Source of the DNA: an uncultured Collinsella sp.
GTDB lineage: Bacteria > Actinomycetota > Coriobacteriia > Coriobacteriales > Coriobacteriaceae
Direction: 5' to 3'
DNA length: 64,000 bases
Assembly: GCA_949288855.1 (NCBI GenBank)
Contig: CASELS010000001.1
Location: forward strand, 68,479 to 132,478
The notes below the pieces were generated by a model. That model searched no databases and was not told the DNA's origin. It was given only the letters and a program-made list of their open reading frames with translations. Below, one piece after another: positions 1 through 64,000 of this stretch; within the stretch, counting starts at the first letter, position 1; the number at the start of each line of letters is the position of its first letter. Position numbers and translations under genes: made by a program.

Positions 1-2
1 CG

Positions 3-320
3 GCATGGGTCTCGCGCGTGTTCCAGCGTGCAGGTTACGGCTACATCGGCGGCAACGCCAACGACATGTACGCGCGCTACTGCACGTACTCCAACAAGGC
101 ACAGCTGCAGGTGGGCATGATCGTTGCTGTGTCGACGTACAGCAAGAACTACGCCGGCCGCATTTGGGGTCACGTGGGCATCTACATTGGCGACAACCGC
201 ATCATGGAGAACATCGGCCGCATCGCCACCACCAACCTCGATACGTGGTGCAACTACTACGGCGATACCGTCGCTCCCCGTTGGGGTTGGGCGATGGGCA
301 TCAACCTCGCCGCGCAGTAA
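3..320 (+). CDS. C-terminal part of a CHAP/NlpC-like peptidoglycan hydrolase (5' end outside window)
   Basis: Frame is open from position 3 (AWVSRVFQRAG...GNANDMY...WGHVGIYIGD). GNA and GHVGIY are CHAP-type motifs; the catalytic Cys would lie just before the window. Confidence 0.7.
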   Translation, partial: AWVSRVFQRAGYGYIGGNANDMYARYCTYSNKAQLQVGMIVAVSTYSKNYAGRIWGHVGIYIGDNRIMENIGRIATTNLDTWCNYYGDTVAPRWGWAMGINLAAQ

Positions 321-550
321 GAGCCGCGCCGAGAACCGCGCCGCTTGCCGGCGTGCCACCTTGGTTTTTACGAGCACCCCGCTTCGCCTGCCTGTGCGGA
401 GCGGGGCGCATGCGTTTGCGGGCCCGTGCCGCGTGCCTTGCCCGGTTCGCTTTGGGTGCCCGCCACCGCGTTGCAGACGTTATCGCCCGCGGCCCGGGCG
501 CGCGGCTCGCTGCTCGGCTCGCTGCGGTGGCCATCTGCCACCGAGTTTTT

Positions 551-705
551 TGCAAGAATTGAGGTAGTGAACCCGGGTAGTGAACCCGGGGATGCGCCCT
601 CGGAGGAAGTGCAGGTAGAGGGCCTGCAATAATCGAGGTAGTGAACCCGAGAGCGGGAAGGGCGCCGAATCGCGTGTTTTGGGGTTCACTACCTCAATTA
701 TTGCA
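551..705. repeat. Cluster of 24-bp repeats TGCAA(G/T)AAT(T/C)GAGGTAGTGAACCC (REP/MITE-like)
   Basis: Direct copies at 551-574 and 625-648, a partial copy at 576-587 and an inverted copy at 682-705. Confidence 0.8.
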
Positions 706-805
706 TGATTCGTTTCCGTACGTGCGGTTTGGGCTTCTATGTGCTGCGATGCCAACTAAATGCAGATGCGGGTACAATACTCCCATCAAGGGAGGGGAGG
801 TTGCC

Positions 806-1123
806 GTGTGCTACACCATTGACGAGATTCGTAACGCCGTTAAAGCGGCGGTATTGGAATACAATTCGGCCGCCGCCCATAACGAGAAGATTAAAAGTGT
901 GAAGCTATTTGGTAGCTACGCTCGAGGAACTGCGTCCGATGAGTCGGATGTCGACCTCCTTGTCGAATTCATAGATCCCGTTGTTAGCTTTTTCACGCTT
1001 GCCCGTGCCCTCGAGGCCATGGAGGCCCACCTAGCCACTGATGTCGATATGGTTCAAGACCCTCTTCCCCATGGGTCGCTTTTAGATATATGCGAGAAGG
1101 TGCCGCTGTATGAAGCAGCCTGA
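806..1123 (+). CDS. Minimal nucleotidyltransferase (MNT/MntA-type antitoxin)
   Basis: GTG start after GGAGGGGAGG; motif FGSYARGTASDESDVD (GSx10DxD); overlaps the downstream HEPN gene. Confidence 0.85.
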   Translation: MCYTIDEIRNAVKAAVLEYNSAAAHNEKIKSVKLFGSYARGTASDESDVDLLVEFIDPVVSFFTLARALEAMEAHLATDVDMVQDPLPHGSLLDICEKVPLYEAA

Positions 1124-1445
1124 CCGACATATCCTCGAGTAGATACTCGTTGAAATTAGTTTTCTCGAAAACTTGTTGCTAGGTATGGACGACTCGGCTT
1201 TTTTGAATGACGAGACAATAAAACGTGCTGCAGCAATGGCATCAATCAATATCGGCGAGCTTGCGAAGCATCTCTCGGATGATTTCTATCAAGCCTATCC
1301 TGGTAGCGAATTGAAGTATGCCGCACGAACGCGCGATGTATATGCCCATGGGTATTACACGCTTCATTTTGAAACGGTGTATAAGACGGCAACCGAAGAT
1401 TATCCTCGCGTAAAGTCGTGGGTACTAGAGCATATTGACGACTAA
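1110..1445 (+). pseudogene. HEPN (DUF86/HepT-like) RNase toxin with in-frame TAG at codon 11
   Basis: ATG at 1110 overlaps the MNT 3' end and reads MKQPDRHILE*(TAG 1140-1142)ILVEISF...; the RDVYAHGY motif (Rx4HxY) is intact. Confidence 0.8.
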
Positions 1446-1472
1446 ACGATAGCGTTTGCCTTTGACTTTATA

Positions 1473-2348
1473 TCAATTGCCCCAAAGTTCGCTTATGGTC
1501 TGGCGAAACGCCTCCGCGGCGGGGGAGAGCTCCTGATAGCGCTTCCACGCGATAGCAACGCCGGCGGTGACCTCGGGCTCCAGTGGGCGGAAGACAAGAT
1601 CGGTGGCGAGCGAAGCCTCGACGATCCCCTCAAGGCATACCACATACCCCACATGCGCCTCGGCGAGTGCCGCGGCGTTGTAGAGCAGGTTGTACGTGGC
1701 AACAACGTCGAGTTCGGCGAGGTCTCGGTGGAACCACGGCGCCAGCTCGTCACCGCCTTGGGCAGAGAGGATGAGCGGAAGGCCCGTAAGGTCGTTTGGC
1801 GTCACCGCATCGCGGGAACATAGAGCGTCGTCGCGCCGCATGATAACGCCCCAGCGGTCGCGCGCGGGCAGCTCGATGCTCTCATAGCGCGTGAGGTCGA
1901 CCTTGCCCACAAAGAGGCCAAAGTCGATAAGGCCGTTGTCGAGCCGTTCGCGCACGTCCTCGGCGTTGCCGCTGTGCAGGGCAAAACGCACCAGCGGATA
2001 CTCGTCTTGCATCTCGGCTATCACGTTGGCAACGAGCCTCACCGCGGGCGTTTCACCGCAGCCAATGCGAACCTCGCCCGTGAGCGTCTCGGCAGATACG
2101 CGCAGCTCCGCCTCCGTGCGCCCCACCAAATCGACTATCTCCTCCGCGCGCCGGCGCAAGCGCATGCCCGCCGCGGTGAGCTCGATGCGACGGCTGCCGC
2201 GGTCAAAGAGTTTGAGGCCGAGCTCGTTCTCTAGGTCCTGCATCTGGCGAGAGAGCGAGGGCTGAGAAAGATGGAGTGCGTGCGCCGCGCCGGAGATGGT
2301 CCCCTCGCGGGCGACCATGAGGAAGTACTGCAGATGGCGGAGTTCCAT
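1473..2348 (-). CDS. LysR-family transcriptional regulator
   Basis: N-terminal MELRHLQYF...LSQPSLSRQ helix-turn-helix; 291 aa. Confidence 0.95.
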   Translation of the reverse strand: MELRHLQYFLMVAREGTISGAAHALHLSQPSLSRQMQDLENELGLKLFDRGSRRIELTAAGMRLRRRAEEIVDLVGRTEAELRVSAETLTGEVRIGCGETPAVRLVANVIAEMQDEYPLVRFALHSGNAEDVRERLDNGLIDFGLFVGKVDLTRYESIELPARDRWGVIMRRDDALCSRDAVTPNDLTGLPLILSAQGGDELAPWFHRDLAELDVVATYNLLYNAAALAEAHVGYVVCLEGIVEASLATDLVFRPLEPEVTAGVAIAWKRYQELSPAAEAFRQTISELWGN

Positions 2349-2422
2349 AGAGTCCCTTCGTTGCCGTCTCGATGCGGCGCGGTTTGAACAAAACCATAGC
2401 GCTGGATGCCCAGCTTCGAACT

Positions 2423-2473
2423 ATAGCCCAAATGCATGAAACGCTGTTTCATCAAGGGTGTGGCGCGTATAAT
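2423..2473 (+). promoter_or_regulatory. Divergent lysR/xpt control region
   Basis: T-N11-A box ATAGCCCAAATGCAT (2423-2437), palindrome ATGAAAC-GCT-GTTTCAT (2436-2452) and TATAAT at 2468-2473. Confidence 0.5.
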
Positions 2474-2529
2474 CACAGCAGGGACAACGCGCCTGTCGCT
2501 CGTGCCGGGCGCCGACGAGAAGAGGTTGC

Positions 2530-3108
2530 ATGAAGGAGCTCGAGGAGTACATCCGCCGCTTTGGCACCGTTAAGGAGGGCAACGTCCTTAAGGTCGACGC
2601 GTTTCTCAACCACCAGTGCGATGTTGCGCTGTTTGATCGCATGGGCGAGGAGTGGGCGCGTCTGTTTGCTGGCAAGCCCGTCGACAAGATCCTGACTATC
2701 GAGGCGTCGGGTATTGGCATCGCCTGCGTTGCGGCGCGCCACTTCAACAACGTTCCCGTCGTGTTTGCCAAGAAGTATCAGTCCATCAATCTCGATGGCG
2801 AGCAGTATGCGACCTCCATCCACTCGTTCACCAAGCAGAAGGACTTTCACGTGATCGTGGCCAAGAAGTTCCTAAGCGCCGGCGAGCATGTGCTGCTTAT
2901 CGACGACTTCCTCGCCAACGGCTGCGCGCTGAACGGCCTCATTGAGATCTGCGAAGCTGCCGGTGCGGTTGTTGAGGGCATTGGCATCGCCATCGAAAAG
3001 GGCTTCCAGGATGGCGGCGCGAGCCTGCGCGAGCGCGGTTATGACCTGCAGTCGCTCGCCATTGTTGACGCGATGGATCCCGCTACCGGCGAAATCGAGT
3101 TTCGCTAA
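2530..3108 (+). CDS. xpt: Xanthine phosphoribosyltransferase
   Basis: [17 protein letters not shown] and the PRPP-binding motif [10 protein letters not shown]. Confidence 0.95.
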
Positions 3109-4484
3109 TGGCGGCCGAGGACAAGCGCCCCAACGGCGCGGCGGCCGGTGCTGACGGCGCCGCCAGCATGGCGTCGGCGCTCGGTGACTTCTACGCCAAG
3201 ATTTCGATAGCGCAGGGCTTCCCGTATGGCCTCCAGCATGTGCTCGCCATGTTTGTGGCAAACCTCGCGCCCATCTTTATCGTTGCGGCGGCGGCCGGTA
3301 TGGATGCGTCGCAGTCTGCGGCGCTCATTCAAAACGCCTTGCTTATGGCGGGCCTCGGTACGATGGTTCAGCTCTTTCCCCTGTGGCGCGTGGGCGGCGC
3401 GCTGCCCATTGTGACGGGCATTAGCTTCACGTACGTCTCGGCAGTTGTTGCCATTGTCGCTGCTCAAGGGTATAACGTCGCGGTCGGTGCCATCATCGTC
3501 GGCGGCCTTATTGAGGGCGCGCTCGGTCTCACGGTGCGCTACTGGCGTCGCTTTGTGCCGCCGATCGTATCGGCCGTGGTGGTGACCTCCATTGGCTTCT
3601 CGCTGCTCTCGGTGGGCGCCGAATCGTTTGGCGGCGGATCGGGTGCCGAGGACTTTGGCAGCTGGCAGAACCTTTTGCTCGCGACCATCTCGCTCGTGAG
3701 CTGCCTTGCCTTCCAGTGCCTCGCCAAGGGAACCAAAAAGCAGCTCTCGGTCCTCTTTGGTCTTGTGGTGGGCTACGTGGTAGCGCTTGTGCTCGGCAAG
3801 GTCGACCTGAGCGCGTTCTCGGGGCTCGCGCCCATCTCCATTCCGCAGTTCATGCCCTTTGCGCCGGAGTTTGACCTTGGCGCGATCATCTCGCTCGGGC
3901 TGCTCTATCTCGTGAGTTCCGTCGAGGTTATGGGTAACACCACCGCGCTCACCAAGGTGGGCTTTGACCGTACGCCCACCGACCGCGAGATGTCGGGCGC
4001 CATCACGGCGGATGGCGTTGTCTCCTCGGTCGCAGGCCTTTTTGGCTGCCTGCCTATCACCTCGTTTGCGCAGAACGTCGGTCTTGTTGCCATGACGCGC
4101 GTCGTCAACCGCCGCGTCATTGCCTGCGGCGGCGCGATTCTTATCCTCGCGGCCTTTGTGCCCGCGGTGGCGGCGGTTTTCAACTCGCTTCCCGAGGCGG
4201 TGCTCGGCGGCTGCACGGTCATGATGTTTGGCAACATCGTGCTCTCGGGTGCCCAGATGATTGCCGAGGCGGGCTTTACGCAGCGAAACATCACCATTGC
4301 GGCGCTCGCGCTCTCTGCCGGTATCGGGTTCACGCAGGTGCAGGGCATCTTTGCTGCGTTTCCGCCCATCGTGCAGTCCATCTTTGGTAGCAACTGCATC
4401 GCCATCGCCTTTGTGGTGGCGGTGGTGGCAAACTTCCTGCTCCCGCATGAGGAAGATGAGGTGGAGGCAGGCGCCGACGCATAA
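3108..4484 (+). CDS. NCS2-family xanthine/uracil permease (PbuX-like)
   Basis: GLQHVLAMF and SFAQNVGLVAMT NCS2 signatures; translationally coupled to xpt. Confidence 0.9.
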   Translation: MAAEDKRPNGAAAGADGAASMASALGDFYAKISIAQGFPYGLQHVLAMFVANLAPIFIVAAAAGMDASQSAALIQNALLMAGLGTMVQLFPLWRVGGALPIVTGISFTYVSAVVAIVAAQGYNVAVGAIIVGGLIEGALGLTVRYWRRFVPPIVSAVVVTSIGFSLLSVGAESFGGGSGAEDFGSWQNLLLATISLVSCLAFQCLAKGTKKQLSVLFGLVVGYVVALVLGKVDLSAFSGLAPISIPQFMPFAPEFDLGAIISLGLLYLVSSVEVMGNTTALTKVGFDRTPTDREMSGAITADGVVSSVAGLFGCLPITSFAQNVGLVAMTRVVNRRVIACGGAILILAAFVPAVAAVFNSLPEAVLGGCTVMMFGNIVLSGAQMIAEAGFTQRNITIAALALSAGIGFTQVQGIFAAFPPIVQSIFGSNCIAIAFVVAVVANFLLPHEEDEVEAGADA

Positions 4485-4501
4485 GCGCGCCGGCGCGAGC
4501 G

Positions 4502-5122
4502 CTAGTTTGGCAGACGTATAACGTCAACCAGGTTCCACGGGCCGGCGCCCTGCCCATCGGGCAGTTCGTCGGCCTGCGTCTCGTCAAAGGTGTAGACGCA
4601 GGTGGTGAGATTGCCCCAGCCTGCGTTGAGGATGGGCATGGGGTCGGTCACGGCGCGCAGAAAGTTGAAGTTGGCACCGCCGTGTCCCACGGCGAGTACG
4701 CAGTCATGTCCGGGTGCGCGCATGGTATCGGTTAGTGTTGCCACCATGCGGTCGCGTACCGTATCGGACGACTCGCCACCAAATTGCAGGTAATAGGTCC
4801 GGCACGCCTCGGGGTCGTTCTCGGCAAGAAAATCCTGCTGGGCCTCGAGGTCGCCGTAGAACATCTCGCGCAGGCCTTTGAGGCGCTCGTAGGCGAGCGG
4901 CATGTCGAGCGCGCCAAGCAGAAGCTCGAGCGTGTCGCTGGCGCGCTCGGCCGTTGAGCATACCGCCGTATCAAAATTCACGCCGCGTTCGTGCAGGATC
5001 GCGCCCATCTCGCGCGCTTGGTCGCATCCGCGTTTGGTAAGGGGTGAATCGCACCAGCCCTGGATGCGGTGCTGGCGGTTGAACATAGTCTCGCCGTGAC
5101 GCGTAAGGTAAAGCGTCTTCAT
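4502..5122 (-). CDS. Histidine phosphatase (PGM family)
   Basis: LYLTRHGET motif and VGHGG. Confidence 0.9.
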   Translation of the reverse strand: MKTLYLTRHGETMFNRQHRIQGWCDSPLTKRGCDQAREMGAILHERGVNFDTAVCSTAERASDTLELLLGALDMPLAYERLKGLREMFYGDLEAQQDFLAENDPEACRTYYLQFGGESSDTVRDRMVATLTDTMRAPGHDCVLAVGHGGANFNFLRAVTDPMPILNAGWGNLTTCVYTFDETQADELPDGQGAGPWNLVDVIRLPN

Positions 5123-5976
5123 TACAGGGTCACCGCCTCACCGGGAAGCGGCGCGAGCACGCGCTCGGGGTTCGCGACAGCGGTGGCCAGAGCACGCGGG
5201 TCACCATTGAAGGTCGACCAGTCGGGCGCGTCCACCGTGCCCCAGTGGATGCAGAGGAGCTGCGCGTTTGGATAGGTGTTTGCGAGCTTGACCGCGCCCT
5301 CGAAGGTGATGTGCCACTCGTTGTCCGAGAAGTCGAGCAGGATCATCTTGGGCTCGGGCATCTCTAGATGCTCGGGCAGGAGTTTGGAGTCGCCTGGCAG
5401 CCAGATGGTGCCGTCCGGCGTGTCCAGCCAGTAGCCGCAATAGTCCTCGCGCTTCCACTCGCGGTATGCCCACTTCTTAGAGTCGTTTTGCCAGTTGTGC
5501 CACGCCGGGGTGAGGCGGCAGGTCATGCTGCCCACGGTGAACGTCTCGTCGATATCGTGGCCGATGCCGGGAAGCCCCTCCTCGCGCGCCGCCTCTGCCA
5601 CGTACTGCGGTGCATGGTAGGCCGGGCACACGCCGGCGACGTCGCGGCAGGTGGGGCGACTGAAGTGGTCGTTGTCGATATGGGTGAGAAGCACCGCGTC
5701 GAGTGCGGGGACGTCTGCCGGGGCGATGGGTGCCTCAAAGACCACCGGCATGTCGAATCCCTCGAGCACGGGGTCAATCATGATGCGCGTGCCGCGGGCA
5801 TTGATGAGGAGCCCCGCGCCGCCGAGCCAGGTGACGGTGGTTGACTCTTGCGTGCCGAAGGCGCTGGCAGTAACGGGCACGGTACCGGTGGGCACAGCCT
5901 GGCCGCGCTCGTTGGTGGTGACGGTCGAGGCGGGATTGAAATGAGGGGTGCAGGCGGTTGGTGCGTAGTTGGTCAT
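5122..5976 (-). CDS. MBL-fold metallo-hydrolase
   Basis: THIDNDH (HxDxDH variant), AWH, PGDS and IHWG. Confidence 0.85.
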   Translation of the reverse strand: MTNYAPTACTPHFNPASTVTTNERGQAVPTGTVPVTASAFGTQESTTVTWLGGAGLLINARGTRIMIDPVLEGFDMPVVFEAPIAPADVPALDAVLLTHIDNDHFSRPTCRDVAGVCPAYHAPQYVAEAAREEGLPGIGHDIDETFTVGSMTCRLTPAWHNWQNDSKKWAYREWKREDYCGYWLDTPDGTIWLPGDSKLLPEHLEMPEPKMILLDFSDNEWHITFEGAVKLANTYPNAQLLCIHWGTVDAPDWSTFNGDPRALATAVANPERVLAPLPGEAVTL

Positions 5977-6098
5977 AACGCTTCCTTTCGGTATGAGGGA
6001 AGGGCGCGGGAACCTCGGGGCCTCGCGTGGCGGTACTGATTGTTATGACAGCGAGAAGCGCCGCGCGGCCGTCGCGCGCTGCCCGCAGAACGTAGGAG

Positions 6099-6740
6099 TT
6101 AGGCCGTGTAGTGGGTAAGGCACATCCCTATGAAGTCGCGCATCTCGCCCCGGAAGTCCACCGTGCGCCGCGTAAGCCCGGCGAGCTCGATGGCCTCCGC
6201 CACACGGGGGCTCTCCTGACACCAGCCGGCGATGCCCACGGCGTGGCAGTACACGGCATAGAGCATCTGCGCCATACGGGCGGGCTCACAGCCGAGGTTC
6301 TCGGCAAAGCGCGCAGAGAGCGCGTCTTGACCCGCGTAGTAGCGCGCCTTGAAGGCGGCGAGGCGCTCGAGCGTGCAGTTGGTTTCGATGATGGTCATGA
6401 GAAGGTCGCCGTAGCGGAAGTAATCGCGGTGGGCAACCACCTGCTCGCACCAGACCTCTGCCAGCACGGTGGGCGAGAACGTGGAGCCTGCCGGATAGAC
6501 CGTGAGCAGGTCGTTTTGGTACGCCTCCATGGCATCGTTCGTGAGCTCGAGGAAGATGTCCTCTTTGGACGTAACGTATTTATAGAGTGCGGCGCGCGAC
6601 CAACCGAGGCGCTCGGCGATGGCGGCGAGCGTTATCTCGTGATAGGAAAGCTCGCTAAAAAGATCGCGGGTAACCTGCTTGATTTCTGACAGGCGCTGTT
6701 CTTTCTGCTCGTCGCTGCGCGCTCGGACGAATTCTGCCAT
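6099..6740 (-). CDS. TetR-family regulator
   Basis: ITLAAIAERLGWSRAALYKYVTSKEDI helix-turn-helix. Confidence 0.9.
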   Translation of the reverse strand: MAEFVRARSDEQKEQRLSEIKQVTRDLFSELSYHEITLAAIAERLGWSRAALYKYVTSKEDIFLELTNDAMEAYQNDLLTVYPAGSTFSPTVLAEVWCEQVVAHRDYFRYGDLLMTIIETNCTLERLAAFKARYYAGQDALSARFAENLGCEPARMAQMLYAVYCHAVGIAGWCQESPRVAEAIELAGLTRRTVDFRGEMRDFIGMCLTHYTA

Positions 6741-6821
6741 ATGCGGTCGGTGCCTCCGTATGAACGTATCTTTTCGCCAAGATAGTATCAGAAGTATCTC
6801 AAAAGAGCAAATAAGATAATC

Positions 6822-6840
6822 AAAGTAGAAAAACTACTTT
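6822..6840. promoter_or_regulatory. Palindrome AAAGTAG-N5-CTACTTT in the AT-rich divergent promoter (candidate TetR operator)
   Basis: Perfect 7-bp arms between tetR and the acetyltransferase operon. Confidence 0.45.
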
Positions 6841-6901
6841 ACAAGTGACGTAGCGTAGCGTAAATTACAGACAGGGAAGACTTGAGCTTCGGGAGGGATT
6901 C

Positions 6902-7498
6902 GTGATGACTGAACACGAGAAACTGCTGGCAGGGCTTGAGTACGACTACACGGATCCAGAAATCCAGAGCATGCTCGCCCGTACGCGAGAGCTGCTCGTC
7001 GCCTACAACGCTGAAAAAGAGCCGGCGCGGCGCGGCGAGATTCTACGCGATATGCTCGGCAGCTGCGGTGAGAACGTGACCGTGCAGTCGCCCGCGAGCA
7101 TTCTCTACGGCAAACACACGAGCATCGGCCACGATGTTTTCATCAACGGCAACTGCACCATCCAAGACAGCGCGCGCGTGACCATCGGCGACCGCGTGGT
7201 GATTGCGCCCGACGTGAAGCTCTTCTGCGGCAGCCATGCGGTGGACGCCCGTGAGCGCTGGAAGCGCGGCGCGGACGGGACGCTTAAGCTCGTGACCATC
7301 ACCAAGCCCATCACCATCGGCAGCGACGTGTGGATTGGCGGCGGCGTCATTGTGGTGCCGGGCGTCACCATCGGCAGCAATGTGGTGGTAGGCGCGGGTG
7401 CCGTAGTCACGCGTGATGTGCCGGACAACTGTATCGTCGCCGGCGTGCCGGCGCGCGTGATTCGCGAGCTCGAGCCGCTTGGGGCAGATGAGGGATAA
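6902..7498 (+). CDS. Sugar O-acetyltransferase (maltose/galactoside family)
   Basis: Hexapeptide repeats; IGSDVWIGG...VAGVPARVIR. Confidence 0.9.
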   Translation: MMTEHEKLLAGLEYDYTDPEIQSMLARTRELLVAYNAEKEPARRGEILRDMLGSCGENVTVQSPASILYGKHTSIGHDVFINGNCTIQDSARVTIGDRVVIAPDVKLFCGSHAVDARERWKRGADGTLKLVTITKPITIGSDVWIGGGVIVVPGVTIGSNVVVGAGAVVTRDVPDNCIVAGVPARVIRELEPLGADEG

Positions 7499-7573
7499 GA
7501 GACTCAAAGGGCATATACCGCGATTTCGGCTATAGGTACGCGGCACGGGCCGCGCAGAGATGAGGAGGACACA

Positions 7574-7906
7574 ATGGCTATTACGGTGAATCTGTATTAC
7601 ACGGGCGAGAACGGCGCGGCGCGCAAGTTCGCGGAGGAGATGGAGGCGTCCGGTACGGCCGACGCCATCCGTGCCGAGGAAGGCAACGTGCGCTACCGCT
7701 ACTTCCAGCCGCTCGATGACTCGGAGACGGTGCTGCTTATCGACGCATGGCGCGACCAGGAGACGATCGATGCCCACCACGCCTCGCCTATGATGGCAAA
7801 GATCGCGGAGCTACGCGATAAGTACGACCTGCACATGACGGCCGAGCGCTACGTCACGGACGAGGCGGGCCTTCCCGACCATGACCAGGCGTTTATTCGA
7901 AAGTAG
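7574..7906 (+). CDS. ABM-family (putative quinol monooxygenase) protein
   Basis: IRAEEGNVRYRYF...W..Q..IDAHHASP; strong GAGGAGG RBS. Confidence 0.85.
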   Translation: MAITVNLYYTGENGAARKFAEEMEASGTADAIRAEEGNVRYRYFQPLDDSETVLLIDAWRDQETIDAHHASPMMAKIAELRDKYDLHMTAERYVTDEAGLPDHDQAFIRK

Positions 7907-7913
7907 GCGCTCT

Positions 7914-8939
7914 ATGGCAGATATGCAGTATGCAACGCTCGGTCATTCCGGCATCAAAGTGTCGCGCCTGTGCCTCGGCGGTATGAGCTTTGGTAAGGCG
8001 TCGCCCGATTTCCACCAGTGGACCATCGGACCGGATGAGACCCGTGCGGTCATCAAGCGGGCGCTCGAACTGGGTATCAACTTCATCGATACGGCGAACA
8101 CCTACGCCTTCGGCACGAGCGAGGAGTATATCGGCGCGGCTCTGCGCGACCTCGGTGTACCGCGCGAGGACATCGTGCTGGCAAGCAAGGTTTACTTCAA
8201 CGACGGGCACCTCTCGCGCGAGGCCATCAATCGCGAGATCGACGGCACGCTCAAGCGTCTTCGAACCGACTACCTCGACCTCTACATTATCCACCGCTTT
8301 GACTACGGCACGCCCATCGAGGAGACGATGGAGGCGCTCGACGCTCTCGTGCGAGCCGGTAAGGTGCGCGCGCTCGGCGCGAGCGAGATGTATGCCTACC
8401 AGCTGCACAACATACAGGTAGTTGCCGAGCAAAACGGCGGGACCGGGTTCACGAGCATGCAGTGCCACTACAACCTGCTCTATCGCGAGGACGAGCGCGA
8501 GATGATTCCCGTCTGCCGTCAGTTTGACATGGCGCTCACGCCGTATTCGCCCTTGGCCTCGGGGCACCTGTGCCGTCCCACGTGGGACTCGGACTCTAAG
8601 CGCTCCACCACCGACGCTACCATGCGCAACAAGTACGACGCTGCGCGCGAGAACGACATGCAGATTATTGCCCGGCTGGCAGAGGTTGCCGAGAAGCATT
8701 CTGTGCCGATGGCGCGGGTGGCGCTTGCCTGGCTGTGGGCGCGCGGCGTGGAGGCGCCTATTGTGGGCTGCTCAAGTCCCGAGCGCGTGGACGATGCGGT
8801 GGCAGCGCTTGACGTGGCGCTCACGCCCGACGAGATCGCCTATCTGGAGGAGCCGTACGCGGCGCATGAGCTGGTGGGACCGCTTGCGCGCCCCGGCGAG
8901 AAGCCGCTGGCAGGCACAACCGACCCCCACAAGAAATAG
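7914..8939 (+). CDS. Aldo/keto reductase
   Basis: GINFIDTANTY, LASK, DYLDLYIIHRFD and PYSPLASG. Confidence 0.95.
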   Translation: MADMQYATLGHSGIKVSRLCLGGMSFGKASPDFHQWTIGPDETRAVIKRALELGINFIDTANTYAFGTSEEYIGAALRDLGVPREDIVLASKVYFNDGHLSREAINREIDGTLKRLRTDYLDLYIIHRFDYGTPIEETMEALDALVRAGKVRALGASEMYAYQLHNIQVVAEQNGGTGFTSMQCHYNLLYREDEREMIPVCRQFDMALTPYSPLASGHLCRPTWDSDSKRSTTDATMRNKYDAARENDMQIIARLAEVAEKHSVPMARVALAWLWARGVEAPIVGCSSPERVDDAVAALDVALTPDEIAYLEEPYAAHELVGPLARPGEKPLAGTTDPHKK

Positions 8940-8997
8940 GGGCTTGCTCTATCTATTCCTAGGGACGTATCGCTCCGAATCGAGAGAGAGGACCCGT

Positions 8998-9570
8998 ATG
9001 AAGAAAAGCATTGGACCCAAGCTCGCCCTCTATCCCATGCCCGTCGTGGTGGTGGGCGCTATGAACGGCGACGAACCTACGTGGACGCTCGTGGCGCACA
9101 CAGGCATCCCAAGTCATAGCAAGATCATGGTGAGCCTCGCGGGAGCGCACTTTATAAACAGCTGCATCGAGAAGACGGGCGTGCTGTCCGTCAACGTAGT
9201 GGACGAGAGCTGGCTTGACCGTGCGGACTTCTGCGGCAGCGTGAGCGGCGCGCGTCAGAGCAAGGCCGATGTCTTCGCTTGGACGGCTGGCGAGGCCGGC
9301 GCCCCGCTTATCGACGACGCCAAGCTTTCCATGGAGTGCCGTGTCGAGGATGTTTACGAGATCGATCACTTTGAGAACTTTATCTGCTCCATTGCGGGCA
9401 CCTATGCGGACGATGCAATTGTGGCCGACGACGGCAAGGTTGACATCGCAGCGCTGAGCCCCGTGCTCTTTGAGATGCCCACCTACACCTACCTGGCCTG
9501 CGGCGAGAAGATTGCCGAGTGCCTGAGCTTTGCCAAGGCGCGCGAGGCCGAGATGGCCGTCACAGACTAA
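8998..9570 (+). CDS. Flavin reductase / flavoredoxin family protein
   Basis: LYPMPVVVVG, ADFCGSVSG and APLIDDAKLSMECRV; ATG after a purine-rich RBS. Confidence 0.85.
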   Translation: MKKSIGPKLALYPMPVVVVGAMNGDEPTWTLVAHTGIPSHSKIMVSLAGAHFINSCIEKTGVLSVNVVDESWLDRADFCGSVSGARQSKADVFAWTAGEAGAPLIDDAKLSMECRVEDVYEIDHFENFICSIAGTYADDAIVADDGKVDIAALSPVLFEMPTYTYLACGEKIAECLSFAKAREAEMAVTD

Positions 9571-9590
9571 CCGGGCGGGCGGAAAGGGTC

Positions 9591-9803
9591 TCAAGCTGGC
9601 CTGTTAAGACGTTCGCATCTGCCAACGATTTCTCGGGAAAGACCGTGGTGCCGTTTTGCACATCGGCCTCATCAGGCATAGGGTCGAGTGCCGATGAGCT
9701 GGCGGGTATGACCGATACGGGCACGTGGGTTGCTGGCATGCGCTTTGGCTCCGGTACGCCCGCAGCGGATATCGACGCATGGGTTGACAGCCTTGCGTTG
9801 TAG
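9591..9803 (+). pseudogene. Flavodoxin C-terminal remnant (5' half deleted)
   Basis: WPVKTFASANDFSGKTVVPFCTSASSGIG...IDAWVDSL is a flavodoxin C-half; there is no start, RBS or N-terminal FMN loop. Confidence 0.75.
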
Positions 9804-9918
9804 CGGCTCGGCCAGGCATTTTACAGCGCTCGATTCTGGCGTGTGCTGCTACGGACTTGTGGAGTGGTGGTCACCGGCGAGAGGGCCTTGATGACGGTTT
9901 GTCGAGGAGACTAGCTTG

Positions 9919-11556
9919 CTAGCCTGGGGAATGCCCTGCTAGCGCGGGGTAATAACGGCGGCGTCTGCTTTGTGCGGGCGCCGTTGCCTGTATATATCCC
10001 GCCTTGAGCAGAGCTCTTATGTCGCGCCGCGTGGTCGCTAGGTTGATATCGAGGCCCTCGGATATCTCTTGGATTCCTACCGGCGCCCGCTCCTCGACGA
10101 AGTTCATTATTTGCTGTAGACGCTCCTTTCTGTGAGAGGAGCCATCGAAATCGAGACTGACGCGGTTGGAATGTAGCATCGTCGGCAGGATGTCCGGCGC
10201 GGTGTCTGCGCTCCTTGATTGAGGAATGCTGTCCGTTACATTACGGCTGGTAACGACCATTTCTTTTCTGCGCGACGCGTGCTCCGCTGGTGCTACCTCA
10301 GCACTTGGACGCCATAAGACGACTTTGAACTGATCGATGCCGGCGTAAAACTCAGGATCAGGCAGTCCGCGTTCGCGCATCATATTGATCATAAAGGGGA
10401 TGCCCGACCCTTGTCGTTCGGCGTGCAGGCCATCTCCATTGCGCACCGGCATTGTCTCCATCAGATGCATGAGTGTGCTGTTGCGACAGCGGGAGGTGCC
10501 GTCGGCGAGATTCGCAAGGGTTTTGCCGCCCCAGAGCCCTCCGGGGCTCGTGACTTCCACCCGGTTGCGGTAGATGTCGATCACAACAGACTGGCCGACA
10601 AACAGTTCCTGGTACTCGCGATGGGCGACTGCATTGACAATCGCCTCGCGAAGAACCTCCTCGGGAATCTCGGGGGTATCGTGCCTGCTAACACCATCGA
10701 CATAGGAGATGGTGCGCAGGTTGCGTAGCACCGCGCGAACGGCATCGGTGACGGTTTCTGAGAGCGCGCCGTCGCACGTTACACGGTCGAGAAAGCGCGG
10801 CTGACCGGGCTCAGACTTTTCTGTGCCAGGGTGGTGCGCAACATCAATAATCAATGCGGGGAAGTATTGCTGAGGGTAGACGCCTAAGGTCAAAAGGCCA
10901 GCGAGTCTTACCGTACCCTGCTTATCCGTAATGCCCAGGCGTTCTAGGGCCTGCGCATCGTCCGCGACGCCGCGCAGCGCTTTGGACGAAGACATGACGG
11001 CAAGATAGCGGGCAACCTGTTCTGCATCGAGGTCGGATGCGTCCGTCTCCGGCACAGGGCGGCGGTCGCTGTCTACGGGAGTGCCGGCGGTCTGCAGCTC
11101 GTAGATCTCGGCTTTAGAGAGCAGTAGGTCCTTGTCATCGACTCGCTTGAACGTTCCCGAAGCAACGCCGCGCGCAATGAGATAGCAAGGTTTTCGGTTG
11201 ACATCGTTTTCTTCTATAGCAATAGCGAGAATCTCGGTGCCTTCCACCTCCAGTCGCACGAGCTCGTAGCGAGGTGGATTGGCAAGGCGCGCTCCTGATG
11301 GGCTCCCGTCGCCGATCCCCTCGACAAACTGATCTATGACGCGTGACGTATCAAAGCCGGGACATGGTTCAAACCCGTGGCGTTCATCGACGCCCAGAAG
11401 GATTATGCCGCTATGTGTGTTGGCGAACGCGCTGACCGTCTCCCAGACATCGGCGCTAAGGGAGTGAGTGCAGGCCTTTGCTTCGCAACACGCATCGTCT
11501 TTCCCCTGGCTGCGCAGCCGATTGATGGTGCAGATAACTTCTTTGCGATCGATCAT
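9919..11556 (-). CDS. AlbA_2 (Schlafen-like) + RecG-C/HATPase_c_4 + C-terminal HTH protein
   Basis: ETVSAFANTHSGIILLGVDE, LREAIVNAVAHREY, VEVTSPGG, ERQGSGI and a C-terminal wHTH (ATTRRDIRALLKAGYI). Confidence 0.85.
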   Translation of the reverse strand: MIDRKEVICTINRLRSQGKDDACCEAKACTHSLSADVWETVSAFANTHSGIILLGVDERHGFEPCPGFDTSRVIDQFVEGIGDGSPSGARLANPPRYELVRLEVEGTEILAIAIEENDVNRKPCYLIARGVASGTFKRVDDKDLLLSKAEIYELQTAGTPVDSDRRPVPETDASDLDAEQVARYLAVMSSSKALRGVADDAQALERLGITDKQGTVRLAGLLTLGVYPQQYFPALIIDVAHHPGTEKSEPGQPRFLDRVTCDGALSETVTDAVRAVLRNLRTISYVDGVSRHDTPEIPEEVLREAIVNAVAHREYQELFVGQSVVIDIYRNRVEVTSPGGLWGGKTLANLADGTSRCRNSTLMHLMETMPVRNGDGLHAERQGSGIPFMINMMRERGLPDPEFYAGIDQFKVVLWRPSAEVAPAEHASRRKEMVVTSRNVTDSIPQSRSADTAPDILPTMLHSNRVSLDFDGSSHRKERLQQIMNFVEERAPVGIQEISEGLDINLATTRRDIRALLKAGYIQATAPAQSRRRRYYPALAGHSPG

Positions 11557-11575
11557 GGCACCCCTCCCATCTGGA

Positions 11576-11614
11576 TCACTGACAGTATAGCTCAGTGACA
11601 ATGTCAGTGACAAT
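11576..11614 (-). promoter_or_regulatory. Promoter TTGTCA-18-TATACT overlaid by TCACTGA(CA) repeats
   Basis: Minus-strand -35 at 11608-11613 and -10 at 11584-11589; TCAGTGACAAT direct repeat plus inverted TCACTGACA. Confidence 0.55.
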
Positions 11615-11648
11615 ATTGGCAGAGGAATACGGGATTGATAGCGTAAGC

Positions 11649-12545
11649 CTAGCCAGTGGATTGCTGTGCCAGTAGCTCGTCCAAGAACAGCTGCGCGGCG
11701 TGGGGGAGGGCCACATCGCGCTTCCACGCAAAGTCAATGGGTGCGACGGCGGGTGGATAGAGCAAACGAAACGCCAGACCGGTGCCCGACCCCGTGGCGT
11801 TGAGCCCCTCGTAGCCAATCATGCGGCCTGCGCCCTCGCGTACAAAGACCGCCGCGTTGAAGTTGAGGTTGTAGGTTGCCGCCACCTCGATATCGTCCGC
11901 GTGCGGGCCGAGCCAGGTGGCGAAGATGCCCGCCGGCGCATCACCTTGCCAGAGGCGCTCGGGCACGATGAGCGGAGTGTCGCCCAGGTCGGCGGGGCCG
12001 ACGGTTTCCTGGGCGGCGAGTGGGTCGTTCTCGCGCATGATGACGCCCCAGGCATCGGTAGGACGCAGCCTCAGGTGCGCGAAGCGTTCGATATCGGCAT
12101 AGTTCATGAGCACGGCGAAGTCGTCCACACCGCGCTCGAGCCGCTCCACGAGGTCGATGGCGTTGGCGCTGTGCAGGTGGAAGCGCACGCCAGGATAACG
12201 CTCGCGAAAGGCGCGCGCCGCCTGCGCGATGACGCGCACGCCCTGGCTCTCGCCAGCACCGATGCGAACGTCCCCGGCAACGATCTCGTCGGGACAGGTG
12301 AAGTCCGAGGCTGTTTGGTCAGCGAGGCCGACGATTTCCTCGGCACGCCGGCGCAGGTAAAGGCCGCGCTCAGTAGGGGTGACGCTTCTGCTGTGCCGCT
12401 CGAGCAGTTGCGTACCCAGTTCGCGCTCGAGTGCGGCGATCTGTCGTGAGAGCGCCGGTTGCGTCACATGCAAAACCTCGGCGGCATGCGACATGGTGCC
12501 CTCTTGGCAGACGGCGAGAAAGTAGCGCAGGGTGCGAAGCTCCAC
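11649..12545 (-). CDS. LysR-family regulator (paralog of 1473-2348)
   Basis: MELRTLRYF...VTQPALSRQ. Confidence 0.95.
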   Translation of the reverse strand: MELRTLRYFLAVCQEGTMSHAAEVLHVTQPALSRQIAALERELGTQLLERHSRSVTPTERGLYLRRRAEEIVGLADQTASDFTCPDEIVAGDVRIGAGESQGVRVIAQAARAFRERYPGVRFHLHSANAIDLVERLERGVDDFAVLMNYADIERFAHLRLRPTDAWGVIMRENDPLAAQETVGPADLGDTPLIVPERLWQGDAPAGIFATWLGPHADDIEVAATYNLNFNAAVFVREGAGRMIGYEGLNATGSGTGLAFRLLYPPAVAPIDFAWKRDVALPHAAQLFLDELLAQQSTG

Positions 12546-12670
12546 AGTGCCTCCTAACCATAAGTGTCACTCATATCACACTATAGAACATAAGTAATAG
12601 TAATTTATGCTGCATCGCGCGAAACTAAGGCCAGGTAGAGTTGGCGCGCTGAGAGAAGGTGGTGAGGCGG

Positions 12671-13045
12671 ATGCGAGGCGAACGATCGAATCGCATCAAG
12701 TTGGATTTCGATGCCTGCTCCGCCACGGCGCTTCTTAAGGACACGGCGTCCGCTGGCGCGTTTGCTGAGCTGCTGCCGCTGTCGCTCACCGCCTGCTGCA
12801 CGGGCGTGGCGCTTTGTGCCGCCATGCCCTGCGCCCTTCCGGTTGACGCTGACGAGGTGCATCGCGGCTGGTGCAATGGCGACATCGCCTACAACCCGGC
12901 GGGCGGATGGCTCTCGGTGCTCATCGGCGACGAAGAGAACTCGCTGCGCTACGGCGATCAGGTGACGCTCGGCCACATTGAGGGCGACTTCGAGGCGCTG
13001 CGCGCACTCGAAGGCCGTCAATCGCTGCGCATCGCGCTCGTGTAA
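12671..13045 (+). CDS. Cyclophilin-like fold protein
   Basis: AFAELLPLSL...GDIAYNPAGGWLSV...LGHIEG. Confidence 0.7.
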   Translation: MRGERSNRIKLDFDACSATALLKDTASAGAFAELLPLSLTACCTGVALCAAMPCALPVDADEVHRGWCNGDIAYNPAGGWLSVLIGDEENSLRYGDQVTLGHIEGDFEALRALEGRQSLRIALV

Positions 13046-13055
13046 GGAGGACCTG

Positions 13056-14033
13056 ATGGCAGATATCGCAAACACATTGGGGAGCATGTTCTCGCTCATC
13101 ATCGTGACGGTGCTGGGCTATGTGGCGGCGCGCTGCGGGTTCCTCTCTGCCGATATCCGCCCCAAGCTCTCGGGCCTTATCTTCAACATCACGCTACCGT
13201 GCACGATTCTCGCCTCGGTGGGAGAGGTCGATGCCTCCACGGATGCTGAGGCCATCACCTGGTCGCTCGTGCTTGCAGCAGCCCTCTTCTTCGTGATGCT
13301 CGCGGGCGGCGTGCTCGCCAACCTCGTGCTGCGCACCTCGCGTGCCGAGCGGAGCCTCTACCTTTGGATGGGCGTGCTCACCAACACGGGCTTTATCGGT
13401 TTTGCGGTGCTCGAATCAATCTTTGGTGGTCCGAGCGTGTTTCTGGGGAGTATCTTCATCGCCATCTCGAACGTCTTTCTCTACAGCCTGGGCGTGGCGG
13501 TGCTGCGCTCGGGCGGTACGCGCGGCGATGGTGCGGCCGTGAACGGCGCGCCCCTCCGACGCACCATCGATATGCGCGGCATGCTGCGCGATATGGTGAA
13601 CGTGCCTTTGGTGGCAAGCCTTATTGCGATGGTGGTTTTCTTCGCGCGGGTTCCCATACCTGTCCCCATCATGCAGGCGGCAAGCATGGCGGGCGGGGTC
13701 ACCTCGCCCTTGGCCATGATGCTCGTGGGCCTCTCGATTGCCGACGCCAATCTGGGTGCCGTGCTCGGGCAACCGCGCCTTTGGGGCTTCACCCTCATCC
13801 GCTTCCTCGCGGTGCCGCTTGCGGTGTACGTACTGCTGGCGCCGGTGGTGCCGAGCGCGCTTGCCCTCGGCGTCTTTGTGGTGATGCTCGCCATGCCCAC
13901 GGGCTCCATGGCAGGCCCCATCGCGGCAACCTATGGGCAAGACGGTGAGCTCCCTGCGCAGGGGACCATCGTTTCGACCATCGCGAGCTTCGCCATCGTG
14001 CCCGCGCTCATAACCGCCATGAACTTGGGCTAA
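13056..14033 (+). CDS. AEC-family transporter
   Basis: About 10 TM helices; NITLPCTI, TNTGFIG, SPLAMMLVG and LAMPTG. Confidence 0.85.
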   Translation: MADIANTLGSMFSLIIVTVLGYVAARCGFLSADIRPKLSGLIFNITLPCTILASVGEVDASTDAEAITWSLVLAAALFFVMLAGGVLANLVLRTSRAERSLYLWMGVLTNTGFIGFAVLESIFGGPSVFLGSIFIAISNVFLYSLGVAVLRSGGTRGDGAAVNGAPLRRTIDMRGMLRDMVNVPLVASLIAMVVFFARVPIPVPIMQAASMAGGVTSPLAMMLVGLSIADANLGAVLGQPRLWGFTLIRFLAVPLAVYVLLAPVVPSALALGVFVVMLAMPTGSMAGPIAATYGQDGELPAQGTIVSTIASFAIVPALITAMNLG

Positions 14034-14160
14034 ATCCGCATGTTCAGTTCGCTTATGAGCGTGAGATAGCGCGTTGCGAGATATGGGCACCTAAGTCTCA
14101 CTTGTATTGGTAACCGGGGCGGGCCGGCACCCTCGAAAGCCGGCAGAAAAGGAGATCAAT

Positions 14161-14913
14161 ATGGCAGTCAAGCAAACCGCAGGCCGCAACCAGCTGGGTG
14201 TTGTGGCGCCCAAGTTCGCCGAGCTCAACGACGATGTGCTCTTTGGCGAGGTGTGGTCGCGCGAGGACAAGCTCTCGCTCAAGATGCGCTCCATCGTGAC
14301 TGTGGTGACGCTTGTAGCGAAGGGTATGGTGGACAGCTCGTTTGAGTACCACATGGCAACGGCCAAGCAAAACGGTGTCACGCGCGACGAGATGGCCGAG
14401 ATCTTGACCCACGAGGCGTTTTACGCCGGCTGGCCCAACGCGTGGGCAGCCTTCCGCGTGCTGCTCACCGTCTACGGCAACGAGGCGGACGACGGCCAAG
14501 GCGAGAGCTTCTCGCCGATGTTTGGCAAGGGCAACCCCAACGATTCCTCTGCGCAGGACTTTATCGGTCAGTCGTTCCTGAACCCGCTGACCGATCCGGT
14601 TGCGTGCGGCATGGCGCTCTCAAACGTGACGTTTGAGCCGGGGTGCCGCAACAACTGGCACATTCACCACGCCGACAAGGGCGGCGGCCAGATGCTCATT
14701 GTGACCGATGGTCGTGGCTGGTACCAGGAGTGGGGCCGCGAGCCGCAGCTGCTCACGCCGGGCACGGTGGTGTATATCCCCGCGGGCGTGAAGCACTGGC
14801 ACGGTGCCGCACGCGACAGCTGGATGAGCCACATTGCCTTTGAGGTGCCGGGCGAGAACACCTCTAACGAGTGGCTCGAGCCGGTGACGGACGAGGAGTA
14901 CCCGCAGGCATAA
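14161..14913 (+). CDS. Carboxymuconolactone decarboxylase-like + cupin fusion
   Basis: FAELNDDVLFGEVWSR...FYAGWP, followed by NVTFEPGCRNNWHIH...VKHWHGA. Confidence 0.9.
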   Translation: MAVKQTAGRNQLGVVAPKFAELNDDVLFGEVWSREDKLSLKMRSIVTVVTLVAKGMVDSSFEYHMATAKQNGVTRDEMAEILTHEAFYAGWPNAWAAFRVLLTVYGNEADDGQGESFSPMFGKGNPNDSSAQDFIGQSFLNPLTDPVACGMALSNVTFEPGCRNNWHIHHADKGGGQMLIVTDGRGWYQEWGREPQLLTPGTVVYIPAGVKHWHGAARDSWMSHIAFEVPGENTSNEWLEPVTDEEYPQA

Positions 14914-15080
14914 GGCGCTTGCGGCACGCGGCTCAGCAAGGTGCGCACGGCGGATAGGCTGGGCGAGGCCTTCGCAGCCTGCATTCATGTCGCGCGAGCT
15001 TACCTCATTCTTAAGTGGGCGGGCCCCTTGGAATCGGACGGCATGGGTAGGATGAGACCGTACCGAGAAAGGGGTCCGTT

Positions 15081-15770
15081 TTGTCGTTTATCTCCGCGCG
15101 CTTCCGCATCGCCGCTGCCTTGGCGCTTGGGTGCGCTCTGCCGCTCTCGGGTTGCGTCGTCACGGACAGCGCGACTCCCGCGTCTGCGCTCGCATGGCAC
15201 AGCATGCACGACGTTGCCGAGCAGCTGAGTGCGGCGGCAGGGGAGGCATCGTCTGCTCTGGGCGAGGGCGCGGTATCTGCCGCGCAAGCGGGTGCGGCGG
15301 CGTTTGGGCTCGATTCCGCAGCGATTGCGGGTGCCATCGACTCCGCCCTCGACAACCTCGACGAGGCGCCCGCCCTGCTTTGGGCGGCGCTCAACCGGGA
15401 ACGCTCCCTCACCGCGGATTGCCGGCTTGAGGTAGAAGATGTCGCCACTGGCTCGACGGTCGTCGCCCGGTCGTCGGGCGGGCCGGATGCCGCCTCTGCC
15501 CTTGACAAGCTCGATTGCGGGCGCTGGAAGCTTGTGTGCGACCGCCCTGCCGACAGTCAGCGACGGCGTATCTTTCACATCTTCGAGGGGGCGGACTCTG
15601 CCTTGTCCGGTCTGGGCGATGCGGAGGTAACGCACGACGTGGAGGTTGCGCGCATCACCACCTACCACGGGTCGCGTGTGGTGCGCCTTGCCCTGCCCGA
15701 GATGGATATCGATTATGATTTCGAGCTGCCCGCCGAGGACATCGCCACGCTGCGCGGCATCGCGGCGTAG
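15081..15770 (+). CDS. Putative lipoprotein
   Basis: TTG after AAAGGGG; signal peptide with lipobox LSGC. Confidence 0.55.
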   Translation: MSFISARFRIAAALALGCALPLSGCVVTDSATPASALAWHSMHDVAEQLSAAAGEASSALGEGAVSAAQAGAAAFGLDSAAIAGAIDSALDNLDEAPALLWAALNRERSLTADCRLEVEDVATGSTVVARSSGGPDAASALDKLDCGRWKLVCDRPADSQRRRIFHIFEGADSALSGLGDAEVTHDVEVARITTYHGSRVVRLALPEMDIDYDFELPAEDIATLRGIAA

Positions 15771-15783
15771 GGAGGAGAGAGCC

Positions 15784-16062
15784 ATGGAGTTGCCCGAGAC
15801 CCAGAACTACCGGTTCTTCAACCACGCGGCATGCGAGTTCTACCCGTGTCACGACATGCCCGCGGAGGAGCTCAACTGCCTTTTCTGCTTCTGCCCGCTC
15901 TATGCGCTCGGCCCCGATTGCGGCGGCAACCCGCGCTATGTGGGCGAGAAGGGCGACATCAAGGACTGCAGCGCCTGCACGGTTCCGCACCGGCGCGAGA
16001 ATTACGACTGGATTATGCAGCAATTCTCGCGCATTCAAGAGGTGGCAAAGCGTTCTTCGTAA
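15784..16062 (+). CDS. Cysteine-rich small domain (zf-like) protein
   Basis: CEFYPCH...NCLFCFCPLY...CGG...DCSACTVPH. Confidence 0.85.
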   Translation: MELPETQNYRFFNHAACEFYPCHDMPAEELNCLFCFCPLYALGPDCGGNPRYVGEKGDIKDCSACTVPHRRENYDWIMQQFSRIQEVAKRSS

Positions 16063-16065
16063 TCT

Positions 16066-16132
16066 ATAGCGCCTACGTATGGCAAGGCATAGCTTATAGG
16101 TCTTTTACATAGATGAGGCACGCCCGTAGTAT
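16066..16132 (+). promoter_or_regulatory. LysR-type boxes plus sigma70 promoter of the ABC operon
   Basis: ATAGCGCCTACGTAT (T-N11-A, 16066-16080), a second ATAGC box at 16089, and TTTACA(16104)-17-TAGTAT(16127). Confidence 0.55.
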
Positions 16133-16154
16133 CTATGTTGGAAAGGAGACAACT

Positions 16155-16484
16155 ATGGGCGATTTAAGTTCCGATGTCGAACGGTGCCTCTGCGACTGCG
16201 CCTGCGACGCCGAGCGCGTGCAGCGCGCTAAGTGTTCCTGCGAAGAGGGTCGTGCGCGCGAGGCAAAGCGCGTGCTCTTGAGCGAGCGGCAGCGCCTGCT
16301 TGACGAGATGCACAGCCGCCAGCGCGGCATCGATGCCATCGATCACATGCTTCACCGTGTGAGCTGCGAATGCACGCCCCGTCGTACGTGCGCCGACGGT
16401 GCGCAGGAGAAAAGCCCCGATGCAACGTGCGCGGGCGAAGATGCCGGCCTCTTGGGCGAAGGTGAGGTGAGCGCTCGTGGATAG
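16155..16484 (+). CDS. Small Cys-rich hypothetical protein leading the ABC operon
   Basis: GAAAGGAG RBS; 109 aa with 10 Cys; overlaps the permease start. Confidence 0.7.
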   Translation: MGDLSSDVERCLCDCACDAERVQRAKCSCEEGRAREAKRVLLSERQRLLDEMHSRQRGIDAIDHMLHRVSCECTPRRTCADGAQEKSPDATCAGEDAGLLGEGEVSARG

Positions 16485-17151
16485 TGCCACCATCGAGCTT
16501 CTGATCGATGCGCTGCCCAAGATTTTTATCGCGGGCGTAACGGTCACGTTGCCGCTCGCACTTGTGTCGTTTGCCATCGCGCTGGTCATCGCAACGGTTG
16601 TTGCACTCATCCAGTACGCTCGCGTGCCGGTGCTTCGCCAAGTCGCGCGCTTCTACATTTGGGTGGTGCGCGGCACGCCGCTCTTTGTCCAGCTCTACAT
16701 TGTGTTCTTTGGCCTCCCGGATCTGGGTGTCACGCTCGACCCGCTGCCAACGGCGGTCTTGGTGCTCTCCATCAACACGGGTGCCTATTCTGCCGAGACC
16801 ATGCGCGGCGCGCTTGAGAGCGTGCCCGCGGGCCAGGTCGAGGCCGGTTACTGCGTGGGTATGAGCTACTTGCAGGTCATGCGGCGCATCGTGTTGCCGC
16901 AGGCGCTGCGGACCGCCTTCCCGCCGCTTTCCAACGAGCTCATCTCGCTTGTGAAGGACACCTCGCTTGCGTCCGGCATCATGGTGACCGAGATGTTCCG
17001 CGCCACGCAGGAGATTGTTTCGCGCGAGTGGGTGACCATGCCGCTCTACCTGGAGGTTGCGCTCGTGTACCTCCTCTTCTCGACGGTGCTTACCTGGTTG
17101 CAGCGCGTAGGCGAGCGCAAGCTAGCCGCTCAGGGTATGGAAAGGGGCTGA
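16477..17151 (+). CDS. Polar amino acid ABC permease (cystine-type)
   Basis: RGTPLFVQL, the EAA loop GQVEAGYCVGM, and VKDTSL. Confidence 0.9.
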   Translation: MDSATIELLIDALPKIFIAGVTVTLPLALVSFAIALVIATVVALIQYARVPVLRQVARFYIWVVRGTPLFVQLYIVFFGLPDLGVTLDPLPTAVLVLSINTGAYSAETMRGALESVPAGQVEAGYCVGMSYLQVMRRIVLPQALRTAFPPLSNELISLVKDTSLASGIMVTEMFRATQEIVSREWVTMPLYLEVALVYLLFSTVLTWLQRVGERKLAAQGMERG

Positions 17152-17155
17152 CGCC

Positions 17156-17908
17156 ATGTCTGAGATGTTGAGATTGTCCGGCGTGCGCAAATCCTTTGAC
17201 GGCACCGAGGTGCTGCACGGCCTTGACCTTGCGGTCAACAAGGGCGAGGTCGTGGCGGTGCTCGGCCCCTCCGGATCGGGTAAGACAACGCTTCTGCGCT
17301 GCGCGAACTTCCTCGAGCGGGCAGACGCCGGCACGCTTTCGCTTGGTGGCGAGACCTATGACCTCGCGCGCGCCACGCACCGCGAGGTCGCGGCGGTTCG
17401 GCGGCGCACCGGGTTTGTGTTCCAGAGCTACAACCTCTTTCGCAATCGCACGGTCCTCGGCAACGTGGCCGAGGGCCTGGTGGTCGCGCGAAGAGTCCCC
17501 AAAGCGGAGGCCGAGGCACGTGCACACGAGATGCTTGAGCACGTGGGGATGGACGACCGCTGCGACGCCTACCCGGTAGCGCTCTCCGGCGGCCAGCGGC
17601 AGCGCGTCGCTATCGCTCGCGCCATGGCGACCGACCCCGAGATCATCTACTTCGACGAGCCCACCTCGGCGCTCGACCCCGAGCTCACCGGCGAGGTGCT
17701 CGCCGTCATGCGGCGTCTGGCGGAGGAGGGCATGACCATGCTCGTGGTCACGCACGAGATGAGCTTTGCCAGAAACGTCGCCGACCGCGTGGTCTTCATG
17801 GAGGAGGGCCGCGTGGTGGCAGACGCTCCGGCTCGGGACTTCTTTGAGCGCCCCGCCAACGACCGCGTGCGCGCCTTTTTGCGCACGGTCGATGCCTCGG
17901 CAACATAA
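17156..17908 (+). CDS. Amino acid ABC ATP-binding protein
   Basis: GPSGSGKT, LSGGQRQR and FDEPTSALD. Confidence 0.95.
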   Translation: MSEMLRLSGVRKSFDGTEVLHGLDLAVNKGEVVAVLGPSGSGKTTLLRCANFLERADAGTLSLGGETYDLARATHREVAAVRRRTGFVFQSYNLFRNRTVLGNVAEGLVVARRVPKAEAEARAHEMLEHVGMDDRCDAYPVALSGGQRQRVAIARAMATDPEIIYFDEPTSALDPELTGEVLAVMRRLAEEGMTMLVVTHEMSFARNVADRVVFMEEGRVVADAPARDFFERPANDRVRAFLRTVDASAT

Positions 17909-17987
17909 TCGAGTAACAACGTTTTCACGCGTGAACGTTTGCAAGTACGACTATCTAGCAGCTTGAACGTCAAGAAAGGACGCAGCT

Positions 17988-18821
17988 ATGCACAGCATTT
18001 CAAGAAGGGCTTTTATCGGGGGCGCAGGGTCGCTGGCGGTGCTGGCGGGCCTCGGGCTTGCCGGTTGCGGCGGCACGGATGCCGGCTCGGGCTCGACGGC
18101 GACGAGCGGCAATCTCCTCGACACGATCGTGGAGGGCGGCAAGATGACCTTTGCGACCGAGGGCACCTGGAGTCCGTGGACGTTCCACAACGCAGACGAC
18201 GAGCTGACCGGTTTTGATATCGAGGTCGCCCGCGCTATCGCTTCCGAGCTCGACGTAGAGGCGGTCTTTGCCGAGGGCGAGTGGGACGGCCTGCTCGCGG
18301 GCCTTGACTCGGGGCGTTTCGATACCATGGCAAACGGCGTCTCGGTCACGCCCGAGCGCGAGGAGCGCTATGACTTTACCGAGCCCTACGCCTACAACCG
18401 CATCGTGGTCATCACCATGGATGACTCCGACATCTCCAGCATGGAGGACCTCGACGGCAAGCATACGGCCAACACGCTCGGTTCGAGTTATGCCACACTC
18501 GCCGAGAGCTTTGGCGCGACCAACACCGGCGTGGACGATTTCAACCAGACCATCGAGCTCCTCGAGCAGGGGCGTATCGACGCCACGCTAAACGACGAGG
18601 TCGTGTTCTACGACTACATGAAGGCGCACCCCGACGCACCGCTCAAGATCGCTGCCGAGAACGCCGATCCTACGCCCGTGGCATTCCCGCTGCGTAAGGG
18701 CGAGGAGACGGCGGAGCTGCGTGAGGCCATGAACGGGGCGATTGATGCGCTGCGCGAGAACGGCATGCTCTCGAGCCTCTCGGAGGAGTTCTTTGGCGTC
18801 GACATCACGAGTGAGTCGTAG
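17988..18821 (+). CDS. Amino acid ABC substrate-binding lipoprotein with Tat-type signal
   Basis: SRRAFI twin-arginine motif, LAGC lipobox, TEGTWSPW and GFDIEV. Confidence 0.9.
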   Translation: MHSISRRAFIGGAGSLAVLAGLGLAGCGGTDAGSGSTATSGNLLDTIVEGGKMTFATEGTWSPWTFHNADDELTGFDIEVARAIASELDVEAVFAEGEWDGLLAGLDSGRFDTMANGVSVTPEREERYDFTEPYAYNRIVVITMDDSDISSMEDLDGKHTANTLGSSYATLAESFGATNTGVDDFNQTIELLEQGRIDATLNDEVVFYDYMKAHPDAPLKIAAENADPTPVAFPLRKGEETAELREAMNGAIDALRENGMLSSLSEEFFGVDITSES

Positions 18822-18891
18822 CGGGCGGAGCGCGACGCCGCGTGCGCAATCGCTTCCCCTGGGATTTTCCCTAGCGCACGGTATGTGTATC

Positions 18892-18924
18892 GAGGGCTCT
18901 CGGTTTGATTAGCCGAGAGCCCTC
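18892..18924 (+). terminator. Hairpin downstream of the ABC operon
   Basis: GAGGGCTCTCGG / CCGAGAGCCCTC 12-bp stem; no U tract. Confidence 0.6.
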
Positions 18925-18955
18925 TCGCGCTTCGGAAATGAATAAAGCAAGAATA

Positions 18956-18998
18956 AAAACATGTGTTCTATTATATCTAGTATAGAACAAAAGTTCGA
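18956..18998. promoter_or_regulatory. Two tandem LexA SOS-box-like sites
   Basis: AAAAC-ATGT-GTTCT (18956-18969) and TAGAAC-AAAA-GTTCGA (18983-18998), against the Gram-positive consensus GAAC-N4-GTTC. Confidence 0.6.
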
Positions 18999-19172
18999 AT
19001 CCAAGGTTCTCGATAGCTGCGAGTTCTTCTGCCCTATATGGCTCGTTGGACGTGACGTAAAATAAGCAGCATTTGGGCGTGTCTTTTCGGAAGCTGGAAA
19101 AGCTGGCGCCCCTGTCTATCTGATGGTTTGCGGCGGGCCACGCCGAGACGCTGGGCTGTGCAGCGTATTGGC

Positions 19173-19469
19173 ATGACGAGACGGAGTACGCAGATGTGGA
19201 TGATGGCGCTGGCGGCTATCGCTGGATTTTGCTTGGTGTTTATTGCAATCGCCTGTGTGCTGTTTCCACGGGTTCGAACGGCTGGCATTGTGGTGCTCTG
19301 CGTGCTTGCGCTCATTGCGGGGGCGCTCTATATGGTTTATGTCCACGAGACACCGCTAGCGCGCTGGGAGCGTATCAATGCCGATGAGATTGAGCGCCGC
19401 GACCGGGAGCTTGAGGAGAATATCTTCGCCCGCGCGACCCTAAAATGCCCTCTCTGGTCAAAAGGGTAG
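19173..19469 (+). CDS. Possible small two-TM protein or gene remnant
   Basis: Two hydrophobic segments followed by a charged tail; no clear RBS. Confidence 0.35.
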   Translation: MTRRSTQMWMMALAAIAGFCLVFIAIACVLFPRVRTAGIVVLCVLALIAGALYMVYVHETPLARWERINADEIERRDRELEENIFARATLKCPLWSKG

Positions 19470-19871
19470 GCAGAATAATAAAAGACCCCCTGTTGGACGA
19501 GAGGATTCGGGCCAGAGTAGGGGATGACGGCAACATTTGCGCAGGAAACGAATTCCTCCGCATGCCGCGATTGCTGGTTTGTCGTCTTTGGAGGGCATGA
19601 AGACGTTAAAAGTCATTATTCTAAGCGCTTCAATGACCATAAGGATGCGGAGCAAGCGTTTGGGCGCGGGCTCATCGTGGATGACGGTGGGATTCGATGT
19701 TTGACGTTGGGCATCGCTATCCCAAACCGCTTTGCGGCTGCCTAGGCAGCGTGGAGCGAAAACCTAAGGCGATAGTGGCAGAAGTATCCCCTTGAGCAGA
19801 AAACGCTGCATTAACCAATGATAAGACGACGCAAATCAGCGATTGGCTTATGCTAAATGCTATGACTAAGA

Positions 19872-19898
19872 AAATCTTATATAGAGAGACTTAGATTT
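19872..19898. promoter_or_regulatory. HAIR-like (HspR) operator upstream of clpB
   Basis: AAATCTTATAT-N5-GACTTAGATTT has the geometry of actinobacterial HAIR; TATAAC follows immediately downstream. Confidence 0.5.
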
Positions 19899-20016
19899 GT
19901 GTATAACCTCTCGCATAGCGGCTATAAGGTAGCTGACTGAACGAATGCTGCCCCGCAGGGCGGCGAGGTCGCTCGGCCTATCCAGCAGAGCGACCGCCCT
20001 AAGAGAGGTGATTCGC

Positions 20017-22644
<2,628 letters not shown>

Positions 22645-22785
22645 GGATTCCGAGAGGCGTCTTAAACGTCGAGGATGCGACCGCCAAACAAGTGCAGCCG
22701 GGTACGGAATTTGGCCGCACCCGGCTGTTTTGTGCGGGTTGGATTCGCTACAATACACCCGCAGCACACCTAAGAAAGGATTGGC

Positions 22786-23442
22786 ATGGCGCTACCCGAG
22801 GCAGTGATCTTCGACATGGACGGCACGCTCGTCGATACCGAGCGGGTGAGCCAGACCGCGTGGCGCCGTGCGGCGGCAGACTTTGGCCTTAACGTGCCGG
22901 AGCGCATCTGGCATGCCTTCGTGGGCTGTTCGCTGCCCAACGCCCGTGCGATGATCAACGCCGAGTTTGGCGACCCGGCGCTCACCGACCGACTCTTTGC
23001 CCACCAGCGCGAGCTGTTCTTCCAGATTGAAGACGAGGCGCTCGAGCCCTGCGCCGGTGCTCTGGAGGCGCTCGCGGCGCTCTCCGATGCGAGCGTGACC
23101 CTTGCCCTTGCCACCTCGACGGCGCGCGAGCGAGCACTTCCTACCCTCGATCGTTTTGGCATGGTGCCGTATTTCACCTCGATGACCTTTGGGGACGAGA
23201 TCGAGCGCGCCAAGCCCGAGCCCGATATCTACCTCAAGGCGGCCTCGCGTCTTTCGCTCGAACCCGTGATGTGTGCTGCGGTGGAGGACTCCGTCAACGG
23301 CGCCCGTGCCGCTGTGGCGGCTGGCATGCGCACCTATCTCGTGCCCGAGTGGGCGGCGCCTACGCCCGAGCTCACGGCCCAGTGCGCCGCGGTGCTCGAC
23401 AGCCTGCACGAGCTGCCGGCGCTTGTTCTTGCAGAAAGGTAG
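22786..23442 (+). CDS. HAD family phosphatase (beta-PGM-like)
   Basis: FDMDGTL, KPEPDIY and VEDSVNG. Confidence 0.9.
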   Translation: MALPEAVIFDMDGTLVDTERVSQTAWRRAAADFGLNVPERIWHAFVGCSLPNARAMINAEFGDPALTDRLFAHQRELFFQIEDEALEPCAGALEALAALSDASVTLALATSTARERALPTLDRFGMVPYFTSMTFGDEIERAKPEPDIYLKAASRLSLEPVMCAAVEDSVNGARAAVAAGMRTYLVPEWAAPTPELTAQCAAVLDSLHELPALVLAER

Positions 23443-23446
23443 GACC

Positions 23447-23914
23447 ATGAACACCTCGACCATTGTCCTTATTGTTATGGGTGTTGCCCTTCTTGGTTGG
23501 GTTATCGCCTGCGCTGTGCACTTCCTGCGCGGCGGCCGTGCCCTTTTGCGTGCGAGCGGCCTTACGGCACACCTTACCTGCGAGTCCTGTGGCGCGACGT
23601 TTGATTTGCCCGCCGGTGAACTTGCCGATACGTGGTTCTCCAAGTCGGCGAGCGTTACGCGTACGCGCCGCGAGGGGGCCGCGCTGGTAGACGAGCCCAC
23701 CTATCACTCTTTTGCCAAGAAAGTTACCTGTCCGCAGTGCGGCGAGCGCGCTTGGGCACAGGTTCAAAACGTCAACGAGATCAATGCCTCCCTGCGCGGG
23801 GCGTACCTCGCGTCTGGCCTCAAGCACATTGGCCTTATGGTGGCGGGCGGCTTTGCCATCTTGCTCGCCGCTCAGCTCCTCCTCGCGATTCTGCGCGCGC
23901 TCGGCCTACAATAG
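23447..23914 (+). CDS. Membrane protein with Zn-ribbon
   Basis: N- and C-terminal TM helices; CESC and CPQC. Confidence 0.7.
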   Translation: MNTSTIVLIVMGVALLGWVIACAVHFLRGGRALLRASGLTAHLTCESCGATFDLPAGELADTWFSKSASVTRTRREGAALVDEPTYHSFAKKVTCPQCGERAWAQVQNVNEINASLRGAYLASGLKHIGLMVAGGFAILLAAQLLLAILRALGLQ

Positions 23915-23946
23915 GAGCGTCAACCACCTCGATGTGAGGAGCGCTC

Positions 23947-24750
23947 ATGAGAACGGTCTGCAACTTCTACTCGTATGTGCTGAACCGCGCGGTCGATATC
24001 TCGGTCGTGGTGCCTTCGGTCACCTGCCCGGAGTCGCTCGGCCTAGGGGGTATCACGCCTACGCACAAACTCCCTGCCAAGTTCCCCGTGCTGTACCTGC
24101 TGCACGGCTTTGGCAACAACCATGCGCAGTGGCTGGGCTATTCCAACGTTGAGATGTACGCCGAGGAGCAGCGCATTGCCGTGGTGACCATGTCCGCCGA
24201 GAACAAGGCCTATGCAGATGCGGGCGCGGACGACTTCATGCGTTTTGTGGACGAGGAGCTGCCCGAGTTTGTCTGCAATTACTTCCCCGTTTCCGACAAA
24301 CCGGAGGAGTCCTATATCGCGGGGCTTTCCATGGGCGGCTTTGGGGCGCTCTTGCATGGCATCACGCATCCCGAGCGCTATCGTGCCATCGGTTCGTTCT
24401 CGGGCGGCGTGGGCATTAACCCGGTAACGTTTGTAAAGGACCCCATGGGTTCCAAGGGTGAGGAGGCGCCGCTGCCGCATGAGTACGATCTCGCTGCGCT
24501 TGCGGATGACGCCGCAGCAGCCGGTCGCACGCTGCCGCCTCTCTACCTTGCGTGCGGTACCGAGGACTTCCTCTTCCAGGCAAACGTCGACTTCCGCGAT
24601 CACCTGGTGGAGCTCGGTGCAGATGTGACCTGGGACGAGGTAGCCGGTTTTGGGCACGAGTGGCGCTTCTGGGACATGCAGGTGGAGAAGTTCCTCGACT
24701 GGATCCCGCGCGATGACGTGTACGCAAAGATGGGCAAGCGCCCAGTGTAG
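23947..24750 (+). CDS. Alpha/beta esterase (tributyrin esterase/FrmB-like)
   Basis: VLYLLHG, GLSMGG, CGTED and GHEW. Confidence 0.9.
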   Translation: MRTVCNFYSYVLNRAVDISVVVPSVTCPESLGLGGITPTHKLPAKFPVLYLLHGFGNNHAQWLGYSNVEMYAEEQRIAVVTMSAENKAYADAGADDFMRFVDEELPEFVCNYFPVSDKPEESYIAGLSMGGFGALLHGITHPERYRAIGSFSGGVGINPVTFVKDPMGSKGEEAPLPHEYDLAALADDAAAAGRTLPPLYLACGTEDFLFQANVDFRDHLVELGADVTWDEVAGFGHEWRFWDMQVEKFLDWIPRDDVYAKMGKRPV

Positions 24751-24761
24751 GGGTGATTCCT

Positions 24762-24953
24762 ATGGCATCGATGCCTAGCGCGCAGAACGCCGTGTCGACG
24801 GAGCAGCATCCTCAGAAGACGCCGCCCAAGCACGGGGGCGCACCGCGCGACCCGTTTATTCGGGCGGAAAACGAGGATGACGACGGCTACGACCCCTATT
24901 CAGACCGTCGGCCCGAGCCGGAGCCGCTCTTCGAGCGCGATCCGTGGGGCTGA
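24762..24953 (+). CDS. Small acidic hypothetical protein
   Basis: Follows the esterase; DPF...EDDDGYDPYSDR; GC-rich codon usage. Confidence 0.55.
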   Translation: MASMPSAQNAVSTEQHPQKTPPKHGGAPRDPFIRAENEDDDGYDPYSDRRPEPEPLFERDPWG

Positions 24954-25080
24954 TTCCTGTAATTTGGATTTTGAACGACGCGCCCGCACCGCTGGAAAGG
25001 ACAGCGGTGCGGGCGATTTGTTGATGTGCTCTAGAATCGAAGCATTGGCAATGGCAGGTGCTTCGGGCGGTGCGCTGCAG

Positions 25081-26067
25081 CTACTCGACGGTGAGGTCGG
25101 CGCGGGCGATCGCCTTCTCGAAGTCACGCGTGCCGCGGAAGACCTCCTGCTTGTAGGGGTTCACGCCGAGCTTCTTGGCGCGGTAGGCAATGTGGGCAAG
25201 GGCGGCCACATTGGCAGCGAGGGCGAGCACCGACACCACGAGGTTTACGGTCGGGTCGTTCACCGAGTCGGTAGAGAACACCGAGTAATCCTGAAACATG
25301 GGGAATACCTGGGCAAACATGCACCAGAGCGCGAGCGTGTTGGCACGGTTCTGAATCCAGCCGCCCTTGTTCCAGAAGAAGTTGGCCACGGTGGGCGCAA
25401 GCAGCAGCGCCAAGCCACAGTACCAGGCGTGGGTGGGCAGGCAGTTGTAGGTGTAGCAGAAGTTCCAGAGGTCGTAGGCGATGATGAAGACCCAGGTCAT
25501 ATCGGGCCAGAGCATATCGTCGCGCTTCTTGGAGGTGTAGATGCCCCACCAGCCGGTCATGCAGAAGATGTTCAGGATGCCGGCGATGCCGTTAAAGACG
25601 TTATGCCAGCCGCCCATGAGGGTGACGCCCTCGCTCGAGACCCAGGTGGTGCCCCAGGCGCGAACGGCGCTCTCAAAGTCCGAGACCACGGCGATCAGGA
25701 TGTTGATGGCAACGATCACAAACGGATAGGCGCGGAACCAGTGGCTTTTGCCCAGCGAGCCCCAGCGGTACTTCAAAATCATAAAGCCGATGCAGCCTGC
25801 TGTTGCGGCATAGAGCTTCGCATAGTGGAACCAGCTGTTCATGTAGACGTAGGTCGGGTTGGTGAGCGCCCATTCTGCTCCCGCCGCCGCGCCAATGTAG
25901 ATGGCGGCAAAGTAGACGGTGAGCGCTGCCGGGAGTGCGAGGAAGCACAGGATACCGCCGAGCTTTGAGCGGCGAGCGAATTCGTTGGCGAGGATGAGGG
26001 CGGCAAACACCAGCACCCATCCGAGCCACTGGAACGGAGCGTTCTCTCCGTACACTTGAAACAGCAT
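25081..26067 (-). CDS. DUF5692-family multi-pass membrane protein
   Basis: GGAGG RBS; WFHYAKLYA, NILIAV.SD, AYDLWNFCYTYNC and GWIQNRANTL. Family recalled from motifs. Confidence 0.75.
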   Translation of the reverse strand: MLFQVYGENAPFQWLGWVLVFAALILANEFARRSKLGGILCFLALPAALTVYFAAIYIGAAAGAEWALTNPTYVYMNSWFHYAKLYAATAGCIGFMILKYRWGSLGKSHWFRAYPFVIVAINILIAVVSDFESAVRAWGTTWVSSEGVTLMGGWHNVFNGIAGILNIFCMTGWWGIYTSKKRDDMLWPDMTWVFIIAYDLWNFCYTYNCLPTHAWYCGLALLLAPTVANFFWNKGGWIQNRANTLALWCMFAQVFPMFQDYSVFSTDSVNDPTVNLVVSVLALAANVAALAHIAYRAKKLGVNPYKQEVFRGTRDFEKAIARADLTVE

Positions 26068-26187
26068 GCAGCCTCCTTCGAACATGCCCTGAACGGGCGC
26101 GGTTGCAGGCGATAGCGCAGGCATGCGGGATAGGGGACCGTTCCCCGTGCGAACGACCCGGCTCGCCGATTTCAGTCTTGACCGGAG

Positions 26188-26225
26188 TTGACGATATGTC
26201 AATCTCTTATTTGACGAAACGTCAA
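26188..26225. promoter_or_regulatory. Two TTGAC-N5-GTCAA palindromes in the divergent DUF5692/hypB promoter
   Basis: TTGACGATATGTCAA (26188-26202) and TTGACGAAACGTCAA (26211-26225). Confidence 0.75.
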
Positions 26226-26249
26226 CACTTTCCGACGAACGGCGGTGCC

Positions 26250-26936
26250 ATGGCTGATTATCGCGTTATCGAGGTTAAGCAGAGCGTGTTTGCCGACAAC
26301 GACCGCAAGGCGGACGAGCTCCGTGCGCGGCTCAGGCGCGAGGGCACGTTTTTACTGAACCTCATGTCGAGCCCCGGCTCGGGTAAGACCACAACGCTTC
26401 TGCGTACCATCGAGGCGCTTGCGGGCGAGCTCTCGATTGCGGTGATGGAGGCGGATATCGACTCCGATGTCGACGCGCGCACCATCGCAGGCGCGGGCGT
26501 GCGCTCTATCCAGCTTCACACGGGCGGCATGTGCCATCTCGATGCGTATATGACCGAGCAGGGACTCGATGCGCTTCGCGCGGAGGACCCCGCACTCGTT
26601 GACCTCGCAATTTTGGAGAACGTGGGCAACCTTGTGTGCCCGGCAGAGTTTGATACGGGGGCCTCTGCCAACGCGATGATCCTCTCGGTCCCCGAGGGGG
26701 ACGACAAGCCGCTTAAGTACCCGCTCATGTTCTCGGTCTGCGACGTGGTGCTCATCAACAAGATCGACGCGCTGCCGATATTCGATACGTTCAGTATGGA
26801 CCGCGTGCGCGAGAACATCGCCTGCCGCAACCCTGCAGCGCAGGTCATTCCCATCTGCGCTAAAACAGGGGAGGGCATTGACGCGTGGGCGGAGTGGCTG
26901 CGCGAGCGCGTCGCCACTTGGAAAAGCGGCGCCTAG
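26250..26936 (+). CDS. hypB: Nickel metallochaperone GTPase HypB
   Basis: SSPGSGKTT, GGMCHLDA, ENVGNLVCPA, EGDDKPLKYP and NKID. Confidence 0.95.
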   Translation: MADYRVIEVKQSVFADNDRKADELRARLRREGTFLLNLMSSPGSGKTTTLLRTIEALAGELSIAVMEADIDSDVDARTIAGAGVRSIQLHTGGMCHLDAYMTEQGLDALRAEDPALVDLAILENVGNLVCPAEFDTGASANAMILSVPEGDDKPLKYPLMFSVCDVVLINKIDALPIFDTFSMDRVRENIACRNPAAQVIPICAKTGEGIDAWAEWLRERVATWKSGA

Positions 26937-26986
26937 CGCCGAGGTGCGCGGCCGCGTCAGACGGGCGGCCGCGGCACCCATCCGGT

Positions 26987-27055
26987 AATGCACGGTTTGA
27001 CCCCGTCCCCATCTGTGCATCCATGCCTGCGAATGCACAGTTTGAACCCGTCCCC
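26987..27055 (+). repeat. Two 24-bp direct repeats AATGCAC(G/A)GTTTGA(C/A)CCCGTCCCC (REP-like)
   Basis: Copies at 26987-27010 and 27032-27055; a third, inverted copy lies at 42082-42106. Confidence 0.8.
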
Positions 27056-27097
27056 AAATACGTCCAAATGCGCCAGTTACGTGCGAAAGGAACGAGC

Positions 27098-29896
27098 ATG
27101 ATCTTGAACGGCCCCGGCATCTCCTATACCGAGCCCGATATCGGCGCGGAGTTTGTGCCACCGCTGCCCGAGCATCCGCGTGAGAAGATCGTCGCGCTCT
27201 GCAAGCATCTCACCAACCGCACCCTCGGCAAGGGCAATCTCCTGCCGTACGAGTACTGGGCGTTTGAGAGCGTGACGACCGACGAGATGGCAGACGTGCT
27301 GCTCAAGCTCAAGGTGCGCCGCCCCTACACGTTTGAGGAGGCCCAGCGCGCGACAGGGCTTGCGGCAGATGTGCTGCGTCCGCTGCTCGATGAGATGAGC
27401 GAGATTGGCCTTCTGGAGTACAACTGGGAGAATCCCGCGCGTACCAAGCAGTGGGTGAGCCCCATTTTGGTGCCGGGATCGGCCGAGTTCCTCAACATGC
27501 GTTGGGAGCAGATGAAGGAGCATCCCGCGACGGCAAAGTTCTTCGAGCAGGCATCAAAGGGCCCGCTCTCGCGCATCACGCCCATGGTGCCGCCGGGCGG
27601 TGCGGGCATAGGCATGCACGTCATCCCCGTCGAGCAGGCCATCGAGACCGAAAACAGAAGCGTCTCCATCGAGCACATCGGCCATTGGCTCGACAAGTAC
27701 GACGGCAAGTACGCGGCGAGCCCCTGCAGCTGCCGTATGAGCAGAAGCGTGCTCGGCGAGGCCTGTGGCGACGATCCGGCCGACTGGTGCATCGCGGTGG
27801 GCGACATGGCCGACTACGTGGTGGAGACCGGCAAGGGCGGCCGCTACATCACGCGCGACGAGGTGATGGAAATCCTCCAAAAGGCGGAGGACAACGGCTT
27901 TGTGCACCAGATCACCAACATCGACGGCGAGAACAAGATCTTTGCCATCTGCAACTGCAACGTGAACGTGTGCTACGCGCTGCGCACCTCGCAGCTCTTC
28001 AACACGCCCAACCTCTCGCGGTCGGCATACGTTGCGCGCACAGAGGCGGACAAGTGCGTCGCCTGCGGCCGTTGCGTGGAGGTGTGCCCGGCGGGCGCCG
28101 TCAAGCTCGGGCAGAAGCTGTGCGAGAAGGCCACGGGCAAGGTTCCCGCCTACCCCAAACAGGAGCTTCCTGACGCGGTTTCGTGGGGGCCCGAGAAATG
28201 GTCGCCCGACTATCGCAGCAAGAACCGCATCGAGACCTACGAAGCGGGCACGGCGCCCTGCAAGACGGCCTGCCCGGCGCACATTGCGGTGCAGGGCTAC
28301 CTCAAGCTCGCGGCGCAGGGACGCTATACCGAGGCGCTCGCCCTCATCAAGCGCGAGAACCCGCTGCCCGCCATCTGCGGGCGCATCTGCAACCGCCGCT
28401 GCGAGGACGCCTGCACGCGCGGACGGGTGGACGAGGCCATCGCCATCGACGAGGTGAAGAAGTTCATTGCTGCGCGCGACCTCGACGAGCAGACGCGCTA
28501 CATCCCGCCCAAGGTGATTCCGCGCGTGGAGGGCGCCTTTGACGAGAAGATTGCCATCATCGGCGCCGGCCCGGCAGGCCTTAGCTGCGCGTTTTATTTG
28601 GCAGAGCGCGGCTATAAGCCTGTGGTGTTTGAGAAGAGCGCGCGCCCGGGCGGCATGCTCGCCTACGGTATCCCCTCCTACAAGCTCGAGAAAGACATCA
28701 TCGCGGCGGAGGTTGCCGTTATCGAGGCCATGGGTGTCGAGTTCCGCTTTGGCGTGGAGGTGGGGCGCGATGTGACGCTCGCGGACCTGCGCGCCGAGGG
28801 CTACCGTGCGTTCTACGTGGCCATCGGCTGCCAGGCGGGCCGTCTGCCGGGTATTCCCGGCGAGAAGGCCGAGGGCGCGTTGACCGCGGTCGACTTCTTG
28901 CACGGTGTGGCTGAGGCGCAGGACTCGGGTGGCGAGATGAGCACACTTACCGGGCGTACCATCGTGGTCGGTGGCGGCAACGTTGCCATCGACGCGGCGC
29001 GCACCGCCTCGCGTCTGGGATCGCCCCACGTGGAGATGTTCTGCCTCGAGCAGGAGGACGAGATGCCGGCAAGTGCGGAGGAGGTGCGCGAGGCCGTGGA
29101 GGACGGTGTCCATATCAGCCATGGCTGGGGTCCTCTTGAGGTGCGTACCGACGATGCGGGCCATGTGAGCGAGGTCGTCTTCCGCCGTTGTACGCGTGTC
29201 TACGATGACGAGGGTCGCTTTGCGCCCGTCTATGACGATGCGGAGCTCCGCACCGTTGCGGCGGACCGCGTGATCTTCTCCATTGGCCAGGGCGTGGCAT
29301 GGGGCGAACTTCTTGCCGGGAGCGCGGTCGAGTTCGGCCGCGGCGGTACGGCGGTGGCCGACACGCAGACCTATCAGACCGCCGAGCCCGATATTTTTGT
29401 GGGCGGCGACGCCTTTACGGGGCCCAAGTTTGCTATCGACGCCATCGCCGCAGGGCACGAGGCGGCGGTATCGCTCCATCGCTACGTGCAGGGGGCGACC
29501 CTCACTATCGGCCGTAACCCGCGCGCCTATCGCGAGCTCGATAAGGATGCCGCGGACCTGGCGAGCTACGATACCGCGAGCCGCCAGCAGCCCGCGGTGA
29601 AGCCCGACCTCGGCCGAGTCGACGCTCCCTTCCGCGAGTACACGGCAACCTTTACTGAGGAGCAGGTGCGTGCCGAGACTGCGCGCTGCCTGGGCTGCGG
29701 GGCGAGCATTGTGGACGAGAACAAGTGCATCGGCTGCGGCCTTTGCACTACTAAGTGCGCGTTCGACGCAATCCATCTGCATCGCGAGCACCCCGAGGCA
29801 AGCACGATGATCAAGTACGAGGACAAGCTCCCGGCGATTGGCAAGTACGCCCTCAAGCGCGCTATCAAGATCAAGTTTGGCAAGCGGGGCAAGTAG
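27098..29896 (+). CDS. Large Fe-S flavoprotein oxidoreductase (Cys-rich N-domain + ferredoxin + GltD-like FAD/NAD(P)H module + ferredoxin)
   Basis: PCSCR..C..WC and ICNCNVNVC; CVACGRCVEVCP; APCKTACP and ICGRICNRRCEDAC; GAGPAG and GGGNVA; RCLGCG and CIGCGLCTTKC. Confidence 0.9.
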   Translation: MILNGPGISYTEPDIGAEFVPPLPEHPREKIVALCKHLTNRTLGKGNLLPYEYWAFESVTTDEMADVLLKLKVRRPYTFEEAQRATGLAADVLRPLLDEMSEIGLLEYNWENPARTKQWVSPILVPGSAEFLNMRWEQMKEHPATAKFFEQASKGPLSRITPMVPPGGAGIGMHVIPVEQAIETENRSVSIEHIGHWLDKYDGKYAASPCSCRMSRSVLGEACGDDPADWCIAVGDMADYVVETGKGGRYITRDEVMEILQKAEDNGFVHQITNIDGENKIFAICNCNVNVCYALRTSQLFNTPNLSRSAYVARTEADKCVACGRCVEVCPAGAVKLGQKLCEKATGKVPAYPKQELPDAVSWGPEKWSPDYRSKNRIETYEAGTAPCKTACPAHIAVQGYLKLAAQGRYTEALALIKRENPLPAICGRICNRRCEDACTRGRVDEAIAIDEVKKFIAARDLDEQTRYIPPKVIPRVEGAFDEKIAIIGAGPAGLSCAFYLAERGYKPVVFEKSARPGGMLAYGIPSYKLEKDIIAAEVAVIEAMGVEFRFGVEVGRDVTLADLRAEGYRAFYVAIGCQAGRLPGIPGEKAEGALTAVDFLHGVAEAQDSGGEMSTLTGRTIVVGGGNVAIDAARTASRLGSPHVEMFCLEQEDEMPASAEEVREAVEDGVHISHGWGPLEVRTDDAGHVSEVVFRRCTRVYDDEGRFAPVYDDAELRTVAADRVIFSIGQGVAWGELLAGSAVEFGRGGTAVADTQTYQTAEPDIFVGGDAFTGPKFAIDAIAAGHEAAVSLHRYVQGATLTIGRNPRAYRELDKDAADLASYDTASRQQPAVKPDLGRVDAPFREYTATFTEEQVRAETARCLGCGASIVDENKCIGCGLCTTKCAFDAIHLHREHPEASTMIKYEDKLPAIGKYALKRAIKIKFGKRGK

Positions 29897-29943
29897 AGGA
29901 GGCCGGCGCGACCGTTGGACTTGCGCGTTGGGAAAGGAGCGCC

Positions 29944-30300
29944 GTGCACGAGCTCGGGATTGTCTTTCACATCATCAAAAGTGTCGAGGAGATCGCTGCC
30001 GAGGCCCGCATAGGGCGGGTCTCGGCGGTGACGCTCGAGCTCGGCGAGGTGTCGGGCATCATGCCGAGCTACCTTCAGGACTGCTGGCGCTGGGCATGCG
30101 ACAAGCACGAGGTGATGCGCGGATGCGAGCTTGTGGTGGAAGAGATTCCCGCGCGCACGTTTTGCGAGGCATGCGGCACCACCTATAAGACCGTGGCGCA
30201 CGGTCGCATCTGCCCCGCATGTGGCAGCGATAACACCTATCTCGTGCAGGGCAACGAGGCCATGATCAAAGAGATCGCCACCCCGGAGGAAGGTGCCTGA
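29944..30300 (+). CDS. hypA: Nickel metallochaperone HypA
   Basis: GTG start giving MHELG (Ni-binding MHE), plus CEAC and CPAC Zn site. Confidence 0.93.
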   Translation: MHELGIVFHIIKSVEEIAAEARIGRVSAVTLELGEVSGIMPSYLQDCWRWACDKHEVMRGCELVVEEIPARTFCEACGTTYKTVAHGRICPACGSDNTYLVQGNEAMIKEIATPEEGA

Positions 30301-30301
30301 C

Positions 30302-30931
30302 TCAGCGCTCCGGGCGGCGCTCGGGGTATTTCTCGGTGTAGCCCTCGATGTGCAGCGTGCTTGCGATGACGTCCTTGATGACGGTCTCCTCTACATCGGG
30401 GTGCGAGCGGATGAAGAGGATGAGACCGCTGATGAGGATGTAGAACGTCTCGTAGACGTGGTCGATCAGCACCTCGTGGTAGCGCGAGAAGTCGACGACC
30501 GTGGTCTCGCACATAAAGCGAGCGCAGCGCTCGGCCACGCGATGCACAAAGGCGGTGTAGAGCACGGCGTCACCATCGGCGGCGATGGAACGCGAGAGGT
30601 CGGGGGTCTCCACCACCAAGGTCTTGAGTAGATGAGATATGCCGTCGAGCGCGCCCTCGATATCGCCCCTCACGCGTTCGCGGTCCCAGGCGCGCAGCCG
30701 GTCGATAAAGGCGTCGATGGTGAGCTCGAGCGCGGCGTCAAAGGCCGCCTCTTTGCTGGGGAAGTAGTGATAGAACAGCGAGCGGGTGCAGCCCACGCGG
30801 GCGGTGACGCTTGAAACGGATAGGCGCGAGAGCCCCTGCTCGGCGCAGACGGCCACGACGGCGCGCAGAATCTCGTCGCGCCGCTCGTCATGCGAGTGGC
30901 GCACGCGGCTGTGCTCGGTATGCTTTTCCAT
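30302..30931 (-). CDS. TetR-family regulator
   Basis: VSSVTARVGCTRSLFYHYFPSKE helix-turn-helix. Confidence 0.9.
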   Translation of the reverse strand: MEKHTEHSRVRHSHDERRDEILRAVVAVCAEQGLSRLSVSSVTARVGCTRSLFYHYFPSKEAAFDAALELTIDAFIDRLRAWDRERVRGDIEGALDGISHLLKTLVVETPDLSRSIAADGDAVLYTAFVHRVAERCARFMCETTVVDFSRYHEVLIDHVYETFYILISGLILFIRSHPDVEETVIKDVIASTLHIEGYTEKYPERRPER

Positions 30932-31002
30932 AGCGGCCTCCCCAACGGGGACGAAGGTCCCCAACGTGCTCTAGGGCGGGATGATGTTAGTTTGCCGCGT
31001 CG

Positions 31003-31017
31003 TTAACAGTACGTCAA
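31003..31017. promoter_or_regulatory. Third copy of the TTGAC-N5-GTCAA operator, upstream of tetR
   Basis: TTAACAGTACGTCAA, with one mismatch in the arms. Confidence 0.6.
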
Positions 31018-31139
31018 TACGCCGCATACCTACATTTGAAGCCGGTTTACAGACTTGTCACGAGGGCGCGAGCATGCGCGCGTATGATGGGAGGCAACGG
31101 GCGCCAAGCGCGCGCCCGCTGCGACGGAAGGGGGCCGCC

Positions 31140-32084
31140 ATGGACGGACAGCATAGCGTTGTGGTGTTCGGCAGCATGAACATGGACCTCTCGGTGGCGT
31201 GCGAGCGCATACCCGAGGCGGGCGAGACCATTGCGGGGAGCGACTTCTTTACGGCGGCGGGCGGCAAGGGCGCAAACCAGGCGGTCGCTGCAGCGCGCCG
31301 CGGGGCCACAACCTACATGATTGCGGCCGTGGGTGATGACGGCTTTGGCCGCGAGCTCACGGCGGGGCTTGAGGACGCCGGGGTTGATTGCGCAAACGTG
31401 GCTCATCTTACCGATGTCCCCACGGGCACCGCCACGATCTTACGCAGTGGCGGGGACAACCGCATCGTGCTTTCAGCCGGCGCGAACGCGGTGCGCACAC
31501 CCGAGGATGTCGAGAGCGTGATCGATGAGCTGGTGGCATCTGGCGCGGCGCCTATGGGCAGCGTCTTCATTGCCCAAGGCGAGTGCGACCTGGGCGCTAC
31601 GGCAGCGGCGCTTGTGCGCGCACACCGGCACGGGCTTTTCACTATCTTTAACCCGGCTCCTGCCTGCAACCTGCCCAAAGAGGCGTGGCACGAGGTCGAT
31701 CTTGTGTGCCTGAACGAGACCGAGTGCGCCGCCATCACGGGGGCCATGCCGGTGGACGAAGCGTCCTGCACCGCGGCTCTCAAAAAGATTGAGGAGCTCA
31801 CCGACGGCGGCATGGGCGTCATCACGCTTGGCTCCGCCGGGTCGGTCGCGCTTATTGACGATGACTTCATGCATGTGCCGGCCCAGCGCTGCGAGGCCGT
31901 GGACACCACGGGCGCGGGGGACACCTATATTGGCGTGTTCGCTGCAGCGCGTGCCGCGGGCGAGCTTATCTTTGAGTGCATGATACAGGCGTCGTTTGCC
32001 TCGGGGCTCGCGGTCACGCGCTTGGGCGCGCAGTCTTCCATCCCTACGTGGGACGAGGTTGTCGCTTGGATGATGGGCTGGTAG
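31140..32084 (+). CDS. rbsK: Ribokinase (PfkB family)
   Basis: GSMNMD, GGKGANQA, LNETE and VDTTGAGDTY. Confidence 0.85.
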   Translation: MDGQHSVVVFGSMNMDLSVACERIPEAGETIAGSDFFTAAGGKGANQAVAAARRGATTYMIAAVGDDGFGRELTAGLEDAGVDCANVAHLTDVPTGTATILRSGGDNRIVLSAGANAVRTPEDVESVIDELVASGAAPMGSVFIAQGECDLGATAAALVRAHRHGLFTIFNPAPACNLPKEAWHEVDLVCLNETECAAITGAMPVDEASCTAALKKIEELTDGGMGVITLGSAGSVALIDDDFMHVPAQRCEAVDTTGAGDTYIGVFAAARAAGELIFECMIQASFASGLAVTRLGAQSSIPTWDEVVAWMMGW

Positions 32085-32168
32085 CCACCGAGGCCGGAGC
32101 GTCATGTTGCAACAGGCACGCTGCTGCCGCTGGATTGGTGGTGCGGCTGCTGGGGGAGAGGAGCTGAG

Positions 32169-33128
32169 ATGAAAAAGCTGATACTCGATCTTGATATGGG
32201 CGTGGACGATGCCATGGCGCTCGCCTATGCGCTCGCAAGTCCCGAGGTAGAGCTCATTGGCATCACAACGGTGTTTGGCAACGTGCCCTGCGCCCAGTCC
32301 GTGGAGAACTGCCTTGCCATGCTCGAGCTCCTCGGCCATCCCGAGGTGCCGGTCGTTGCCGGTGCGGACCGGGCGCTTGCGGCTACGGCGCCCTATACCA
32401 CGATGGTAGACGTGCACGGTACCAACGGCCTTGGCGGGGTTGCGCTGCCTGAGCCCACGCGCGAGGCCGTGGGCAAGTCCGATGCCGAGGGCGGCGCTGC
32501 GGTCGACTTCCTGCTGGACGCTGCGCGCACCTGGGGAAGCGACCTCATCTACGTCCCCACCGGTCCTCTGACAAACCTAGCGCTCGCCGCCCGCCGTGAT
32601 GCGGAGGCGCTGCGTGCCATTGGCGGCATCGTCTTCATGGGTGGTGCCCTCACCATCCCCGGCAACGTCACGCCGGGCGCCGAGGCAAACATCGCCAACG
32701 ACCCGGAGGCGGCTGACGCCGTTTTGCGCTCGGGCGTGCCGGTGACCATGGTGGGGCTCGATGTTACGCATCAGACGATTCTGCCTTTTGACGAGCTTGA
32801 TTGCTGGCGGGCGCTTGGCACCCCGGCGGGCGCAGCCTTTGCCGATATCGTGGGCTATTACTTCAATTTCTATCTGGAGCATCAGGGTTACCTCGGCGGA
32901 TGCGCCCTGCACGACCCGCTTGCGGTGGCGATCGCACTTGACCCCACACTTGCGGGCACGCTCGACATCAACCTCAAGGTCGATCTGGACGGGCCCTTCC
33001 GCGGGCGCACCATTGGCGACCCTCTGCGCCTGCATGATCCGCAAAAGTCTGCCAAGGTCGCCGTGACCGTGGACGCGCCCCGCTTTGTCGAGCGCTTCTG
33101 CGAGCGCGTTCGCCAAGCGCTCGGATGA
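32169..33128 (+). CDS. Inosine/uridine-preferring nucleoside hydrolase
   Basis: DLDMGVDDA, HGTNG, GPLTN, EAN and LHDP. Confidence 0.92.
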   Translation: MKKLILDLDMGVDDAMALAYALASPEVELIGITTVFGNVPCAQSVENCLAMLELLGHPEVPVVAGADRALAATAPYTTMVDVHGTNGLGGVALPEPTREAVGKSDAEGGAAVDFLLDAARTWGSDLIYVPTGPLTNLALAARRDAEALRAIGGIVFMGGALTIPGNVTPGAEANIANDPEAADAVLRSGVPVTMVGLDVTHQTILPFDELDCWRALGTPAGAAFADIVGYYFNFYLEHQGYLGGCALHDPLAVAIALDPTLAGTLDINLKVDLDGPFRGRTIGDPLRLHDPQKSAKVAVTVDAPRFVERFCERVRQALG

Positions 33129-33235
33129 GCGGGCGTGCCGCCTCGTTAGCGTATGCAAGCGCGCATCTCGGCCGTACGCAGGAGTGAGTCTGGTACCCTT
33201 AGACTCATCTGGATATATGTGAAAGGAGCCCATCC

Positions 33236-33919
33236 ATGGAGGCTTATAAGCAGGAGTTTATCGAGTTCATGGTCGAGTCCGACGTGCTCAAGTTCGGCGA
33301 GTTCACGCTCAAGAGCGGCCGCAAGTCGCCGTTTTTCATGAACGCGGGGGCGTACGTGACGGGCGAGCAGCTCAAGCGCCTGGGCGAGTACTACGCGCGC
33401 GCCATTCACGATAACTTTGGCCTCGATTTTGACGTGGTGTTTGGCCCCGCCTACAAGGGCATTCCGCTCGCGGTGGTCACGGCAATCGCGCTTCACGACC
33501 TCTACGGCAAGGAGGTCCGTTACTGCTCCGACCGCAAGGAGGTCAAGGACCACGGCGCCGACAAGGGCGGCATGCTTGGCTACGAGCTCAAGGACGGTGA
33601 CCGCGTTGTTATGGTCGAGGACGTCACGACTTCGGGCAAGTCCATCGACGAGACTTATCCCAAGCTCATGGCTGCGGCAGACGTCGAGGTGAAGGGGCTC
33701 ATCGTTAGCCTCAACCGCATGGAGGTCGGCAAGGGCGGCGTCACCACGGCCCAGAAGGAGATTGAGGCAAAGTACGGTTTCCCCGTGGCGTCGATTGTGT
33801 CGATGGCCGAGGTCACCGAGGTGCTTCACGACCACGAGGTCGGTGGTCGCGTGGTGATTGACGACGCGATCAAAGACGCGCTCGACGCCTACTACGAGCA
33901 GTACGGCGCCAAGGAATAG
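33236..33919 (+). CDS. pyrE: Orotate phosphoribosyltransferase
   Basis: FGEFTLKSGRKSP, GPAYKGIP, RKEVKDHG and VEDVTTSG. Confidence 0.95.
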   Translation: MEAYKQEFIEFMVESDVLKFGEFTLKSGRKSPFFMNAGAYVTGEQLKRLGEYYARAIHDNFGLDFDVVFGPAYKGIPLAVVTAIALHDLYGKEVRYCSDRKEVKDHGADKGGMLGYELKDGDRVVMVEDVTTSGKSIDETYPKLMAAADVEVKGLIVSLNRMEVGKGGVTTAQKEIEAKYGFPVASIVSMAEVTEVLHDHEVGGRVVIDDAIKDALDAYYEQYGAKE

Positions 33920-33967
33920 GCAGGTAGCGCCCTCGAGCAGGGCGTAGGTTCGAATGGGGGAGGACCC

Positions 33968-34522
33968 ATGAAAAAGAAGTTCATCGTACCGATTATGGCG
34001 TTGTTTGCCGCGTGCCTTTTGGTGCTCACCGGATGCGGCGGCCCTTCTGCCGAGCAGCTCATTCGCGAGGACCTCGAGGCGCAGTTCGCTGAGGTCAAAG
34101 CCGATAACGGAGAGATGCTTGAGGCCATCGAGAGCTCGGCGGGCGAGAATTTCGATTCGCTTGGCATCGACCCCGGTGAGTTTATGAATACCTACCTGGA
34201 TGGTTTTGCGTACACCATCAACGAGATCACGGTTGAGGACAAGACGGCCAATGCCAACGTAACCGTTACGGCGAAGTCGATGGGTGATATCGTGAACGAG
34301 TTCCAGCTGCAGTTCACCGAGTATCTCTCCGGCATCGACCTCACGACGATTTCGGGCGAGGAAGAGCTCTTCCAGCAGGCCGGCCAGATTCTGTTGGAGG
34401 TTGCTCAGAGCGTCGAGCCCCAGGAAGTCGACTGCAACTTTACCTACTCGCAGGACGACGAGGGCGTCTGGAGCGCCGACGAGAGCGCTGCGAGTGAGCT
34501 CACGAACGCTCTCATGAGCTAA
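33968..34522 (+). CDS. Acidic lipoprotein of unknown function
   Basis: MKKK signal peptide and LTGC lipobox. Confidence 0.8.
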   Translation: MKKKFIVPIMALFAACLLVLTGCGGPSAEQLIREDLEAQFAEVKADNGEMLEAIESSAGENFDSLGIDPGEFMNTYLDGFAYTINEITVEDKTANANVTVTAKSMGDIVNEFQLQFTEYLSGIDLTTISGEEELFQQAGQILLEVAQSVEPQEVDCNFTYSQDDEGVWSADESAASELTNALMS

Positions 34523-34559
34523 GCGCGCGGTTGTTTTAGTACAAGATATGCTCAATTGT

Positions 34560-34585
34560 GGGGCGCCGATGCGAGTCGGCGCCCC
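34560..34585. terminator. Hairpin between convergent genes
   Basis: GGGGCGCCGA / TCGGCGCCCC stem. Confidence 0.55.
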
Positions 34586-34612
34586 GCGGCGTTTGGCGAG
34601 GCGCTCCGCTAG

Positions 34613-35341
34613 CTAGCGCGTGGGTCGCGTGGCGAGGATGCGCGCAGAGAAGAACTCGGGATGCTGGCGCGAGTAGATGACCTCAAACTGGTTTCCGGTT
34701 GAGGCAAAGGTATGGGACTCCACAAAAGCCAGGTAGGTATTGGGGTCCAAGGAGAGGAGCTCGCCGTCCGCCGCGCCCGCTTTGCGCATAGTGATGGTGC
34801 GCTTGCTGGTGAGGATCTCTATACCGAGGGTGTTTTCGATATGAGCGTAGGTGCCGGTGATGGCAATCTCGGGCGTGATGCCGGGAACCTCAAGTTCGGA
34901 GGTATAGGTCTCCTCTACAGCCACGGGGTCCCCGCTCGCTATGCGTAGGCGCAAGAGATGGACGAGCGGTATACCCGGCGCAAAGCCCGTCACCTCGGAC
35001 AGAGCGTCGTTTGCCGTTATGCGCTCAAAGGTAAGCAGGCGCGTTTTGGGGGTGAGGCCGCGTGCCGCGCAAATCTCGGGGAAGGTGTCGATTCCGCCGG
35101 TGGCATAGCCTTGCGTGCCTGTTGGCTCCGGCTGCCAGATGACGGTAACCCCGCGACCTTGGCGCGCCTGCACGTAGCCCTCTTGTGCGAGTTCCGCAAG
35201 CGCGCGACGCACGGGGGCGTGCGAACAGCCAAAGCGTTTGCAAAGTTCGGCCTCGGTAGGCAGCAGCGTTTGAAACGGGTGCGCTCCGGCACGAATCTCG
35301 TCGCGGAGCGTAGCGGCTATGGAGTGGTAGATGCTCTTCAC
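34613..35341 (-). CDS. GntR/HutC (TreR-like) regulator with UTRA domain
   Basis: LPTEAELCKRFGCSH..VRRAL..L.QEGYV..RQGRG; C-terminal QFE...SRQHPEFF. Confidence 0.9.
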   Translation of the reverse strand: MKSIYHSIAATLRDEIRAGAHPFQTLLPTEAELCKRFGCSHAPVRRALAELAQEGYVQARQGRGVTVIWQPEPTGTQGYATGGIDTFPEICAARGLTPKTRLLTFERITANDALSEVTGFAPGIPLVHLLRLRIASGDPVAVEETYTSELEVPGITPEIAITGTYAHIENTLGIEILTSKRTITMRKAGAADGELLSLDPNTYLAFVESHTFASTGNQFEVIYSRQHPEFFSARILATRPTR

Positions 35342-35364
35342 GGTGTGGAACTCGCAATCTGTTG

Positions 35365-35417
35365 ATTTATACGAATAAATATACTACAATGCTCTTGAGA
35401 AATTTATACGCATAAAT
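35365..35417. promoter_or_regulatory. Two palindromic operators ATTTATACG(A/C)ATAAAT
   Basis: Copies at 35365-35380 and 35402-35417, upstream of gntR. Confidence 0.75.
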
Positions 35418-35578
35418 CACCTCAACTCAAATTCCCTCAACTCCCTGCGTATATTATTCTCAAACCGGCTTTTGGGTTACGTATGGCGTCGTGCCCAATT
35501 GCCCCCAACCGGTCCTGCCGGGAAGTGTGGATCCCGGCAGGACCCCATTGCGCATGCCGACGGCATCAAGGAGGACTT

Positions 35579-36364
35579 ATGATCAAGGCGGCGTTCTTCG
35601 ACATAGACGGCACGCTGGTGAGCTTTAAGACCCATACCGTTCCCGCATCGGCGCGCCGCGCGCTGCACCGTCTTCACAATGCGGGTGTCAAGCTTTTTAT
35701 CGCTACGGGCAGATCGTCGAACGCTTTGCCGGATGTTATCAACGAGCTCTGCGAGGAGGTTCCCTTTGACGGCGTGCTCGCTTTCAACGGCCAGTACTGC
35801 TATCTGAGCGACGGAACCGTCTACCGTGATGTCTCGCTGCCTTGGGAGGACGTGCGAATCATTGCCTCGCAGGCAGATGCCGGTCTCTACGAGGTCGAGG
35901 TCATGCAGCTTAACCGCCTGTTTGTGAATCGCCGCAGCGAGCGCGTGCGCAAGGCAGAGGAGCATACGGATTCCCCGACACAGGTTCTGCCCCTTGAGCA
36001 TGCCTTTGATGAGCCGGTTTACCAGATGTGCGTCTATGTGGAGCCGGGCTGCGAGAGCGTCTTTGCCGATGTCTGTTCACAGGTCGAGCATGTTCGCTGG
36101 AGCGATGCGTTTTGCGACGTCATCCCCGCGGGCGGCGGCAAGCCCGCGGGGATTGCCGCGACGCTTGAGATGCTCAACATCGAGCCCGGGGAGTGTGCGG
36201 CCTTTGGTGACGGCGGCAACGATATCCCCATGTTCGGTTGCGTGGGCACGAGTATCGCCATGGGCAACGCAAGCGAGGAGGTCAAGGCCGCAGCGAGCTA
36301 CGTCGCGCCCGATATCGACGAGGACGGCATTCTCGTTGCTTGCGAGGAACTGGGCCTCATTTAG
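35579..36364 (+). CDS. Cof-type HAD-IIB hydrolase, copy 1
   Basis: FFDIDGTL, ATGR, GK and FGDGGND. Confidence 0.93.
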   Translation: MIKAAFFDIDGTLVSFKTHTVPASARRALHRLHNAGVKLFIATGRSSNALPDVINELCEEVPFDGVLAFNGQYCYLSDGTVYRDVSLPWEDVRIIASQADAGLYEVEVMQLNRLFVNRRSERVRKAEEHTDSPTQVLPLEHAFDEPVYQMCVYVEPGCESVFADVCSQVEHVRWSDAFCDVIPAGGGKPAGIAATLEMLNIEPGECAAFGDGGNDIPMFGCVGTSIAMGNASEEVKAAASYVAPDIDEDGILVACEELGLI

Positions 36365-36463
36365 CGTGCGAGCAGTCTCGCAAGCTGGTGGCGGACGTGC
36401 GGGCTTTACGCCCAAGACGACGGTGTTTCGCTATGATGCACATACAGATGAATGGGGGGCCAG

Positions 36464-37249
36464 ATGATCAAGGCGGCATTCTTCGATATCGACGGTACGC
36501 TCGTGAGCTTTAGGACGCACGAGATTCCCCCGTCGGCGCTTGAGGCACTGCGCCGCATGCACGCCGCCGGTATCAAGCTCTTTATTGCAACAGGACGCGC
36601 GTCAAGTGGCCTGCCGGAGGTTATCCTCGACTTGCACAAGGAGCTCCCCTTCGACGGCTTCCTCACGTTTAACGGACAGTACTGCATAGACGCCGCAGGT
36701 AAGACCTATCGCGATGTACCGCTCAATACGCAGGACGTCAAGACCATCATCAAACAGGCCGAAGAAGGGCTTTACGAGCTGCAAGTCATGCAGCTTAGCC
36801 AGAACTTCGTCAACCGTCGCGGGCCGCGCGTGCGCCTGGCCGAGGCGCGGGTGGGTGGCGAAAGCATCGTTCGCGACCTCTCCCACGCCTTCGACGAGCC
36901 GGTGTATCAGCTGTGCGTATACGTGGCTCCCGGGGAGGAGGGGGTCTTTGCCGACGTTTGTCCTCACGTGACGCACGCGCGTTGGTGCGATTATTTCTGC
37001 GATGTTATCCCTGCAGACGGCGGTAAGCCGGCCGGTATTGCGGCAACCCTCGAGTGGCTCGGCATTGAACCCGAGGAGTGCGCGGCCTTTGGCGACGGCG
37101 GCAACGACGTCCCCATGTTCGGCTGCGTGGGCACGAGCGTCGCCATGGGCAACGCCTCAGACGCGGTCAAGGCCGCAGCCAGCTACGTCGCACCCGACAT
37201 CGACGAGGACGGCATCCTCGTCGCCTGCGAGGAGCTCGGTCTTATCTAA
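36464..37249 (+). CDS. Cof-type HAD-IIB hydrolase, copy 2
   Basis: Same motifs and same length (786 nt) as copy 1. Confidence 0.93.
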   Translation: MIKAAFFDIDGTLVSFRTHEIPPSALEALRRMHAAGIKLFIATGRASSGLPEVILDLHKELPFDGFLTFNGQYCIDAAGKTYRDVPLNTQDVKTIIKQAEEGLYELQVMQLSQNFVNRRGPRVRLAEARVGGESIVRDLSHAFDEPVYQLCVYVAPGEEGVFADVCPHVTHARWCDYFCDVIPADGGKPAGIAATLEWLGIEPEECAAFGDGGNDVPMFGCVGTSVAMGNASDAVKAAASYVAPDIDEDGILVACEELGLI

Positions 37250-38367
37250 CAATTGCCCCTTTCTTCGTTTGCCTGTCCGCCCTTTAAGGCAAACCGCTGC
37301 TTCTCGGTTTCTATGGCTTGACGCAGCTCGTCCTCGCTGGGGAGATAGAGCAGGTAGCTGCTCGCATAGAGCTGGTCGCTGTCGTGAAGGACGGAGTAGC
37401 GGGCGATGTCCGCGCTAGTCTCTGAGGTGAGGACGATTCCTATGGTGGGATTATCGTCGGCGCGCCGCACCTTGTCGTCGAACATGCGGACGTACATATC
37501 CATCTGCCCGACGTCTTGGTGGGTGACCGGGCCGCACTTGAGGTCCACGAGTACGTAACACTTCAGGATGACGTTGTAGAAGACAAGGTCGATATAGTAG
37601 TCCCCGCTCATGCCACGCAGATGGTATTGGCGCCCCATAAAGGCATAGCCTTTGCCCATCTCCAAGAGAAACTTTTGAAGGTTGGCGAGTATGGCGCTTT
37701 CCAGATCCGTCTCGCGCACCTCGGTATCGGGCGAGAAGCCGAGGAACTCAGCAACGTACGGGTCCTTGATGAACTCAGCAACGTGATACGCGCGCGTTTG
37801 GTATCGCGCGGCCTTTGCCTGCATCTCCTGCTCTACGGGCGCTTTGTTTCCCGAGAGGAGCAGGCGTTCATAATACTTTGTGCCAATGTTCCGTGCGAGC
37901 GTGCGGACGCTCCATCCCTGTTCGGATGCCTCGCGCGCGTACCAAGCGCGTGCGTCGTCATTGATAACGCGCAGAAGCTCGCGATAATGCGTCCAAGATA
38001 GCCTGTGCACCAATTGTCGACTCACTGAGTCGACAATTGTGGGAAACAGGCGATAGAACTGAACATATTTGTGAAGCTCCTGTTTGCCAAACCCCTTGCC
38101 CATAGTTTTAAGCTCGTTAGCGAGTCGTTCGATGACCTGTTTGCCGTATTCCGCACGATTGGCGCCTTTGAGCTCCTCCTCGGCAATGCGCTTGCCCAGG
38201 TACCAGTTGCGCAGCACCAAGGTTGTGTTGACAGAACGGCGTGCGGCGTCGTGGGCGCTTTCGATAATGGTCCGTGCATCCGCCACAATGTCTGCCGTTG
38301 ACTGATATGAAGAGTCTGCGGGTAGCGCAAAATATTGCCGCTTGGTAGGGATGACTAGAGTCTGCAT
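37246..38367 (-). CDS. YhcG/DUF1016 PD-(D/E)XK nuclease-family protein
   Basis: NWYLGKRI, LSWTHY, WSVRTL, KDPY, FLLEMGKGYAF, YIDLVFYN...VLVDLK and GQMDMY. Confidence 0.9.
   Translation of the reverse strand: MQTLVIPTKRQYFALPADSSYQSTADIVADARTIIESAHDAARRSVNTTLVLRNWYLGKRIAEEELKGANRAEYGKQVIERLANELKTMGKGFGKQELHKYVQFYRLFPTIVDSVSRQLVHRLSWTHYRELLRVINDDARAWYAREASEQGWSVRTLARNIGTKYYERLLLSGNKAPVEQEMQAKAARYQTRAYHVAEFIKDPYVAEFLGFSPDTEVRETDLESAILANLQKFLLEMGKGYAFMGRQYHLRGMSGDYYIDLVFYNVILKCYVLVDLKCGPVTHQDVGQMDMYVRMFDDKVRRADDNPTIGIVLTSETSADIARYSVLHDSDQLYASSYLLYLPSEDELRQAIETEKQRFALKGGQANEERGNC
38011..38039. repeat. Perfect intragenic palindrome CAATTGTCGACTCA-C-TGAGTCGACAATTG
   Basis: 14-bp perfect arms around a single central base. 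Confidence 0.9.
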
Positions 38368-38505
38368 GGACGAGGCATTTGCGTCGCCGCTGTGCGCTAA
38401 GATAGGGCAAAACATAACGATTGACCCGCACCGGCTTGCTCGGGCGGGTTTTCGGCGTGCGCGGCACGAAGGCTGGCGCCCGCGCCCGGCAAGACGGGAG
38501 ACCGC

Positions 38506-41500
38506 ATGCTTATCCATCGAATCGCCGCGCAGCTTTTCTGTGCAGAGGGCCCTGCCGCCATCGAGGCTGCGCTCGATGCGGGCAAGGACGCCACGCTTGC
38601 GGTGTCGCAGTCGGGGCGCACCCTTATGCTCGCCGCCCAGTTTGCCCGGCGCCCCCGTGCGACGGTCTACATCGTCTCGGGCGAGGAGGCGGCGGACCGC
38701 GCGGCGCGGGCCCTCGCTGCCTATCTGGGGCTGGAGCATGTGGTGCGCTACCCCGAGCGTCGCGATCTCCCCTGGAACGCCAAGGCGGATCTGGACGATG
38801 CCGCCGTAGCTCAGCGTTGCCAGGCGATCGGCCGTGTGGCGCGCGGCGAGGCCGTCATTATGGTTGCCTCGGCCCGCGCCCTGCTGCGCTGCGTGCCCGA
38901 TCCCTCGAGTCGCTACTGGCAGGAAGCGCATTTTGCGGTGGGGGATGAGGTCCCCTTTGAGGACGTGCCCCGCCGTCTGGTGGGTATGGGCTACACCGCC
39001 GCGGAGGCGGCAGATGCGCCGGGGCTCTTCCGCGTGCACGGCGATACGGTGGACGTCTTTCCCGCGCAGGGCACCTCGCCCGTACGCTTGGAGTTCTTTG
39101 GCGACGAGATAGACCGCATCCGCCGCATGGTGACTTCTACGGGCCAGACCATCGGCGACGAGCACGCCGTCGACATCTACCCCTGCCGCGAGCTCGCCCT
39201 GACCGATGACGCGCTCCATCGTCTGCGGGCCGCTCTGTATCAGCCGGCGCAGCAGGATACCGAGCTTGCGGCGCTGCTTGAGCTTGCCGAGGCACGTGTG
39301 GCCACGCCCGAGCTCGACCGTTTCCTGCCCCTTCTGTACGAACGCACCGTGACGCCGCTCGAGCATCTCGCCAAAGACGCACTCGTGGTCCTCTCGGAGC
39401 CGCGGTCGCTCTTTGACGACTGCTCGCGCGCCTATGAGGACTGGGAGCGCCGCGCGGGGGAGGCCCGCGTGAGCAGGCTCGACGGTCTGTACGTGCGTCC
39501 GCAGGAGCTCGACTTTGGCCGTCAGCAGCGTCTGAACTACGTCTCGCTCATCCGTGCGGGCGGTGCGGTCACCGCCGAGCTTAAGATCGAGCAGCCCGCC
39601 ATTGCGGGGTCCGACACGCGCTTTATCTCGCGTATTCGCGAATGCGTTTCAAACCGTTTTGCCGTGGTGTTCGCCGCGCCCGACCGCGGCGCTCGCGAGT
39701 CGCTCGAGCTCTCGCTCGGCGACGAGTCGATTCCCTTTGAGGAGTCGCTGCAGACCGCGCCCGAGAACGAGGGTGCGGTCGCTGCATCCATCCAGATCCG
39801 CGTGACCGACCCGCTCAACCTAAAGCGCATCGACCCCGCCGAACGTGCAACTACGGTGCCCACGCTCACGCGCGGCCGCGTCACCTTTGTCGATCTGCCG
39901 CTGCCCTCTGGTGTGGTGATTCCCGAGGCGCACCTCGCCATCTTCTCCATTGCCGACCTGAACGCGCGGCTCGACGCCCGCCGCGGGCGAGCCCGCCGCC
40001 GGCGTATAGACATCACCGAGGTGACCTTCCCCTTCAAGCCGGGGGACTACGTGGTCCATGCTACGCACGGCATCGCACTCTTCTCGTCCATCGTGCGCCA
40101 GGAGGTTGCGGGCCGCGAGCGTGATTACTTCCTTCTGGAGTACGCCGGCGGCGACAAACTGTACGTGCCGCTCGAGCAGGTCGACCGCATCACACGCTAC
40201 GTTGGTCCCGACGGCGACAGCCCGCGCCTCACGCGCCTCAACACGGCGGACTGGTCGCGCGCGACAAACAAGGCGCGCAAGAGCGCCAAAAAGCTCGCCT
40301 TCGACCTCGTCGACCTTTACACGCGCCGTAGCTCCATCACGGGTTTTGCCTGCCCGCCCGACACGCCCGAGCAGCTTGAGATGGAGGCGAGCTTTCCGTA
40401 CGAACCCACGCACGACCAGATCGAGGCCATCCACGACATCAAGGCCGATATGGAGTCTGCCAAACCCATGGACCGCCTGCTCTGCGGCGACGTGGGCTTT
40501 GGCAAGACGGAGGTGGCGCTGCGCGCGGCGTTCAAGTGCGTTGATTCCGGCCGGCAGGTGATGGTGCTCTGCCCCACGACGATTCTCGCGCAGCAGCACT
40601 ACCAGACGTTCTTTGAGCGCTTTGCGCCCTTTGGGGTGGAGGTCGAGGTGCTCTCCCGTTTCCGCACGCCGGCACAGCAAAAGCGCGCGCTCGCCGCGTT
40701 TGCCGAAGGCAAGGTCGATGTGCTGGTGGGCACGCATCGCCTGCTTTCCTCGGATGTCAACCCGGCGCGCCTGGGCCTTGTCATCATCGACGAGGAGCAG
40801 CGTTTTGGCGTGCAGCACAAAGAGCAGCTCAAAAATTTGCGCGAGCAGATTGACGTGCTCACGCTCTCGGCAACGCCTATCCCGCGCACCATGCAGATGG
40901 CGATCAGCGGCGTGCGCGACATGTCGCTCATCACCACCCCGCCCACGGGGCGCCGCCCGGTCATCGTCCATGTGGGTGAGTACGACCCAGACGTGGTGTC
41001 GGCTGCCATCCGCCTGGAGCTCGAGCGCAAGGGGCAGGTCTATTACGTGAGCAACCGCGTGAAGACCATCGACGACGCGGTCGACCGCGTGCACGAGGTC
41101 GCGCCCGAGGCACGCGTGGGCGTGGCACACGGCAAGATGAGTCCACGCGAGGTCGAGGACGTCATGATCGACTTCGCTACGGGCAAGATCGACGTGCTCG
41201 TGGCAACGACCATCATCGAGAGCGGCATCGACAATCCGCATACCAACACCCTCATCATCGAGGACTCGCAGCGCTTGGGTCTCGCTCAGCTCTACCAGCT
41301 GAAGGGTCGCGTGGGCCGTTCGGCCACGCAGGCGTATGCCTACTTCATGTTCCCGGGCGAGATTCCGCTCACGCCCGAGGCCACCGAGCGCCTGACCGCC
41401 CTCGCTGAGTTCCAGGACCTGGGAAGTGGCATGCGCATCGCCATGCGCGACCTCGAGATCCGCGGTGCGGGGTCGCTTGTGGGTGCCGAGCAGCACGGCA

Positions 41501-42072
41501 ACCTCTCAAGCGTGGGCTTTGACCTCTTCACGCAGATGCTGGGGCAGGCGGTGGCCGAGGCGCGCGGCGAGGGCGGCGACGTTGAGGAGGCAAGTGTCAC
41601 CATCAACCTGCCGGCGGATTTCTTCTTGGCGGAGGAGTACGTGCCCGCGGTCGACAAGCGCGTGCTCGTCTACCGTAAGGTCGCCGCGGCAGATACGCTG
41701 GCTGCGGTGGACGAGGCCGAAGCCGCGTGCGCAGAGGAGTTTGGCGAGTTGCCGCTTGCCGCCAAGAATCTCTTCGACCGCGCGCGTCTGCGCATCCGCG
41801 CCGACCGGCTGGGGCTCGAGAGCATCTCGCTCGCGGCGGGACGCCTCACGTTCCAGGGCGTCGACGTACCCAAGACGGTCGCCTTCGACCTCAAGAGTCG
41901 CCTGTCTGCGGTGAACTTCCCCAAGAGCCGCAAGCTTTCGGTGCCCTACAAGGCGGGCGCCGGGTCGGGTACCGGCGTGGGGCGCGGGCTCGACGCCAAC
42001 GACCCCGCCGGTCCTGTGGCCGCGGCACTCAAGGTGCTCGAGCAGCTCGCCCCTTCCGGCGACGACGACTAG
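38506..42072 (+). CDS. mfd: Transcription-repair coupling factor
   Basis: UvrB-like N-terminus, RID (GDYVVHATHGI), CGDVGFGKT, DEEQRFG, QLKGRVGR and TRCF domain. Confidence 0.97.
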   Translation: MLIHRIAAQLFCAEGPAAIEAALDAGKDATLAVSQSGRTLMLAAQFARRPRATVYIVSGEEAADRAARALAAYLGLEHVVRYPERRDLPWNAKADLDDAAVAQRCQAIGRVARGEAVIMVASARALLRCVPDPSSRYWQEAHFAVGDEVPFEDVPRRLVGMGYTAAEAADAPGLFRVHGDTVDVFPAQGTSPVRLEFFGDEIDRIRRMVTSTGQTIGDEHAVDIYPCRELALTDDALHRLRAALYQPAQQDTELAALLELAEARVATPELDRFLPLLYERTVTPLEHLAKDALVVLSEPRSLFDDCSRAYEDWERRAGEARVSRLDGLYVRPQELDFGRQQRLNYVSLIRAGGAVTAELKIEQPAIAGSDTRFISRIRECVSNRFAVVFAAPDRGARESLELSLGDESIPFEESLQTAPENEGAVAASIQIRVTDPLNLKRIDPAERATTVPTLTRGRVTFVDLPLPSGVVIPEAHLAIFSIADLNARLDARRGRARRRRIDITEVTFPFKPGDYVVHATHGIALFSSIVRQEVAGRERDYFLLEYAGGDKLYVPLEQVDRITRYVGPDGDSPRLTRLNTADWSRATNKARKSAKKLAFDLVDLYTRRSSITGFACPPDTPEQLEMEASFPYEPTHDQIEAIHDIKADMESAKPMDRLLCGDVGFGKTEVALRAAFKCVDSGRQVMVLCPTTILAQQHYQTFFERFAPFGVEVEVLSRFRTPAQQKRALAAFAEGKVDVLVGTHRLLSSDVNPARLGLVIIDEEQRFGVQHKEQLKNLREQIDVLTLSATPIPRTMQMAISGVRDMSLITTPPTGRRPVIVHVGEYDPDVVSAAIRLELERKGQVYYVSNRVKTIDDAVDRVHEVAPEARVGVAHGKMSPREVEDVMIDFATGKIDVLVATTIIESGIDNPHTNTLIIEDSQRLGLAQLYQLKGRVGRSATQAYAYFMFPGEIPLTPEATERLTALAEFQDLGSGMRIAMRDLEIRGAGSLVGAEQHGNLSSVGFDLFTQMLGQAVAEARGEGGDVEEASVTINLPADFFLAEEYVPAVDKRVLVYRKVAAADTLAAVDEAEAACAEEFGELPLAAKNLFDRARLRIRADRLGLESISLAAGRLTFQGVDVPKTVAFDLKSRLSAVNFPKSRKLSVPYKAGAGSGTGVGRGLDANDPAGPVAAALKVLEQLAPSGDDD

Positions 42073-42081
42073 CTCAGCGCG

Positions 42082-42106
42082 TTTGGGGACGGGTTCAAAC
42101 CGTGCA
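42082..42106 (-). repeat. Third copy of the GGGGACGGGTTCAAACCGTGCA repeat
   Basis: Reverse complement of the 26987/27032 unit, 10 nt after the mfd stop. Confidence 0.8.
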
Positions 42107-42182
42107 ACAGCTCGCTCAGGGGCGGCTTCACCTCGTCACCATAGGTTCTGTACGGCATTCTGATTGATAGGGGCAAAACAGC

Positions 42183-42782
42183 ATGAGCGATGTGACCATT
42201 CGCGTGGCGCGGCCTGAAACCGATGCGCCCCGCTGCCACGAGATTTACGCGCCCTACGTGCGCGACACGGCGATCACGTTTGAGTACGAGCCGCCGACGC
42301 TCGCGGAGTTCACCGCGCGCATGGCGCGCACGCTCGAGCGCTATCCCTATCTGGTGGCCGAGCGATCCGGTGCGGACGGCCAGCCTCACATTGTGGGTTA
42401 CGTCTACGCAAGCCCCTTTAAGGCACGCCCCGCCTACGACTGGGCGGTGGAGACCTCCATCTACGTCGACCGGGTGGAGCGCCGAAGCGGTGTGGGCCGG
42501 GCGCTCCACAACGCCCTCGAGCGCTGTCTTGTTACCCAGGGTATCCTCAACATGGAGGCCTGCATCGCCACGACCGATGTGGAGGACGAGCACCTCACCA
42601 ACGATAGCTGGCGCTTCCACGAGCACATGGGCTACCGCCTCGTGGGCGAGTTTAGGCAGTGCGGTTACAAGTACGGCCGTTGGTGGAACATGATCTGGAT
42701 GGAGCGGCACATTGCCCCGCACCGCCCAGACCAGCCGGCCGTGCGACCGTTTCCCGAGGTGCGGGACCAGCTCTTCGCCTAG
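42183..42782 (+). CDS. GNAT N-acetyltransferase (phosphinothricin/MddA-like)
   Basis: TAITFEYEPP, ETSIYV, RRSGVGRAL, FHEHMGY and GYKYGRW. Confidence 0.9.
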   Translation: MSDVTIRVARPETDAPRCHEIYAPYVRDTAITFEYEPPTLAEFTARMARTLERYPYLVAERSGADGQPHIVGYVYASPFKARPAYDWAVETSIYVDRVERRSGVGRALHNALERCLVTQGILNMEACIATTDVEDEHLTNDSWRFHEHMGYRLVGEFRQCGYKYGRWWNMIWMERHIAPHRPDQPAVRPFPEVRDQLFA

Positions 42783-42972
42783 CAACCCCCCAACGCCGGG
42801 CGCTTTGCTGCGTACAGGGGATGGGTGCGGCCCATCGCATCGCTCGTGACGGAAAACCGCGCGGTTGTGACATCGCCCGCCGCGATAGCGCCTTTCCGCA
42901 GCTTCCCGATGGTAGTATGGAGCCCTATTCCCCGCATTGGACAGTAGCAGATCACGCGGGGGGGGGTGCTCT

Positions 42973-43737
42973 ATGTATACGGTGGCCATAGTGGAGGACG
43001 ATGCGGCGCACGCCGCCGAGCTCGCTCGCATGATTGCGGCCTCGCCCGCGGCGGAGCATCTTGAGCTCGCGGCAGCGTGGCGGGCGGTCGACAACATCCA
43101 GCGGACGCCTTCGGATGATGCGTCTCCGCGCCCCTTGGATACCGACTCCCATCGCGTGCTCTCGGCAGCGGCGTTACCCGACATTCTCTTTGTTGATGTG
43201 CGGCTGGCAGACGGCCTCAACGGCATCGACCTCGTCCACCGGCTCATTCCGTCCACCGCACCCGTGCAGGTCATCTACGTCTCCGCCTATCTTGAGTACG
43301 CGCCCGCTGCATATCACACGCGCCACACGTGGTTTCTCTCCAAGCCTGTGGTGCAAGACGAGCTCAACGCGGCGCTCGCCCGTGCCGTCGAAGCGCTGGA
43401 TACGGAGCGGGCGGAGCCCTTGCTGGTCCACCAGGGTACCTCGCTCATCCGTATCGCGCCGCGCGAGGTGCGCTATATCGAGAGCGACCGCCGCAAGGTG
43501 CGCATCCACGAGCGCACGCGCACGGTGGAGGCCTATGCGCGCATATCAGAGCTCGAGGCGCAGCTGCCCGACCAGTTTGTGCGCTGCCATAAGAGTTTTC
43601 TCGTCAACTTGGCGTATGTGGCGGAGTTTACCGGTCGCGAGCTCATTCTTACGGACGGCACGCATCTTCCGGTAAGTCAGCGCTGCCGTAAAACGTTTGC
43701 CGAGCGCCTCATGGCCTTCGTCCGCCGAACGCTGTAG
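42973..43737 (+). CDS. LytTR-family response regulator
   Basis: IVEDD, ILFVD (phosphoacceptor), LSKP and LytTR motif FVRCHKSFLVN...LPVSQR. Confidence 0.92.
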   Translation: MYTVAIVEDDAAHAAELARMIAASPAAEHLELAAAWRAVDNIQRTPSDDASPRPLDTDSHRVLSAAALPDILFVDVRLADGLNGIDLVHRLIPSTAPVQVIYVSAYLEYAPAAYHTRHTWFLSKPVVQDELNAALARAVEALDTERAEPLLVHQGTSLIRIAPREVRYIESDRRKVRIHERTRTVEAYARISELEAQLPDQFVRCHKSFLVNLAYVAEFTGRELILTDGTHLPVSQRCRKTFAERLMAFVRRTL

Positions 43738-43744
43738 GTGGACG

Positions 43745-44632
43745 ATGGGCGAGGGCGCGCTTCAGGTGCTTATCACGCTTGTCGGCGGCGTCAACACGTT
43801 CGTCATGTGCTGGAATATGGCTATGGCGCTACCTATGCGCGGCCGTACAGCCTATCTTGTTGCGAGCGGCGCGGCCATGGCGTTCGATATCGTCACGGGT
43901 GAGGTATATCCCGCAGTCGCGCGCATACACATCCTGCTCTGCATGTTCATCCTGCCGCCGTTTTTGATGCGCGGCCCCGTGGCGCGCCGTCTCGTAGCCA
44001 CGGCGCTCTGCATCGGGGTGGCGATTGCAGGCGAGGTTACGGGCTTTTTGTTTCTTGTACTTGCAGGAAAGCCCATCGATGCTGCGGCGGTGATGGCTGA
44101 GGACCCGGTGCTGCTCCTCGCACTCCGCCTGCTCGCGTTTGCTGTTCTTGTCGCCTGCGGGCGCCTCGTGTGCGCGTTCATGGCGCGTTGGACGCACGGC
44201 GACCGCATAAACGTTGTCCTGCCTCGTTTTGCGGTGACCGCCCTTTGCTGCGCGATGCTGGCGAGCATCATGTACTCCCTGTTCGTGGCAGAGGGCATCT
44301 CATCCACCCATCCTCTTGCACGCGCGGGCTTGGCGTGCATGATCGCATTACCGCCGATCTTGGTGGTTCTGTTGGTGCAGGTGGAGCGGGCGCGTCGCAC
44401 CGCAATCGCACGGGCGCAGACGCGCGTGGCGCAAGAGCAGCTGGACACCTGCCTCGCAGCGTATGACCGCGTCATGCACGCCACGGTGCGCACCGCGCAA
44501 CTTCGTCACGACGCACGCAACCACCTGCAAGCAATCGATGCCCTTATGGCGGAAGGCGACCTCGAGCGAGCAGCTGCCTATGCACGCGAGATGGCCGATC
44601 TGCTCGCCCATGAGGACGGTGAGTCCTCATGA
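43745..44632 (+). CDS. AgrC-like membrane sensor with H-box but no ATPase domain
   Basis: About 6 TM helices, a coiled coil and LRHDARNHL (His codon 44507-44509); the stop comes right after the DHp helices. Confidence 0.8.
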   Translation: MGEGALQVLITLVGGVNTFVMCWNMAMALPMRGRTAYLVASGAAMAFDIVTGEVYPAVARIHILLCMFILPPFLMRGPVARRLVATALCIGVAIAGEVTGFLFLVLAGKPIDAAAVMAEDPVLLLALRLLAFAVLVACGRLVCAFMARWTHGDRINVVLPRFAVTALCCAMLASIMYSLFVAEGISSTHPLARAGLACMIALPPILVVLLVQVERARRTAIARAQTRVAQEQLDTCLAAYDRVMHATVRTAQLRHDARNHLQAIDALMAEGDLERAAAYAREMADLLAHEDGESS

Positions 44633-45693
44633 GGGAGATCTCTCTCGCGCTCGTATGCGCGGCAACGCTTGCCGTGGGTATCTCATTCGCAGCGCTCGCC
44701 CGCAGATACCGCGCGCTTCCTATCGGCAGCCGCGTGCTCACGGCGCTCATCGCTGCGTGGCAGGTGGCGACGCTGATGATTATTGTTTTCGCGGGACTTG
44801 CGGACGCGTCAGCCAGCGTGGTGCTTCTCGAGCTCGCGGCGGTAGTTGCCGGTGCGGGCTCCACCGTGTCGAATGCGTGGCTCCTTGCCGGTATCTCCGA
44901 GGCGGGCGAGCTCGAGGCGAGCCGCGCCCGCGCGCGGGCACTGGAGGAGCAGGTTGCGCTGCAGCAGGCGCACCTTACGCAAACGGAGCAGACGCTCGCA
45001 GTGGCTCGGCAAGATCGCATGCGTTATGCAACGGAATTCACCCGTATCGCCGATGCGTTGGCGTCAGGCGACGCGGCGGCGGCGCGGGAGGGGTTGTCGC
45101 GCACCGAGGAGGCGCTTCCGCGTTTTGGCGGCCGCCTCTGCGCGCACCCCGTTGTCGATGCGCTTCTCAAGGCAAAGATGGCGCAGGCAAAGGAGCGGGG
45201 TGCGCAGCTCGTCGTGCATGCCGAGGTTCCGGCGGATATCGGTATCACCGATGCCGAGCTCTGTGCGGTCATCTCTAACCTGGTGGATAACGCTCTCACC
45301 GCGGCGGTTCAGGCAGACGCGGAAGAGGCGGCTGGCAGCGAGCAAACGGCATCGCAAGGCGGGGCGCGGTGTGAGGAGGACGCGCCTGTCGACATGGTGC
45401 CTACGGTTACGGTGCGCATGCGCGCGACTCAGGGCTACCTCGTCCTCGCGGTGGAAAACCCTTGCACCCTGGAGCAGGCGGCTGCCATCGACCGACTGAA
45501 GCCGCGTCGCATGCCACCTCGCCTGCGACACGTGCGCCGTGACGGGATGGACATCGGGGAAGCCTCGCTGCTCCCTGAACACGGCTGGGGCCTCACCATC
45601 GTGTGCGACCTTGCCGAGCGCCGTGAGGGCACCCTCACGCTCAAACAGCGGGGCGGTATGCTCCGTGTCGATGTGGTCCTCAAGCTAGATTAG
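44629..45693 (+). CDS. Membrane-anchored GHKL ATPase protein lacking the phosphoacceptor His
   Basis: About 3 TM helices, a coiled coil, ARQD at the H-box position, N-box SNLVDNA and G-box HGWGL; ATGA overlap with the previous gene. Confidence 0.8.
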   Translation: MREISLALVCAATLAVGISFAALARRYRALPIGSRVLTALIAAWQVATLMIIVFAGLADASASVVLLELAAVVAGAGSTVSNAWLLAGISEAGELEASRARARALEEQVALQQAHLTQTEQTLAVARQDRMRYATEFTRIADALASGDAAAAREGLSRTEEALPRFGGRLCAHPVVDALLKAKMAQAKERGAQLVVHAEVPADIGITDAELCAVISNLVDNALTAAVQADAEEAAGSEQTASQGGARCEEDAPVDMVPTVTVRMRATQGYLVLAVENPCTLEQAAAIDRLKPRRMPPRLRHVRRDGMDIGEASLLPEHGWGLTIVCDLAERREGTLTLKQRGGMLRVDVVLKLD

Positions 45694-45736
45694 CTTTGAG
45701 GCAGGGGGATACGGTGTGCGCTGCTTCTGCCCCTTG

Positions 45737-45766
45737 CGATGCGTCTGCTCGGATACACGACGCGTC
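45737..45766 (+). promoter_or_regulatory. Candidate LytTR binding site: CGA(T/C)GCGTC direct repeats with 12-bp spacer
   Basis: 45737-45745 and 45758-45766; 9-12-9 geometry as in AgrA sites. Confidence 0.4.
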
Positions 45767-45903
45767 GGTTGGGGCGTTCGCTGCCATGAGTTTTGACATA
45801 GAGCGCTGCGTTTGTGGCAAAGCGCTGGCACCCCGCGTCTCGCTGTAGAAAATGAAATCCATGCTTGATTGCTGCGGATGTTGTACCACCTGAGGGGGAT
45901 TCT

Positions 45904-47316
45904 ATGGCTTCATCGCGTTTTGCCAAACCGTTTATCGTCGCCGGTCTCACCGGCGCGCTCGCCCTTGCCGCTCCGGCGACCGTTTTCGCCCAGGACGTCG
46001 CCGCGCCCACCGGAGGTGTCGCCGCCGTTCCGTCGCCGAGGATATCCGGGGCAGTTAATTATCATCTGACAGGCATAATGACCAACGGGGAATACGCCCT
46101 GTACGCCGGTGGATCGTGGCCTCATCAAGACCCCATGTTTCAGTTGTTCCGTGAACAAGATGGCGTTGTGGATCGGCTCTCTGAGGGTGTTACGTTCTCA
46201 TCAAGCGATGAAAGCGTGCTTTGGATTTCGTCTGACGGCTGCGCGATGAGAACGGGCAATGCGCCGGGCACGGCGATAATCACCGCAACTTACCAAGGCG
46301 AAGCGGTGGCAAGCCTTACGTATCAGGTTGTGGAGTATACCGGTGAGGGTCCCGTCGATACGGATCCAGTGTCGAGACAATATGCATTTAGTTCCTATTC
46401 CAGCACGTCGGCCATCCCGGGGGAAACGGTCATTCATTTGGGAAGCCGCCTGACGCTGGATACTTTCCAGGTTTCACCGGCGGATGCCGGTGGCAATCCT
46501 GCTGGTGACCCAGTCTCTGACGAGCTGGTGAAGTACAGATCTAGCAATTTGGATGTGCTTCTGGTAAACGAAGACGGCGGCTATATCGAAGGCGTGAATC
46601 CCGGAGAGGCGAAGCTTATCGCCACCGTATATGATGGCGAGGGAAATAAGCTCGGTGAGGCGTCCATAGCGTACACGGTTCCCGGATATGTTAGCCTGCT
46701 CGACCTCTGCAGTGTGTACCACAATCCCCTTTCTGCGGAAGAGCAGGAAGTGGATATAAGCTATGGCCGGATGGGCGTCTCGGGAGTCTCATATGATTTG
46801 AGCAAGGGGCCTGGTTCTTGCGGGCTTTCGCTGTACGTTTCAGACCGCATCGATGACGGTGAATCGAACGTGACGTATTCCGGAATTACCGTCAGCTCGG
46901 ACAACGAGGGCGTTGTGCGCGTTGCGAAGGATGAGGAAAAGGACCTTGCGGTACTGGAGTTTGTTGGTTCCGGTACTGCTACTGTTTCGATTGTTGGCAA
47001 TTTTACGGTAGACGGCAAAGCGGAAACCATCACGCGTACCGTTGATGTCACCGTGACGGGCGCACTCTCGGGCGGTGGCGAGCAGGGCGGTGGCCAAGGC
47101 GGCCAGGCAACCGAGGAACAGCCGACGGACGAACAGAAGCCTGCCGACACTACAGACAAGAAAGACGACGATAAGACCGACAAGAACGCTGACAAGAAGG
47201 GCGAGGGCGACCTCCCCGAGACGGGTGACCCCGCTCTTCTGGCGGTCGGTCTGAGCGGTCTTGCCGGCGCAGGTGCAATTGGTGCAGCGGCCGCGCTGCG
47301 CCGCCGCAAGCGCTAG
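45904..47316 (+). CDS. LPXTG-anchored surface protein with Ig-like (Big_2-type) repeats
   Basis: Sec signal (VFA-Q); repeated SSxxxV...G.A.ITAT motifs; G/Q/K/D-rich linker; LPETG, TM helix and RRRKR. Confidence 0.88.
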   Translation: MASSRFAKPFIVAGLTGALALAAPATVFAQDVAAPTGGVAAVPSPRISGAVNYHLTGIMTNGEYALYAGGSWPHQDPMFQLFREQDGVVDRLSEGVTFSSSDESVLWISSDGCAMRTGNAPGTAIITATYQGEAVASLTYQVVEYTGEGPVDTDPVSRQYAFSSYSSTSAIPGETVIHLGSRLTLDTFQVSPADAGGNPAGDPVSDELVKYRSSNLDVLLVNEDGGYIEGVNPGEAKLIATVYDGEGNKLGEASIAYTVPGYVSLLDLCSVYHNPLSAEEQEVDISYGRMGVSGVSYDLSKGPGSCGLSLYVSDRIDDGESNVTYSGITVSSDNEGVVRVAKDEEKDLAVLEFVGSGTATVSIVGNFTVDGKAETITRTVDVTVTGALSGGGEQGGGQGGQATEEQPTDEQKPADTTDKKDDDKTDKNADKKGEGDLPETGDPALLAVGLSGLAGAGAIGAAAALRRRKR

Positions 47317-47344
47317 CGTATAATCCTCGCTACGGAACCAGTCC

Positions 47345-47382
47345 GCCCGGGTCGACGGTACCCTCCGTCGGCCCGGGCTTTT
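47345..47382 (+). terminator. Rho-independent terminator
   Basis: GCCCGGGTCGACGG / CCGTCGGCCCGGGC stem followed by TTTT. Confidence 0.8.
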
Positions 47383-47416
47383 CGTTCGTTGCGATGGGTG
47401 CGGGGAGGTGCGCGGC

Positions 47417-49435
47417 ATGGCGGCCACGGTGAGCATGGACGAGGCGCGGCAAGCGCTCGGCACGTACTTTGGTTACAGCGCGTTTCGCCCCGGGCAGGAG
47501 CGTCTCGTCGCGGCGATACTCGCCGGCCGCGATGCGCTCGGCGTCATGCCCACCGGTGCCGGCAAGTCCATCTGCTACCAGATTCCCGCGCTCACGCTGC
47601 CCGGCCTCACGCTCGTGGTGAGCCCCCTCGTCTCGCTTATGGGCGACCAGGTGCGCGCGCTCAAGGCGGCGGGCGCCCGGCCCTCGTATCTCAACTCGAC
47701 CCTCACCCCGGCTCAACAGAACACAGTGCTCAAGCGCGCCCGCGAGGGCTGGTACCAGATCATGTACGTGGCGCCCGAGCGCCTGGCAGACGAGCGCTTC
47801 TGCGCCTTCGCGCGCGAGGTGGCGGGGCCGGACGGTATCGGCATTCCCCTCGTTGCGGTGGACGAGGCGCACTGCGTCTCCCAGTGGGGACAGGATTTTC
47901 GCCCCTCGTACCTCGAGATCGCGCGCTTTATCGGCGAGCTGCCGGTGCGCCCCGTCGTGGCGGCGTTCACGGCGACGGCGACCGAGCGCGTGCGCGCTGA
48001 CATCATCCAGATGCTCGGCCTCCGCCGGCCCGAGACGGTGGTGACCGGTTTTGACCGCACCAACCTTTACTTTGGAGTGGAGGAGATGGGCGACAAAGCT
48101 AAGGCCGTCTGGATCCGTAATTATGCCCGTGCGCATGCCGACGAGAGCGGCATCATCTACTGCTCGACGCGCAAGGCGGTGGACGAGCTCGCTTTTAACT
48201 TGGGGCGCGAACTCGCACCGGCGGGCATTCGTGTGGGCCGCTACCATGCGGGTATGTCGGCGGGCGAACGCCTGGAGAACCAGGCCGCCTTTATCGACGA
48301 CCTTATGCCAGTGATTGTGGCGACCAACGCCTTTGGCATGGGAATCGACAAGCCAAACGTGCGCTACGTGATTCACCACAACGTGCCCGAGAGCATCGAG
48401 GCCTACTACCAGGAGGCGGGCCGCGCCGGGCGCGACGGCGATCCTGCGGAGTGCCACCTGCTTTGGAACGGTAATGATTTTCGCCTCAGACGCTACCTTA
48501 TCGACCGCACGGACGACGAGTCGGAACTCGACGACGAGGCGCGCGAGCGCGCCCGTCAGAATCGTTACCGCCTGCTCTCCGCCATGGAGGGCTACTGCGA
48601 GACCACGGGCTGTTTGCGTGCCTACATCTTGCGCTACTTTGGCGACGAAGGTGCGCTCGGGGTGTCCGAGGGCACCGCGCGCCCTGACGCATGCTCGCCT
48701 GATAGCGCACGGACAGGTTGCGGCAACTGCTCCAACTGCACGACGGCCTACGAGGTGGAGGACGTGACCGAGACCGCCCGCGAGGCGGTGCGTTTCGTGC
48801 AGGCGTGCGGCGGCCGCTTTGGCCGCGCCCTTGTGGCTGATGCCCTGCACGGCGCCAACACCGAGCGCATACGGCAGTACCGCTTGGACGACCTTCCGGG
48901 CTACGGTGCCCTGCACGAAGAGCCTGTGGCGCGCATCAAAGATGTGATTGGCCAGCTCATCGGCCGTGGGTACCTCACGCAGTCGCAGGGGCAGTTCCCT
49001 GTGGTAAGTCTCGGTCCCCGCGCGGTCGAGGTGCTGGGAGAAGATGGGGGAGCGGCGTTCTCCCTCACGGTAAAGCGCCGCGTCGCCGCCCGTCGCGCTC
49101 CCGCGCGGGCTCGCAAGGCGGTCGATATCTTGCGCTCCGAGGCAGCGGAAGACGCCCGTCCGCGCGTAGGCGACGATGCGGAGCTCTTCGAGCGTTTGCG
49201 CGAGGTCCGTCGCGAGCTCGCCATCGAGCGCGCGTGGGCGCCGTATATGATCGCAAGTGACAAAGCCCTGCGCGGCATGTGCCGACGCCGTCCCGCCACG
49301 CGTGCGGAGCCCCTGGAGGTGCCCGGCATCGGCGAGAAAAAAGTGGATGACTTCGGTGACGCCTTTCTAGCGGAAATCGCTCGGTTCGAGGACGCGTACA
49401 GTGCTGAAGGACCTGCGCGCGGCGCCCGCGTCTAA
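47417..49435 (+). CDS. recQ: RecQ-family DNA helicase
   Basis: MPTGAGKSICYQ, VDEAHCVSQWG, QEAGRAGRDG, Zn-binding CGNCSNC, RQC and HRDC domains. Start codon uncertain. Confidence 0.95.
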   Translation: MAATVSMDEARQALGTYFGYSAFRPGQERLVAAILAGRDALGVMPTGAGKSICYQIPALTLPGLTLVVSPLVSLMGDQVRALKAAGARPSYLNSTLTPAQQNTVLKRAREGWYQIMYVAPERLADERFCAFAREVAGPDGIGIPLVAVDEAHCVSQWGQDFRPSYLEIARFIGELPVRPVVAAFTATATERVRADIIQMLGLRRPETVVTGFDRTNLYFGVEEMGDKAKAVWIRNYARAHADESGIIYCSTRKAVDELAFNLGRELAPAGIRVGRYHAGMSAGERLENQAAFIDDLMPVIVATNAFGMGIDKPNVRYVIHHNVPESIEAYYQEAGRAGRDGDPAECHLLWNGNDFRLRRYLIDRTDDESELDDEARERARQNRYRLLSAMEGYCETTGCLRAYILRYFGDEGALGVSEGTARPDACSPDSARTGCGNCSNCTTAYEVEDVTETAREAVRFVQACGGRFGRALVADALHGANTERIRQYRLDDLPGYGALHEEPVARIKDVIGQLIGRGYLTQSQGQFPVVSLGPRAVEVLGEDGGAAFSLTVKRRVAARRAPARARKAVDILRSEAAEDARPRVGDDAELFERLREVRRELAIERAWAPYMIASDKALRGMCRRRPATRAEPLEVPGIGEKKVDDFGDAFLAEIARFEDAYSAEGPARGARV

Positions 49436-49468
49436 GCGATTTTGGGGCAAGGCGTCACTTCGAGCCGG

Positions 49469-49586
49469 AAATGGGCATCATATTTTGCAAGCACCGGATA
49501 GATGCTGAATGGCCTGCCTCGCATGCAGGGCAATTGACCCTTGGGATGGGCTTGTGGTCGGGCTGTTCTGGATTTGATGCCCATTT
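49469..49586. repeat. 118-bp intergenic element bounded by inverted repeats AAATGGGCATCA
   Basis: 49469-49480 and its reverse complement at 49575-49586; extends to 14/15 identity. Confidence 0.6.
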
Positions 49587-49724
49587 TCGTCGTGAACATG
49601 CTGCGCCATCGTTCGCTCGTCTCATTTCCGGCTCTACAGGAGGCTTGCAGACGCCGGGTGCCTAGGGGCGTGCGCGCAACGACTATAATGGCTACGTTAT
49701 CCAGGCCCGCTGTGAGGAGCTCAT

Positions 49725-50849
49725 ATGTCTGCCTTTGGTCGCGCTCCATTCGATTCTGCCGCGGCATCCGATGCCGCTTATGCGTCCGTGCGCAACAAGG
49801 TGTTTCCACAGGATATCTTCCGTGCGCCAGAGCTGCGCTGGGCAGTGATTGGTTGCGGCGTTGTTGCCAACCAGATGGCGCAGACGCTCGCGCTCGCCGG
49901 TCGCCACCTAGCGGGTGTCGCTAATCGCACATATGAGAAAGCCCTTGCGTTTGCCGAACGCTATGGTGTCGAGCGCGTGTACCGGACCTTCGACGACCTT
50001 TACGCCGACCCGGATGTCGACGCCGTCTACATCACCACGCCGCACAACACCCATCTCGCGTTTTTACGGCGTGCCCTCGCGGCGGGCAAGCATGTGCTCT
50101 GCGAGAAGTCCATCACGCTCAACGCCGCCGAGCTTGTAGAGGCGCGCGAGCTCGCCGCCGTGCACGGCGTGGTGCTTATGGACGCCACCACGATTCTGCA
50201 CATGCCCCTGTATACCAAGCTTCTCGACCGCGCCCGCGCGGGAGAGTTTGGTCCGCTCAATCTCACCCAGGTGAATTTTGGCAGCTACAAGGAGTACGGC
50301 GACCTTACCAATCGCTTCTACAATCCGCAGCTTGCCGGGGGAGCGATGCTCGATATCGGCGTGTACGCGCTCACCATCGCCCGCCTCTTCATGGCGAGCG
50401 CGCCCACCGAGGTTGTGTCGCTCGCCAACCGCGCCCAGACGGGCGTGGACGAAACGAGTGGGTTTGTGTGCCGCAACGCCGAGGGGCAGATTGGCGTGTT
50501 CTCCCTCTCGCTCCATTCCAAGCAGCCCAAGCGCGCTATGCTTTCCTTCGACCGGTGTTATATCGAGGTTGACGCGTATCCGCGCGCCGACCGTGCGATT
50601 ATCACCTGGACCGACGACGGTCATCGCGAAGTCGTCGGGGCGGGAGAGGAGGGCTACGCGCTCGCCTACGAGGTAGCCGATCTCGAAGCAGCCGTTGCCG
50701 GCGATGAGCACGCGGCTGGCCTCATCGACATCGCCGCCGATGTTATGGATCTCATGACGCGCCTGCGCTACGAATGGGGCGTCTACTATCCCGAGGAGGC
50801 AGACCTCGCCCGCGCTGCCGGCGTCGCCGTGGCCGGAGAGGACCGCTAG
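49725..50849 (+). CDS. Gfo/Idh/MocA oxidoreductase
   Basis: IGCGVVA, GKHVLCEK and GGAMLDIGVY. Confidence 0.92.
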   Translation: MSAFGRAPFDSAAASDAAYASVRNKVFPQDIFRAPELRWAVIGCGVVANQMAQTLALAGRHLAGVANRTYEKALAFAERYGVERVYRTFDDLYADPDVDAVYITTPHNTHLAFLRRALAAGKHVLCEKSITLNAAELVEARELAAVHGVVLMDATTILHMPLYTKLLDRARAGEFGPLNLTQVNFGSYKEYGDLTNRFYNPQLAGGAMLDIGVYALTIARLFMASAPTEVVSLANRAQTGVDETSGFVCRNAEGQIGVFSLSLHSKQPKRAMLSFDRCYIEVDAYPRADRAIITWTDDGHREVVGAGEEGYALAYEVADLEAAVAGDEHAAGLIDIAADVMDLMTRLRYEWGVYYPEEADLARAAGVAVAGEDR

Positions 50850-50920
50850 GCGCCTCGGACGTGCTGTACGCGCCATTTGCTCAGACAGCTGAGCCGACCG
50901 ATCGATAAAGGAGTGCTACC

Positions 50921-51841
50921 GTGCCCATCCGCATCCCCGACGCTCTGCCCGCAACCGCGGCGCTCGAGGCCGAGAACATCTTTGTCATGACGGAGTACCG
51001 CGCTATCCACCAGGACATCCGCCCCCTGCGCGTACTCATCTTGAACCTCATGCCCACCAAGGTCGCCACCGAGACCCAGATCATGCGCAAACTTTCCAAC
51101 ACGCCGCTGCAGATCGAGGTCGAGCTGCTGCGCACGGCGAGCCATGAGGCGGCGCATGTGGCGGCAAGCCATCTGGAAACGTTCTACCGCACATTCGACG
51201 AGGTGCGCCACGAACGCTTCGATGGCCTCATCATCACGGGCGCGCCGGTGGAGGAGATGCCTTTTGAGGAGGTCGATTATTGGGACGAGCTCTGCCGAAT
51301 CATGGACTGGTCGACCACTCACGTGCACTCGACGCTCCATATCTGCTGGGGCGCGCAGGCGGGACTCTACTTCCACTACGGCATTGACAAGCACCCGCTT
51401 CCCAAGAAGGCGTCGGGCGTTTTTGAGCATCGTATCGTCAAGCCGAGCTCGCCGCTCGTGCGCGGACTCGACGACCGCTTCTACGCCGTTCACTCGCGCA
51501 ACACCGAGGTGCGAGCCGAGGACGTGGCGCGCGTGCCGGAGCTCGAGGTGATTGCGGACTCGCCCGAGGTGGGGCTCTACATTGTGAAGTCTACCGACAG
51601 CCGTCGTTTCTTTATCTTTGGCCACCCCGAGTACGACGTCGACACCCTCGCGCTCGAATACGAGCGCGACGTGGCGCGCGGCATCGACCCCGAGGTACCC
51701 GCTCATTACTTCCCTGATAACGACCCCGCGCGCTCGCCGGTGAACACGTGGCGCGCGCAGGCGCAGCTTCTTTATACCAACTGGCTCAACTACTACGTCT
51801 ACCAGACCACACCCTACGACATCCGCACGGTCGGTAAGTAG
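50921..51841 (+). CDS. metA: Homoserine O-acyltransferase (MetA family)
   Basis: HQDIRPL, LNLMP, ITGAPVE, ICWGAQA, HSR and GHPEY. Confidence 0.95.
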
Positions 51842-51872
51842 CGCTGCGCGCGCGGCCCACTTACTTCGCGCT

Positions 51873-51912
51873 AAAAATGGCGGCCGGAGCGAAATGATCA
51901 CTCCGGCCGCCA
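51873..51912 (-). terminator. Terminator between convergent metA and the M16 peptidase gene
   Basis: TGGCGGCCGGAG / CTCCGGCCGCCA stem with an A5 run (U tract on the minus strand). Confidence 0.7.
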
Positions 51913-51949
51913 ACAAGTGCATCAATGCGGGTGCGGGGGAGGCTGGTAT

Positions 51950-54900
51950 CTAGCCGAGGAGCTCCACGACGTTCCAACCGGCATCACTCGCCGCGATGAT
52001 GTCCCGTCCGCCAAAGACGCATGCGGGCGCCTCGGCGGCGACGCGGGTGATGTCGGAGCTAAGCGCGCGCAGCTCTGCGGGCGTGGCCGCAAGCATGTCG
52101 GCGCGCACGCGGTCGCGGAAGCCCGGCTCACGTCCGGCAAAGTACTCGCCGCAGCGGCGCTTTGTCTGGGCATAGGGTTTCACCGGCGCGTCGTGCGCGG
52201 CCACGCTTGAGACGATAAAGCCCTCAAAGGCGGCCGAGTCGGGCTCGAAGCCGGCGAGCCAAGTGCCCGCGGCGCGAATGCGCGCAAGCGACGGGTCGAT
52301 GGCGGGGTCGCGGTAGGTGTAGAACGCAAGCTGGCGCTCCACCACGGCGCGGAAGCCGCACCCGTAGGCGCCGCCCTTCACGCGAATCTCGTTCCACAGG
52401 TAGTCGTAAGAAAGCGCATTTGCGGCCACGCCCCAGCGTCCGTTTGTGGCGATGCCAAGGCGGCGCGGGTCGGTAGAGAGCGCGGTGTAACTCACGTCGC
52501 TCGGGATAACGAACGCCTCGTGCTTGTCCTCGGGTGCAGGTACGTAGAGCTCCTTGGCGGGCGCCGTGCGCGGCGTGAGACCCAAGTTCCCCGCGGCCTC
52601 CCAATAGGCGCGGTAGTCCTCCGATGAGCCCGTAAAGCTCGTAATCGTGCCGGTCGAGGTGAAGATGCGGCTCTGCAGGTCGCGGAGCTTGTCGCAAAGC
52701 TCAGTCGCGCGCTCGTCAAAGTGCTCGACGAGGTCTTTCAAGAACAGGTAGAAGTCCACGCCGCCGAGCAGCTCGTGCACCACGCCAGCGGGCGAGACGT
52801 AGGAGTAGGCGCGTGCAAGCGCCGCCTGATGACCGGAGACAATGAAGCCCTGCTCCATGCCAATCTTGAGCTGCACGAGCACATCGCGCATCCGGCCGGT
52901 GTCTTCAAAGAGGGTCTCCGCCCACACCTCGCGCGGAATCTTGGCGAGGGCGTCGATCTTCTCGGAGAGTGCGCCCGCCGCCACGCAGAGCATGGGCCGG
53001 GCGAGGCGCCAATTCTCGTCACGGTAGAAGACCTCGGGCGTGAAGGAGAGGAAGCCGAGGTTGCTCGTGATGTAGCTGTCGAGCTCGGCGGCGGTGTGGT
53101 TGCGCGTGGCGAGCTGCTGCATGAGGCGGCAGAGCACCTTCACGTAGGGGAGCTCGGCGTAGCTCACGTGCGTGAGGTCAAAGTAGGTGAGCGCGTAGGC
53201 GATGCGGTGCGTCGGCAGCGGGTGCACAAGACAGGGCAAGGGCGTCTCGCGGTCGAGGGTGAGCGCGGGCTCGGGGCGCGCCGCACCGATGTCTGCCACG
53301 GTAAGGCGCGGCAGGGTCGCTTTTGCCTCGGGGGTGTCTTCCGCTTCCTGTGCCGCGCGCAGCGCCGCGACGCGCTCTTCGATGCGCGCGGCCTCGTTTG
53401 CGCTCATAACCGTATCGAAATCGCTGGAATCGGCAGAGTTCGGGTCGTTCATGAGCGTATTGTCTGCATCTGCAGCAGCGGACACATCGTCTGTGCCGTC
53501 GGGCGCGTCTGCCGTACCCCGTGCGGTGTCAACAGGTACGAGCTCCACGAGGGCGCGGTGGTTGCTTTCGAGGACGAGCTCGCGCAGGAGCCGCTCGAAG
53601 AAGTCCCCCTCGAGCTCACGGCGCAGGCGCGCGAACGTCTCCGCATAGGTAAGGGCGGCGGTGGCGGCGCGCGTCTTAGGCGAGTCTTCGGCGTACAGCC
53701 AGGTGGAGAGCGCTTCGCAGGCAAGCACCACGCCGTCCGCCGTGCCGTAATCGCGCTGACGCAGGGCATACTCGTTGCTGGAGATGATGGCCTCCAGACG
53801 CTCCCGCGGAATGCCGTGCTCAACAAGATCGCGGCAGGTGCTCTCGATAATCTGGCGGAAGGCCTGCGCGACTTCGGGCTTGGCGTTCTGCAGGATGATG
53901 AGCTCGTAGGGTTGCAGGCACGCCGAAGAGGTGTAGGAGGTTACGTTTCCGCCGATGCCTGCCTCGATAAGGGCCTTTTTCACCGGCGCCTCGTTGGAGC
54001 CCAGAAGCGCGTCAAAGAGCACGTCCGCGGCGACAGTGCGGAAGGGGTCGTACGCGTCGCCAAGCACGTACGCCTGGCCCACGAGGGCGTTGTCGGGCGT
54101 GGTCGCCATCTCGATGCGCTCGTAATCGCAGATGACGGGTGCCTGGTGTTCAAGCGGGTTGGGTGCGCCCACCTCAGTCGGCGCGTGGCCGGATGCAGCG
54201 CGGGCAGCCGCCGCGCGCTCCTGTACCGCGGCGCCAAGGTAGTTCTCGTCCAAAAACGCAAGCTCGCGGCGCACGTCTCTAAAGTCGCCGTAGAGCACGA
54301 TGTAGCTGTTCGCCAGATTGTAGTGGCGGGCGTGGTTGTCGAGAAACGCCTCGTAGGTGAGTGTGGGGATGGCGCGGGGGTTTCCGCCGGACTCGTGCGC
54401 GTAGGCCGTGTTGGGGAAGAGCGCCCGGTTCACAGCGTTATCGAGCACGTCCATGGGGTCCGAGAGCGCGCCTTTCATCTCGTTGTAGACAACGCCGTTC
54501 ACACGGCGGTGCGGACGTCCTTCGGCGTCGCGCTCGACCTCTTCATGCCAGCCCTCCTGCTCAAAGATGGTGGGCTTCGTGTAGATGGCGGGGTTAAGCA
54601 CGGCGTCCATGTAGACGTCCATGAGGTTAAGCAGGTCCTGCTCGTTGGTGGAGGCAACCGGGTAGATGGTCTTGTCCGGGTAGGTCATGGCGTTCAGAAA
54701 CGTCTGCATCGAGCTCTTGATGAGGTCGACGAAGGGCTCCTTCACGGGGAACTTGGCGCTGCCGCAGAGCACCGAGTGCTCGAGGATGTGGAAGACGCCC
54801 GTGTCGTCTGCGGGTGGGGTCTTGAAGCCGATGGCGAAGGCCTTGTTCTCATCGTCGCAGGCAAGGTAGAGCAGGCGCGCGCCGGAAGCTTCGTGGCGCA

Positions 54901-55027
54901 GCACATATGCGTCGGCGTCGAGTTCCTCAATCGCCTCGCGGCGGCAGACGGTAAAGCCCGAGACGGTCGCGCCGGGGGCGAGCAGGTGGGCAGCGGATGC
55001 GCAGGCAGCGGATTCGATGGTGGCCAT
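51950..55027 (-). CDS. M16C (insulinase/PreP-like) zinc peptidase
   Basis: HILEH (HxxEH), FLNAMTYPDKT, GVVYNEMKG and IRVKGGAYG; AGGAG RBS. Confidence 0.93.
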   Translation of the reverse strand: MATIESAACASAAHLLAPGATVSGFTVCRREAIEELDADAYVLRHEASGARLLYLACDDENKAFAIGFKTPPADDTGVFHILEHSVLCGSAKFPVKEPFVDLIKSSMQTFLNAMTYPDKTIYPVASTNEQDLLNLMDVYMDAVLNPAIYTKPTIFEQEGWHEEVERDAEGRPHRRVNGVVYNEMKGALSDPMDVLDNAVNRALFPNTAYAHESGGNPRAIPTLTYEAFLDNHARHYNLANSYIVLYGDFRDVRRELAFLDENYLGAAVQERAAAARAASGHAPTEVGAPNPLEHQAPVICDYERIEMATTPDNALVGQAYVLGDAYDPFRTVAADVLFDALLGSNEAPVKKALIEAGIGGNVTSYTSSACLQPYELIILQNAKPEVAQAFRQIIESTCRDLVEHGIPRERLEAIISSNEYALRQRDYGTADGVVLACEALSTWLYAEDSPKTRAATAALTYAETFARLRRELEGDFFERLLRELVLESNHRALVELVPVDTARGTADAPDGTDDVSAAADADNTLMNDPNSADSSDFDTVMSANEAARIEERVAALRAAQEAEDTPEAKATLPRLTVADIGAARPEPALTLDRETPLPCLVHPLPTHRIAYALTYFDLTHVSYAELPYVKVLCRLMQQLATRNHTAAELDSYITSNLGFLSFTPEVFYRDENWRLARPMLCVAAGALSEKIDALAKIPREVWAETLFEDTGRMRDVLVQLKIGMEQGFIVSGHQAALARAYSYVSPAGVVHELLGGVDFYLFLKDLVEHFDERATELCDKLRDLQSRIFTSTGTITSFTGSSEDYRAYWEAAGNLGLTPRTAPAKELYVPAPEDKHEAFVIPSDVSYTALSTDPRRLGIATNGRWGVAANALSYDYLWNEIRVKGGAYGCGFRAVVERQLAFYTYRDPAIDPSLARIRAAGTWLAGFEPDSAAFEGFIVSSVAAHDAPVKPYAQTKRRCGEYFAGREPGFRDRVRADMLAATPAELRALSSDITRVAAEAPACVFGGRDIIAASDAGWNVVELLG

Positions 55028-55676
55028 ACAGCTCCTATCAAGGCAAACGTAGTGAACGAGGGTGCTTATACCCATACTACCGCCTGGCGCCACCGTTTAC
55101 CGCGGCAGCCAATCCGTCTGCGGAGGTCTATGGTGTTGTTAATCGTGGCAATTCGCAATGTGCGACATGGATTATCGGCACAGCCCAATCGTATTTCCCG
55201 GGATGCAGAGAATCGTCTATCCAGTAGCGAGCGCTATGATTGCCATGGCGCTGTTACTGGGGAGGATATGCAAATAGCTCGTACGGTTTATCCCAAAGCG
55301 CGAAGAAGAGCAGGCTCAGCAGAAGCAGGAAGGCAATAATCAGTACGGCTACCAGCATCCGATGGTTGTGCATGTCGACCCCCCCGATGCCAAATCACCA
55401 AAACGTGGTGATGGTCCAGTCGTTTACGGCAAAGTTACCGCCATTATCACCATGGCCTATAAACCTAGTGACATCGTTCCAATCATCATAGTCCTATCAG
55501 CTGGTTCCCGCGGCACCTCTCGTCTCAATCGCAACGCTCTCGGGCGCTACTGGGCGAGGTAAACAGCCGGCTTGGCCGGGTCGGCGCCCATCGGTGCGGT
55601 CCGATCGTATCCTCTGAGGACGCGGCATTCTTTTGGGTATATAGGCCCTATGGTTTTCCGTCCGCGAGGAGGCACC

Positions 55677-56255
55677 ATGAACGGTATCGTCGACATGCTC
55701 AAGACGGCGTGGCAGGTGATGGGGGAGCAGGCGCGGCGCAAGTTCCTTCGGTATCTGGTGTTTACCTTGGTGACGGACGCCATCGCCTCTATAGCGCTTA
55801 TCGTGCTGAATGTGATGGATGCTGTGGGCGTCAATCCGTTTGGGCAGCTTGACGTGCTGCAGGCCTTCAATCTGATAATCGGCCTCTATCTGTTCCTCTT
55901 CATCTTTTTGATCGTCACGGTCGTCTTCATTGCGGGCGCCTACAAGGCAATCAAGCGCGACTACTTTGCTCGGAACTTCGCGGGAGAGACCTTTGTGGAG
56001 CAGAATCATTGGAGCAAGAAAGACGCGTTTCTTCTCTATGCCGGGCTTGTGGGCCTGGTGGCGTTCATCCCTAATATCGTGTCGCTTCTGACGGAGCTTG
56101 TGCCGCCCGTCAACCCCGATGTGGTGAGCATCATCACGTGCATCGTCTGGATCGGTCTTGCCATCTACGCCGTGCCGCGCTGCTGCGAGCGCTATCTCTC
56201 GCCTGCACCTAAACTGGATGCTCCCTCAACCGAGGACGGGTCGCATGCCGATTAG
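55677..56255 (+). CDS. Four-TM hypothetical membrane protein
   Basis: GAGGAGG RBS; four hydrophobic segments. Confidence 0.7.
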   Translation: MNGIVDMLKTAWQVMGEQARRKFLRYLVFTLVTDAIASIALIVLNVMDAVGVNPFGQLDVLQAFNLIIGLYLFLFIFLIVTVVFIAGAYKAIKRDYFARNFAGETFVEQNHWSKKDAFLLYAGLVGLVAFIPNIVSLLTELVPPVNPDVVSIITCIVWIGLAIYAVPRCCERYLSPAPKLDAPSTEDGSHAD

Positions 56256-56389
56256 CCGGTGCATGCATCTCCCAGCAGATGCTTTAGCCTGCCAAAGCGA
56301 CTTTGCCCTCTGACGTTCTTTTTGTCCGATACCCCTTTTAACCTGCGTAATCATACGCTATGGTGTGTCGCGGACCAAAGGGGGCAGGC

Positions 56390-57364
56390 ATGGCAGAACA
56401 AGAGGATATTTCAGCGGAAGATTTCGGCACCGATGCCGCCTCCCGTGCCCGCCGTCGCGGCATCCGCGAGCGCCTCAACGCCTCAGCAAACCGCAAACTT
56501 ATCACGGGCTTTCTGGCTACGCTTGCGGGCGGTATCTTCTGGGGCTTCTCGGGAACGTGCGCGAGCTACCTTTTTGAGAACTACGCGGTTGATACCGCGT
56601 GGCTTATGGTGGTGCGCCAACTCTGCTCGGGCGCGCTCTTTCTCGTCTTTATTCTCGCGACCGATCGCGCTCGCCTCAAACAGCTGCTCACCACCCCGCG
56701 CGACCTTGCCCTGCTTGCGGTCTTTGCGGCGAGCGGTGTCTTTCTCAACCAGTATTTCTATCTGCTTGCCGTGCGCGCCATGAACGCCGGCACGGCGACG
56801 GTGCTCCAGTGCCTGCAGCTCATCATCATTATGGTCTACGCCTGCCTGCGCGCGCGGCGCGGCCCCCGCAAGCGCGAGCTCGCAGGTGTGGTGCTGGCGC
56901 TCGCCGGCACCTATCTGCTCGCGACGGCGGGCAACCCCTCCACGCTCGTTATCCCGCCCGACGGGCTCGCCATCGGCCTTATCGCCGCGGTGGGCGCCGC
57001 GTGCATGTCCATCATCCCCACGGGGCTTCTCGCCCGGTACGGCTCCTCGATCGTGACGGGCATGGGCATGCTCGTGTCGGGGCTGGCTTCCTCGGTCATC
57101 ATCCGCCCATGGGAGCAGGTGCCCGTATTTGACGCTATGGGCTGGGGCGCCTTTGCCGTGCTTGTCTTTGTGGGATCGTTCCTCGCGTACTTCTTATATA
57201 TGCAGGGCGTGAAAGACATCGGTTCTATGCGTGCGAGCCTCATCGGCACGGTCGAGCCCGTATCGGCGACCATCACGAGCGCAATCTTTTTGGGGACGGT
57301 CTTTGCACCGACCGATATCGCCGGCTTTGCCCTCATCATCGCGATGGTGTTCCTCACGGTGTAG
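56390..57364 (+). CDS. DMT/EamA transporter
   Basis: 10 TM helices; FWGFSG, NAGTATVLQ and VEPVSA. Confidence 0.9.
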   Translation: MAEQEDISAEDFGTDAASRARRRGIRERLNASANRKLITGFLATLAGGIFWGFSGTCASYLFENYAVDTAWLMVVRQLCSGALFLVFILATDRARLKQLLTTPRDLALLAVFAASGVFLNQYFYLLAVRAMNAGTATVLQCLQLIIIMVYACLRARRGPRKRELAGVVLALAGTYLLATAGNPSTLVIPPDGLAIGLIAAVGAACMSIIPTGLLARYGSSIVTGMGMLVSGLASSVIIRPWEQVPVFDAMGWGAFAVLVFVGSFLAYFLYMQGVKDIGSMRASLIGTVEPVSATITSAIFLGTVFAPTDIAGFALIIAMVFLTV

Positions 57365-57505
57365 ACCGGCCATCGCCGCGCTGCAACATGTGTTGATTTT
57401 TCGCGCTCGCGCAACTTGGTTATACTGTCCGGCAAGAAACCACCGCCGCGGGGCACGCTTCGCGGTGTCTGATTTGATGTGTCAACCGGCCGCCAAGGGG
57501 TCCTC

Positions 57506-60055
57506 GTGAAGCTCGTCGTCGCAGAGAAGAACATCGCCGCGCAAAAGATCGCACAGCTGCTCTCCACCACTAAGCCCAAGACCGACAAGGTCTACAACAC
57601 CCAGGTCTACCGCTTTGAGGTAGCGGGCGAGGAGTGGGTCTCCATGGGCCTCGCCGGGCACATCTTGGCGCCCGACTTCCCCGACGACGTGCTCTTTGAC
57701 AAGAAGCAGGGCTGGTATAGCGTGACCGAGGAGGGCGAGGTGCTCCCCGCGGATATCCCCGATGGTCTGGCGCGCCCGCCGTATGCCACCAAGCGCAAGC
57801 CCTATCTCGCAAACGGCATCTCGCTCAAGGGCTGGAAGGTCGAGAGCCTGCCCTATCTCACCTGGGCGCCCGTGCTCAAGAAGCCGGCCGAGAAGGAGAT
57901 CATCCGCGTTCTCAAGAACCTCGCCAAAAAGGCGGACGAGGTCATCATCGCTACCGACTTCGACCGCGAGGGCGAGCTTATCGGCTCGGACGCGCTCGAC
58001 ATGATACGCGAGGTCGCGCCGGAGCTGCCGGCCTACCGTGCGCGCTACTCGGCTCTCATCAAGGGTGAGGTGACGGCGGCCTTTGAGAACCTCGTCACGC
58101 TCGACCAGAATCTGGCGGATGCCGGCGAGAGCCGCCAGTACATCGACCTTATCTGGGGTGCCGTGCTCACGCGCTACCTCACGCTTGCGCGCTTTGGCGG
58201 GTTTGGCAACGTGCGCTCCGCCGGCCGCGTGCAGACGCCTACGCTCGCCTTGGTGGTCGAGCGCGAGCGCGAGCGCATGGCCTTTGTGCCCGAGGATTAC
58301 TGGCAGATTCGCGGTCTTGCCGCCAAGGACGGTGACGAGTTCAAGATTTCCCACGCCACGGCGCGCTTTACGGATAAGACGGCGGCGGAGACGGCGTTTT
58401 CGCATGTCGAGGGCGCCACAACCGGCACCGTCACGCAGGTGACCCGCCGCGCCCGCAAGCAGCAGCCGCCCATTCCGTTCAACACCACGAGCCTGCAGGC
58501 GGCAGCCGCTGCCGAGGGTATCTCGCCGGCGCGCACCATGCGCATTGCCGAGAGCCTTTACATGGCGGGCCTCATCTCCTATCCGCGCGTGGACAACACG
58601 GTCTACCCGCGCTCACTCGACATCGCGGGCGTGGTCCGTGGCCTCGCCGATACCAACCCGGCGCTGCGCCCTGTGTGCAGCAAGGTCCTCGCCGGCCCCA
58701 TGAAGCCCACGCGCGGTAAGGTCGAGACCACCGACCATCCGCCCATCCACCCCACGGGCCAGGGCGATCCGTCGAGCTTGGACGGCGGTCAGAAGAAGCT
58801 CTACCAGCTCATTGCGCGGCGCTTTTTGGCGACGCTCATGGGCCCCGCGACCATTGAGAACACCAAGCTCGCCATCGACGTGGCGGGCGAGCCCTTCACC
58901 GCGTCGGGCGACGTTCTTGTTGAGCAGGGCTTCCGCGAGGCCTACCCCTACGGTCTCAAGCGCGACGAGCAACTGCCCGCACTTGCCGAGGGCGACATGG
59001 TCGACGTGCGCGACATCAAGCTCGAGGCCAAGCAGACCGAGCCGCCCGCGCGCTACAGCCAGGGACGCCTCGTGCAGGAGATGGAGAAGCGCGGCCTTGG
59101 TACCAAGTCCACGCGCGCCTCGATTATCGAGCGCCTCTACCAAGTGCGCTACCTCAAAAACGACCCCATCGAGCCGAGCCAGCTCGGCATGGCCATTGTC
59201 GACGCACTGCACGAGTTTGCGCCGCGCATCACCACGCCCGAGATGACGGCCGAGCTCGACGAGGATATGACGCGCGTCGCAGAGGGGCAAGACACCCAGG
59301 AGCGCGTTGTGGACCACTCGCGGGCGCTTCTTGCCGGCATGCTCGATGCGCTCATAGAGCACAAGGACGACCTGGGCGACCGCATCGCGGACGCCGTCAC
59401 GGCCGACGCCAAGGTGGGCACCTGCCCCAAGTGCGGCAAGGACCTGGTCATGAAGACCTCCGCCAAGACCCGGGGCAGCTTCATCGGCTGCATGGGCTGG
59501 CCGGACTGCGACGTCACCTACCCGGTGCCCTCCGGCGTGAAGGTGAGCCCGCTCGAGGGCGAGGCGGCTGTGTGCCCGGAGTGCGGAGCGCCGCGCATCA
59601 AGTGCCAGCCGTTCCGCAGCAAGGCCTACGAGGTTTGCGTGAACCCCCAGTGCCCCACCAACTTCGAGCCCGATCTCAAGGTGGGCGAGTGCCCCACCTG
59701 CGCGGCGGCGGGGCGTCACGGCGACCTCATCGCGCACAAGTCCGAGCGAAGCGGCAAGCGCTTTATCCGCTGCACCAACTACGACGACTGCGGCGTTTCC
59801 TACCCGCTGCCGGCACGCGGCAAGCTCGAGGCCACGGGCGAGGTGTGCGAGCACTGCGGCGCGCCCATTGTGGTGGTCGAGACGGCGCGCGGTCCGTGGC
59901 GCATCTGCGTGAACATGGACTGTCCCAGCAAGGAGAAGAAGCCCGCCCGCGGTCGCGGCGGCGCGCGCAAGCCGGGGGCAAAGAAGACGTCTTCCAAGAA
60001 GTCCGCAACCAAGAAGACTGCCGCCAAAAAGGCATCGAGCTCCAAGACGGCATAG
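57506..60055 (+). CDS. topA: Type IA DNA topoisomerase with Zn ribbons and Lys-rich tail
   Basis: VAEK, ATDFDREGE, GRVQTPTL, ISYPR and GTKSTR; C-terminal CxxC ribbons; KKTAAKKA tail. Confidence 0.92.
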   Translation: MKLVVAEKNIAAQKIAQLLSTTKPKTDKVYNTQVYRFEVAGEEWVSMGLAGHILAPDFPDDVLFDKKQGWYSVTEEGEVLPADIPDGLARPPYATKRKPYLANGISLKGWKVESLPYLTWAPVLKKPAEKEIIRVLKNLAKKADEVIIATDFDREGELIGSDALDMIREVAPELPAYRARYSALIKGEVTAAFENLVTLDQNLADAGESRQYIDLIWGAVLTRYLTLARFGGFGNVRSAGRVQTPTLALVVERERERMAFVPEDYWQIRGLAAKDGDEFKISHATARFTDKTAAETAFSHVEGATTGTVTQVTRRARKQQPPIPFNTTSLQAAAAAEGISPARTMRIAESLYMAGLISYPRVDNTVYPRSLDIAGVVRGLADTNPALRPVCSKVLAGPMKPTRGKVETTDHPPIHPTGQGDPSSLDGGQKKLYQLIARRFLATLMGPATIENTKLAIDVAGEPFTASGDVLVEQGFREAYPYGLKRDEQLPALAEGDMVDVRDIKLEAKQTEPPARYSQGRLVQEMEKRGLGTKSTRASIIERLYQVRYLKNDPIEPSQLGMAIVDALHEFAPRITTPEMTAELDEDMTRVAEGQDTQERVVDHSRALLAGMLDALIEHKDDLGDRIADAVTADAKVGTCPKCGKDLVMKTSAKTRGSFIGCMGWPDCDVTYPVPSGVKVSPLEGEAAVCPECGAPRIKCQPFRSKAYEVCVNPQCPTNFEPDLKVGECPTCAAAGRHGDLIAHKSERSGKRFIRCTNYDDCGVSYPLPARGKLEATGEVCEHCGAPIVVVETARGPWRICVNMDCPSKEKKPARGRGGARKPGAKKTSSKKSATKKTAAKKASSSKTA

Positions 60056-60152
60056 CGAGCCGGACGCCGCCGCTTGTGCGGTGTCCGCGCGTTCGTTTAC
60101 CATGGGACGATACCGCACGTGGTGCGGTTGACGTCTAATAAAGGAGGCGCGT

Positions 60153-61337
60153 ATGGCCACCTGTCCTGTATGCGGGCACGAGTTCGAACCCGAAGATTCC
60201 CAAAATGCCGTTTGCCCTGCCTGCGGTGCGGTGCTTGCAAACGACGCGAACGAAAACAGTGCGATCGATGAGACTCCGCAGGAGGAGCCCACCTCTCAGG
60301 AGACTCCGTGCGAAGAGCAGCCCACGCAAGTGATCCCGCCTGAGGAGGCGCCCACACAGGAGGTTCCTCGCGAGGAATCAGCTACCCAGCAGATTCCGCA
60401 GGAAGAGCCTCCAACGCAGGAGATTCCGCATACCGCGCCGACCGAGCCCTATCCGGCCACCGGCGCTTCAGGCGCGGACGCCGCCAACGAGCCGTCCGCC
60501 GGTCCCGAGATCCATCCCGCCATCGCCGACCCGTATCGCCCGAGTCCGCTCAAGCGCGCCTGGATGGACTTCAAGGCGTCGCCCGGCAAGCTCTGGATTA
60601 TCCTCAAGCTTGCCCTCTTCCAGTTTGTTCCGGGCGTGGGAAGCCTCGTGCTCAGCGGTTATGCCTACACCTGGGCGCGCGAGCAGGCGCTTGGCCGCCA
60701 TCTGCCCCTTCCCACCAAGATCGTGCGCCCCGGCGTGCTCGACAACGGCCTCTACATCTACGGCGTCTCGGTCAGCATGACGGTCGTCTTCTTCGTGCTC
60801 GGCCTGTTCGCCGCGACGGTGTTCAGCGCGCTTCGGCTGTTTATCATCTTCACCCTGCTCGTCATTCTGTTCGTTGTCTGCTGCGGCCCGTTCTTTGCCG
60901 TGATGAACATGCGCACGGCGCTCTGCGGCCGCGTCCGCTCCGGTCTTAACCTCAAGCGCGCCTGGTCGCTCTTTGCGGCGCCGGGCAAGACCGGTCAGGT
61001 GTTTGCCGCGTACTGGGGGCCCGCTGCCCTCGTGGTGCTCATCACCTTTGTGTGCTACCTCTTGCTGTTCATGGTGGTCATGGGGTCGAGCATCTCGGTC
61101 GCCTACGGGATGTCGGGCGTCTATCACTCCGATTACTACATCGTGGCGCAGCTGCTCGCCATGATGCTCTCGTTCATCCCCATCACGATTCTGGTGCTGT
61201 TTGCGGTCTTCTTTGTGAGCACTGCCGCAACGCTCGTCACGGCGCGCGCCCTTGGCTACTGGGCACAGGACTTCCATCCCGAGGCATGGCCCGAGTACCA
61301 GGAGAACGTCAAGTACTACATGGATCGCGCGGTATAG
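60153..61337 (+). CDS. Zn-ribbon + acidic repeats + DUF4013-like membrane domain
   Basis: CPVC/CPAC; EExPTQxIP repeats; FVPGVGSLVLSGY followed by several TM helices. Confidence 0.75.
   Translation: MATCPVCGHEFEPEDSQNAVCPACGAVLANDANENSAIDETPQEEPTSQETPCEEQPTQVIPPEEAPTQEVPREESATQQIPQEEPPTQEIPHTAPTEPYPATGASGADAANEPSAGPEIHPAIADPYRPSPLKRAWMDFKASPGKLWIILKLALFQFVPGVGSLVLSGYAYTWAREQALGRHLPLPTKIVRPGVLDNGLYIYGVSVSMTVVFFVLGLFAATVFSALRLFIIFTLLVILFVVCCGPFFAVMNMRTALCGRVRSGLNLKRAWSLFAAPGKTGQVFAAYWGPAALVVLITFVCYLLLFMVVMGSSISVAYGMSGVYHSDYYIVAQLLAMMLSFIPITILVLFAVFFVSTAATLVTARALGYWAQDFHPEAWPEYQENVKYYMDRAV
60270..60428 (+). repeat. About five 30-bp (10-aa) coding tandem repeats
   Basis: QEEPTSQETP / CEEQPTQVIP / PEEAPTQEVP / REESATQQIP / QEEPPTQEIP. 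Confidence 0.85.
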
Positions 61338-61346
61338 GGGGTGCTC

Positions 61347-62009
61347 ATGCCAACAGCTTCGCTTGCCGCGCCTACGCCCGCGTTCATCACCGTGGAGGGT
61401 ATCGACGGATGCGGAAAATCCACGCAGGCGGCACGCATCGTCTCTGCACTCGAGCAGGCGGGTTACGACGTGCTTGCCCTGCGCGAGCCGGGCGGCGTGG
61501 TCATCTCCGAGAAGATCCGCGCCCTTTTGCTCGACCCTGCGCATGCCGAGATGAGCGATACCTGCGAGCTGTTGCTTTACGCCGCGGCCCGCGCTCAGCT
61601 TGTGCATGAGCGCATCGAGCCTGCACTTGCTGCGGGCAAGGTCGTTGTGTGCGACCGCTTTATCGACTCGACCACGTGCTATCAGTCGTTTGCCGATGGC
61701 ATCGACCGCGCTTCGGTCGACGCCGCCAACGCTATTGCGGTGGGCGGCTGCCGTCCGGCGCTCACGCTCGTGTTCGATATCGATCCGGCCGTTGCGGCCG
61801 AGCGCGCACGGGCGCGCGGGGATGCGGCCGATCGCATGGAAGCGAAGGGCTTGGCGTTTCAGGAGCGCGTGGCAGCCGGTTTTCGAGCGATTGCCGAGGA
61901 AGAGCCGGCGCGCGTGCGCCTTATCGATGCGGCGCGGTCTGTCGAGGAAGTCTTCTCCGATGTCGCTGCCGAGCTCGCGGCGGCGGGCTTTTCGCTAGGG
62001 GGCGTCTGA
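61347..62009 (+). CDS. tmk: Thymidylate kinase
   Basis: EGIDGCGKSTQ, REPGG and CDRFIDS. Confidence 0.95.
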   Translation: MPTASLAAPTPAFITVEGIDGCGKSTQAARIVSALEQAGYDVLALREPGGVVISEKIRALLLDPAHAEMSDTCELLLYAAARAQLVHERIEPALAAGKVVVCDRFIDSTTCYQSFADGIDRASVDAANAIAVGGCRPALTLVFDIDPAVAAERARARGDAADRMEAKGLAFQERVAAGFRAIAEEEPARVRLIDAARSVEEVFSDVAAELAAAGFSLGGV

Positions 62010-62013
62010 GACG

Positions 62014-63156
62014 GTGGAAACGACTGCCAAACGTCCCGCTCCGTCGAGCCTTCTTGCCAAGCTCGACACCCAGCCGCGCGTGCGCGACTTTCTGATGCGT
62101 GCCGTCGAGGGCGACCGCACAAGCCATGCGTATCTTTTCCTCGGGGCCCCCGGCTCGGGCAAGCTCGATGCCGCCTGGGCGCTTGCGCAGGCGATTATCT
62201 GCGAGAGCCACGGCTGCGCCTCATGCGAGGCCTGTGTGCGCGTGGCGCGCCGGACTCACCCCGACGTGCACTATCTTTCTCCCGAGAGCGTGACGGGATA
62301 CCTCATCGGCCAGACGCGCGACCTTATCGAGGACGTTTCGCTCGCTCCCATCCGCGCACGCTCGAAGGTCTACATCGTTGACCGTGCCGAACAGCTGCGG
62401 GCGGACTCCGCCAACGCACTGCTCAAGACCCTCGAGGAACCTCCGCAGGGCGTGACGTTCATCTTGCTCGGCACCTCGGCGGAGACGATCCTTCCCACCA
62501 TCGTCTCGCGCTGCCAGTGTGTTCCCTTCCGCATGGTGTCGCCCCAAGATGCGGCGACGGCCGTCGCGCACGCCACCGGCGCTGCTCCCGAACGCTGCCG
62601 CATGGCGGTTGCGGTGGCGGGAAGCCCGGCGCGTGCGGTGGAATTTCTCAAAAGCGCGGAGCGTCAGGCGGCGCGACGCACGATGCTCCGCACGCTCGAC
62701 GCGCTGCCCGAGGCGGACGACCTCGACATCCTAAACGCGGCAAAGCAGCTCATCGTAGAGGTCAAGGCGCCGCTCGCAGAGGTCAAGTCAACCCAGGAGG
62801 CCGTGCTCAGCCAGAACGCCGACTACCTCAGCCGTGGAGCATTGAAGCAGCTTGAGGACCGTCAGAAGCGCGAGCTCAATGCGCGCGAGCGTTCGGGTAT
62901 CATGGAAGTGCTGGCGAGCGCCCGCTCGCTTCTGCGCGATGTGCTCGGCGTGCTCGAAGGCGTCAGCGACGGCATCGTCAACGAGGACGTTGCCGCAATC
63001 GTCGAGCGGCTAGCTGCCCGGACCGACACGGCAGGCGCGGTACGCGCCATCGACGCCGTGACGCGCACCGAGCGGACCGTCGCCCGCAACATAACTCCCC
63101 AACTGGCCCTCGAGGTCATGTTTCTCGATATCAGGAAGGCGCTCCTATGCCGGTAG
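62014..63156 (+). CDS. holB: DNA polymerase III delta-prime subunit
   Basis: HAYLF.G, C..C..C..C, HPDV, ANALLKTLEEPP and TIVSRC; lies after tmk. Confidence 0.93.
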   Translation: METTAKRPAPSSLLAKLDTQPRVRDFLMRAVEGDRTSHAYLFLGAPGSGKLDAAWALAQAIICESHGCASCEACVRVARRTHPDVHYLSPESVTGYLIGQTRDLIEDVSLAPIRARSKVYIVDRAEQLRADSANALLKTLEEPPQGVTFILLGTSAETILPTIVSRCQCVPFRMVSPQDAATAVAHATGAAPERCRMAVAVAGSPARAVEFLKSAERQAARRTMLRTLDALPEADDLDILNAAKQLIVEVKAPLAEVKSTQEAVLSQNADYLSRGALKQLEDRQKRELNARERSGIMEVLASARSLLRDVLGVLEGVSDGIVNEDVAAIVERLAARTDTAGAVRAIDAVTRTERTVARNITPQLALEVMFLDIRKALLCR

Positions 63157-64000
63157 TTGTTCCCGTAAAGTTCCCCTTCGCCGCGCGCGAGCTGTGGTTT
63201 GATCCGCAGGACCTCGACATCGTGGAGGGCGATTACGCCGTCTGCTCCACCGAGCGCGGAACCGAGCTGGGCCTCGTCACCGAGGATCCGTATGAGGTCG
63301 AGGAGGAGGATCTTGCGGCGCAGCTCAAGCCGGTGATCCGCATCGCGACCGACGAGGACCTCGACCGTGCCGACGAGCTCGCCGACCGCGGCGACGCCGC
63401 CATGAGCGACTTCCGCCGCCTCATCAAGCAGAACAACCTCGACATGAAGCCGGTGGGCGTGGAGTTCCTCTTTGGGGGCGAGAAGGCGGTGTTCTACTTT
63501 GCCGCCGAGGACCGCGTCGACTTCCGTCAGCTCGTTAAGGACCTTGCGAGTTGCCTGCACGTGCGCGTCGACATGCGCCAGATTGGCGTGCGCGACGAGA
63601 CGCGCCTGGCGGGTGGCTATGCCCAGTGCGGGCAGGAGCTTTGCTGCACGCGCTTTGGCGGGCAGTTCGAGCCGGTCTCTATCCGCATGGCAAAGGAGCA
63701 GGACCTGCCGCTCAACTCGTCCAAAATCTCTGGCGTGTGCGGCCGCCTCATGTGCTGCTTGCGCTACGAGTTCGAGGCGTACAAGGACTTCAAGAGCCGT
63801 GCGCCCAAAAAGAAGACGCTCATTGACACGCCGCTTGGCAAAGCAAAGATCCAAGAGTATGACACCCCGCGCGAGCAGCTGGTGCTTCGCCTTGAGAACG
63901 GCAAGGTCTTCCGCGTGAGCCTGTCCGACATGACCTGCTCGGACGCCTGCAAGAAGCGCGCCGAGGAACAGCACTGTGCCTGCCGTCCCGATTGTGTGAC
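63147..64000 (+). CDS. PSP1-domain / RicT (YaaT)-like Fe-S protein (3' end outside window)
   Basis: MPVVVPVKF...RVDFRQLVKDLA...RQIGVRDE...CGQELCC...KISGVCGRLMCCLRYE; conserved tmk-holB-yaaT order. Absent from the ORF track because it runs off the window. Confidence 0.92.
   Translation, partial: MPVVVPVKFPFAARELWFDPQDLDIVEGDYAVCSTERGTELGLVTEDPYEVEEEDLAAQLKPVIRIATDEDLDRADELADRGDAAMSDFRRLIKQNNLDMKPVGVEFLFGGEKAVFYFAAEDRVDFRQLVKDLASCLHVRVDMRQIGVRDETRLAGGYAQCGQELCCTRFGGQFEPVSIRMAKEQDLPLNSSKISGVCGRLMCCLRYEFEAYKDFKSRAPKKKTLIDTPLGKAKIQEYDTPREQLVLRLENGKVFRVSLSDMTCSDACKKRAEEQHCACRPDCV

What the first reader, a model, noticed from the sequence alone, without database searches (positions are those of the whole stretch)
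25081..31017. Orphan HypB/HypA flanking a large Fe-S flavoprotein, co-regulated with a DUF5692 membrane protein: candidate new nickel-dependent redox system
Seen: the order is hypB - 932-aa oxidoreductase - hypA, with no hydrogenase, urease, CODH or hypCDEF genes in the window. Both chaperones keep their metal ligands (MHE and two CxxC; CH and the C in CPA). The enzyme's N-domain has non-ferredoxin Cys clusters (CSCR..C..C; CNCNVNVC). A DUF5692 gene is divergent and a TetR is convergent. Known: HypA and HypB deliver Ni. Inference: the enclosed flavoprotein, or the membrane partner, is the metal client. The NAD(P)H module may exchange electrons with the DUF5692 protein to transform the TetR's inducer molecule.
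Basis: partly seen in the sequence, partly recalled or inferred. Interest (0 to 1): 0.82.

Follow-up and report, generated by a model that had tools for sequence, protein, structure and literature searches.

The report
IsrA-type reductase with own nickel chaperones
A gut Collinsella-like bacterium has a regulated gene cluster in which the nickel chaperones HypB and HypA flank a large iron-sulfur flavoenzyme; it belongs to the "putative isoprene reductase" (IsrA) family published in 2023, a suspected nickel enzyme that has not been tested biochemically in any paper I could find.

Summary

The cluster is not new. The flavoprotein is 46% identical over 919 residues to IsrA of Acetobacterium wieringae. 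It has the same N-terminal Cys6 site with two CxC motifs. Kronen et al. 2023 (PMC10134865) already reported HypA, HypB, DUF5692 and TetR as its typical neighbours and proposed nickel insertion. This scan has also reached the same reading on other genomes.

"Orphan" holds only for the window. The genome has hypFCDE and an Ech-type [NiFe]-hydrogenase on other contigs.

The chaperone pair is nevertheless dedicated to the cluster:
- Relatives that carry the cluster also have a second, housekeeping hypAB pair.
- Cluster HypBs from four phyla group apart from those housekeeping copies.
- Coriobacterium glomerans and 19 genomes of a sister family keep the cluster without HypD.
- In that family, HypA is present almost exactly where the enzyme is.

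New here: a conserved pair of TTGAC-N5-GTCAA palindromes upstream of hypB, the likely TetR operators.

The substrate, nickel dependence and the role of DUF5692 remain unproven.

The parts
25081..26067 (-). DUF5692 polytopic membrane protein (328 aa from ATG 26067; the longest ORF reaches 26202)
   Evidence: PF18948, 461 bits. GGAGG lies 5-6 nt upstream of ATG 26067. It is 59-91% identical to cluster-linked DUF5692 proteins of other phyla. The AF2 model is an 8-9 helix bundle with no informative PDB match.
26188..26225 (.). Two 15-bp palindromes, TTGACGATATGTCAA and TTGACGAAACGTCAA, 23 bp apart, in the DUF5692/hypB divergent promoter region; candidate TetR operators
   Evidence: These are the only two exact TTGAC-N5-GTCAA matches in the 64 kb window. 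Sites occur in this intergenic region in all 11 TetR-bearing clusters checked: as a pair 22-24 bp apart in 10, and as a single exact site in L019. Three of those loci carry one mismatch per site. No exact site occurs in 6 TetR-less clusters.
26250..26936 (+). hypB, cluster-dedicated paralogue (GTPase nickel chaperone without a His-rich or CxxCGC N-terminus)
   Evidence: TIGR00073 scores 224.7 bits, above its cut-off. The motifs were read. It is 47% identical to the housekeeping HypB of a same-genus genome. It groups with cluster HypBs of four phyla.
27098..29896 (+). IsrA-family ('clade 9') Fe-S flavoprotein, 932 aa. Layout: winged-helix-like subdomain and Cys6 subdomain (1-~310), [4Fe-4S] motif C320-C330, Fer4_20 plus FAD/NAD(P) module (~385-800), C-terminal ferredoxin motifs C864-C887
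   Evidence: 46% identity over 919 aa to IsrA (P0328). Pfam and NCBIfam domains. Invariant Cys6. AF2 model and fold searches.
29944..30300 (+). hypA, cluster-dedicated paralogue (GTG start; MHE nickel motif, Zn(Cys)4)
   Evidence: PF01155, 100.5 bits. TIGR00100 scores 67.7 bits, below the 88.1 equivalog cut-off. Invariant residues. It is 35% identical to the housekeeping HypA of G002.
30302..30964 (-). TetR-family regulator (probable start ATG 30931), convergent with hypA
   Evidence: TetR_N, 39 bits. It is kept with the cluster in relatives. In Coriobacterium glomerans it has moved to sit upstream of DUF5692.
31003..31017 (.). One-mismatch copy of the palindrome (TTAACAGTACGTCAA) just upstream of tetR; possible autoregulation site, weak
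   Evidence: An equivalent site was seen in one of five orthologous tetR promoters, so this is only a hint.

Best explanation
This is a Coriobacteriaceae member of the IsrA ('putative isoprene reductase', clade 9) family of gene clusters.

Shown here:
- The 932-aa enzyme is a full-length IsrA homologue.
- It travels with its own HypB/HypA paralogues across phyla.
- It is often joined by DUF5692, plus a regulator: TetR here, GntR/FCD in most Firmicutes.

Inferred mechanism:
1. The TetR sits on the two TTGAC-N5-GTCAA operators between DUF5692 and hypB. It releases them when an unknown, probably hydrophobic unsaturated compound appears.
2. HypB (GTPase, Cys-His...Cys site) loads nickel onto the MHE N-terminus of HypA.
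3. HypA inserts the nickel into the N-terminal Cys6 site of the enzyme (C210, C212, C231, C285, C287, C292, with H270 nearby). This creates a nickel-bearing Fe-S centre.
4. Electrons run from NAD(P)H through FAD and a chain of four [4Fe-4S] clusters to that centre. There a C=C bond of the substrate is reduced, by analogy with isoprene to methylbutene.
5. DUF5692 probably handles or delivers the substrate at the membrane.

My odds: family membership about 0.95. The pair is dedicated to the enzyme rather than to a hydrogenase, about 0.85. Nickel is actually inserted, about 0.6. The substrate is unknown. It is probably not isoprene itself, because the insert specific to the IsrA subclade is absent.
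For: Identity of the reference protein:
- P0328 is the 901-aa A. wieringae protein from assembly GCA_902175055.1. It sits in the operon 901-aa enzyme / HypA 118 aa / HypB 225 aa / ferredoxin 350-376 aa / HypA 117 aa. Apart from small differences in gene calls, this matches the isr operon of PMC10134865.
- The window enzyme aligns to it at 46% identity over 919 aa, with the CxC...C...CxC....C pattern in register.

Synteny:
- The five-gene set is conserved in three genera of the family. One of them has a rearrangement that still keeps all five genes.
- In 80 loci from Actinomycetota, Bacillota, Spirochaetota, Mycoplasmatota and others, HypA is adjacent in 69, HypB in 66, both in 60 and DUF5692 in 48.

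Dedicated paralogues:
- Same-family genomes with the cluster have two hypA genes, and those without it have one. G002 has two hypB genes.
- HypB tree: 27 cluster copies fall on one side of a branch (SH-aLRT 89) and 10 Coriobacteriales housekeeping copies on the other (SH-aLRT 99).

Natural deletion tests:
- Coriobacterium glomerans PW2 (complete genome) has the cluster with its only HypA and HypB. It has no HypD, NiFeSe_Hases, Complex1_49kDa or Prismane match.
- In sister family f6 (41 genomes), 23 have the enzyme. 22 of those have HypA, which lies on the same contig just downstream in 20. The exception has the enzyme at a contig edge.
- 18 f6 genomes lack the enzyme, and 2 of those have HypA. 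Both are assemblies only 57% and 73% complete.
- 19 enzyme-bearing f6 genomes lack HypD.

Literature: isoprene-induced IsrA, HypA and HypB proteins in a strain without a [NiFe]-hydrogenase (PMC10134865).

Operators.
Against: - In no member of the family has the purified enzyme been assayed, nor have nickel content, activity or HypAB dependence been measured. I found no such report in the library up to 2026.
- This genome does have an Ech-type [NiFe]-hydrogenase with intact Ni ligands (RTCGICSHGH, DPCISCTER) and a hypFCDE operon without hypAB. No second hypAB pair is in its assembly, so a double duty for the cluster pair cannot be excluded here.
- No CbiM- or NicO-type nickel importer was found in this genome or in C. 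glomerans.
- The related genomes are kin, so the co-occurrence counts are not independent events.
- The HypB tree is a quick search, is unrooted and includes no housekeeping HypBs from Firmicutes.
Confidence: 0.7

Rival explanations
1. The cluster hypAB are simply the genome's hydrogenase maturation genes, serving the Ech-type [NiFe]-hydrogenase. Their position around the flavoprotein has no functional meaning.
For: The assembly shows only this hypA and this hypB. hypFCDE on contig C12 lacks hypAB, and an Ech-type large subunit with all Ni-Fe cysteines lies on C113.
Against: - The closest relative, G003, has a housekeeping hypA-hypB pair in an 8.9-kb stretch. Its flanks match the last bases of G000 contig C25 and a position about 40 nt from the end of C5. 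The pair therefore most likely falls in an assembly gap of this 89%-complete genome.
- Every other same-genus genome with the cluster has two hypA genes.
- The cluster copies are only 35% (HypA) and 47% (HypB) identical to the housekeeping copies and belong to a separate lineage.
- C. glomerans and 19 f6 genomes keep the cluster without HypD.
- Synteny is conserved across phyla.
Confidence: 0.05
2. The HypA/HypB paralogues do mature the flavoprotein, but not with nickel. They deliver another metal (Zn, Co or Fe), or they chaperone assembly of an unusual all-iron cluster at the Cys6 site.
For: - No nickel measurement exists for any family member.
- HypA scores below the NCBIfam equivalog cut-off (67.7 vs 88.1 bits), so it is a diverged paralogue.
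- CobW/HypB/UreG-type GTPases handle several metals (general knowledge).
- No CbiM or NicO importer was found in two genomes that have the cluster.
Against: - The nickel-specific features are strictly conserved. The N-terminal MHE of HypA is invariant in 17 cluster copies. The window HypB has the Cys-His...Cys G-domain motif.
- HypB scores well above the HypB equivalog cut-off.
- Ordinary Fe-S clusters do not need HypAB.
Confidence: 0.2
3. The metal client or redox partner is the DUF5692 membrane protein, as the first reader offered as an alternative.
For: DUF5692 follows hypA in the same operon in most Firmicutes and Treponema loci. It has invariant His and Cys residues (H81, H213, C92, C217, C249).
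Against: - 20 of the 60 loci with both chaperones lack DUF5692 within reach.
- The isr operon has two HypA and one HypB but no DUF5692.
- DUF5692 occurs once in G031 and G038 and four times in G032. None of these genomes has the full-length enzyme, and no copy lies near a hypA. The neighbours I checked were unrelated, apart from one TetR.
- Within family f1 it co-occurs with the enzyme, not with hypA as such.
Confidence: 0.05

Closest known systems
[quoted passage not shown] 2023, PMC10134865)
   Same: - Full-length homology: 46% identity over 919 aa.
- The same domain order.
- The same Cys6 site with two CxC motifs.
- Adjacent hypA and hypB.
- The paper's neighbourhood statistics already list HypA 0.73, HypB 0.56, DUF5692 0.40 and TetR_N 0.21.
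- Its A. woodii-type 'cluster II' homologues have a TetR-type regulator and a hypothetical protein beside them.
   Different: - The order here is hypB-enzyme-hypA, with divergent DUF5692 and convergent TetR. The isr operon is isrA-hypA-hypB-fdx-hypA.
- There is no second hypA and no N-domain-like ferredoxin.
- The ~26-residue insert that marks the isoprene-induced subclade is absent (gap).
- The host is a gut actinobacterium that also has a [NiFe]-hydrogenase.
- The substrate is unknown.
HypA/HypB of [NiFe]-hydrogenase maturation, which also serve urease in Helicobacter pylori
   Same: The same two protein families with the same metal-binding motifs. H. pylori is a precedent for a client that is not a hydrogenase.
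   Different: These are separate paralogues, 35% and 47% identical to the housekeeping copies. They are linked to a flavoprotein and are kept in genomes without hypCDEF or a hydrogenase.
NfnB / GltD / DsrL-type Fe-S flavoproteins (glutamate synthase small-subunit family)
   Same: The central Fer4_20 plus FAD/NAD(P) module.
   Different: All NCBIfam equivalogs score far below their cut-offs (for example PRK12771, 420 vs 516 bits). None of them has the ~310-residue N-terminal domain or the chaperone genes.
Ni-Fe-S centres of CO dehydrogenase / acetyl-CoA synthase
   Same: The idea of nickel attached to, or built into, a Cys-ligated Fe-S cluster. The 2023 paper makes this analogy.
   Different: There is no sequence or fold relation. 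The Prismane family is not found in the genome, and the fold searches found nothing for the Cys6 part. CODH/ACS use CooC/AcsF-type ATPases, not HypAB.

Membership tests
IsrA 'clade 9' oxidoreductases | Full-length (~900 aa) similarity to IsrA VUZ27132.1 | tested here: met
   46% identity over 919 aa, E = 0, against P0328. I identified P0328 as IsrA by its length, its organism and its operon. Other Acetobacterium clade 9 members are 47-49% identical to IsrA according to the paper.
IsrA 'clade 9' oxidoreductases | N-terminal ~270-310 aa domain without a Pfam family, carrying six clustered Cys with two CxC motifs | tested here: met
   No Pfam hit for this domain. C210/C212, C231, C285/C287 and C292 are invariant in 12 homologues. 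The CxC-to-CxC spacing is 75 residues, against 74 in IsrA.
IsrA 'clade 9' oxidoreductases | Fer4_20 plus FAD/NAD(P) module flanked by two ferredoxin-type [4Fe-4S] motifs | tested here: met
   (C320-C330; C864-C887).
IsrA 'clade 9' oxidoreductases | hypA and/or hypB within a few genes | tested here: met
   Both are directly adjacent. The same holds in 60 of 80 related loci.
IsrA 'clade 9' oxidoreductases | Placement inside clade 9 in the published nine-clade phylogeny | not tested
   The published tree's sequences were not on hand. Placement is inferred from the architecture and from identity to IsrA.
Isoprene reductase in the narrow sense (IsrA cluster I, isr operon) | The ~26-residue insert at IsrA 756-782; the operon isrA-hypA-hypB-fdx-hypA; induction by isoprene | tested here: not met
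   The insert is absent (a 26-residue gap; only P0195 has an insert there). There is no extra ferredoxin and no second hypA. Induction cannot be tested with these tools.
HypB (TIGR00073) | Score above the equivalog cut-off; GTPase motifs; Cys-His...Cys nickel site | tested here: met
   224.7 bits vs 121.2. GSGKT, NKID, MCH and VCPAE were read.
HypA (PF01155 / TIGR00100) | N-terminal MHE; two CxxC (Zn); score above the cut-off | tested here: inconclusive
   Pfam scores 100.5 bits vs 28.9, which is met. The motifs are invariant. The NCBIfam equivalog scores 67.7 bits, below 88.1. It is a HypA-family protein but a diverged paralogue.
[NiFe]-hydrogenase maturation system | Works together with hypCDEF and a [NiFe] large subunit | tested here: inconclusive
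   Both exist in this genome on other contigs. The cluster persists in genomes that lack them.
DUF5692 (PF18948) | Pfam score above the cut-off | tested here: met
   461 bits vs 27.
Nickel enzyme (any) | Nickel bound and needed for activity | not testable with these tools
   This needs metal analysis of the purified protein.

The most novel reading that the evidence does not exclude
The enzyme is a member of a new class of nickel enzyme: a Ni-bearing Fe-S centre in a Cys6 pocket that hydrogenates unactivated or conjugated C=C bonds. The gut and rumen subfamily with DUF5692 would use it on lipophilic dietary dienes, such as conjugated fatty acids or terpenoids. That would supply the long-sought reductase of bacterial biohydrogenation.
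Probability: 0.3. Interest if true: 0.85.

Novelty: new member of a known kind. Interest (0 to 1): 0.45.

Why it matters
If nickel insertion is real, the IsrA family would be a further class of nickel enzyme and a new client type for HypA/HypB. The family is large: at least 8000 sequence clusters at 90% identity share the N-domain. It is common in gut and rumen anaerobes. It would also mean that hypA or hypB in a genome does not by itself imply a hydrogenase or a urease.

This window does not open that question, which was raised in 2023. It does add comparative support:
- The chaperone pair forms a separate paralogue lineage.
- The cluster survives in lineages without HypD or a hydrogenase.
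- HypA tracks the enzyme in a family that mostly lacks HypD.

It also offers a candidate TetR operator, which gives a practical way to search for the inducer and therefore the substrate.

Tried and rejected
- Complex prediction of HypA with the N-domain gave no verdict. I do not use it either way.
- N-domain model, Foldseek against the PDB: nothing at E <= 0.001.
- N-domain model, VIA wide search: only the winged-helix-like part (residues ~45-125) matched ArsR/MarR-type folds, at Z about 7. That is within the noise range the tool states. The Cys6 part matched nothing.
- DUF5692: no Foldseek hit, only generic 7-helix bundles at Z <= 8.4, and no Atlas feature hit.
- Neighbours of stand-alone DUF5692 copies gave no functional hint.
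- Recurrent neighbours of the 80 loci gave regulators (GntR/FCD in 36, TetR in 7), MatE, ABC transporters and ClpB. None points to a substrate.
- The flanks in the window are unrelated and not conserved: ClpB, a HAD hydrolase, an esterase, a PfkB kinase, a nucleoside hydrolase and GntR.
- Apparent enzyme-HypA fusions in two f6 genomes (open frames of 830 and 1148 aa) are probably open alternative frames in GC-rich DNA rather than fusions.
- CbiM and NicO importers were not found in G000 or in C. glomerans. NikABCDE-type systems were not tested.
- A weak Urease_alpha hit (22.8 bits, partial) in C. glomerans is set aside. There is no UreG-like gene, because the genome's only cobW-family match is the cluster HypB.
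- Expression: no RNA holder is listed. The two runs labelled 'RNA-Seq' are probably DNA.
- Literature searches for biochemistry of IsrA, or for a cloned conjugated-linoleate reductase, found none.


Full report
**What is there**

- DUF5692 at 25081-26202(-), PF18948, 461 bits.
- HypB at 26103-26936(+), TIGR00073 224.7 bits against a cut-off of 121.2.
- A long ORF whose 932-aa product starts at 27098 and ends at 29896.
- HypA at 29944-30300, with a GTG start, PF01155 100.5 bits.
- A TetR at 30302-30964(-).

The enzyme has a GltD/NfnB-like core (Fer4_20 plus Pyr_redox_2) between two ferredoxin-type motifs. Its first ~310 residues match no Pfam family.
- HypA begins MHE and has CEAC and CPAC.
- HypB has GSGKT, NKID, MCH and VCPAE.
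- The N-domain has CSCR...C and CNCNVNVC.

**The genome is not free of hydrogenase**

The window lies on contig C1 of a 1.96-Mb assembly of 126 contigs that is 89% complete.
- A hypF-hypC-hypD-hypE operon without hypAB is on C12.
- A 362-aa Ech-type [NiFe] large subunit with RTCGICSHGH and DPCISCTER is on the 3-kb contig C113.
- Urease alpha and Prismane/CODH were not found.
- A LarA-like gene is present.

Only the cluster hypA and hypB are in the assembly. This is probably an assembly artefact. In the closest relative, G003, a housekeeping hypA-hypB pair lies in an 8.9-kb stretch. Its left flank matches the last 1.9 kb of G000 contig C25, up to its final base. Its right flank matches a position about 40 nt from the end of C5.

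**It is the published IsrA family**

The only paper in the library that mentions DUF5692 is Kronen et al. 2023, PMC10134865. It reports the following:
- An isoprene-induced operon in Acetobacterium wieringae ISORED-2: isrA-hypA-hypB-fdx-hypA.
- A 901-aa enzyme with an unassigned N-terminal ~270 residues and a Cys6 site with two CxC motifs, proposed to bind nickel.
- No [NiFe]-hydrogenase or hypCDEF in that strain.
- A neighbourhood analysis of 988 'clade 9' homologues with co-occurrence of HypA 0.73, HypB 0.56, DUF5692 0.40 and TetR_N 0.21.

I recovered IsrA itself as P0328: 901 aa, A. wieringae, assembly GCA_902175055.1, in exactly that operon. The window enzyme aligns to it at 46% identity over 919 residues, with the cysteine pattern in register. 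It lacks the ~26-residue insert of the isoprene subclade.

In 12 homologues that are 29-81% identical in the N-domain, C210, C212, R213, C231, H270, C285, N286, C287 and C292 are invariant.

The family is large. At least 8000 clusters at 90% identity share the N-domain, and 1353 representatives at 50% identity do.

Later preprints on Pelotomaculum report strong hypA and hypB induction by isoprene but contain no enzymology. Earlier reports of this scan reached the same IsrA reading on other genomes. I had found the paper before I opened them.

**Synteny**

Among 40 relatives, the N-domain and DUF5692 occur in exactly the same family-f1 genomes. One of these is Coriobacterium glomerans PW2, identified through P0017.

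All five genes are kept in four more distant loci. In C. glomerans the TetR has moved to sit upstream of DUF5692.

In 80 named loci from the species collection, HypA is adjacent in 69, HypB in 66, both in 60 and DUF5692 in 48. The hosts include Collinsella, Enorma, many Lachnospiraceae and Oscillospiraceae, rumen and gut Treponema, Erysipelotrichaceae, Mollicutes, Christensenellaceae and Emergencia. The usual order is hypB-enzyme-hypA-DUF5692 on one strand, followed in 36 loci by a GntR/FCD regulator. The TetR version is confined to Coriobacteriaceae.

**The chaperones are dedicated**

1. Copy number. Same-family genomes with the cluster have two hypA genes and those without it have one. G002 has a housekeeping hypA-hypB pair elsewhere, and G005, which lacks the cluster, has only such a pair.
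2. Divergence and phylogeny. The cluster copies are 35% (HypA) and 47% (HypB) identical to the housekeeping copies. They are 65-68% identical to cluster HypAs of other genera and 42-61% identical to those of other phyla. In a HypB tree, 27 cluster copies from four phyla are one side of a branch (SH-aLRT 89) and 10 Coriobacteriales housekeeping copies are the other (SH-aLRT 99). The tree was a quick search, is unrooted and contains no Firmicutes housekeeping copies.
3. Coriobacterium glomerans. This complete genome has the cluster with its only HypA and HypB. It has no match to HypD, NiFeSe_Hases, Complex1_49kDa or Prismane. It has only a weak LarA-like hit and a borderline partial urease-alpha hit, and no UreG.
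4. Class sample. Among 151 genomes of the class, 10 genomes that are at least 99% complete have the full-length enzyme but no HypD.
5. Sister family f6, 41 genomes:
   - 23 have the enzyme. 22 of them have HypA, and in 20 it lies just downstream on the same contig. The exception has the enzyme at a contig edge.
   - 18 lack the enzyme. Only 2 of them have HypA, and both are assemblies 57% and 73% complete.
   - HypD is present in only 7. 19 enzyme-bearing genomes lack it.

These genomes are kin, so the counts show a pattern and are not a statistical test.

**Regulation**

Two palindromes sit 24-62 nt upstream of the hypB ATG, in the region shared with the divergent DUF5692: TTGACGATATGTCAA (26188-26202) and TTGACGAAACGTCAA (26211-26225).
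- They are the only exact TTGAC-N5-GTCAA matches in the window. With one mismatch allowed there are 4 matches against 0.97 expected.
- Paired sites 22-24 bp apart recur in the same intergenic position in 10 of the 11 TetR-bearing clusters checked. Three of those carry one mismatch per site. The eleventh, C. glomerans (L019), has a single exact site.
- No exact site occurs in six TetR-less clusters.
- A one-mismatch copy lies upstream of tetR (31003-31017).

This is sequence evidence only.

**What remains open**

- The N-domain model (pLDDT 73) has a winged-helix-like subdomain. Its Cys6 subdomain has no PDB match.
- DUF5692 is a highly conserved helical membrane protein, 59-91% identical across phyla. 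It has no recognisable fold relative or cofactor motif. It also occurs away from the enzyme.
- No neighbour points to a substrate. The 2023 paper notes an oleate hydratase beside some homologues, and earlier notes of this scan suggest fatty-acid hydrogenation. I could not test that here.
- Nickel itself is unproven.

**Verdict**

This is a new member of a known kind.

Noticed in passing
G000 contigs C25 (end, 18326-20216) and C5 (40267-40670), compared with L026 (G003 C17:100000-113000): The housekeeping tatC-like/hypA/hypB region of the closest relative falls exactly between two contig ends of this assembly. The genome's 'single' hypAB pair is therefore probably an assembly gap.
   Followed up: partly
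L023 (G036 C9:16000-30000), about 6249-8427: In another family, a ~490-aa protein that carries only the IsrA-like N-domain (27% identity over 227 aa) is followed directly by a second, very divergent hypA and hypB. The housekeeping pair is on another contig. Similar short N-domain proteins (428-503 aa) occur in six more genomes of the class. The Cys6 domain, rather than the flavoprotein core, may be what the chaperones follow.
   Followed up: partly
f6 genomes G191, G201, G213: Three genomes have HypD but no HypA match at E <= 1e-10, so hydrogenase maturation there seems to do without HypA.
   Followed up: no
L045:12301-13281(-) and 35 other loci: In Firmicutes and Treponema a GntR/FCD-type regulator stands after DUF5692, where the Coriobacteriaceae have a TetR. 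The regulator was exchanged while the four-gene core was kept.
   Followed up: partly
G184 (C1:76112 and C2:60006); L081:7968-10697(+) and 11314-14064(-): Some genomes carry two full-length copies of the enzyme. In L081 the two copies are convergent around a single hypA.
   Followed up: no
window 25081-31017 in public runs: Contigs 90-99% identical to the whole cluster occur in several chicken-gut and other gut metagenome studies. No run holds half or more of the exact 31-mer words, so these are related strains rather than this one.
   Followed up: partly
window 19945-22644, 30981-34000: The flanks are ClpB, a HAD hydrolase and an esterase upstream, and a PfkB-type kinase, a nucleoside hydrolase, a phosphoribosyltransferase and GntR downstream. 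The downstream set looks like a nucleoside salvage locus unrelated to the cluster.
   Followed up: no

Follow-up and report, generated by a model that had tools for sequence, protein, structure and literature searches.

A His-bearing and a His-less AgrC-like membrane protein beside a LytTR regulator in Collinsella: a putative naturally split histidine kinase

Results

Gene organization of the locus

The window, i.e. the whole stretch of 64,000 nucleotides analysed here, derives from a chicken-gut Collinsella whose genome is 89% complete. It contains three coupled genes on the plus strand, encoding a LytTR response regulator (42973-43737), a membrane protein termed A (43745-44632) and another membrane protein termed B (44629-45693), followed by the gene of a surface protein (45904-47316). 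All four genes lie at the positions given in the initial annotation. Mfd, GNAT and RecQ are further neighbours. Two runs labelled RNA-Seq look like DNA.

The regulator (ATG 42973, TAG 43737) comprises 254 aa. Pfam detects a LytTR (1.2e-22) and a Response_reg domain (1.4e-07), and in NCBIfam the BtsR, AgrA and LytR types match best, each under its cut-off. The translation exhibits the receiver motifs, namely an acidic pair in EDD, Ser in YVSAY and Lys in FLSKP. The acceptor Asp is residue 75 counted from the ATG and is located within ILFVDVRL.

Protein A carries the histidine

Seven bases past the regulator stop and behind an AGGTGGA ribosome-binding site follows the gene of protein A (ATG 43745, TGA 44632), a membrane sensor of 295 aa with a DHp only. 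Hydropathy and manual reading indicate 6-7 hydrophobic helices, followed by a coiled coil and a DHp hairpin. The latter contains the H-box LRHDARNHL (RHDARNH, of the RHDxxN type) with His255. The protein ends ~35 residues beyond the DHp turn, and neither Pfam nor the translation reveals an ATPase domain. About six TM helices, this H-box and the absence of an ATPase domain had been described for A before, and hydropathy, translation and Pfam confirm the description.

A weak Pfam match to SPOB_a covers residues 269-303 of a longer translation of A starting at TTG (311 aa). The A-type proteins here have no Pfam or NCBIfam match above the cut-offs, and a PDB search with the A profile returned spurious helical-repeat matches only. 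The family comprises 238 clusters at E<=1e-30, nearly all of about 290-330 aa. R254, H255 and D256 are invariant across the 26 proteins of a 26-row A alignment with identities down to 15-25%.

Protein B carries the GHKL domain

The gene of protein B (354 aa), the predicted catalytic subunit, starts with the ATG at 44629, which overlaps the stop codon of A (ATGA). By hydropathy and manual reading its N-terminal part consists of three hydrophobic helices followed by a coiled coil and a DHp-like hairpin. The GHKL boxes are present as N-box ISNLVDNAL (N217/N221), N277 and G-box HGWGL (H318-G319-W320-G321). The initial annotation had listed about three TM helices, the coiled coil and the GHKL N- and G-boxes, which agrees with our hydropathy and translation data. 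A variable insert of 34 residues (about 229-262) is located in the ATP pocket. In Pfam, B reaches 21.4 bits for HATPase_c_5, just short of the 22-bit cut-off, and matches HATPase_c weakly.

The B-family profile matches the AgrC kinase module 6e52, its best solved relative, over DHp and CA (2.3e-06), whereby sNllDNA, veNsC and HGWGl face the AgrC motifs. N-box, N277 and HGWG are invariant in the 26 diverged proteins of a 26-row B alignment. A word-based homologue search with B gave 11 close relatives.

A conserved His is not found among the 26 aligned B proteins. Opposite the His of A they have M, E, A, V, K, D, T, S or R; 2 of the 26 have His there, and five of the 26 lack His throughout the helical region of 75 residues. 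In B of the window, RQD had been proposed to replace RHD. The string itself exists (ARQDRMRY, with CAA at 45010-45012) and there is indeed no His at the site, but the register was off. Both the A-B profile-profile alignment and the alignment of the B profile with 6e52 place Arg130 opposite the Arg of RHD and Met131 (45019-45021) opposite the His; RQD is therefore three residues out of register. R130-M131-R132 thus stands where RHD would be, and Gln128 was replaced by Met131 as the counterpart of the His.

The two-gene layout is conserved

Orthologues at 87-93% identity as well as relatives down to ~20% retain the same two frames, the A stop codon and the membrane N-terminus of B. This bears out the earlier statement that the pair is not one frameshifted gene, and it rules out strain-specific decay. 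Compared with close orthologues, dN/dS is 0.21-0.33 for A and 0.24-0.50 for B. Both genes are hence under purifying selection.

Across the class, 301 genomes were scanned, and no full-length B match lacks an A match beside it. A separate locus scan in Collinsella, Eggerthellaceae and Bifidobacterium found A alongside B in 59 of 61 loci, and a LytTR regulator in 51 of the 61. The proposed search for a triplet of LytTR regulator, DHp-only protein and His-less GHKL protein thus shows that the layout recurs. For the related-locus scan an 11-row B alignment served as query. One exception is a single MAG (L037), in which the B gene has neither A nor regulator within 3.3 kb upstream. The 4-base overlap between start and stop of A and B recurs in related loci. 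The gene order varies nonetheless (RR-A-B, RR-B-A, A-B-RR, B-RR-A, A-A-B, A-B-A, or one B followed by four to five A), so selection keeps the gene set rather than one operon layout. Beyond the trio the related loci have no conserved neighbours; their flanks vary by locus and contain YaaA, BioY, peptidases, amidases, a transposase and large proteins without Pfam matches.

Natural fusions of A and B exist as well. They form a clade of proteins of 600-690 aa, eight of which were aligned (29-76% identity), and account for about 12 of the best 150 A-family matches. The order is A, a linker, two TM helices, the His-less hairpin and the ATPase domain, with a consistent membrane topology. RHDLRNQ is found in the first hairpin only. 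One fused form, of 632 aa, belongs to Adlercreutzia equolifaciens. Some relatives, like the fusions, have just two helices in the membrane part of B.

A and B are also related to each other. In the profile-profile comparison A 143-291 aligns with B 20-164 (98.8% probability, E 7e-17). In a tree of the shared region all B rows fall into a single clade (support 98/85), the A rows form a separate cluster, and the subclades of A and B mirror each other. The homology and the separate clusters are in line with the suggested complementary loss between kinase paralogs. Simple fission of one kinase gene does not explain the pair, since B brings membrane helices of its own and its DHp-like hairpin is homologous to that of A. 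The complementary defects are a family trait and no strain accident.

In the genome itself five LytTR regulators are found and few matching kinases. HATPase_c_5 domains occur elsewhere only in a second B paralog (contig C104), which is above the Pfam cut-off and has its own A; this second A/B module is located on contigs C11 and C104.

Model of an A:B complex

The modelled A:B complex has an ipSAE of 0.65 (best of three controls 0.00). This pass may be non-specific, since A and B are paralogous and could reach the value by resembling the mutually similar kinase homodimers of known structure; the model does not discriminate A:B from A:A or B:B. The ipSAE mark was calibrated on solved complexes, 58 of 80 of which reach it, and on mismatched pairs, of which 2 of 110 do. 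The runs share at least 87% of contacts, with a partner pLDDT of at least 73. The modelled interface comprises the membrane parts (A 156-213 with B 31-89), the coiled coils and A 253-291 with B 129-164.

Surface protein and candidate repeats

The gene downstream of B (45904-47316, plus strand, probable ATG at 45904) encodes a sortase-anchored surface protein, as judged from the translation and the Pfam matches Big_2 and Gram_pos_anchor. It consists of a signal peptide, a Big_2 Ig-like domain, LPETG, a TM helix and RRRKR. The gene is kept at this position in the nearest Collinsella loci (L003, L004, L006 and L007) but is not conserved beside the trio in the related loci of other genera. This LPXTG protein is a probable target of the regulator.

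Two candidate direct repeats of LytTR type were spotted by eye on the plus strand. One is located upstream of the operon (42844-42871), reads TCGTGAC-N14-TTGTGAC with a period of 21 bp and is followed by a -10-like hexamer, TAGTAT. In orthologous Collinsella loci (L033-L036) this block is kept even where the DNA farther upstream diverges. The other, TTTTGAC-N14-TTTGTGGC (45791-45818), lies in the 210 bp that separate B from the surface-protein gene; in L034, L038 and L039 the corresponding interval contains a like repeat, TTGTGAC-N14-TTTGTGAC. The pattern occurs twice in the window versus 0.39 times expected, a count that is circular because the pattern was derived from the same sites. A direct-repeat finder, at its settings, found no repeats in either promoter region. 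Both candidates might represent LytTR-type regulatory sites.

Discussion

Comparison with known systems

AgrC/AgrA of Staphylococcus aureus (HPK10; 6e52, 4bxi) resembles the A/B pair in having a polytopic sensor, an RHDxxN H-box and a LytTR partner. Both have a GHKL domain of HATPase_c_5 type, in which N..DNA and GxGL boxes are present but the classical DxGxG box is absent. However, AgrC combines all functions on one chain and forms a homodimer, whereas here His-DHp and ATPase are distributed over A and B. Neither protein has both on the same polypeptide as a one-chain HPK10 kinase does; together they hold all parts. His-less and kinase-dead AgrC mutants complement in trans. An agr quorum-sensing locus was rejected, because PF04647 (AgrB) matches nothing in the 89%-complete genome and the surroundings of the locus revealed no AgrD candidate, although small AgrD-like peptides could escape. 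This agrees with the earlier remark that neither agrB nor agrD is nearby.

FasB/FasC/FasA of Streptococcus pyogenes is a three-component system in which FasC 1-286 (TM and DHp, His246 required) and FasB 216-448 (DHp and ATPase) suffice for activity (PMC12675982, Mol Microbiol 2025). In two-hybrid assays FasB and FasC interact, whereas neither does so with a second copy of itself; they act through the LytTR-type regulator FasA, the phosphate ending on the regulator Asp (PMC12675982). As in Fas, the locus of the window contains two adjacent AgrC-like membrane proteins beside a LytTR/ComE-type regulator, and on the sequence level the only His is on one partner (A) and the only ATPase domain on the other (B). 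FasB and FasC, however, are full-length kinase-like proteins with dispensable spare parts. In A and B such parts are missing altogether: A lacks the ATPase domain, while B lacks the His and retains only three, elsewhere two, membrane helices. Moreover, the actinobacterial family has several A per B and covalent A-B fusions. By this comparison Fas is the closest precedent, and the pair is best regarded as a physically trimmed variant rather than a new principle. The precedent is absent from the initial annotation and lowers the novelty.

More distant is the class II system CheA3/CheA4 of Rhodobacter sphaeroides. Like other, predicted 'split kinases' it has His and kinase domain on separate proteins; neither autophosphorylates alone, and the His-bearing part is also a phosphatase (PMC3591291). 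The similarity is that one protein has the His without kinase domain and the other the reverse. Yet in CheA the His is on a Hpt-type P1 domain within chemoreceptor arrays, while A and B are membrane proteins with class I DHp-based architecture and probably form one hetero four-helix bundle. Hpt, CheW and P2 domains were not detected by Pfam at the locus. GacS and RetS of Pseudomonas aeruginosa pair through their DHp domains; as far as the citing paper describes them (PMC12675982), they are complete kinases that also homodimerise, with RetS inhibiting GacS and without the complementary loss seen in A and B. Our literature search found no paper on a split AgrC-type kinase in Actinobacteria.

Proposed mechanism and alternatives

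We consider it probable that A and B are the subunits of a single histidine kinase of AgrC type (HPK10 class) that feeds the LytTR regulator. The conserved trio, the fusions, the lack of another AgrC-type ATPase domain besides the second module and the A:B model support the earlier proposal of an obligate heteromeric kinase, which is still to be read as a conditional one. The scheme that we infer for the physical complex, the phosphate flow, the regulon and the signal is as follows. A and B would pair via the last membrane helix of each, the coiled coils and the helical hairpins, all of them homologous between the two, and the resulting hetero four-helix bundle would resemble the DHp core of a conventional kinase dimer. 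The GHKL domain of B would bind ATP and the phosphate would be transferred to His255 of A, the sole conserved His of the pair, before reaching the Asp of the neighbouring LytTR regulator. This regulator may then activate its own operon and the LPXTG surface-protein gene via the 21-bp-spaced direct repeats. A, with its large membrane domain of 6-7 helices, would be the sensor and B mainly the catalytic partner. H-D-x-x-N is cited in PMC3591291 as the kinase phosphatase motif. A keeps this motif and hence, when free, may also dephosphorylate the regulator.

The suggestion that the pair integrates two signals fares worst. The membrane part of B is small, some relatives and the fusions retain just two of its helices, and FasB can do without the equivalent part (PMC12675982). 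As related loci hold several A per B, signal multiplexing by alternative A subunits seems more likely than a dual input through A and B. Somewhat speculatively, and with rather less confidence than not, this may be extended to a hard-wired asymmetric kinase with one active site per A:B, where one to ~5 A paralogs per locus plus the second genomic module compete for one B and free A serves as phosphatase. The outcome would be a multiplexed, switch-like input to a LytTR regulator of surface proteins in gut Actinobacteria, with the fusions as a single-chain bundle.

Alternatively, there might be no joint kinase at all: A would be only a phosphatase or phosphate sink and B a silent pseudokinase or scaffold, while the regulator is phosphorylated by another kinase or acetyl phosphate. 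DHp-only proteins with H-D-x-x-N could indeed be phosphatases (PMC3591291), the ATPase matches of B are sub-threshold in this strain, and five LytTR regulators face few matching kinases in the genome. A silent scaffold, however, would not need N217, N221, N277 and HGWG, which are invariant in 26 diverged B proteins. The invariant His of A, the intactness of both halves in the fusions and the absence of any other AgrC-type ATPase domain from the genome, the second B paralog aside, likewise render this explanation unlikely.

B could also be an active GHKL protein kinase with another acceptor, be it a non-canonical residue within B itself or, in the style of anti-sigma-factor kinases, a Ser/Thr of A or of the regulator; the His of A would then be used otherwise. 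SpoIIAB and RsbW are examples of GHKL Ser kinases, and B lacks a conserved His. On the other hand B is closest by sequence to the AgrC DHp and CA module, aligned across both domains, it retains a DHp-like hairpin homologous to that of A, and in the FasBC precedent the His is on the partner (PMC12675982), which leaves a different acceptor quite improbable. Finally, since each protein alone lacks a feature that histidine kinases need, the pair might be functionless debris of one or two decayed kinase genes. This is hardly credible given the same two-gene layout in more than 59 loci from two classes of Actinobacteria, dN/dS values far below 1, invariant catalytic motifs and 238 A-type clusters of uniform length.

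Implications of a proposed split kinase

Histidine kinases are normally homodimers, and the symmetry of their two halves as well as cis versus trans phosphorylation have so far had to be probed by engineered mutant pairs. If the two-subunit kinase proposed above is correct, the A/B family would provide natural, permanently asymmetric kinases in three formats, namely as separate subunits, as one catalytic subunit with several sensors and as fusions on a single chain, with small separable parts for biochemistry and structure work. Members are widespread among common gut genera, i.e. Collinsella, relatives of Eggerthella, Adlercreutzia and Bifidobacterium. The mechanism proposed for FasBC in 2025 would then be a design that is stable in evolution rather than a peculiarity of streptococci. 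The annotation of A-type and fused proteins needs correcting: A has no kinase annotation and the fused relatives are annotated only as 'GHKL domain-containing protein' or 'sensor histidine kinase', and two-component censuses of these bacteria therefore likely miscount.

Organization of the locus

Four genes lie on the same (+) strand: a LytTR response regulator (ATG 42973 to TAG 43737; Pfam LytTR and Response_reg), protein A (ATG 43745 to 44632), protein B (ATG 44629 to 45693) and, after a gap of 210 bp, a sortase-anchored surface protein (probable ATG 45904 to 47316; signal peptide, Big_2, LPETG). The start codon of A is found 7 bases past the regulator stop and is preceded by the ribosome-binding site AGGTGGA, while the ATG of B at 44629 overlaps the TGA stop of A as ATGA. 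As translated, protein A consists of 6-7 hydrophobic helices and a DHp region with the H-box LRHDARNHL, and ends ~35 residues past the DHp turn; its sole Pfam match is a weak Spo0B-type DHp. Protein B shows three hydrophobic helices as well as a coiled coil; its N-box reads ISNLVDNAL and its G-box HGWGL, with weak Pfam matches to HATPase_c_5 and HATPase_c. It also contains the string ARQDRMRY, whose CAA is located at 45010-45012. Genes and motifs (coordinates, H-box, CAA, N- and G-boxes) had been described accurately in the initial annotation.

In the receiver of the regulator, the N-terminal acidic pair is separated from the acceptor Asp by an unusual insert of ~30 residues (WRAVDNIQRTPSDDASPRPLDTDSHRVLSAAALPD). 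Hence the Pfam match covers only the C-terminal two thirds of this domain. The flanks (37246-42782 and 47408-51841) hold ordinary genes, namely a YhcG/DUF1016 nuclease (within 37246-42782, minus strand), the transcription-repair coupling factor Mfd (38506-42072), a GNAT acetyltransferase (42183-42782), the RecQ helicase (47408-49435), a Gfo/Idh/MocA oxidoreductase (49725-50849) and homoserine O-succinyltransferase (50921-51841).

Complementary defects of A and B

Family profiles, each built from 26 proteins, were compared for A and B. A 143-291 aligns with B 20-164, ungapped around the H-box (probability 98.8%, E 7e-17), which places Arg130-Met131-Arg132 of B opposite Arg254-His255-Asp256 of A. 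Among solved structures the B profile is closest to the AgrC kinase module 6e52 (E 2.3e-06, over DHp and ATPase), and this alignment follows the same register, with B Arg130 at the AgrC Arg and position 131 at the AgrC His. It had been proposed that RQD replaces RHD in B. B indeed has no acceptor histidine, but since both alignments agree on the register, RQD lies three residues upstream of the true site; as the counterpart of RHD it is ruled out by Met131 being opposite His. Across the 26 B proteins this position is variable (M, E, A, V, K, D, T, S or R; His in 2/26), and five of the 26 are devoid of any His in the 75-residue helical region.

Arg-His-Asp is invariant in all 26 A proteins, most of which share only 15-25% identity with A of the window, and the Asn after it is almost invariant. 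Every one of these proteins terminates shortly past the second DHp helix. The B proteins invariantly retain Lys183, Cys212, Asn217, Asn221, Asn277, His318-Gly319, Gly321 and Ile324. An exhaustive profile search (E<=1e-30) yielded 238 A-type clusters; among the best 150 of these, ~137 measure 236-401 aa and ~12 measure 602-674 aa, and none has the length of a one-piece kinase (~430-460 aa).

Distribution and gene order

A search with B returned B-like proteins of 305-390 aa in many relatives' genomes, each with an A-like neighbour gene. Among 301 genomes of the Coriobacteriia, where the matches spread over four families of the order, each full-length B match adjoins a full-length A match, and regulator, A and B were present in 20/20 fetched loci. 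A scan of named genomes assigned the window to a Collinsella, its B being 88% identical to that of Collinsella sp. An307, and the locus is present in chicken-gut metagenomes. The scan revealed the module in Collinsella, Coprousia, Rubneribacter, Ellagibacter, Senegalimassilia, Eggerthella sinensis, Adlercreutzia and Enteroscipio. Another class is represented by four Bifidobacterium species that carry it too. A accompanies a strong B match in 59/61 loci, and the regulator is also present in 51/61. Compared with close orthologues, dN/dS amounts to 0.21-0.33 for A and 0.24-0.50 for B. Triplet conservation and dN/dS, the check suggested at the outset, thereby favour the split as a maintained state; given the pair in these loci, the 301-genome survey and the other class, it is not strain-specific decay.

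One of the two loci without A is truncated by a contig end. The other is L037 of a Coriobacteriaceae MAG, the only clear exception to A-B pairing: its lone B-like gene (3294-4445) has neither A nor a LytTR regulator in the 3.3 kb upstream and is preceded by apparent purine-biosynthesis genes, as judged from sequence.

The gene order is RR-A-B in 26 and RR-B-A in 11 instances (RR, regulator); A-B-RR, B-RR-A, RR-A-A-B, RR-A-B-A and one B followed by 4-5 A genes also occur. Selection maintains the gene set, not a single operon layout. The most extreme array of many sensors and one catalytic subunit was observed in an uncultured Eggerthellaceae MAG (L062, 3465-7919), with one B and four or five consecutive A paralogs, one apparently frameshifted. 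In Firmicutes contigs (Clostridia, Erysipelotrichaceae) short B-like proteins of 220-311 aa adjoin LytTR regulators (L090, L091, L094, L100), and L089 and L095 encode one-piece relatives of 450-490 aa. These proteins may be other split or unsplit forms.

From 44686 onward (B from ~residue 20, surface gene) the window is matched at 95-99% by contigs of related chicken-gut strains, which are unlike it upstream, on the A/regulator side. This suggests a mosaic locus with a sensor side diverging or exchanged. A diverged patch of the same length between related chicken-gut strains is located at 45314-45396, in the insert of B's ATPase domain.

Natural fusions and predicted complex

In one Adlercreutzia locus, A and B are joined in a single open frame of 687 codons. 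Searching with this fusion uncovered a clade of fused proteins (632-693 aa, 29-76% identity), including one from Adlercreutzia equolifaciens annotated solely as 'GHKL domain-containing protein'. In every fusion the first hairpin carries RHDLRNQ and is followed by a variable linker, a pair of membrane helices, a second hairpin lacking His, and the N- and G-boxes. The first helix of B is absent, and owing to this loss the topology is consistent: the chain runs from the cytoplasmic DHp via a two-helix membrane hairpin to the cytoplasmic ATPase domain. The conserved fusion is strong evidence that A and B act as one unit at 1:1.

Full-length A was modelled with B using two 26-row alignments, three runs and three controls. 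The ipSAE was 0.65 (median of three runs) vs 0.00 (best of three controls), a pass to be read with caution, as many kinase homodimers have been solved and A and B are paralogs; the ipSAE mark is attained by 58/80 solved complexes and 2/110 mismatched pairs. The runs have at least 87% of contacts in common, with partner pLDDT of at least 73. The predicted interface is continuous, comprising A 156-213 and B 31-89 in the membrane, paired coiled coils, and A 253-291 with B 129-164, whereby the second DHp helix of A packs on the first of B. The modelled arrangement corresponds to that of a kinase DHp bundle. A kinase-like dimer is plausible on this basis, although the model does not distinguish A:B from A:A or B:B.

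Origin of the pair and likely mechanism

B might be regarded as the severed tail of A. This is ruled out because B possesses membrane helices and a DHp-like hairpin of its own, each homologous to its counterpart in A, which equally bears out the earlier view that no single gene was broken by a frameshift. When the region common to both proteins is placed in a tree, all 27 B rows, among them the B-like halves of the fused proteins, fall into a single clade (98/85). The A rows (29) group as well (92/92), save one long-branch one-piece sequence, and A and B subclades mirror one another. The tree is consistent with a full kinase having duplicated once, long ago, followed by complementary loss and then co-inheritance of the pair; complementary loss between two kinase paralogs, as initially suspected, agrees with the A/B homology and the separate groups.

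An agr quorum-sensing locus is ruled out: AgrB, noted before as missing nearby, was not found anywhere in the 89%-complete genome, and the flanking Mfd, GNAT and RecQ are housekeeping genes. Nor did the HATPase_c_5 search of this genome find a one-piece AgrC-type kinase able to serve A. Its only match is a second B paralog; B of the window falls just below threshold in the genome search and in Pfam alike. The paralog belongs to a second regulator-A-B module (C11:4-1006 (-) and C104:9-1146 (+); loci L032 and L031), interrupted only by the assembly gap between these contigs: the end of C11 carries the regulator and the A N-terminus, the start of C104 the A tail and B. Collinsella sp. An307 (L080) has the intact equivalent.

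Conserved pairing, complementary defects and fusions support the initial annotation in its main line. A and B would form an obligate heteromeric AgrC-type kinase, which we consider with reasonable confidence the most likely mechanism. This is not a new principle. Split kinases are established for CheA3/CheA4 and predicted for HisKA-only proteins (PMC3591291). The closest known case is FasBCA of Streptococcus pyogenes, where FasC 1-286 (membrane part and DHp, His246 essential) and FasB 216-448 (DHp and ATPase) suffice, FasB and FasC bind one another and neither binds itself, and the LytTR-type regulator FasA is phosphorylated at Asp60 (PMC12675982). The Collinsella pair shares this design in a form from which the dispensable parts are physically removed; arrays with several sensors and single-chain fusions are further features of its family. 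Our literature search found no paper on such a split AgrC-type kinase in Actinobacteria. For two-component specialists the family is relevant because its kinases are asymmetric by nature and permanently so, and occur in common gut bacteria.

Putative regulatory sites

Conserved neighbours were not seen beyond the nearest Collinsella relatives among the loci compared. Upstream of the operon a candidate LytTR-type repeat, TCGTGAC-N14-TTGTGAC (42844-42871), is conserved as a block in Collinsella orthologues despite diverged flanking DNA. A further candidate, TTTTGAC-N14-TTTGTGGC (45791-45818), is located ahead of the surface-protein gene, and the equivalent position holds TTGTGAC-N14-TTTGTGAC in relatives whose B is 45% identical. 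The 21-bp repeat spacing fits LytTR regulators, but the pattern itself is derived from these sites; via these repeats the regulator may control its own operon (autoregulation) and likewise the surface-protein gene.
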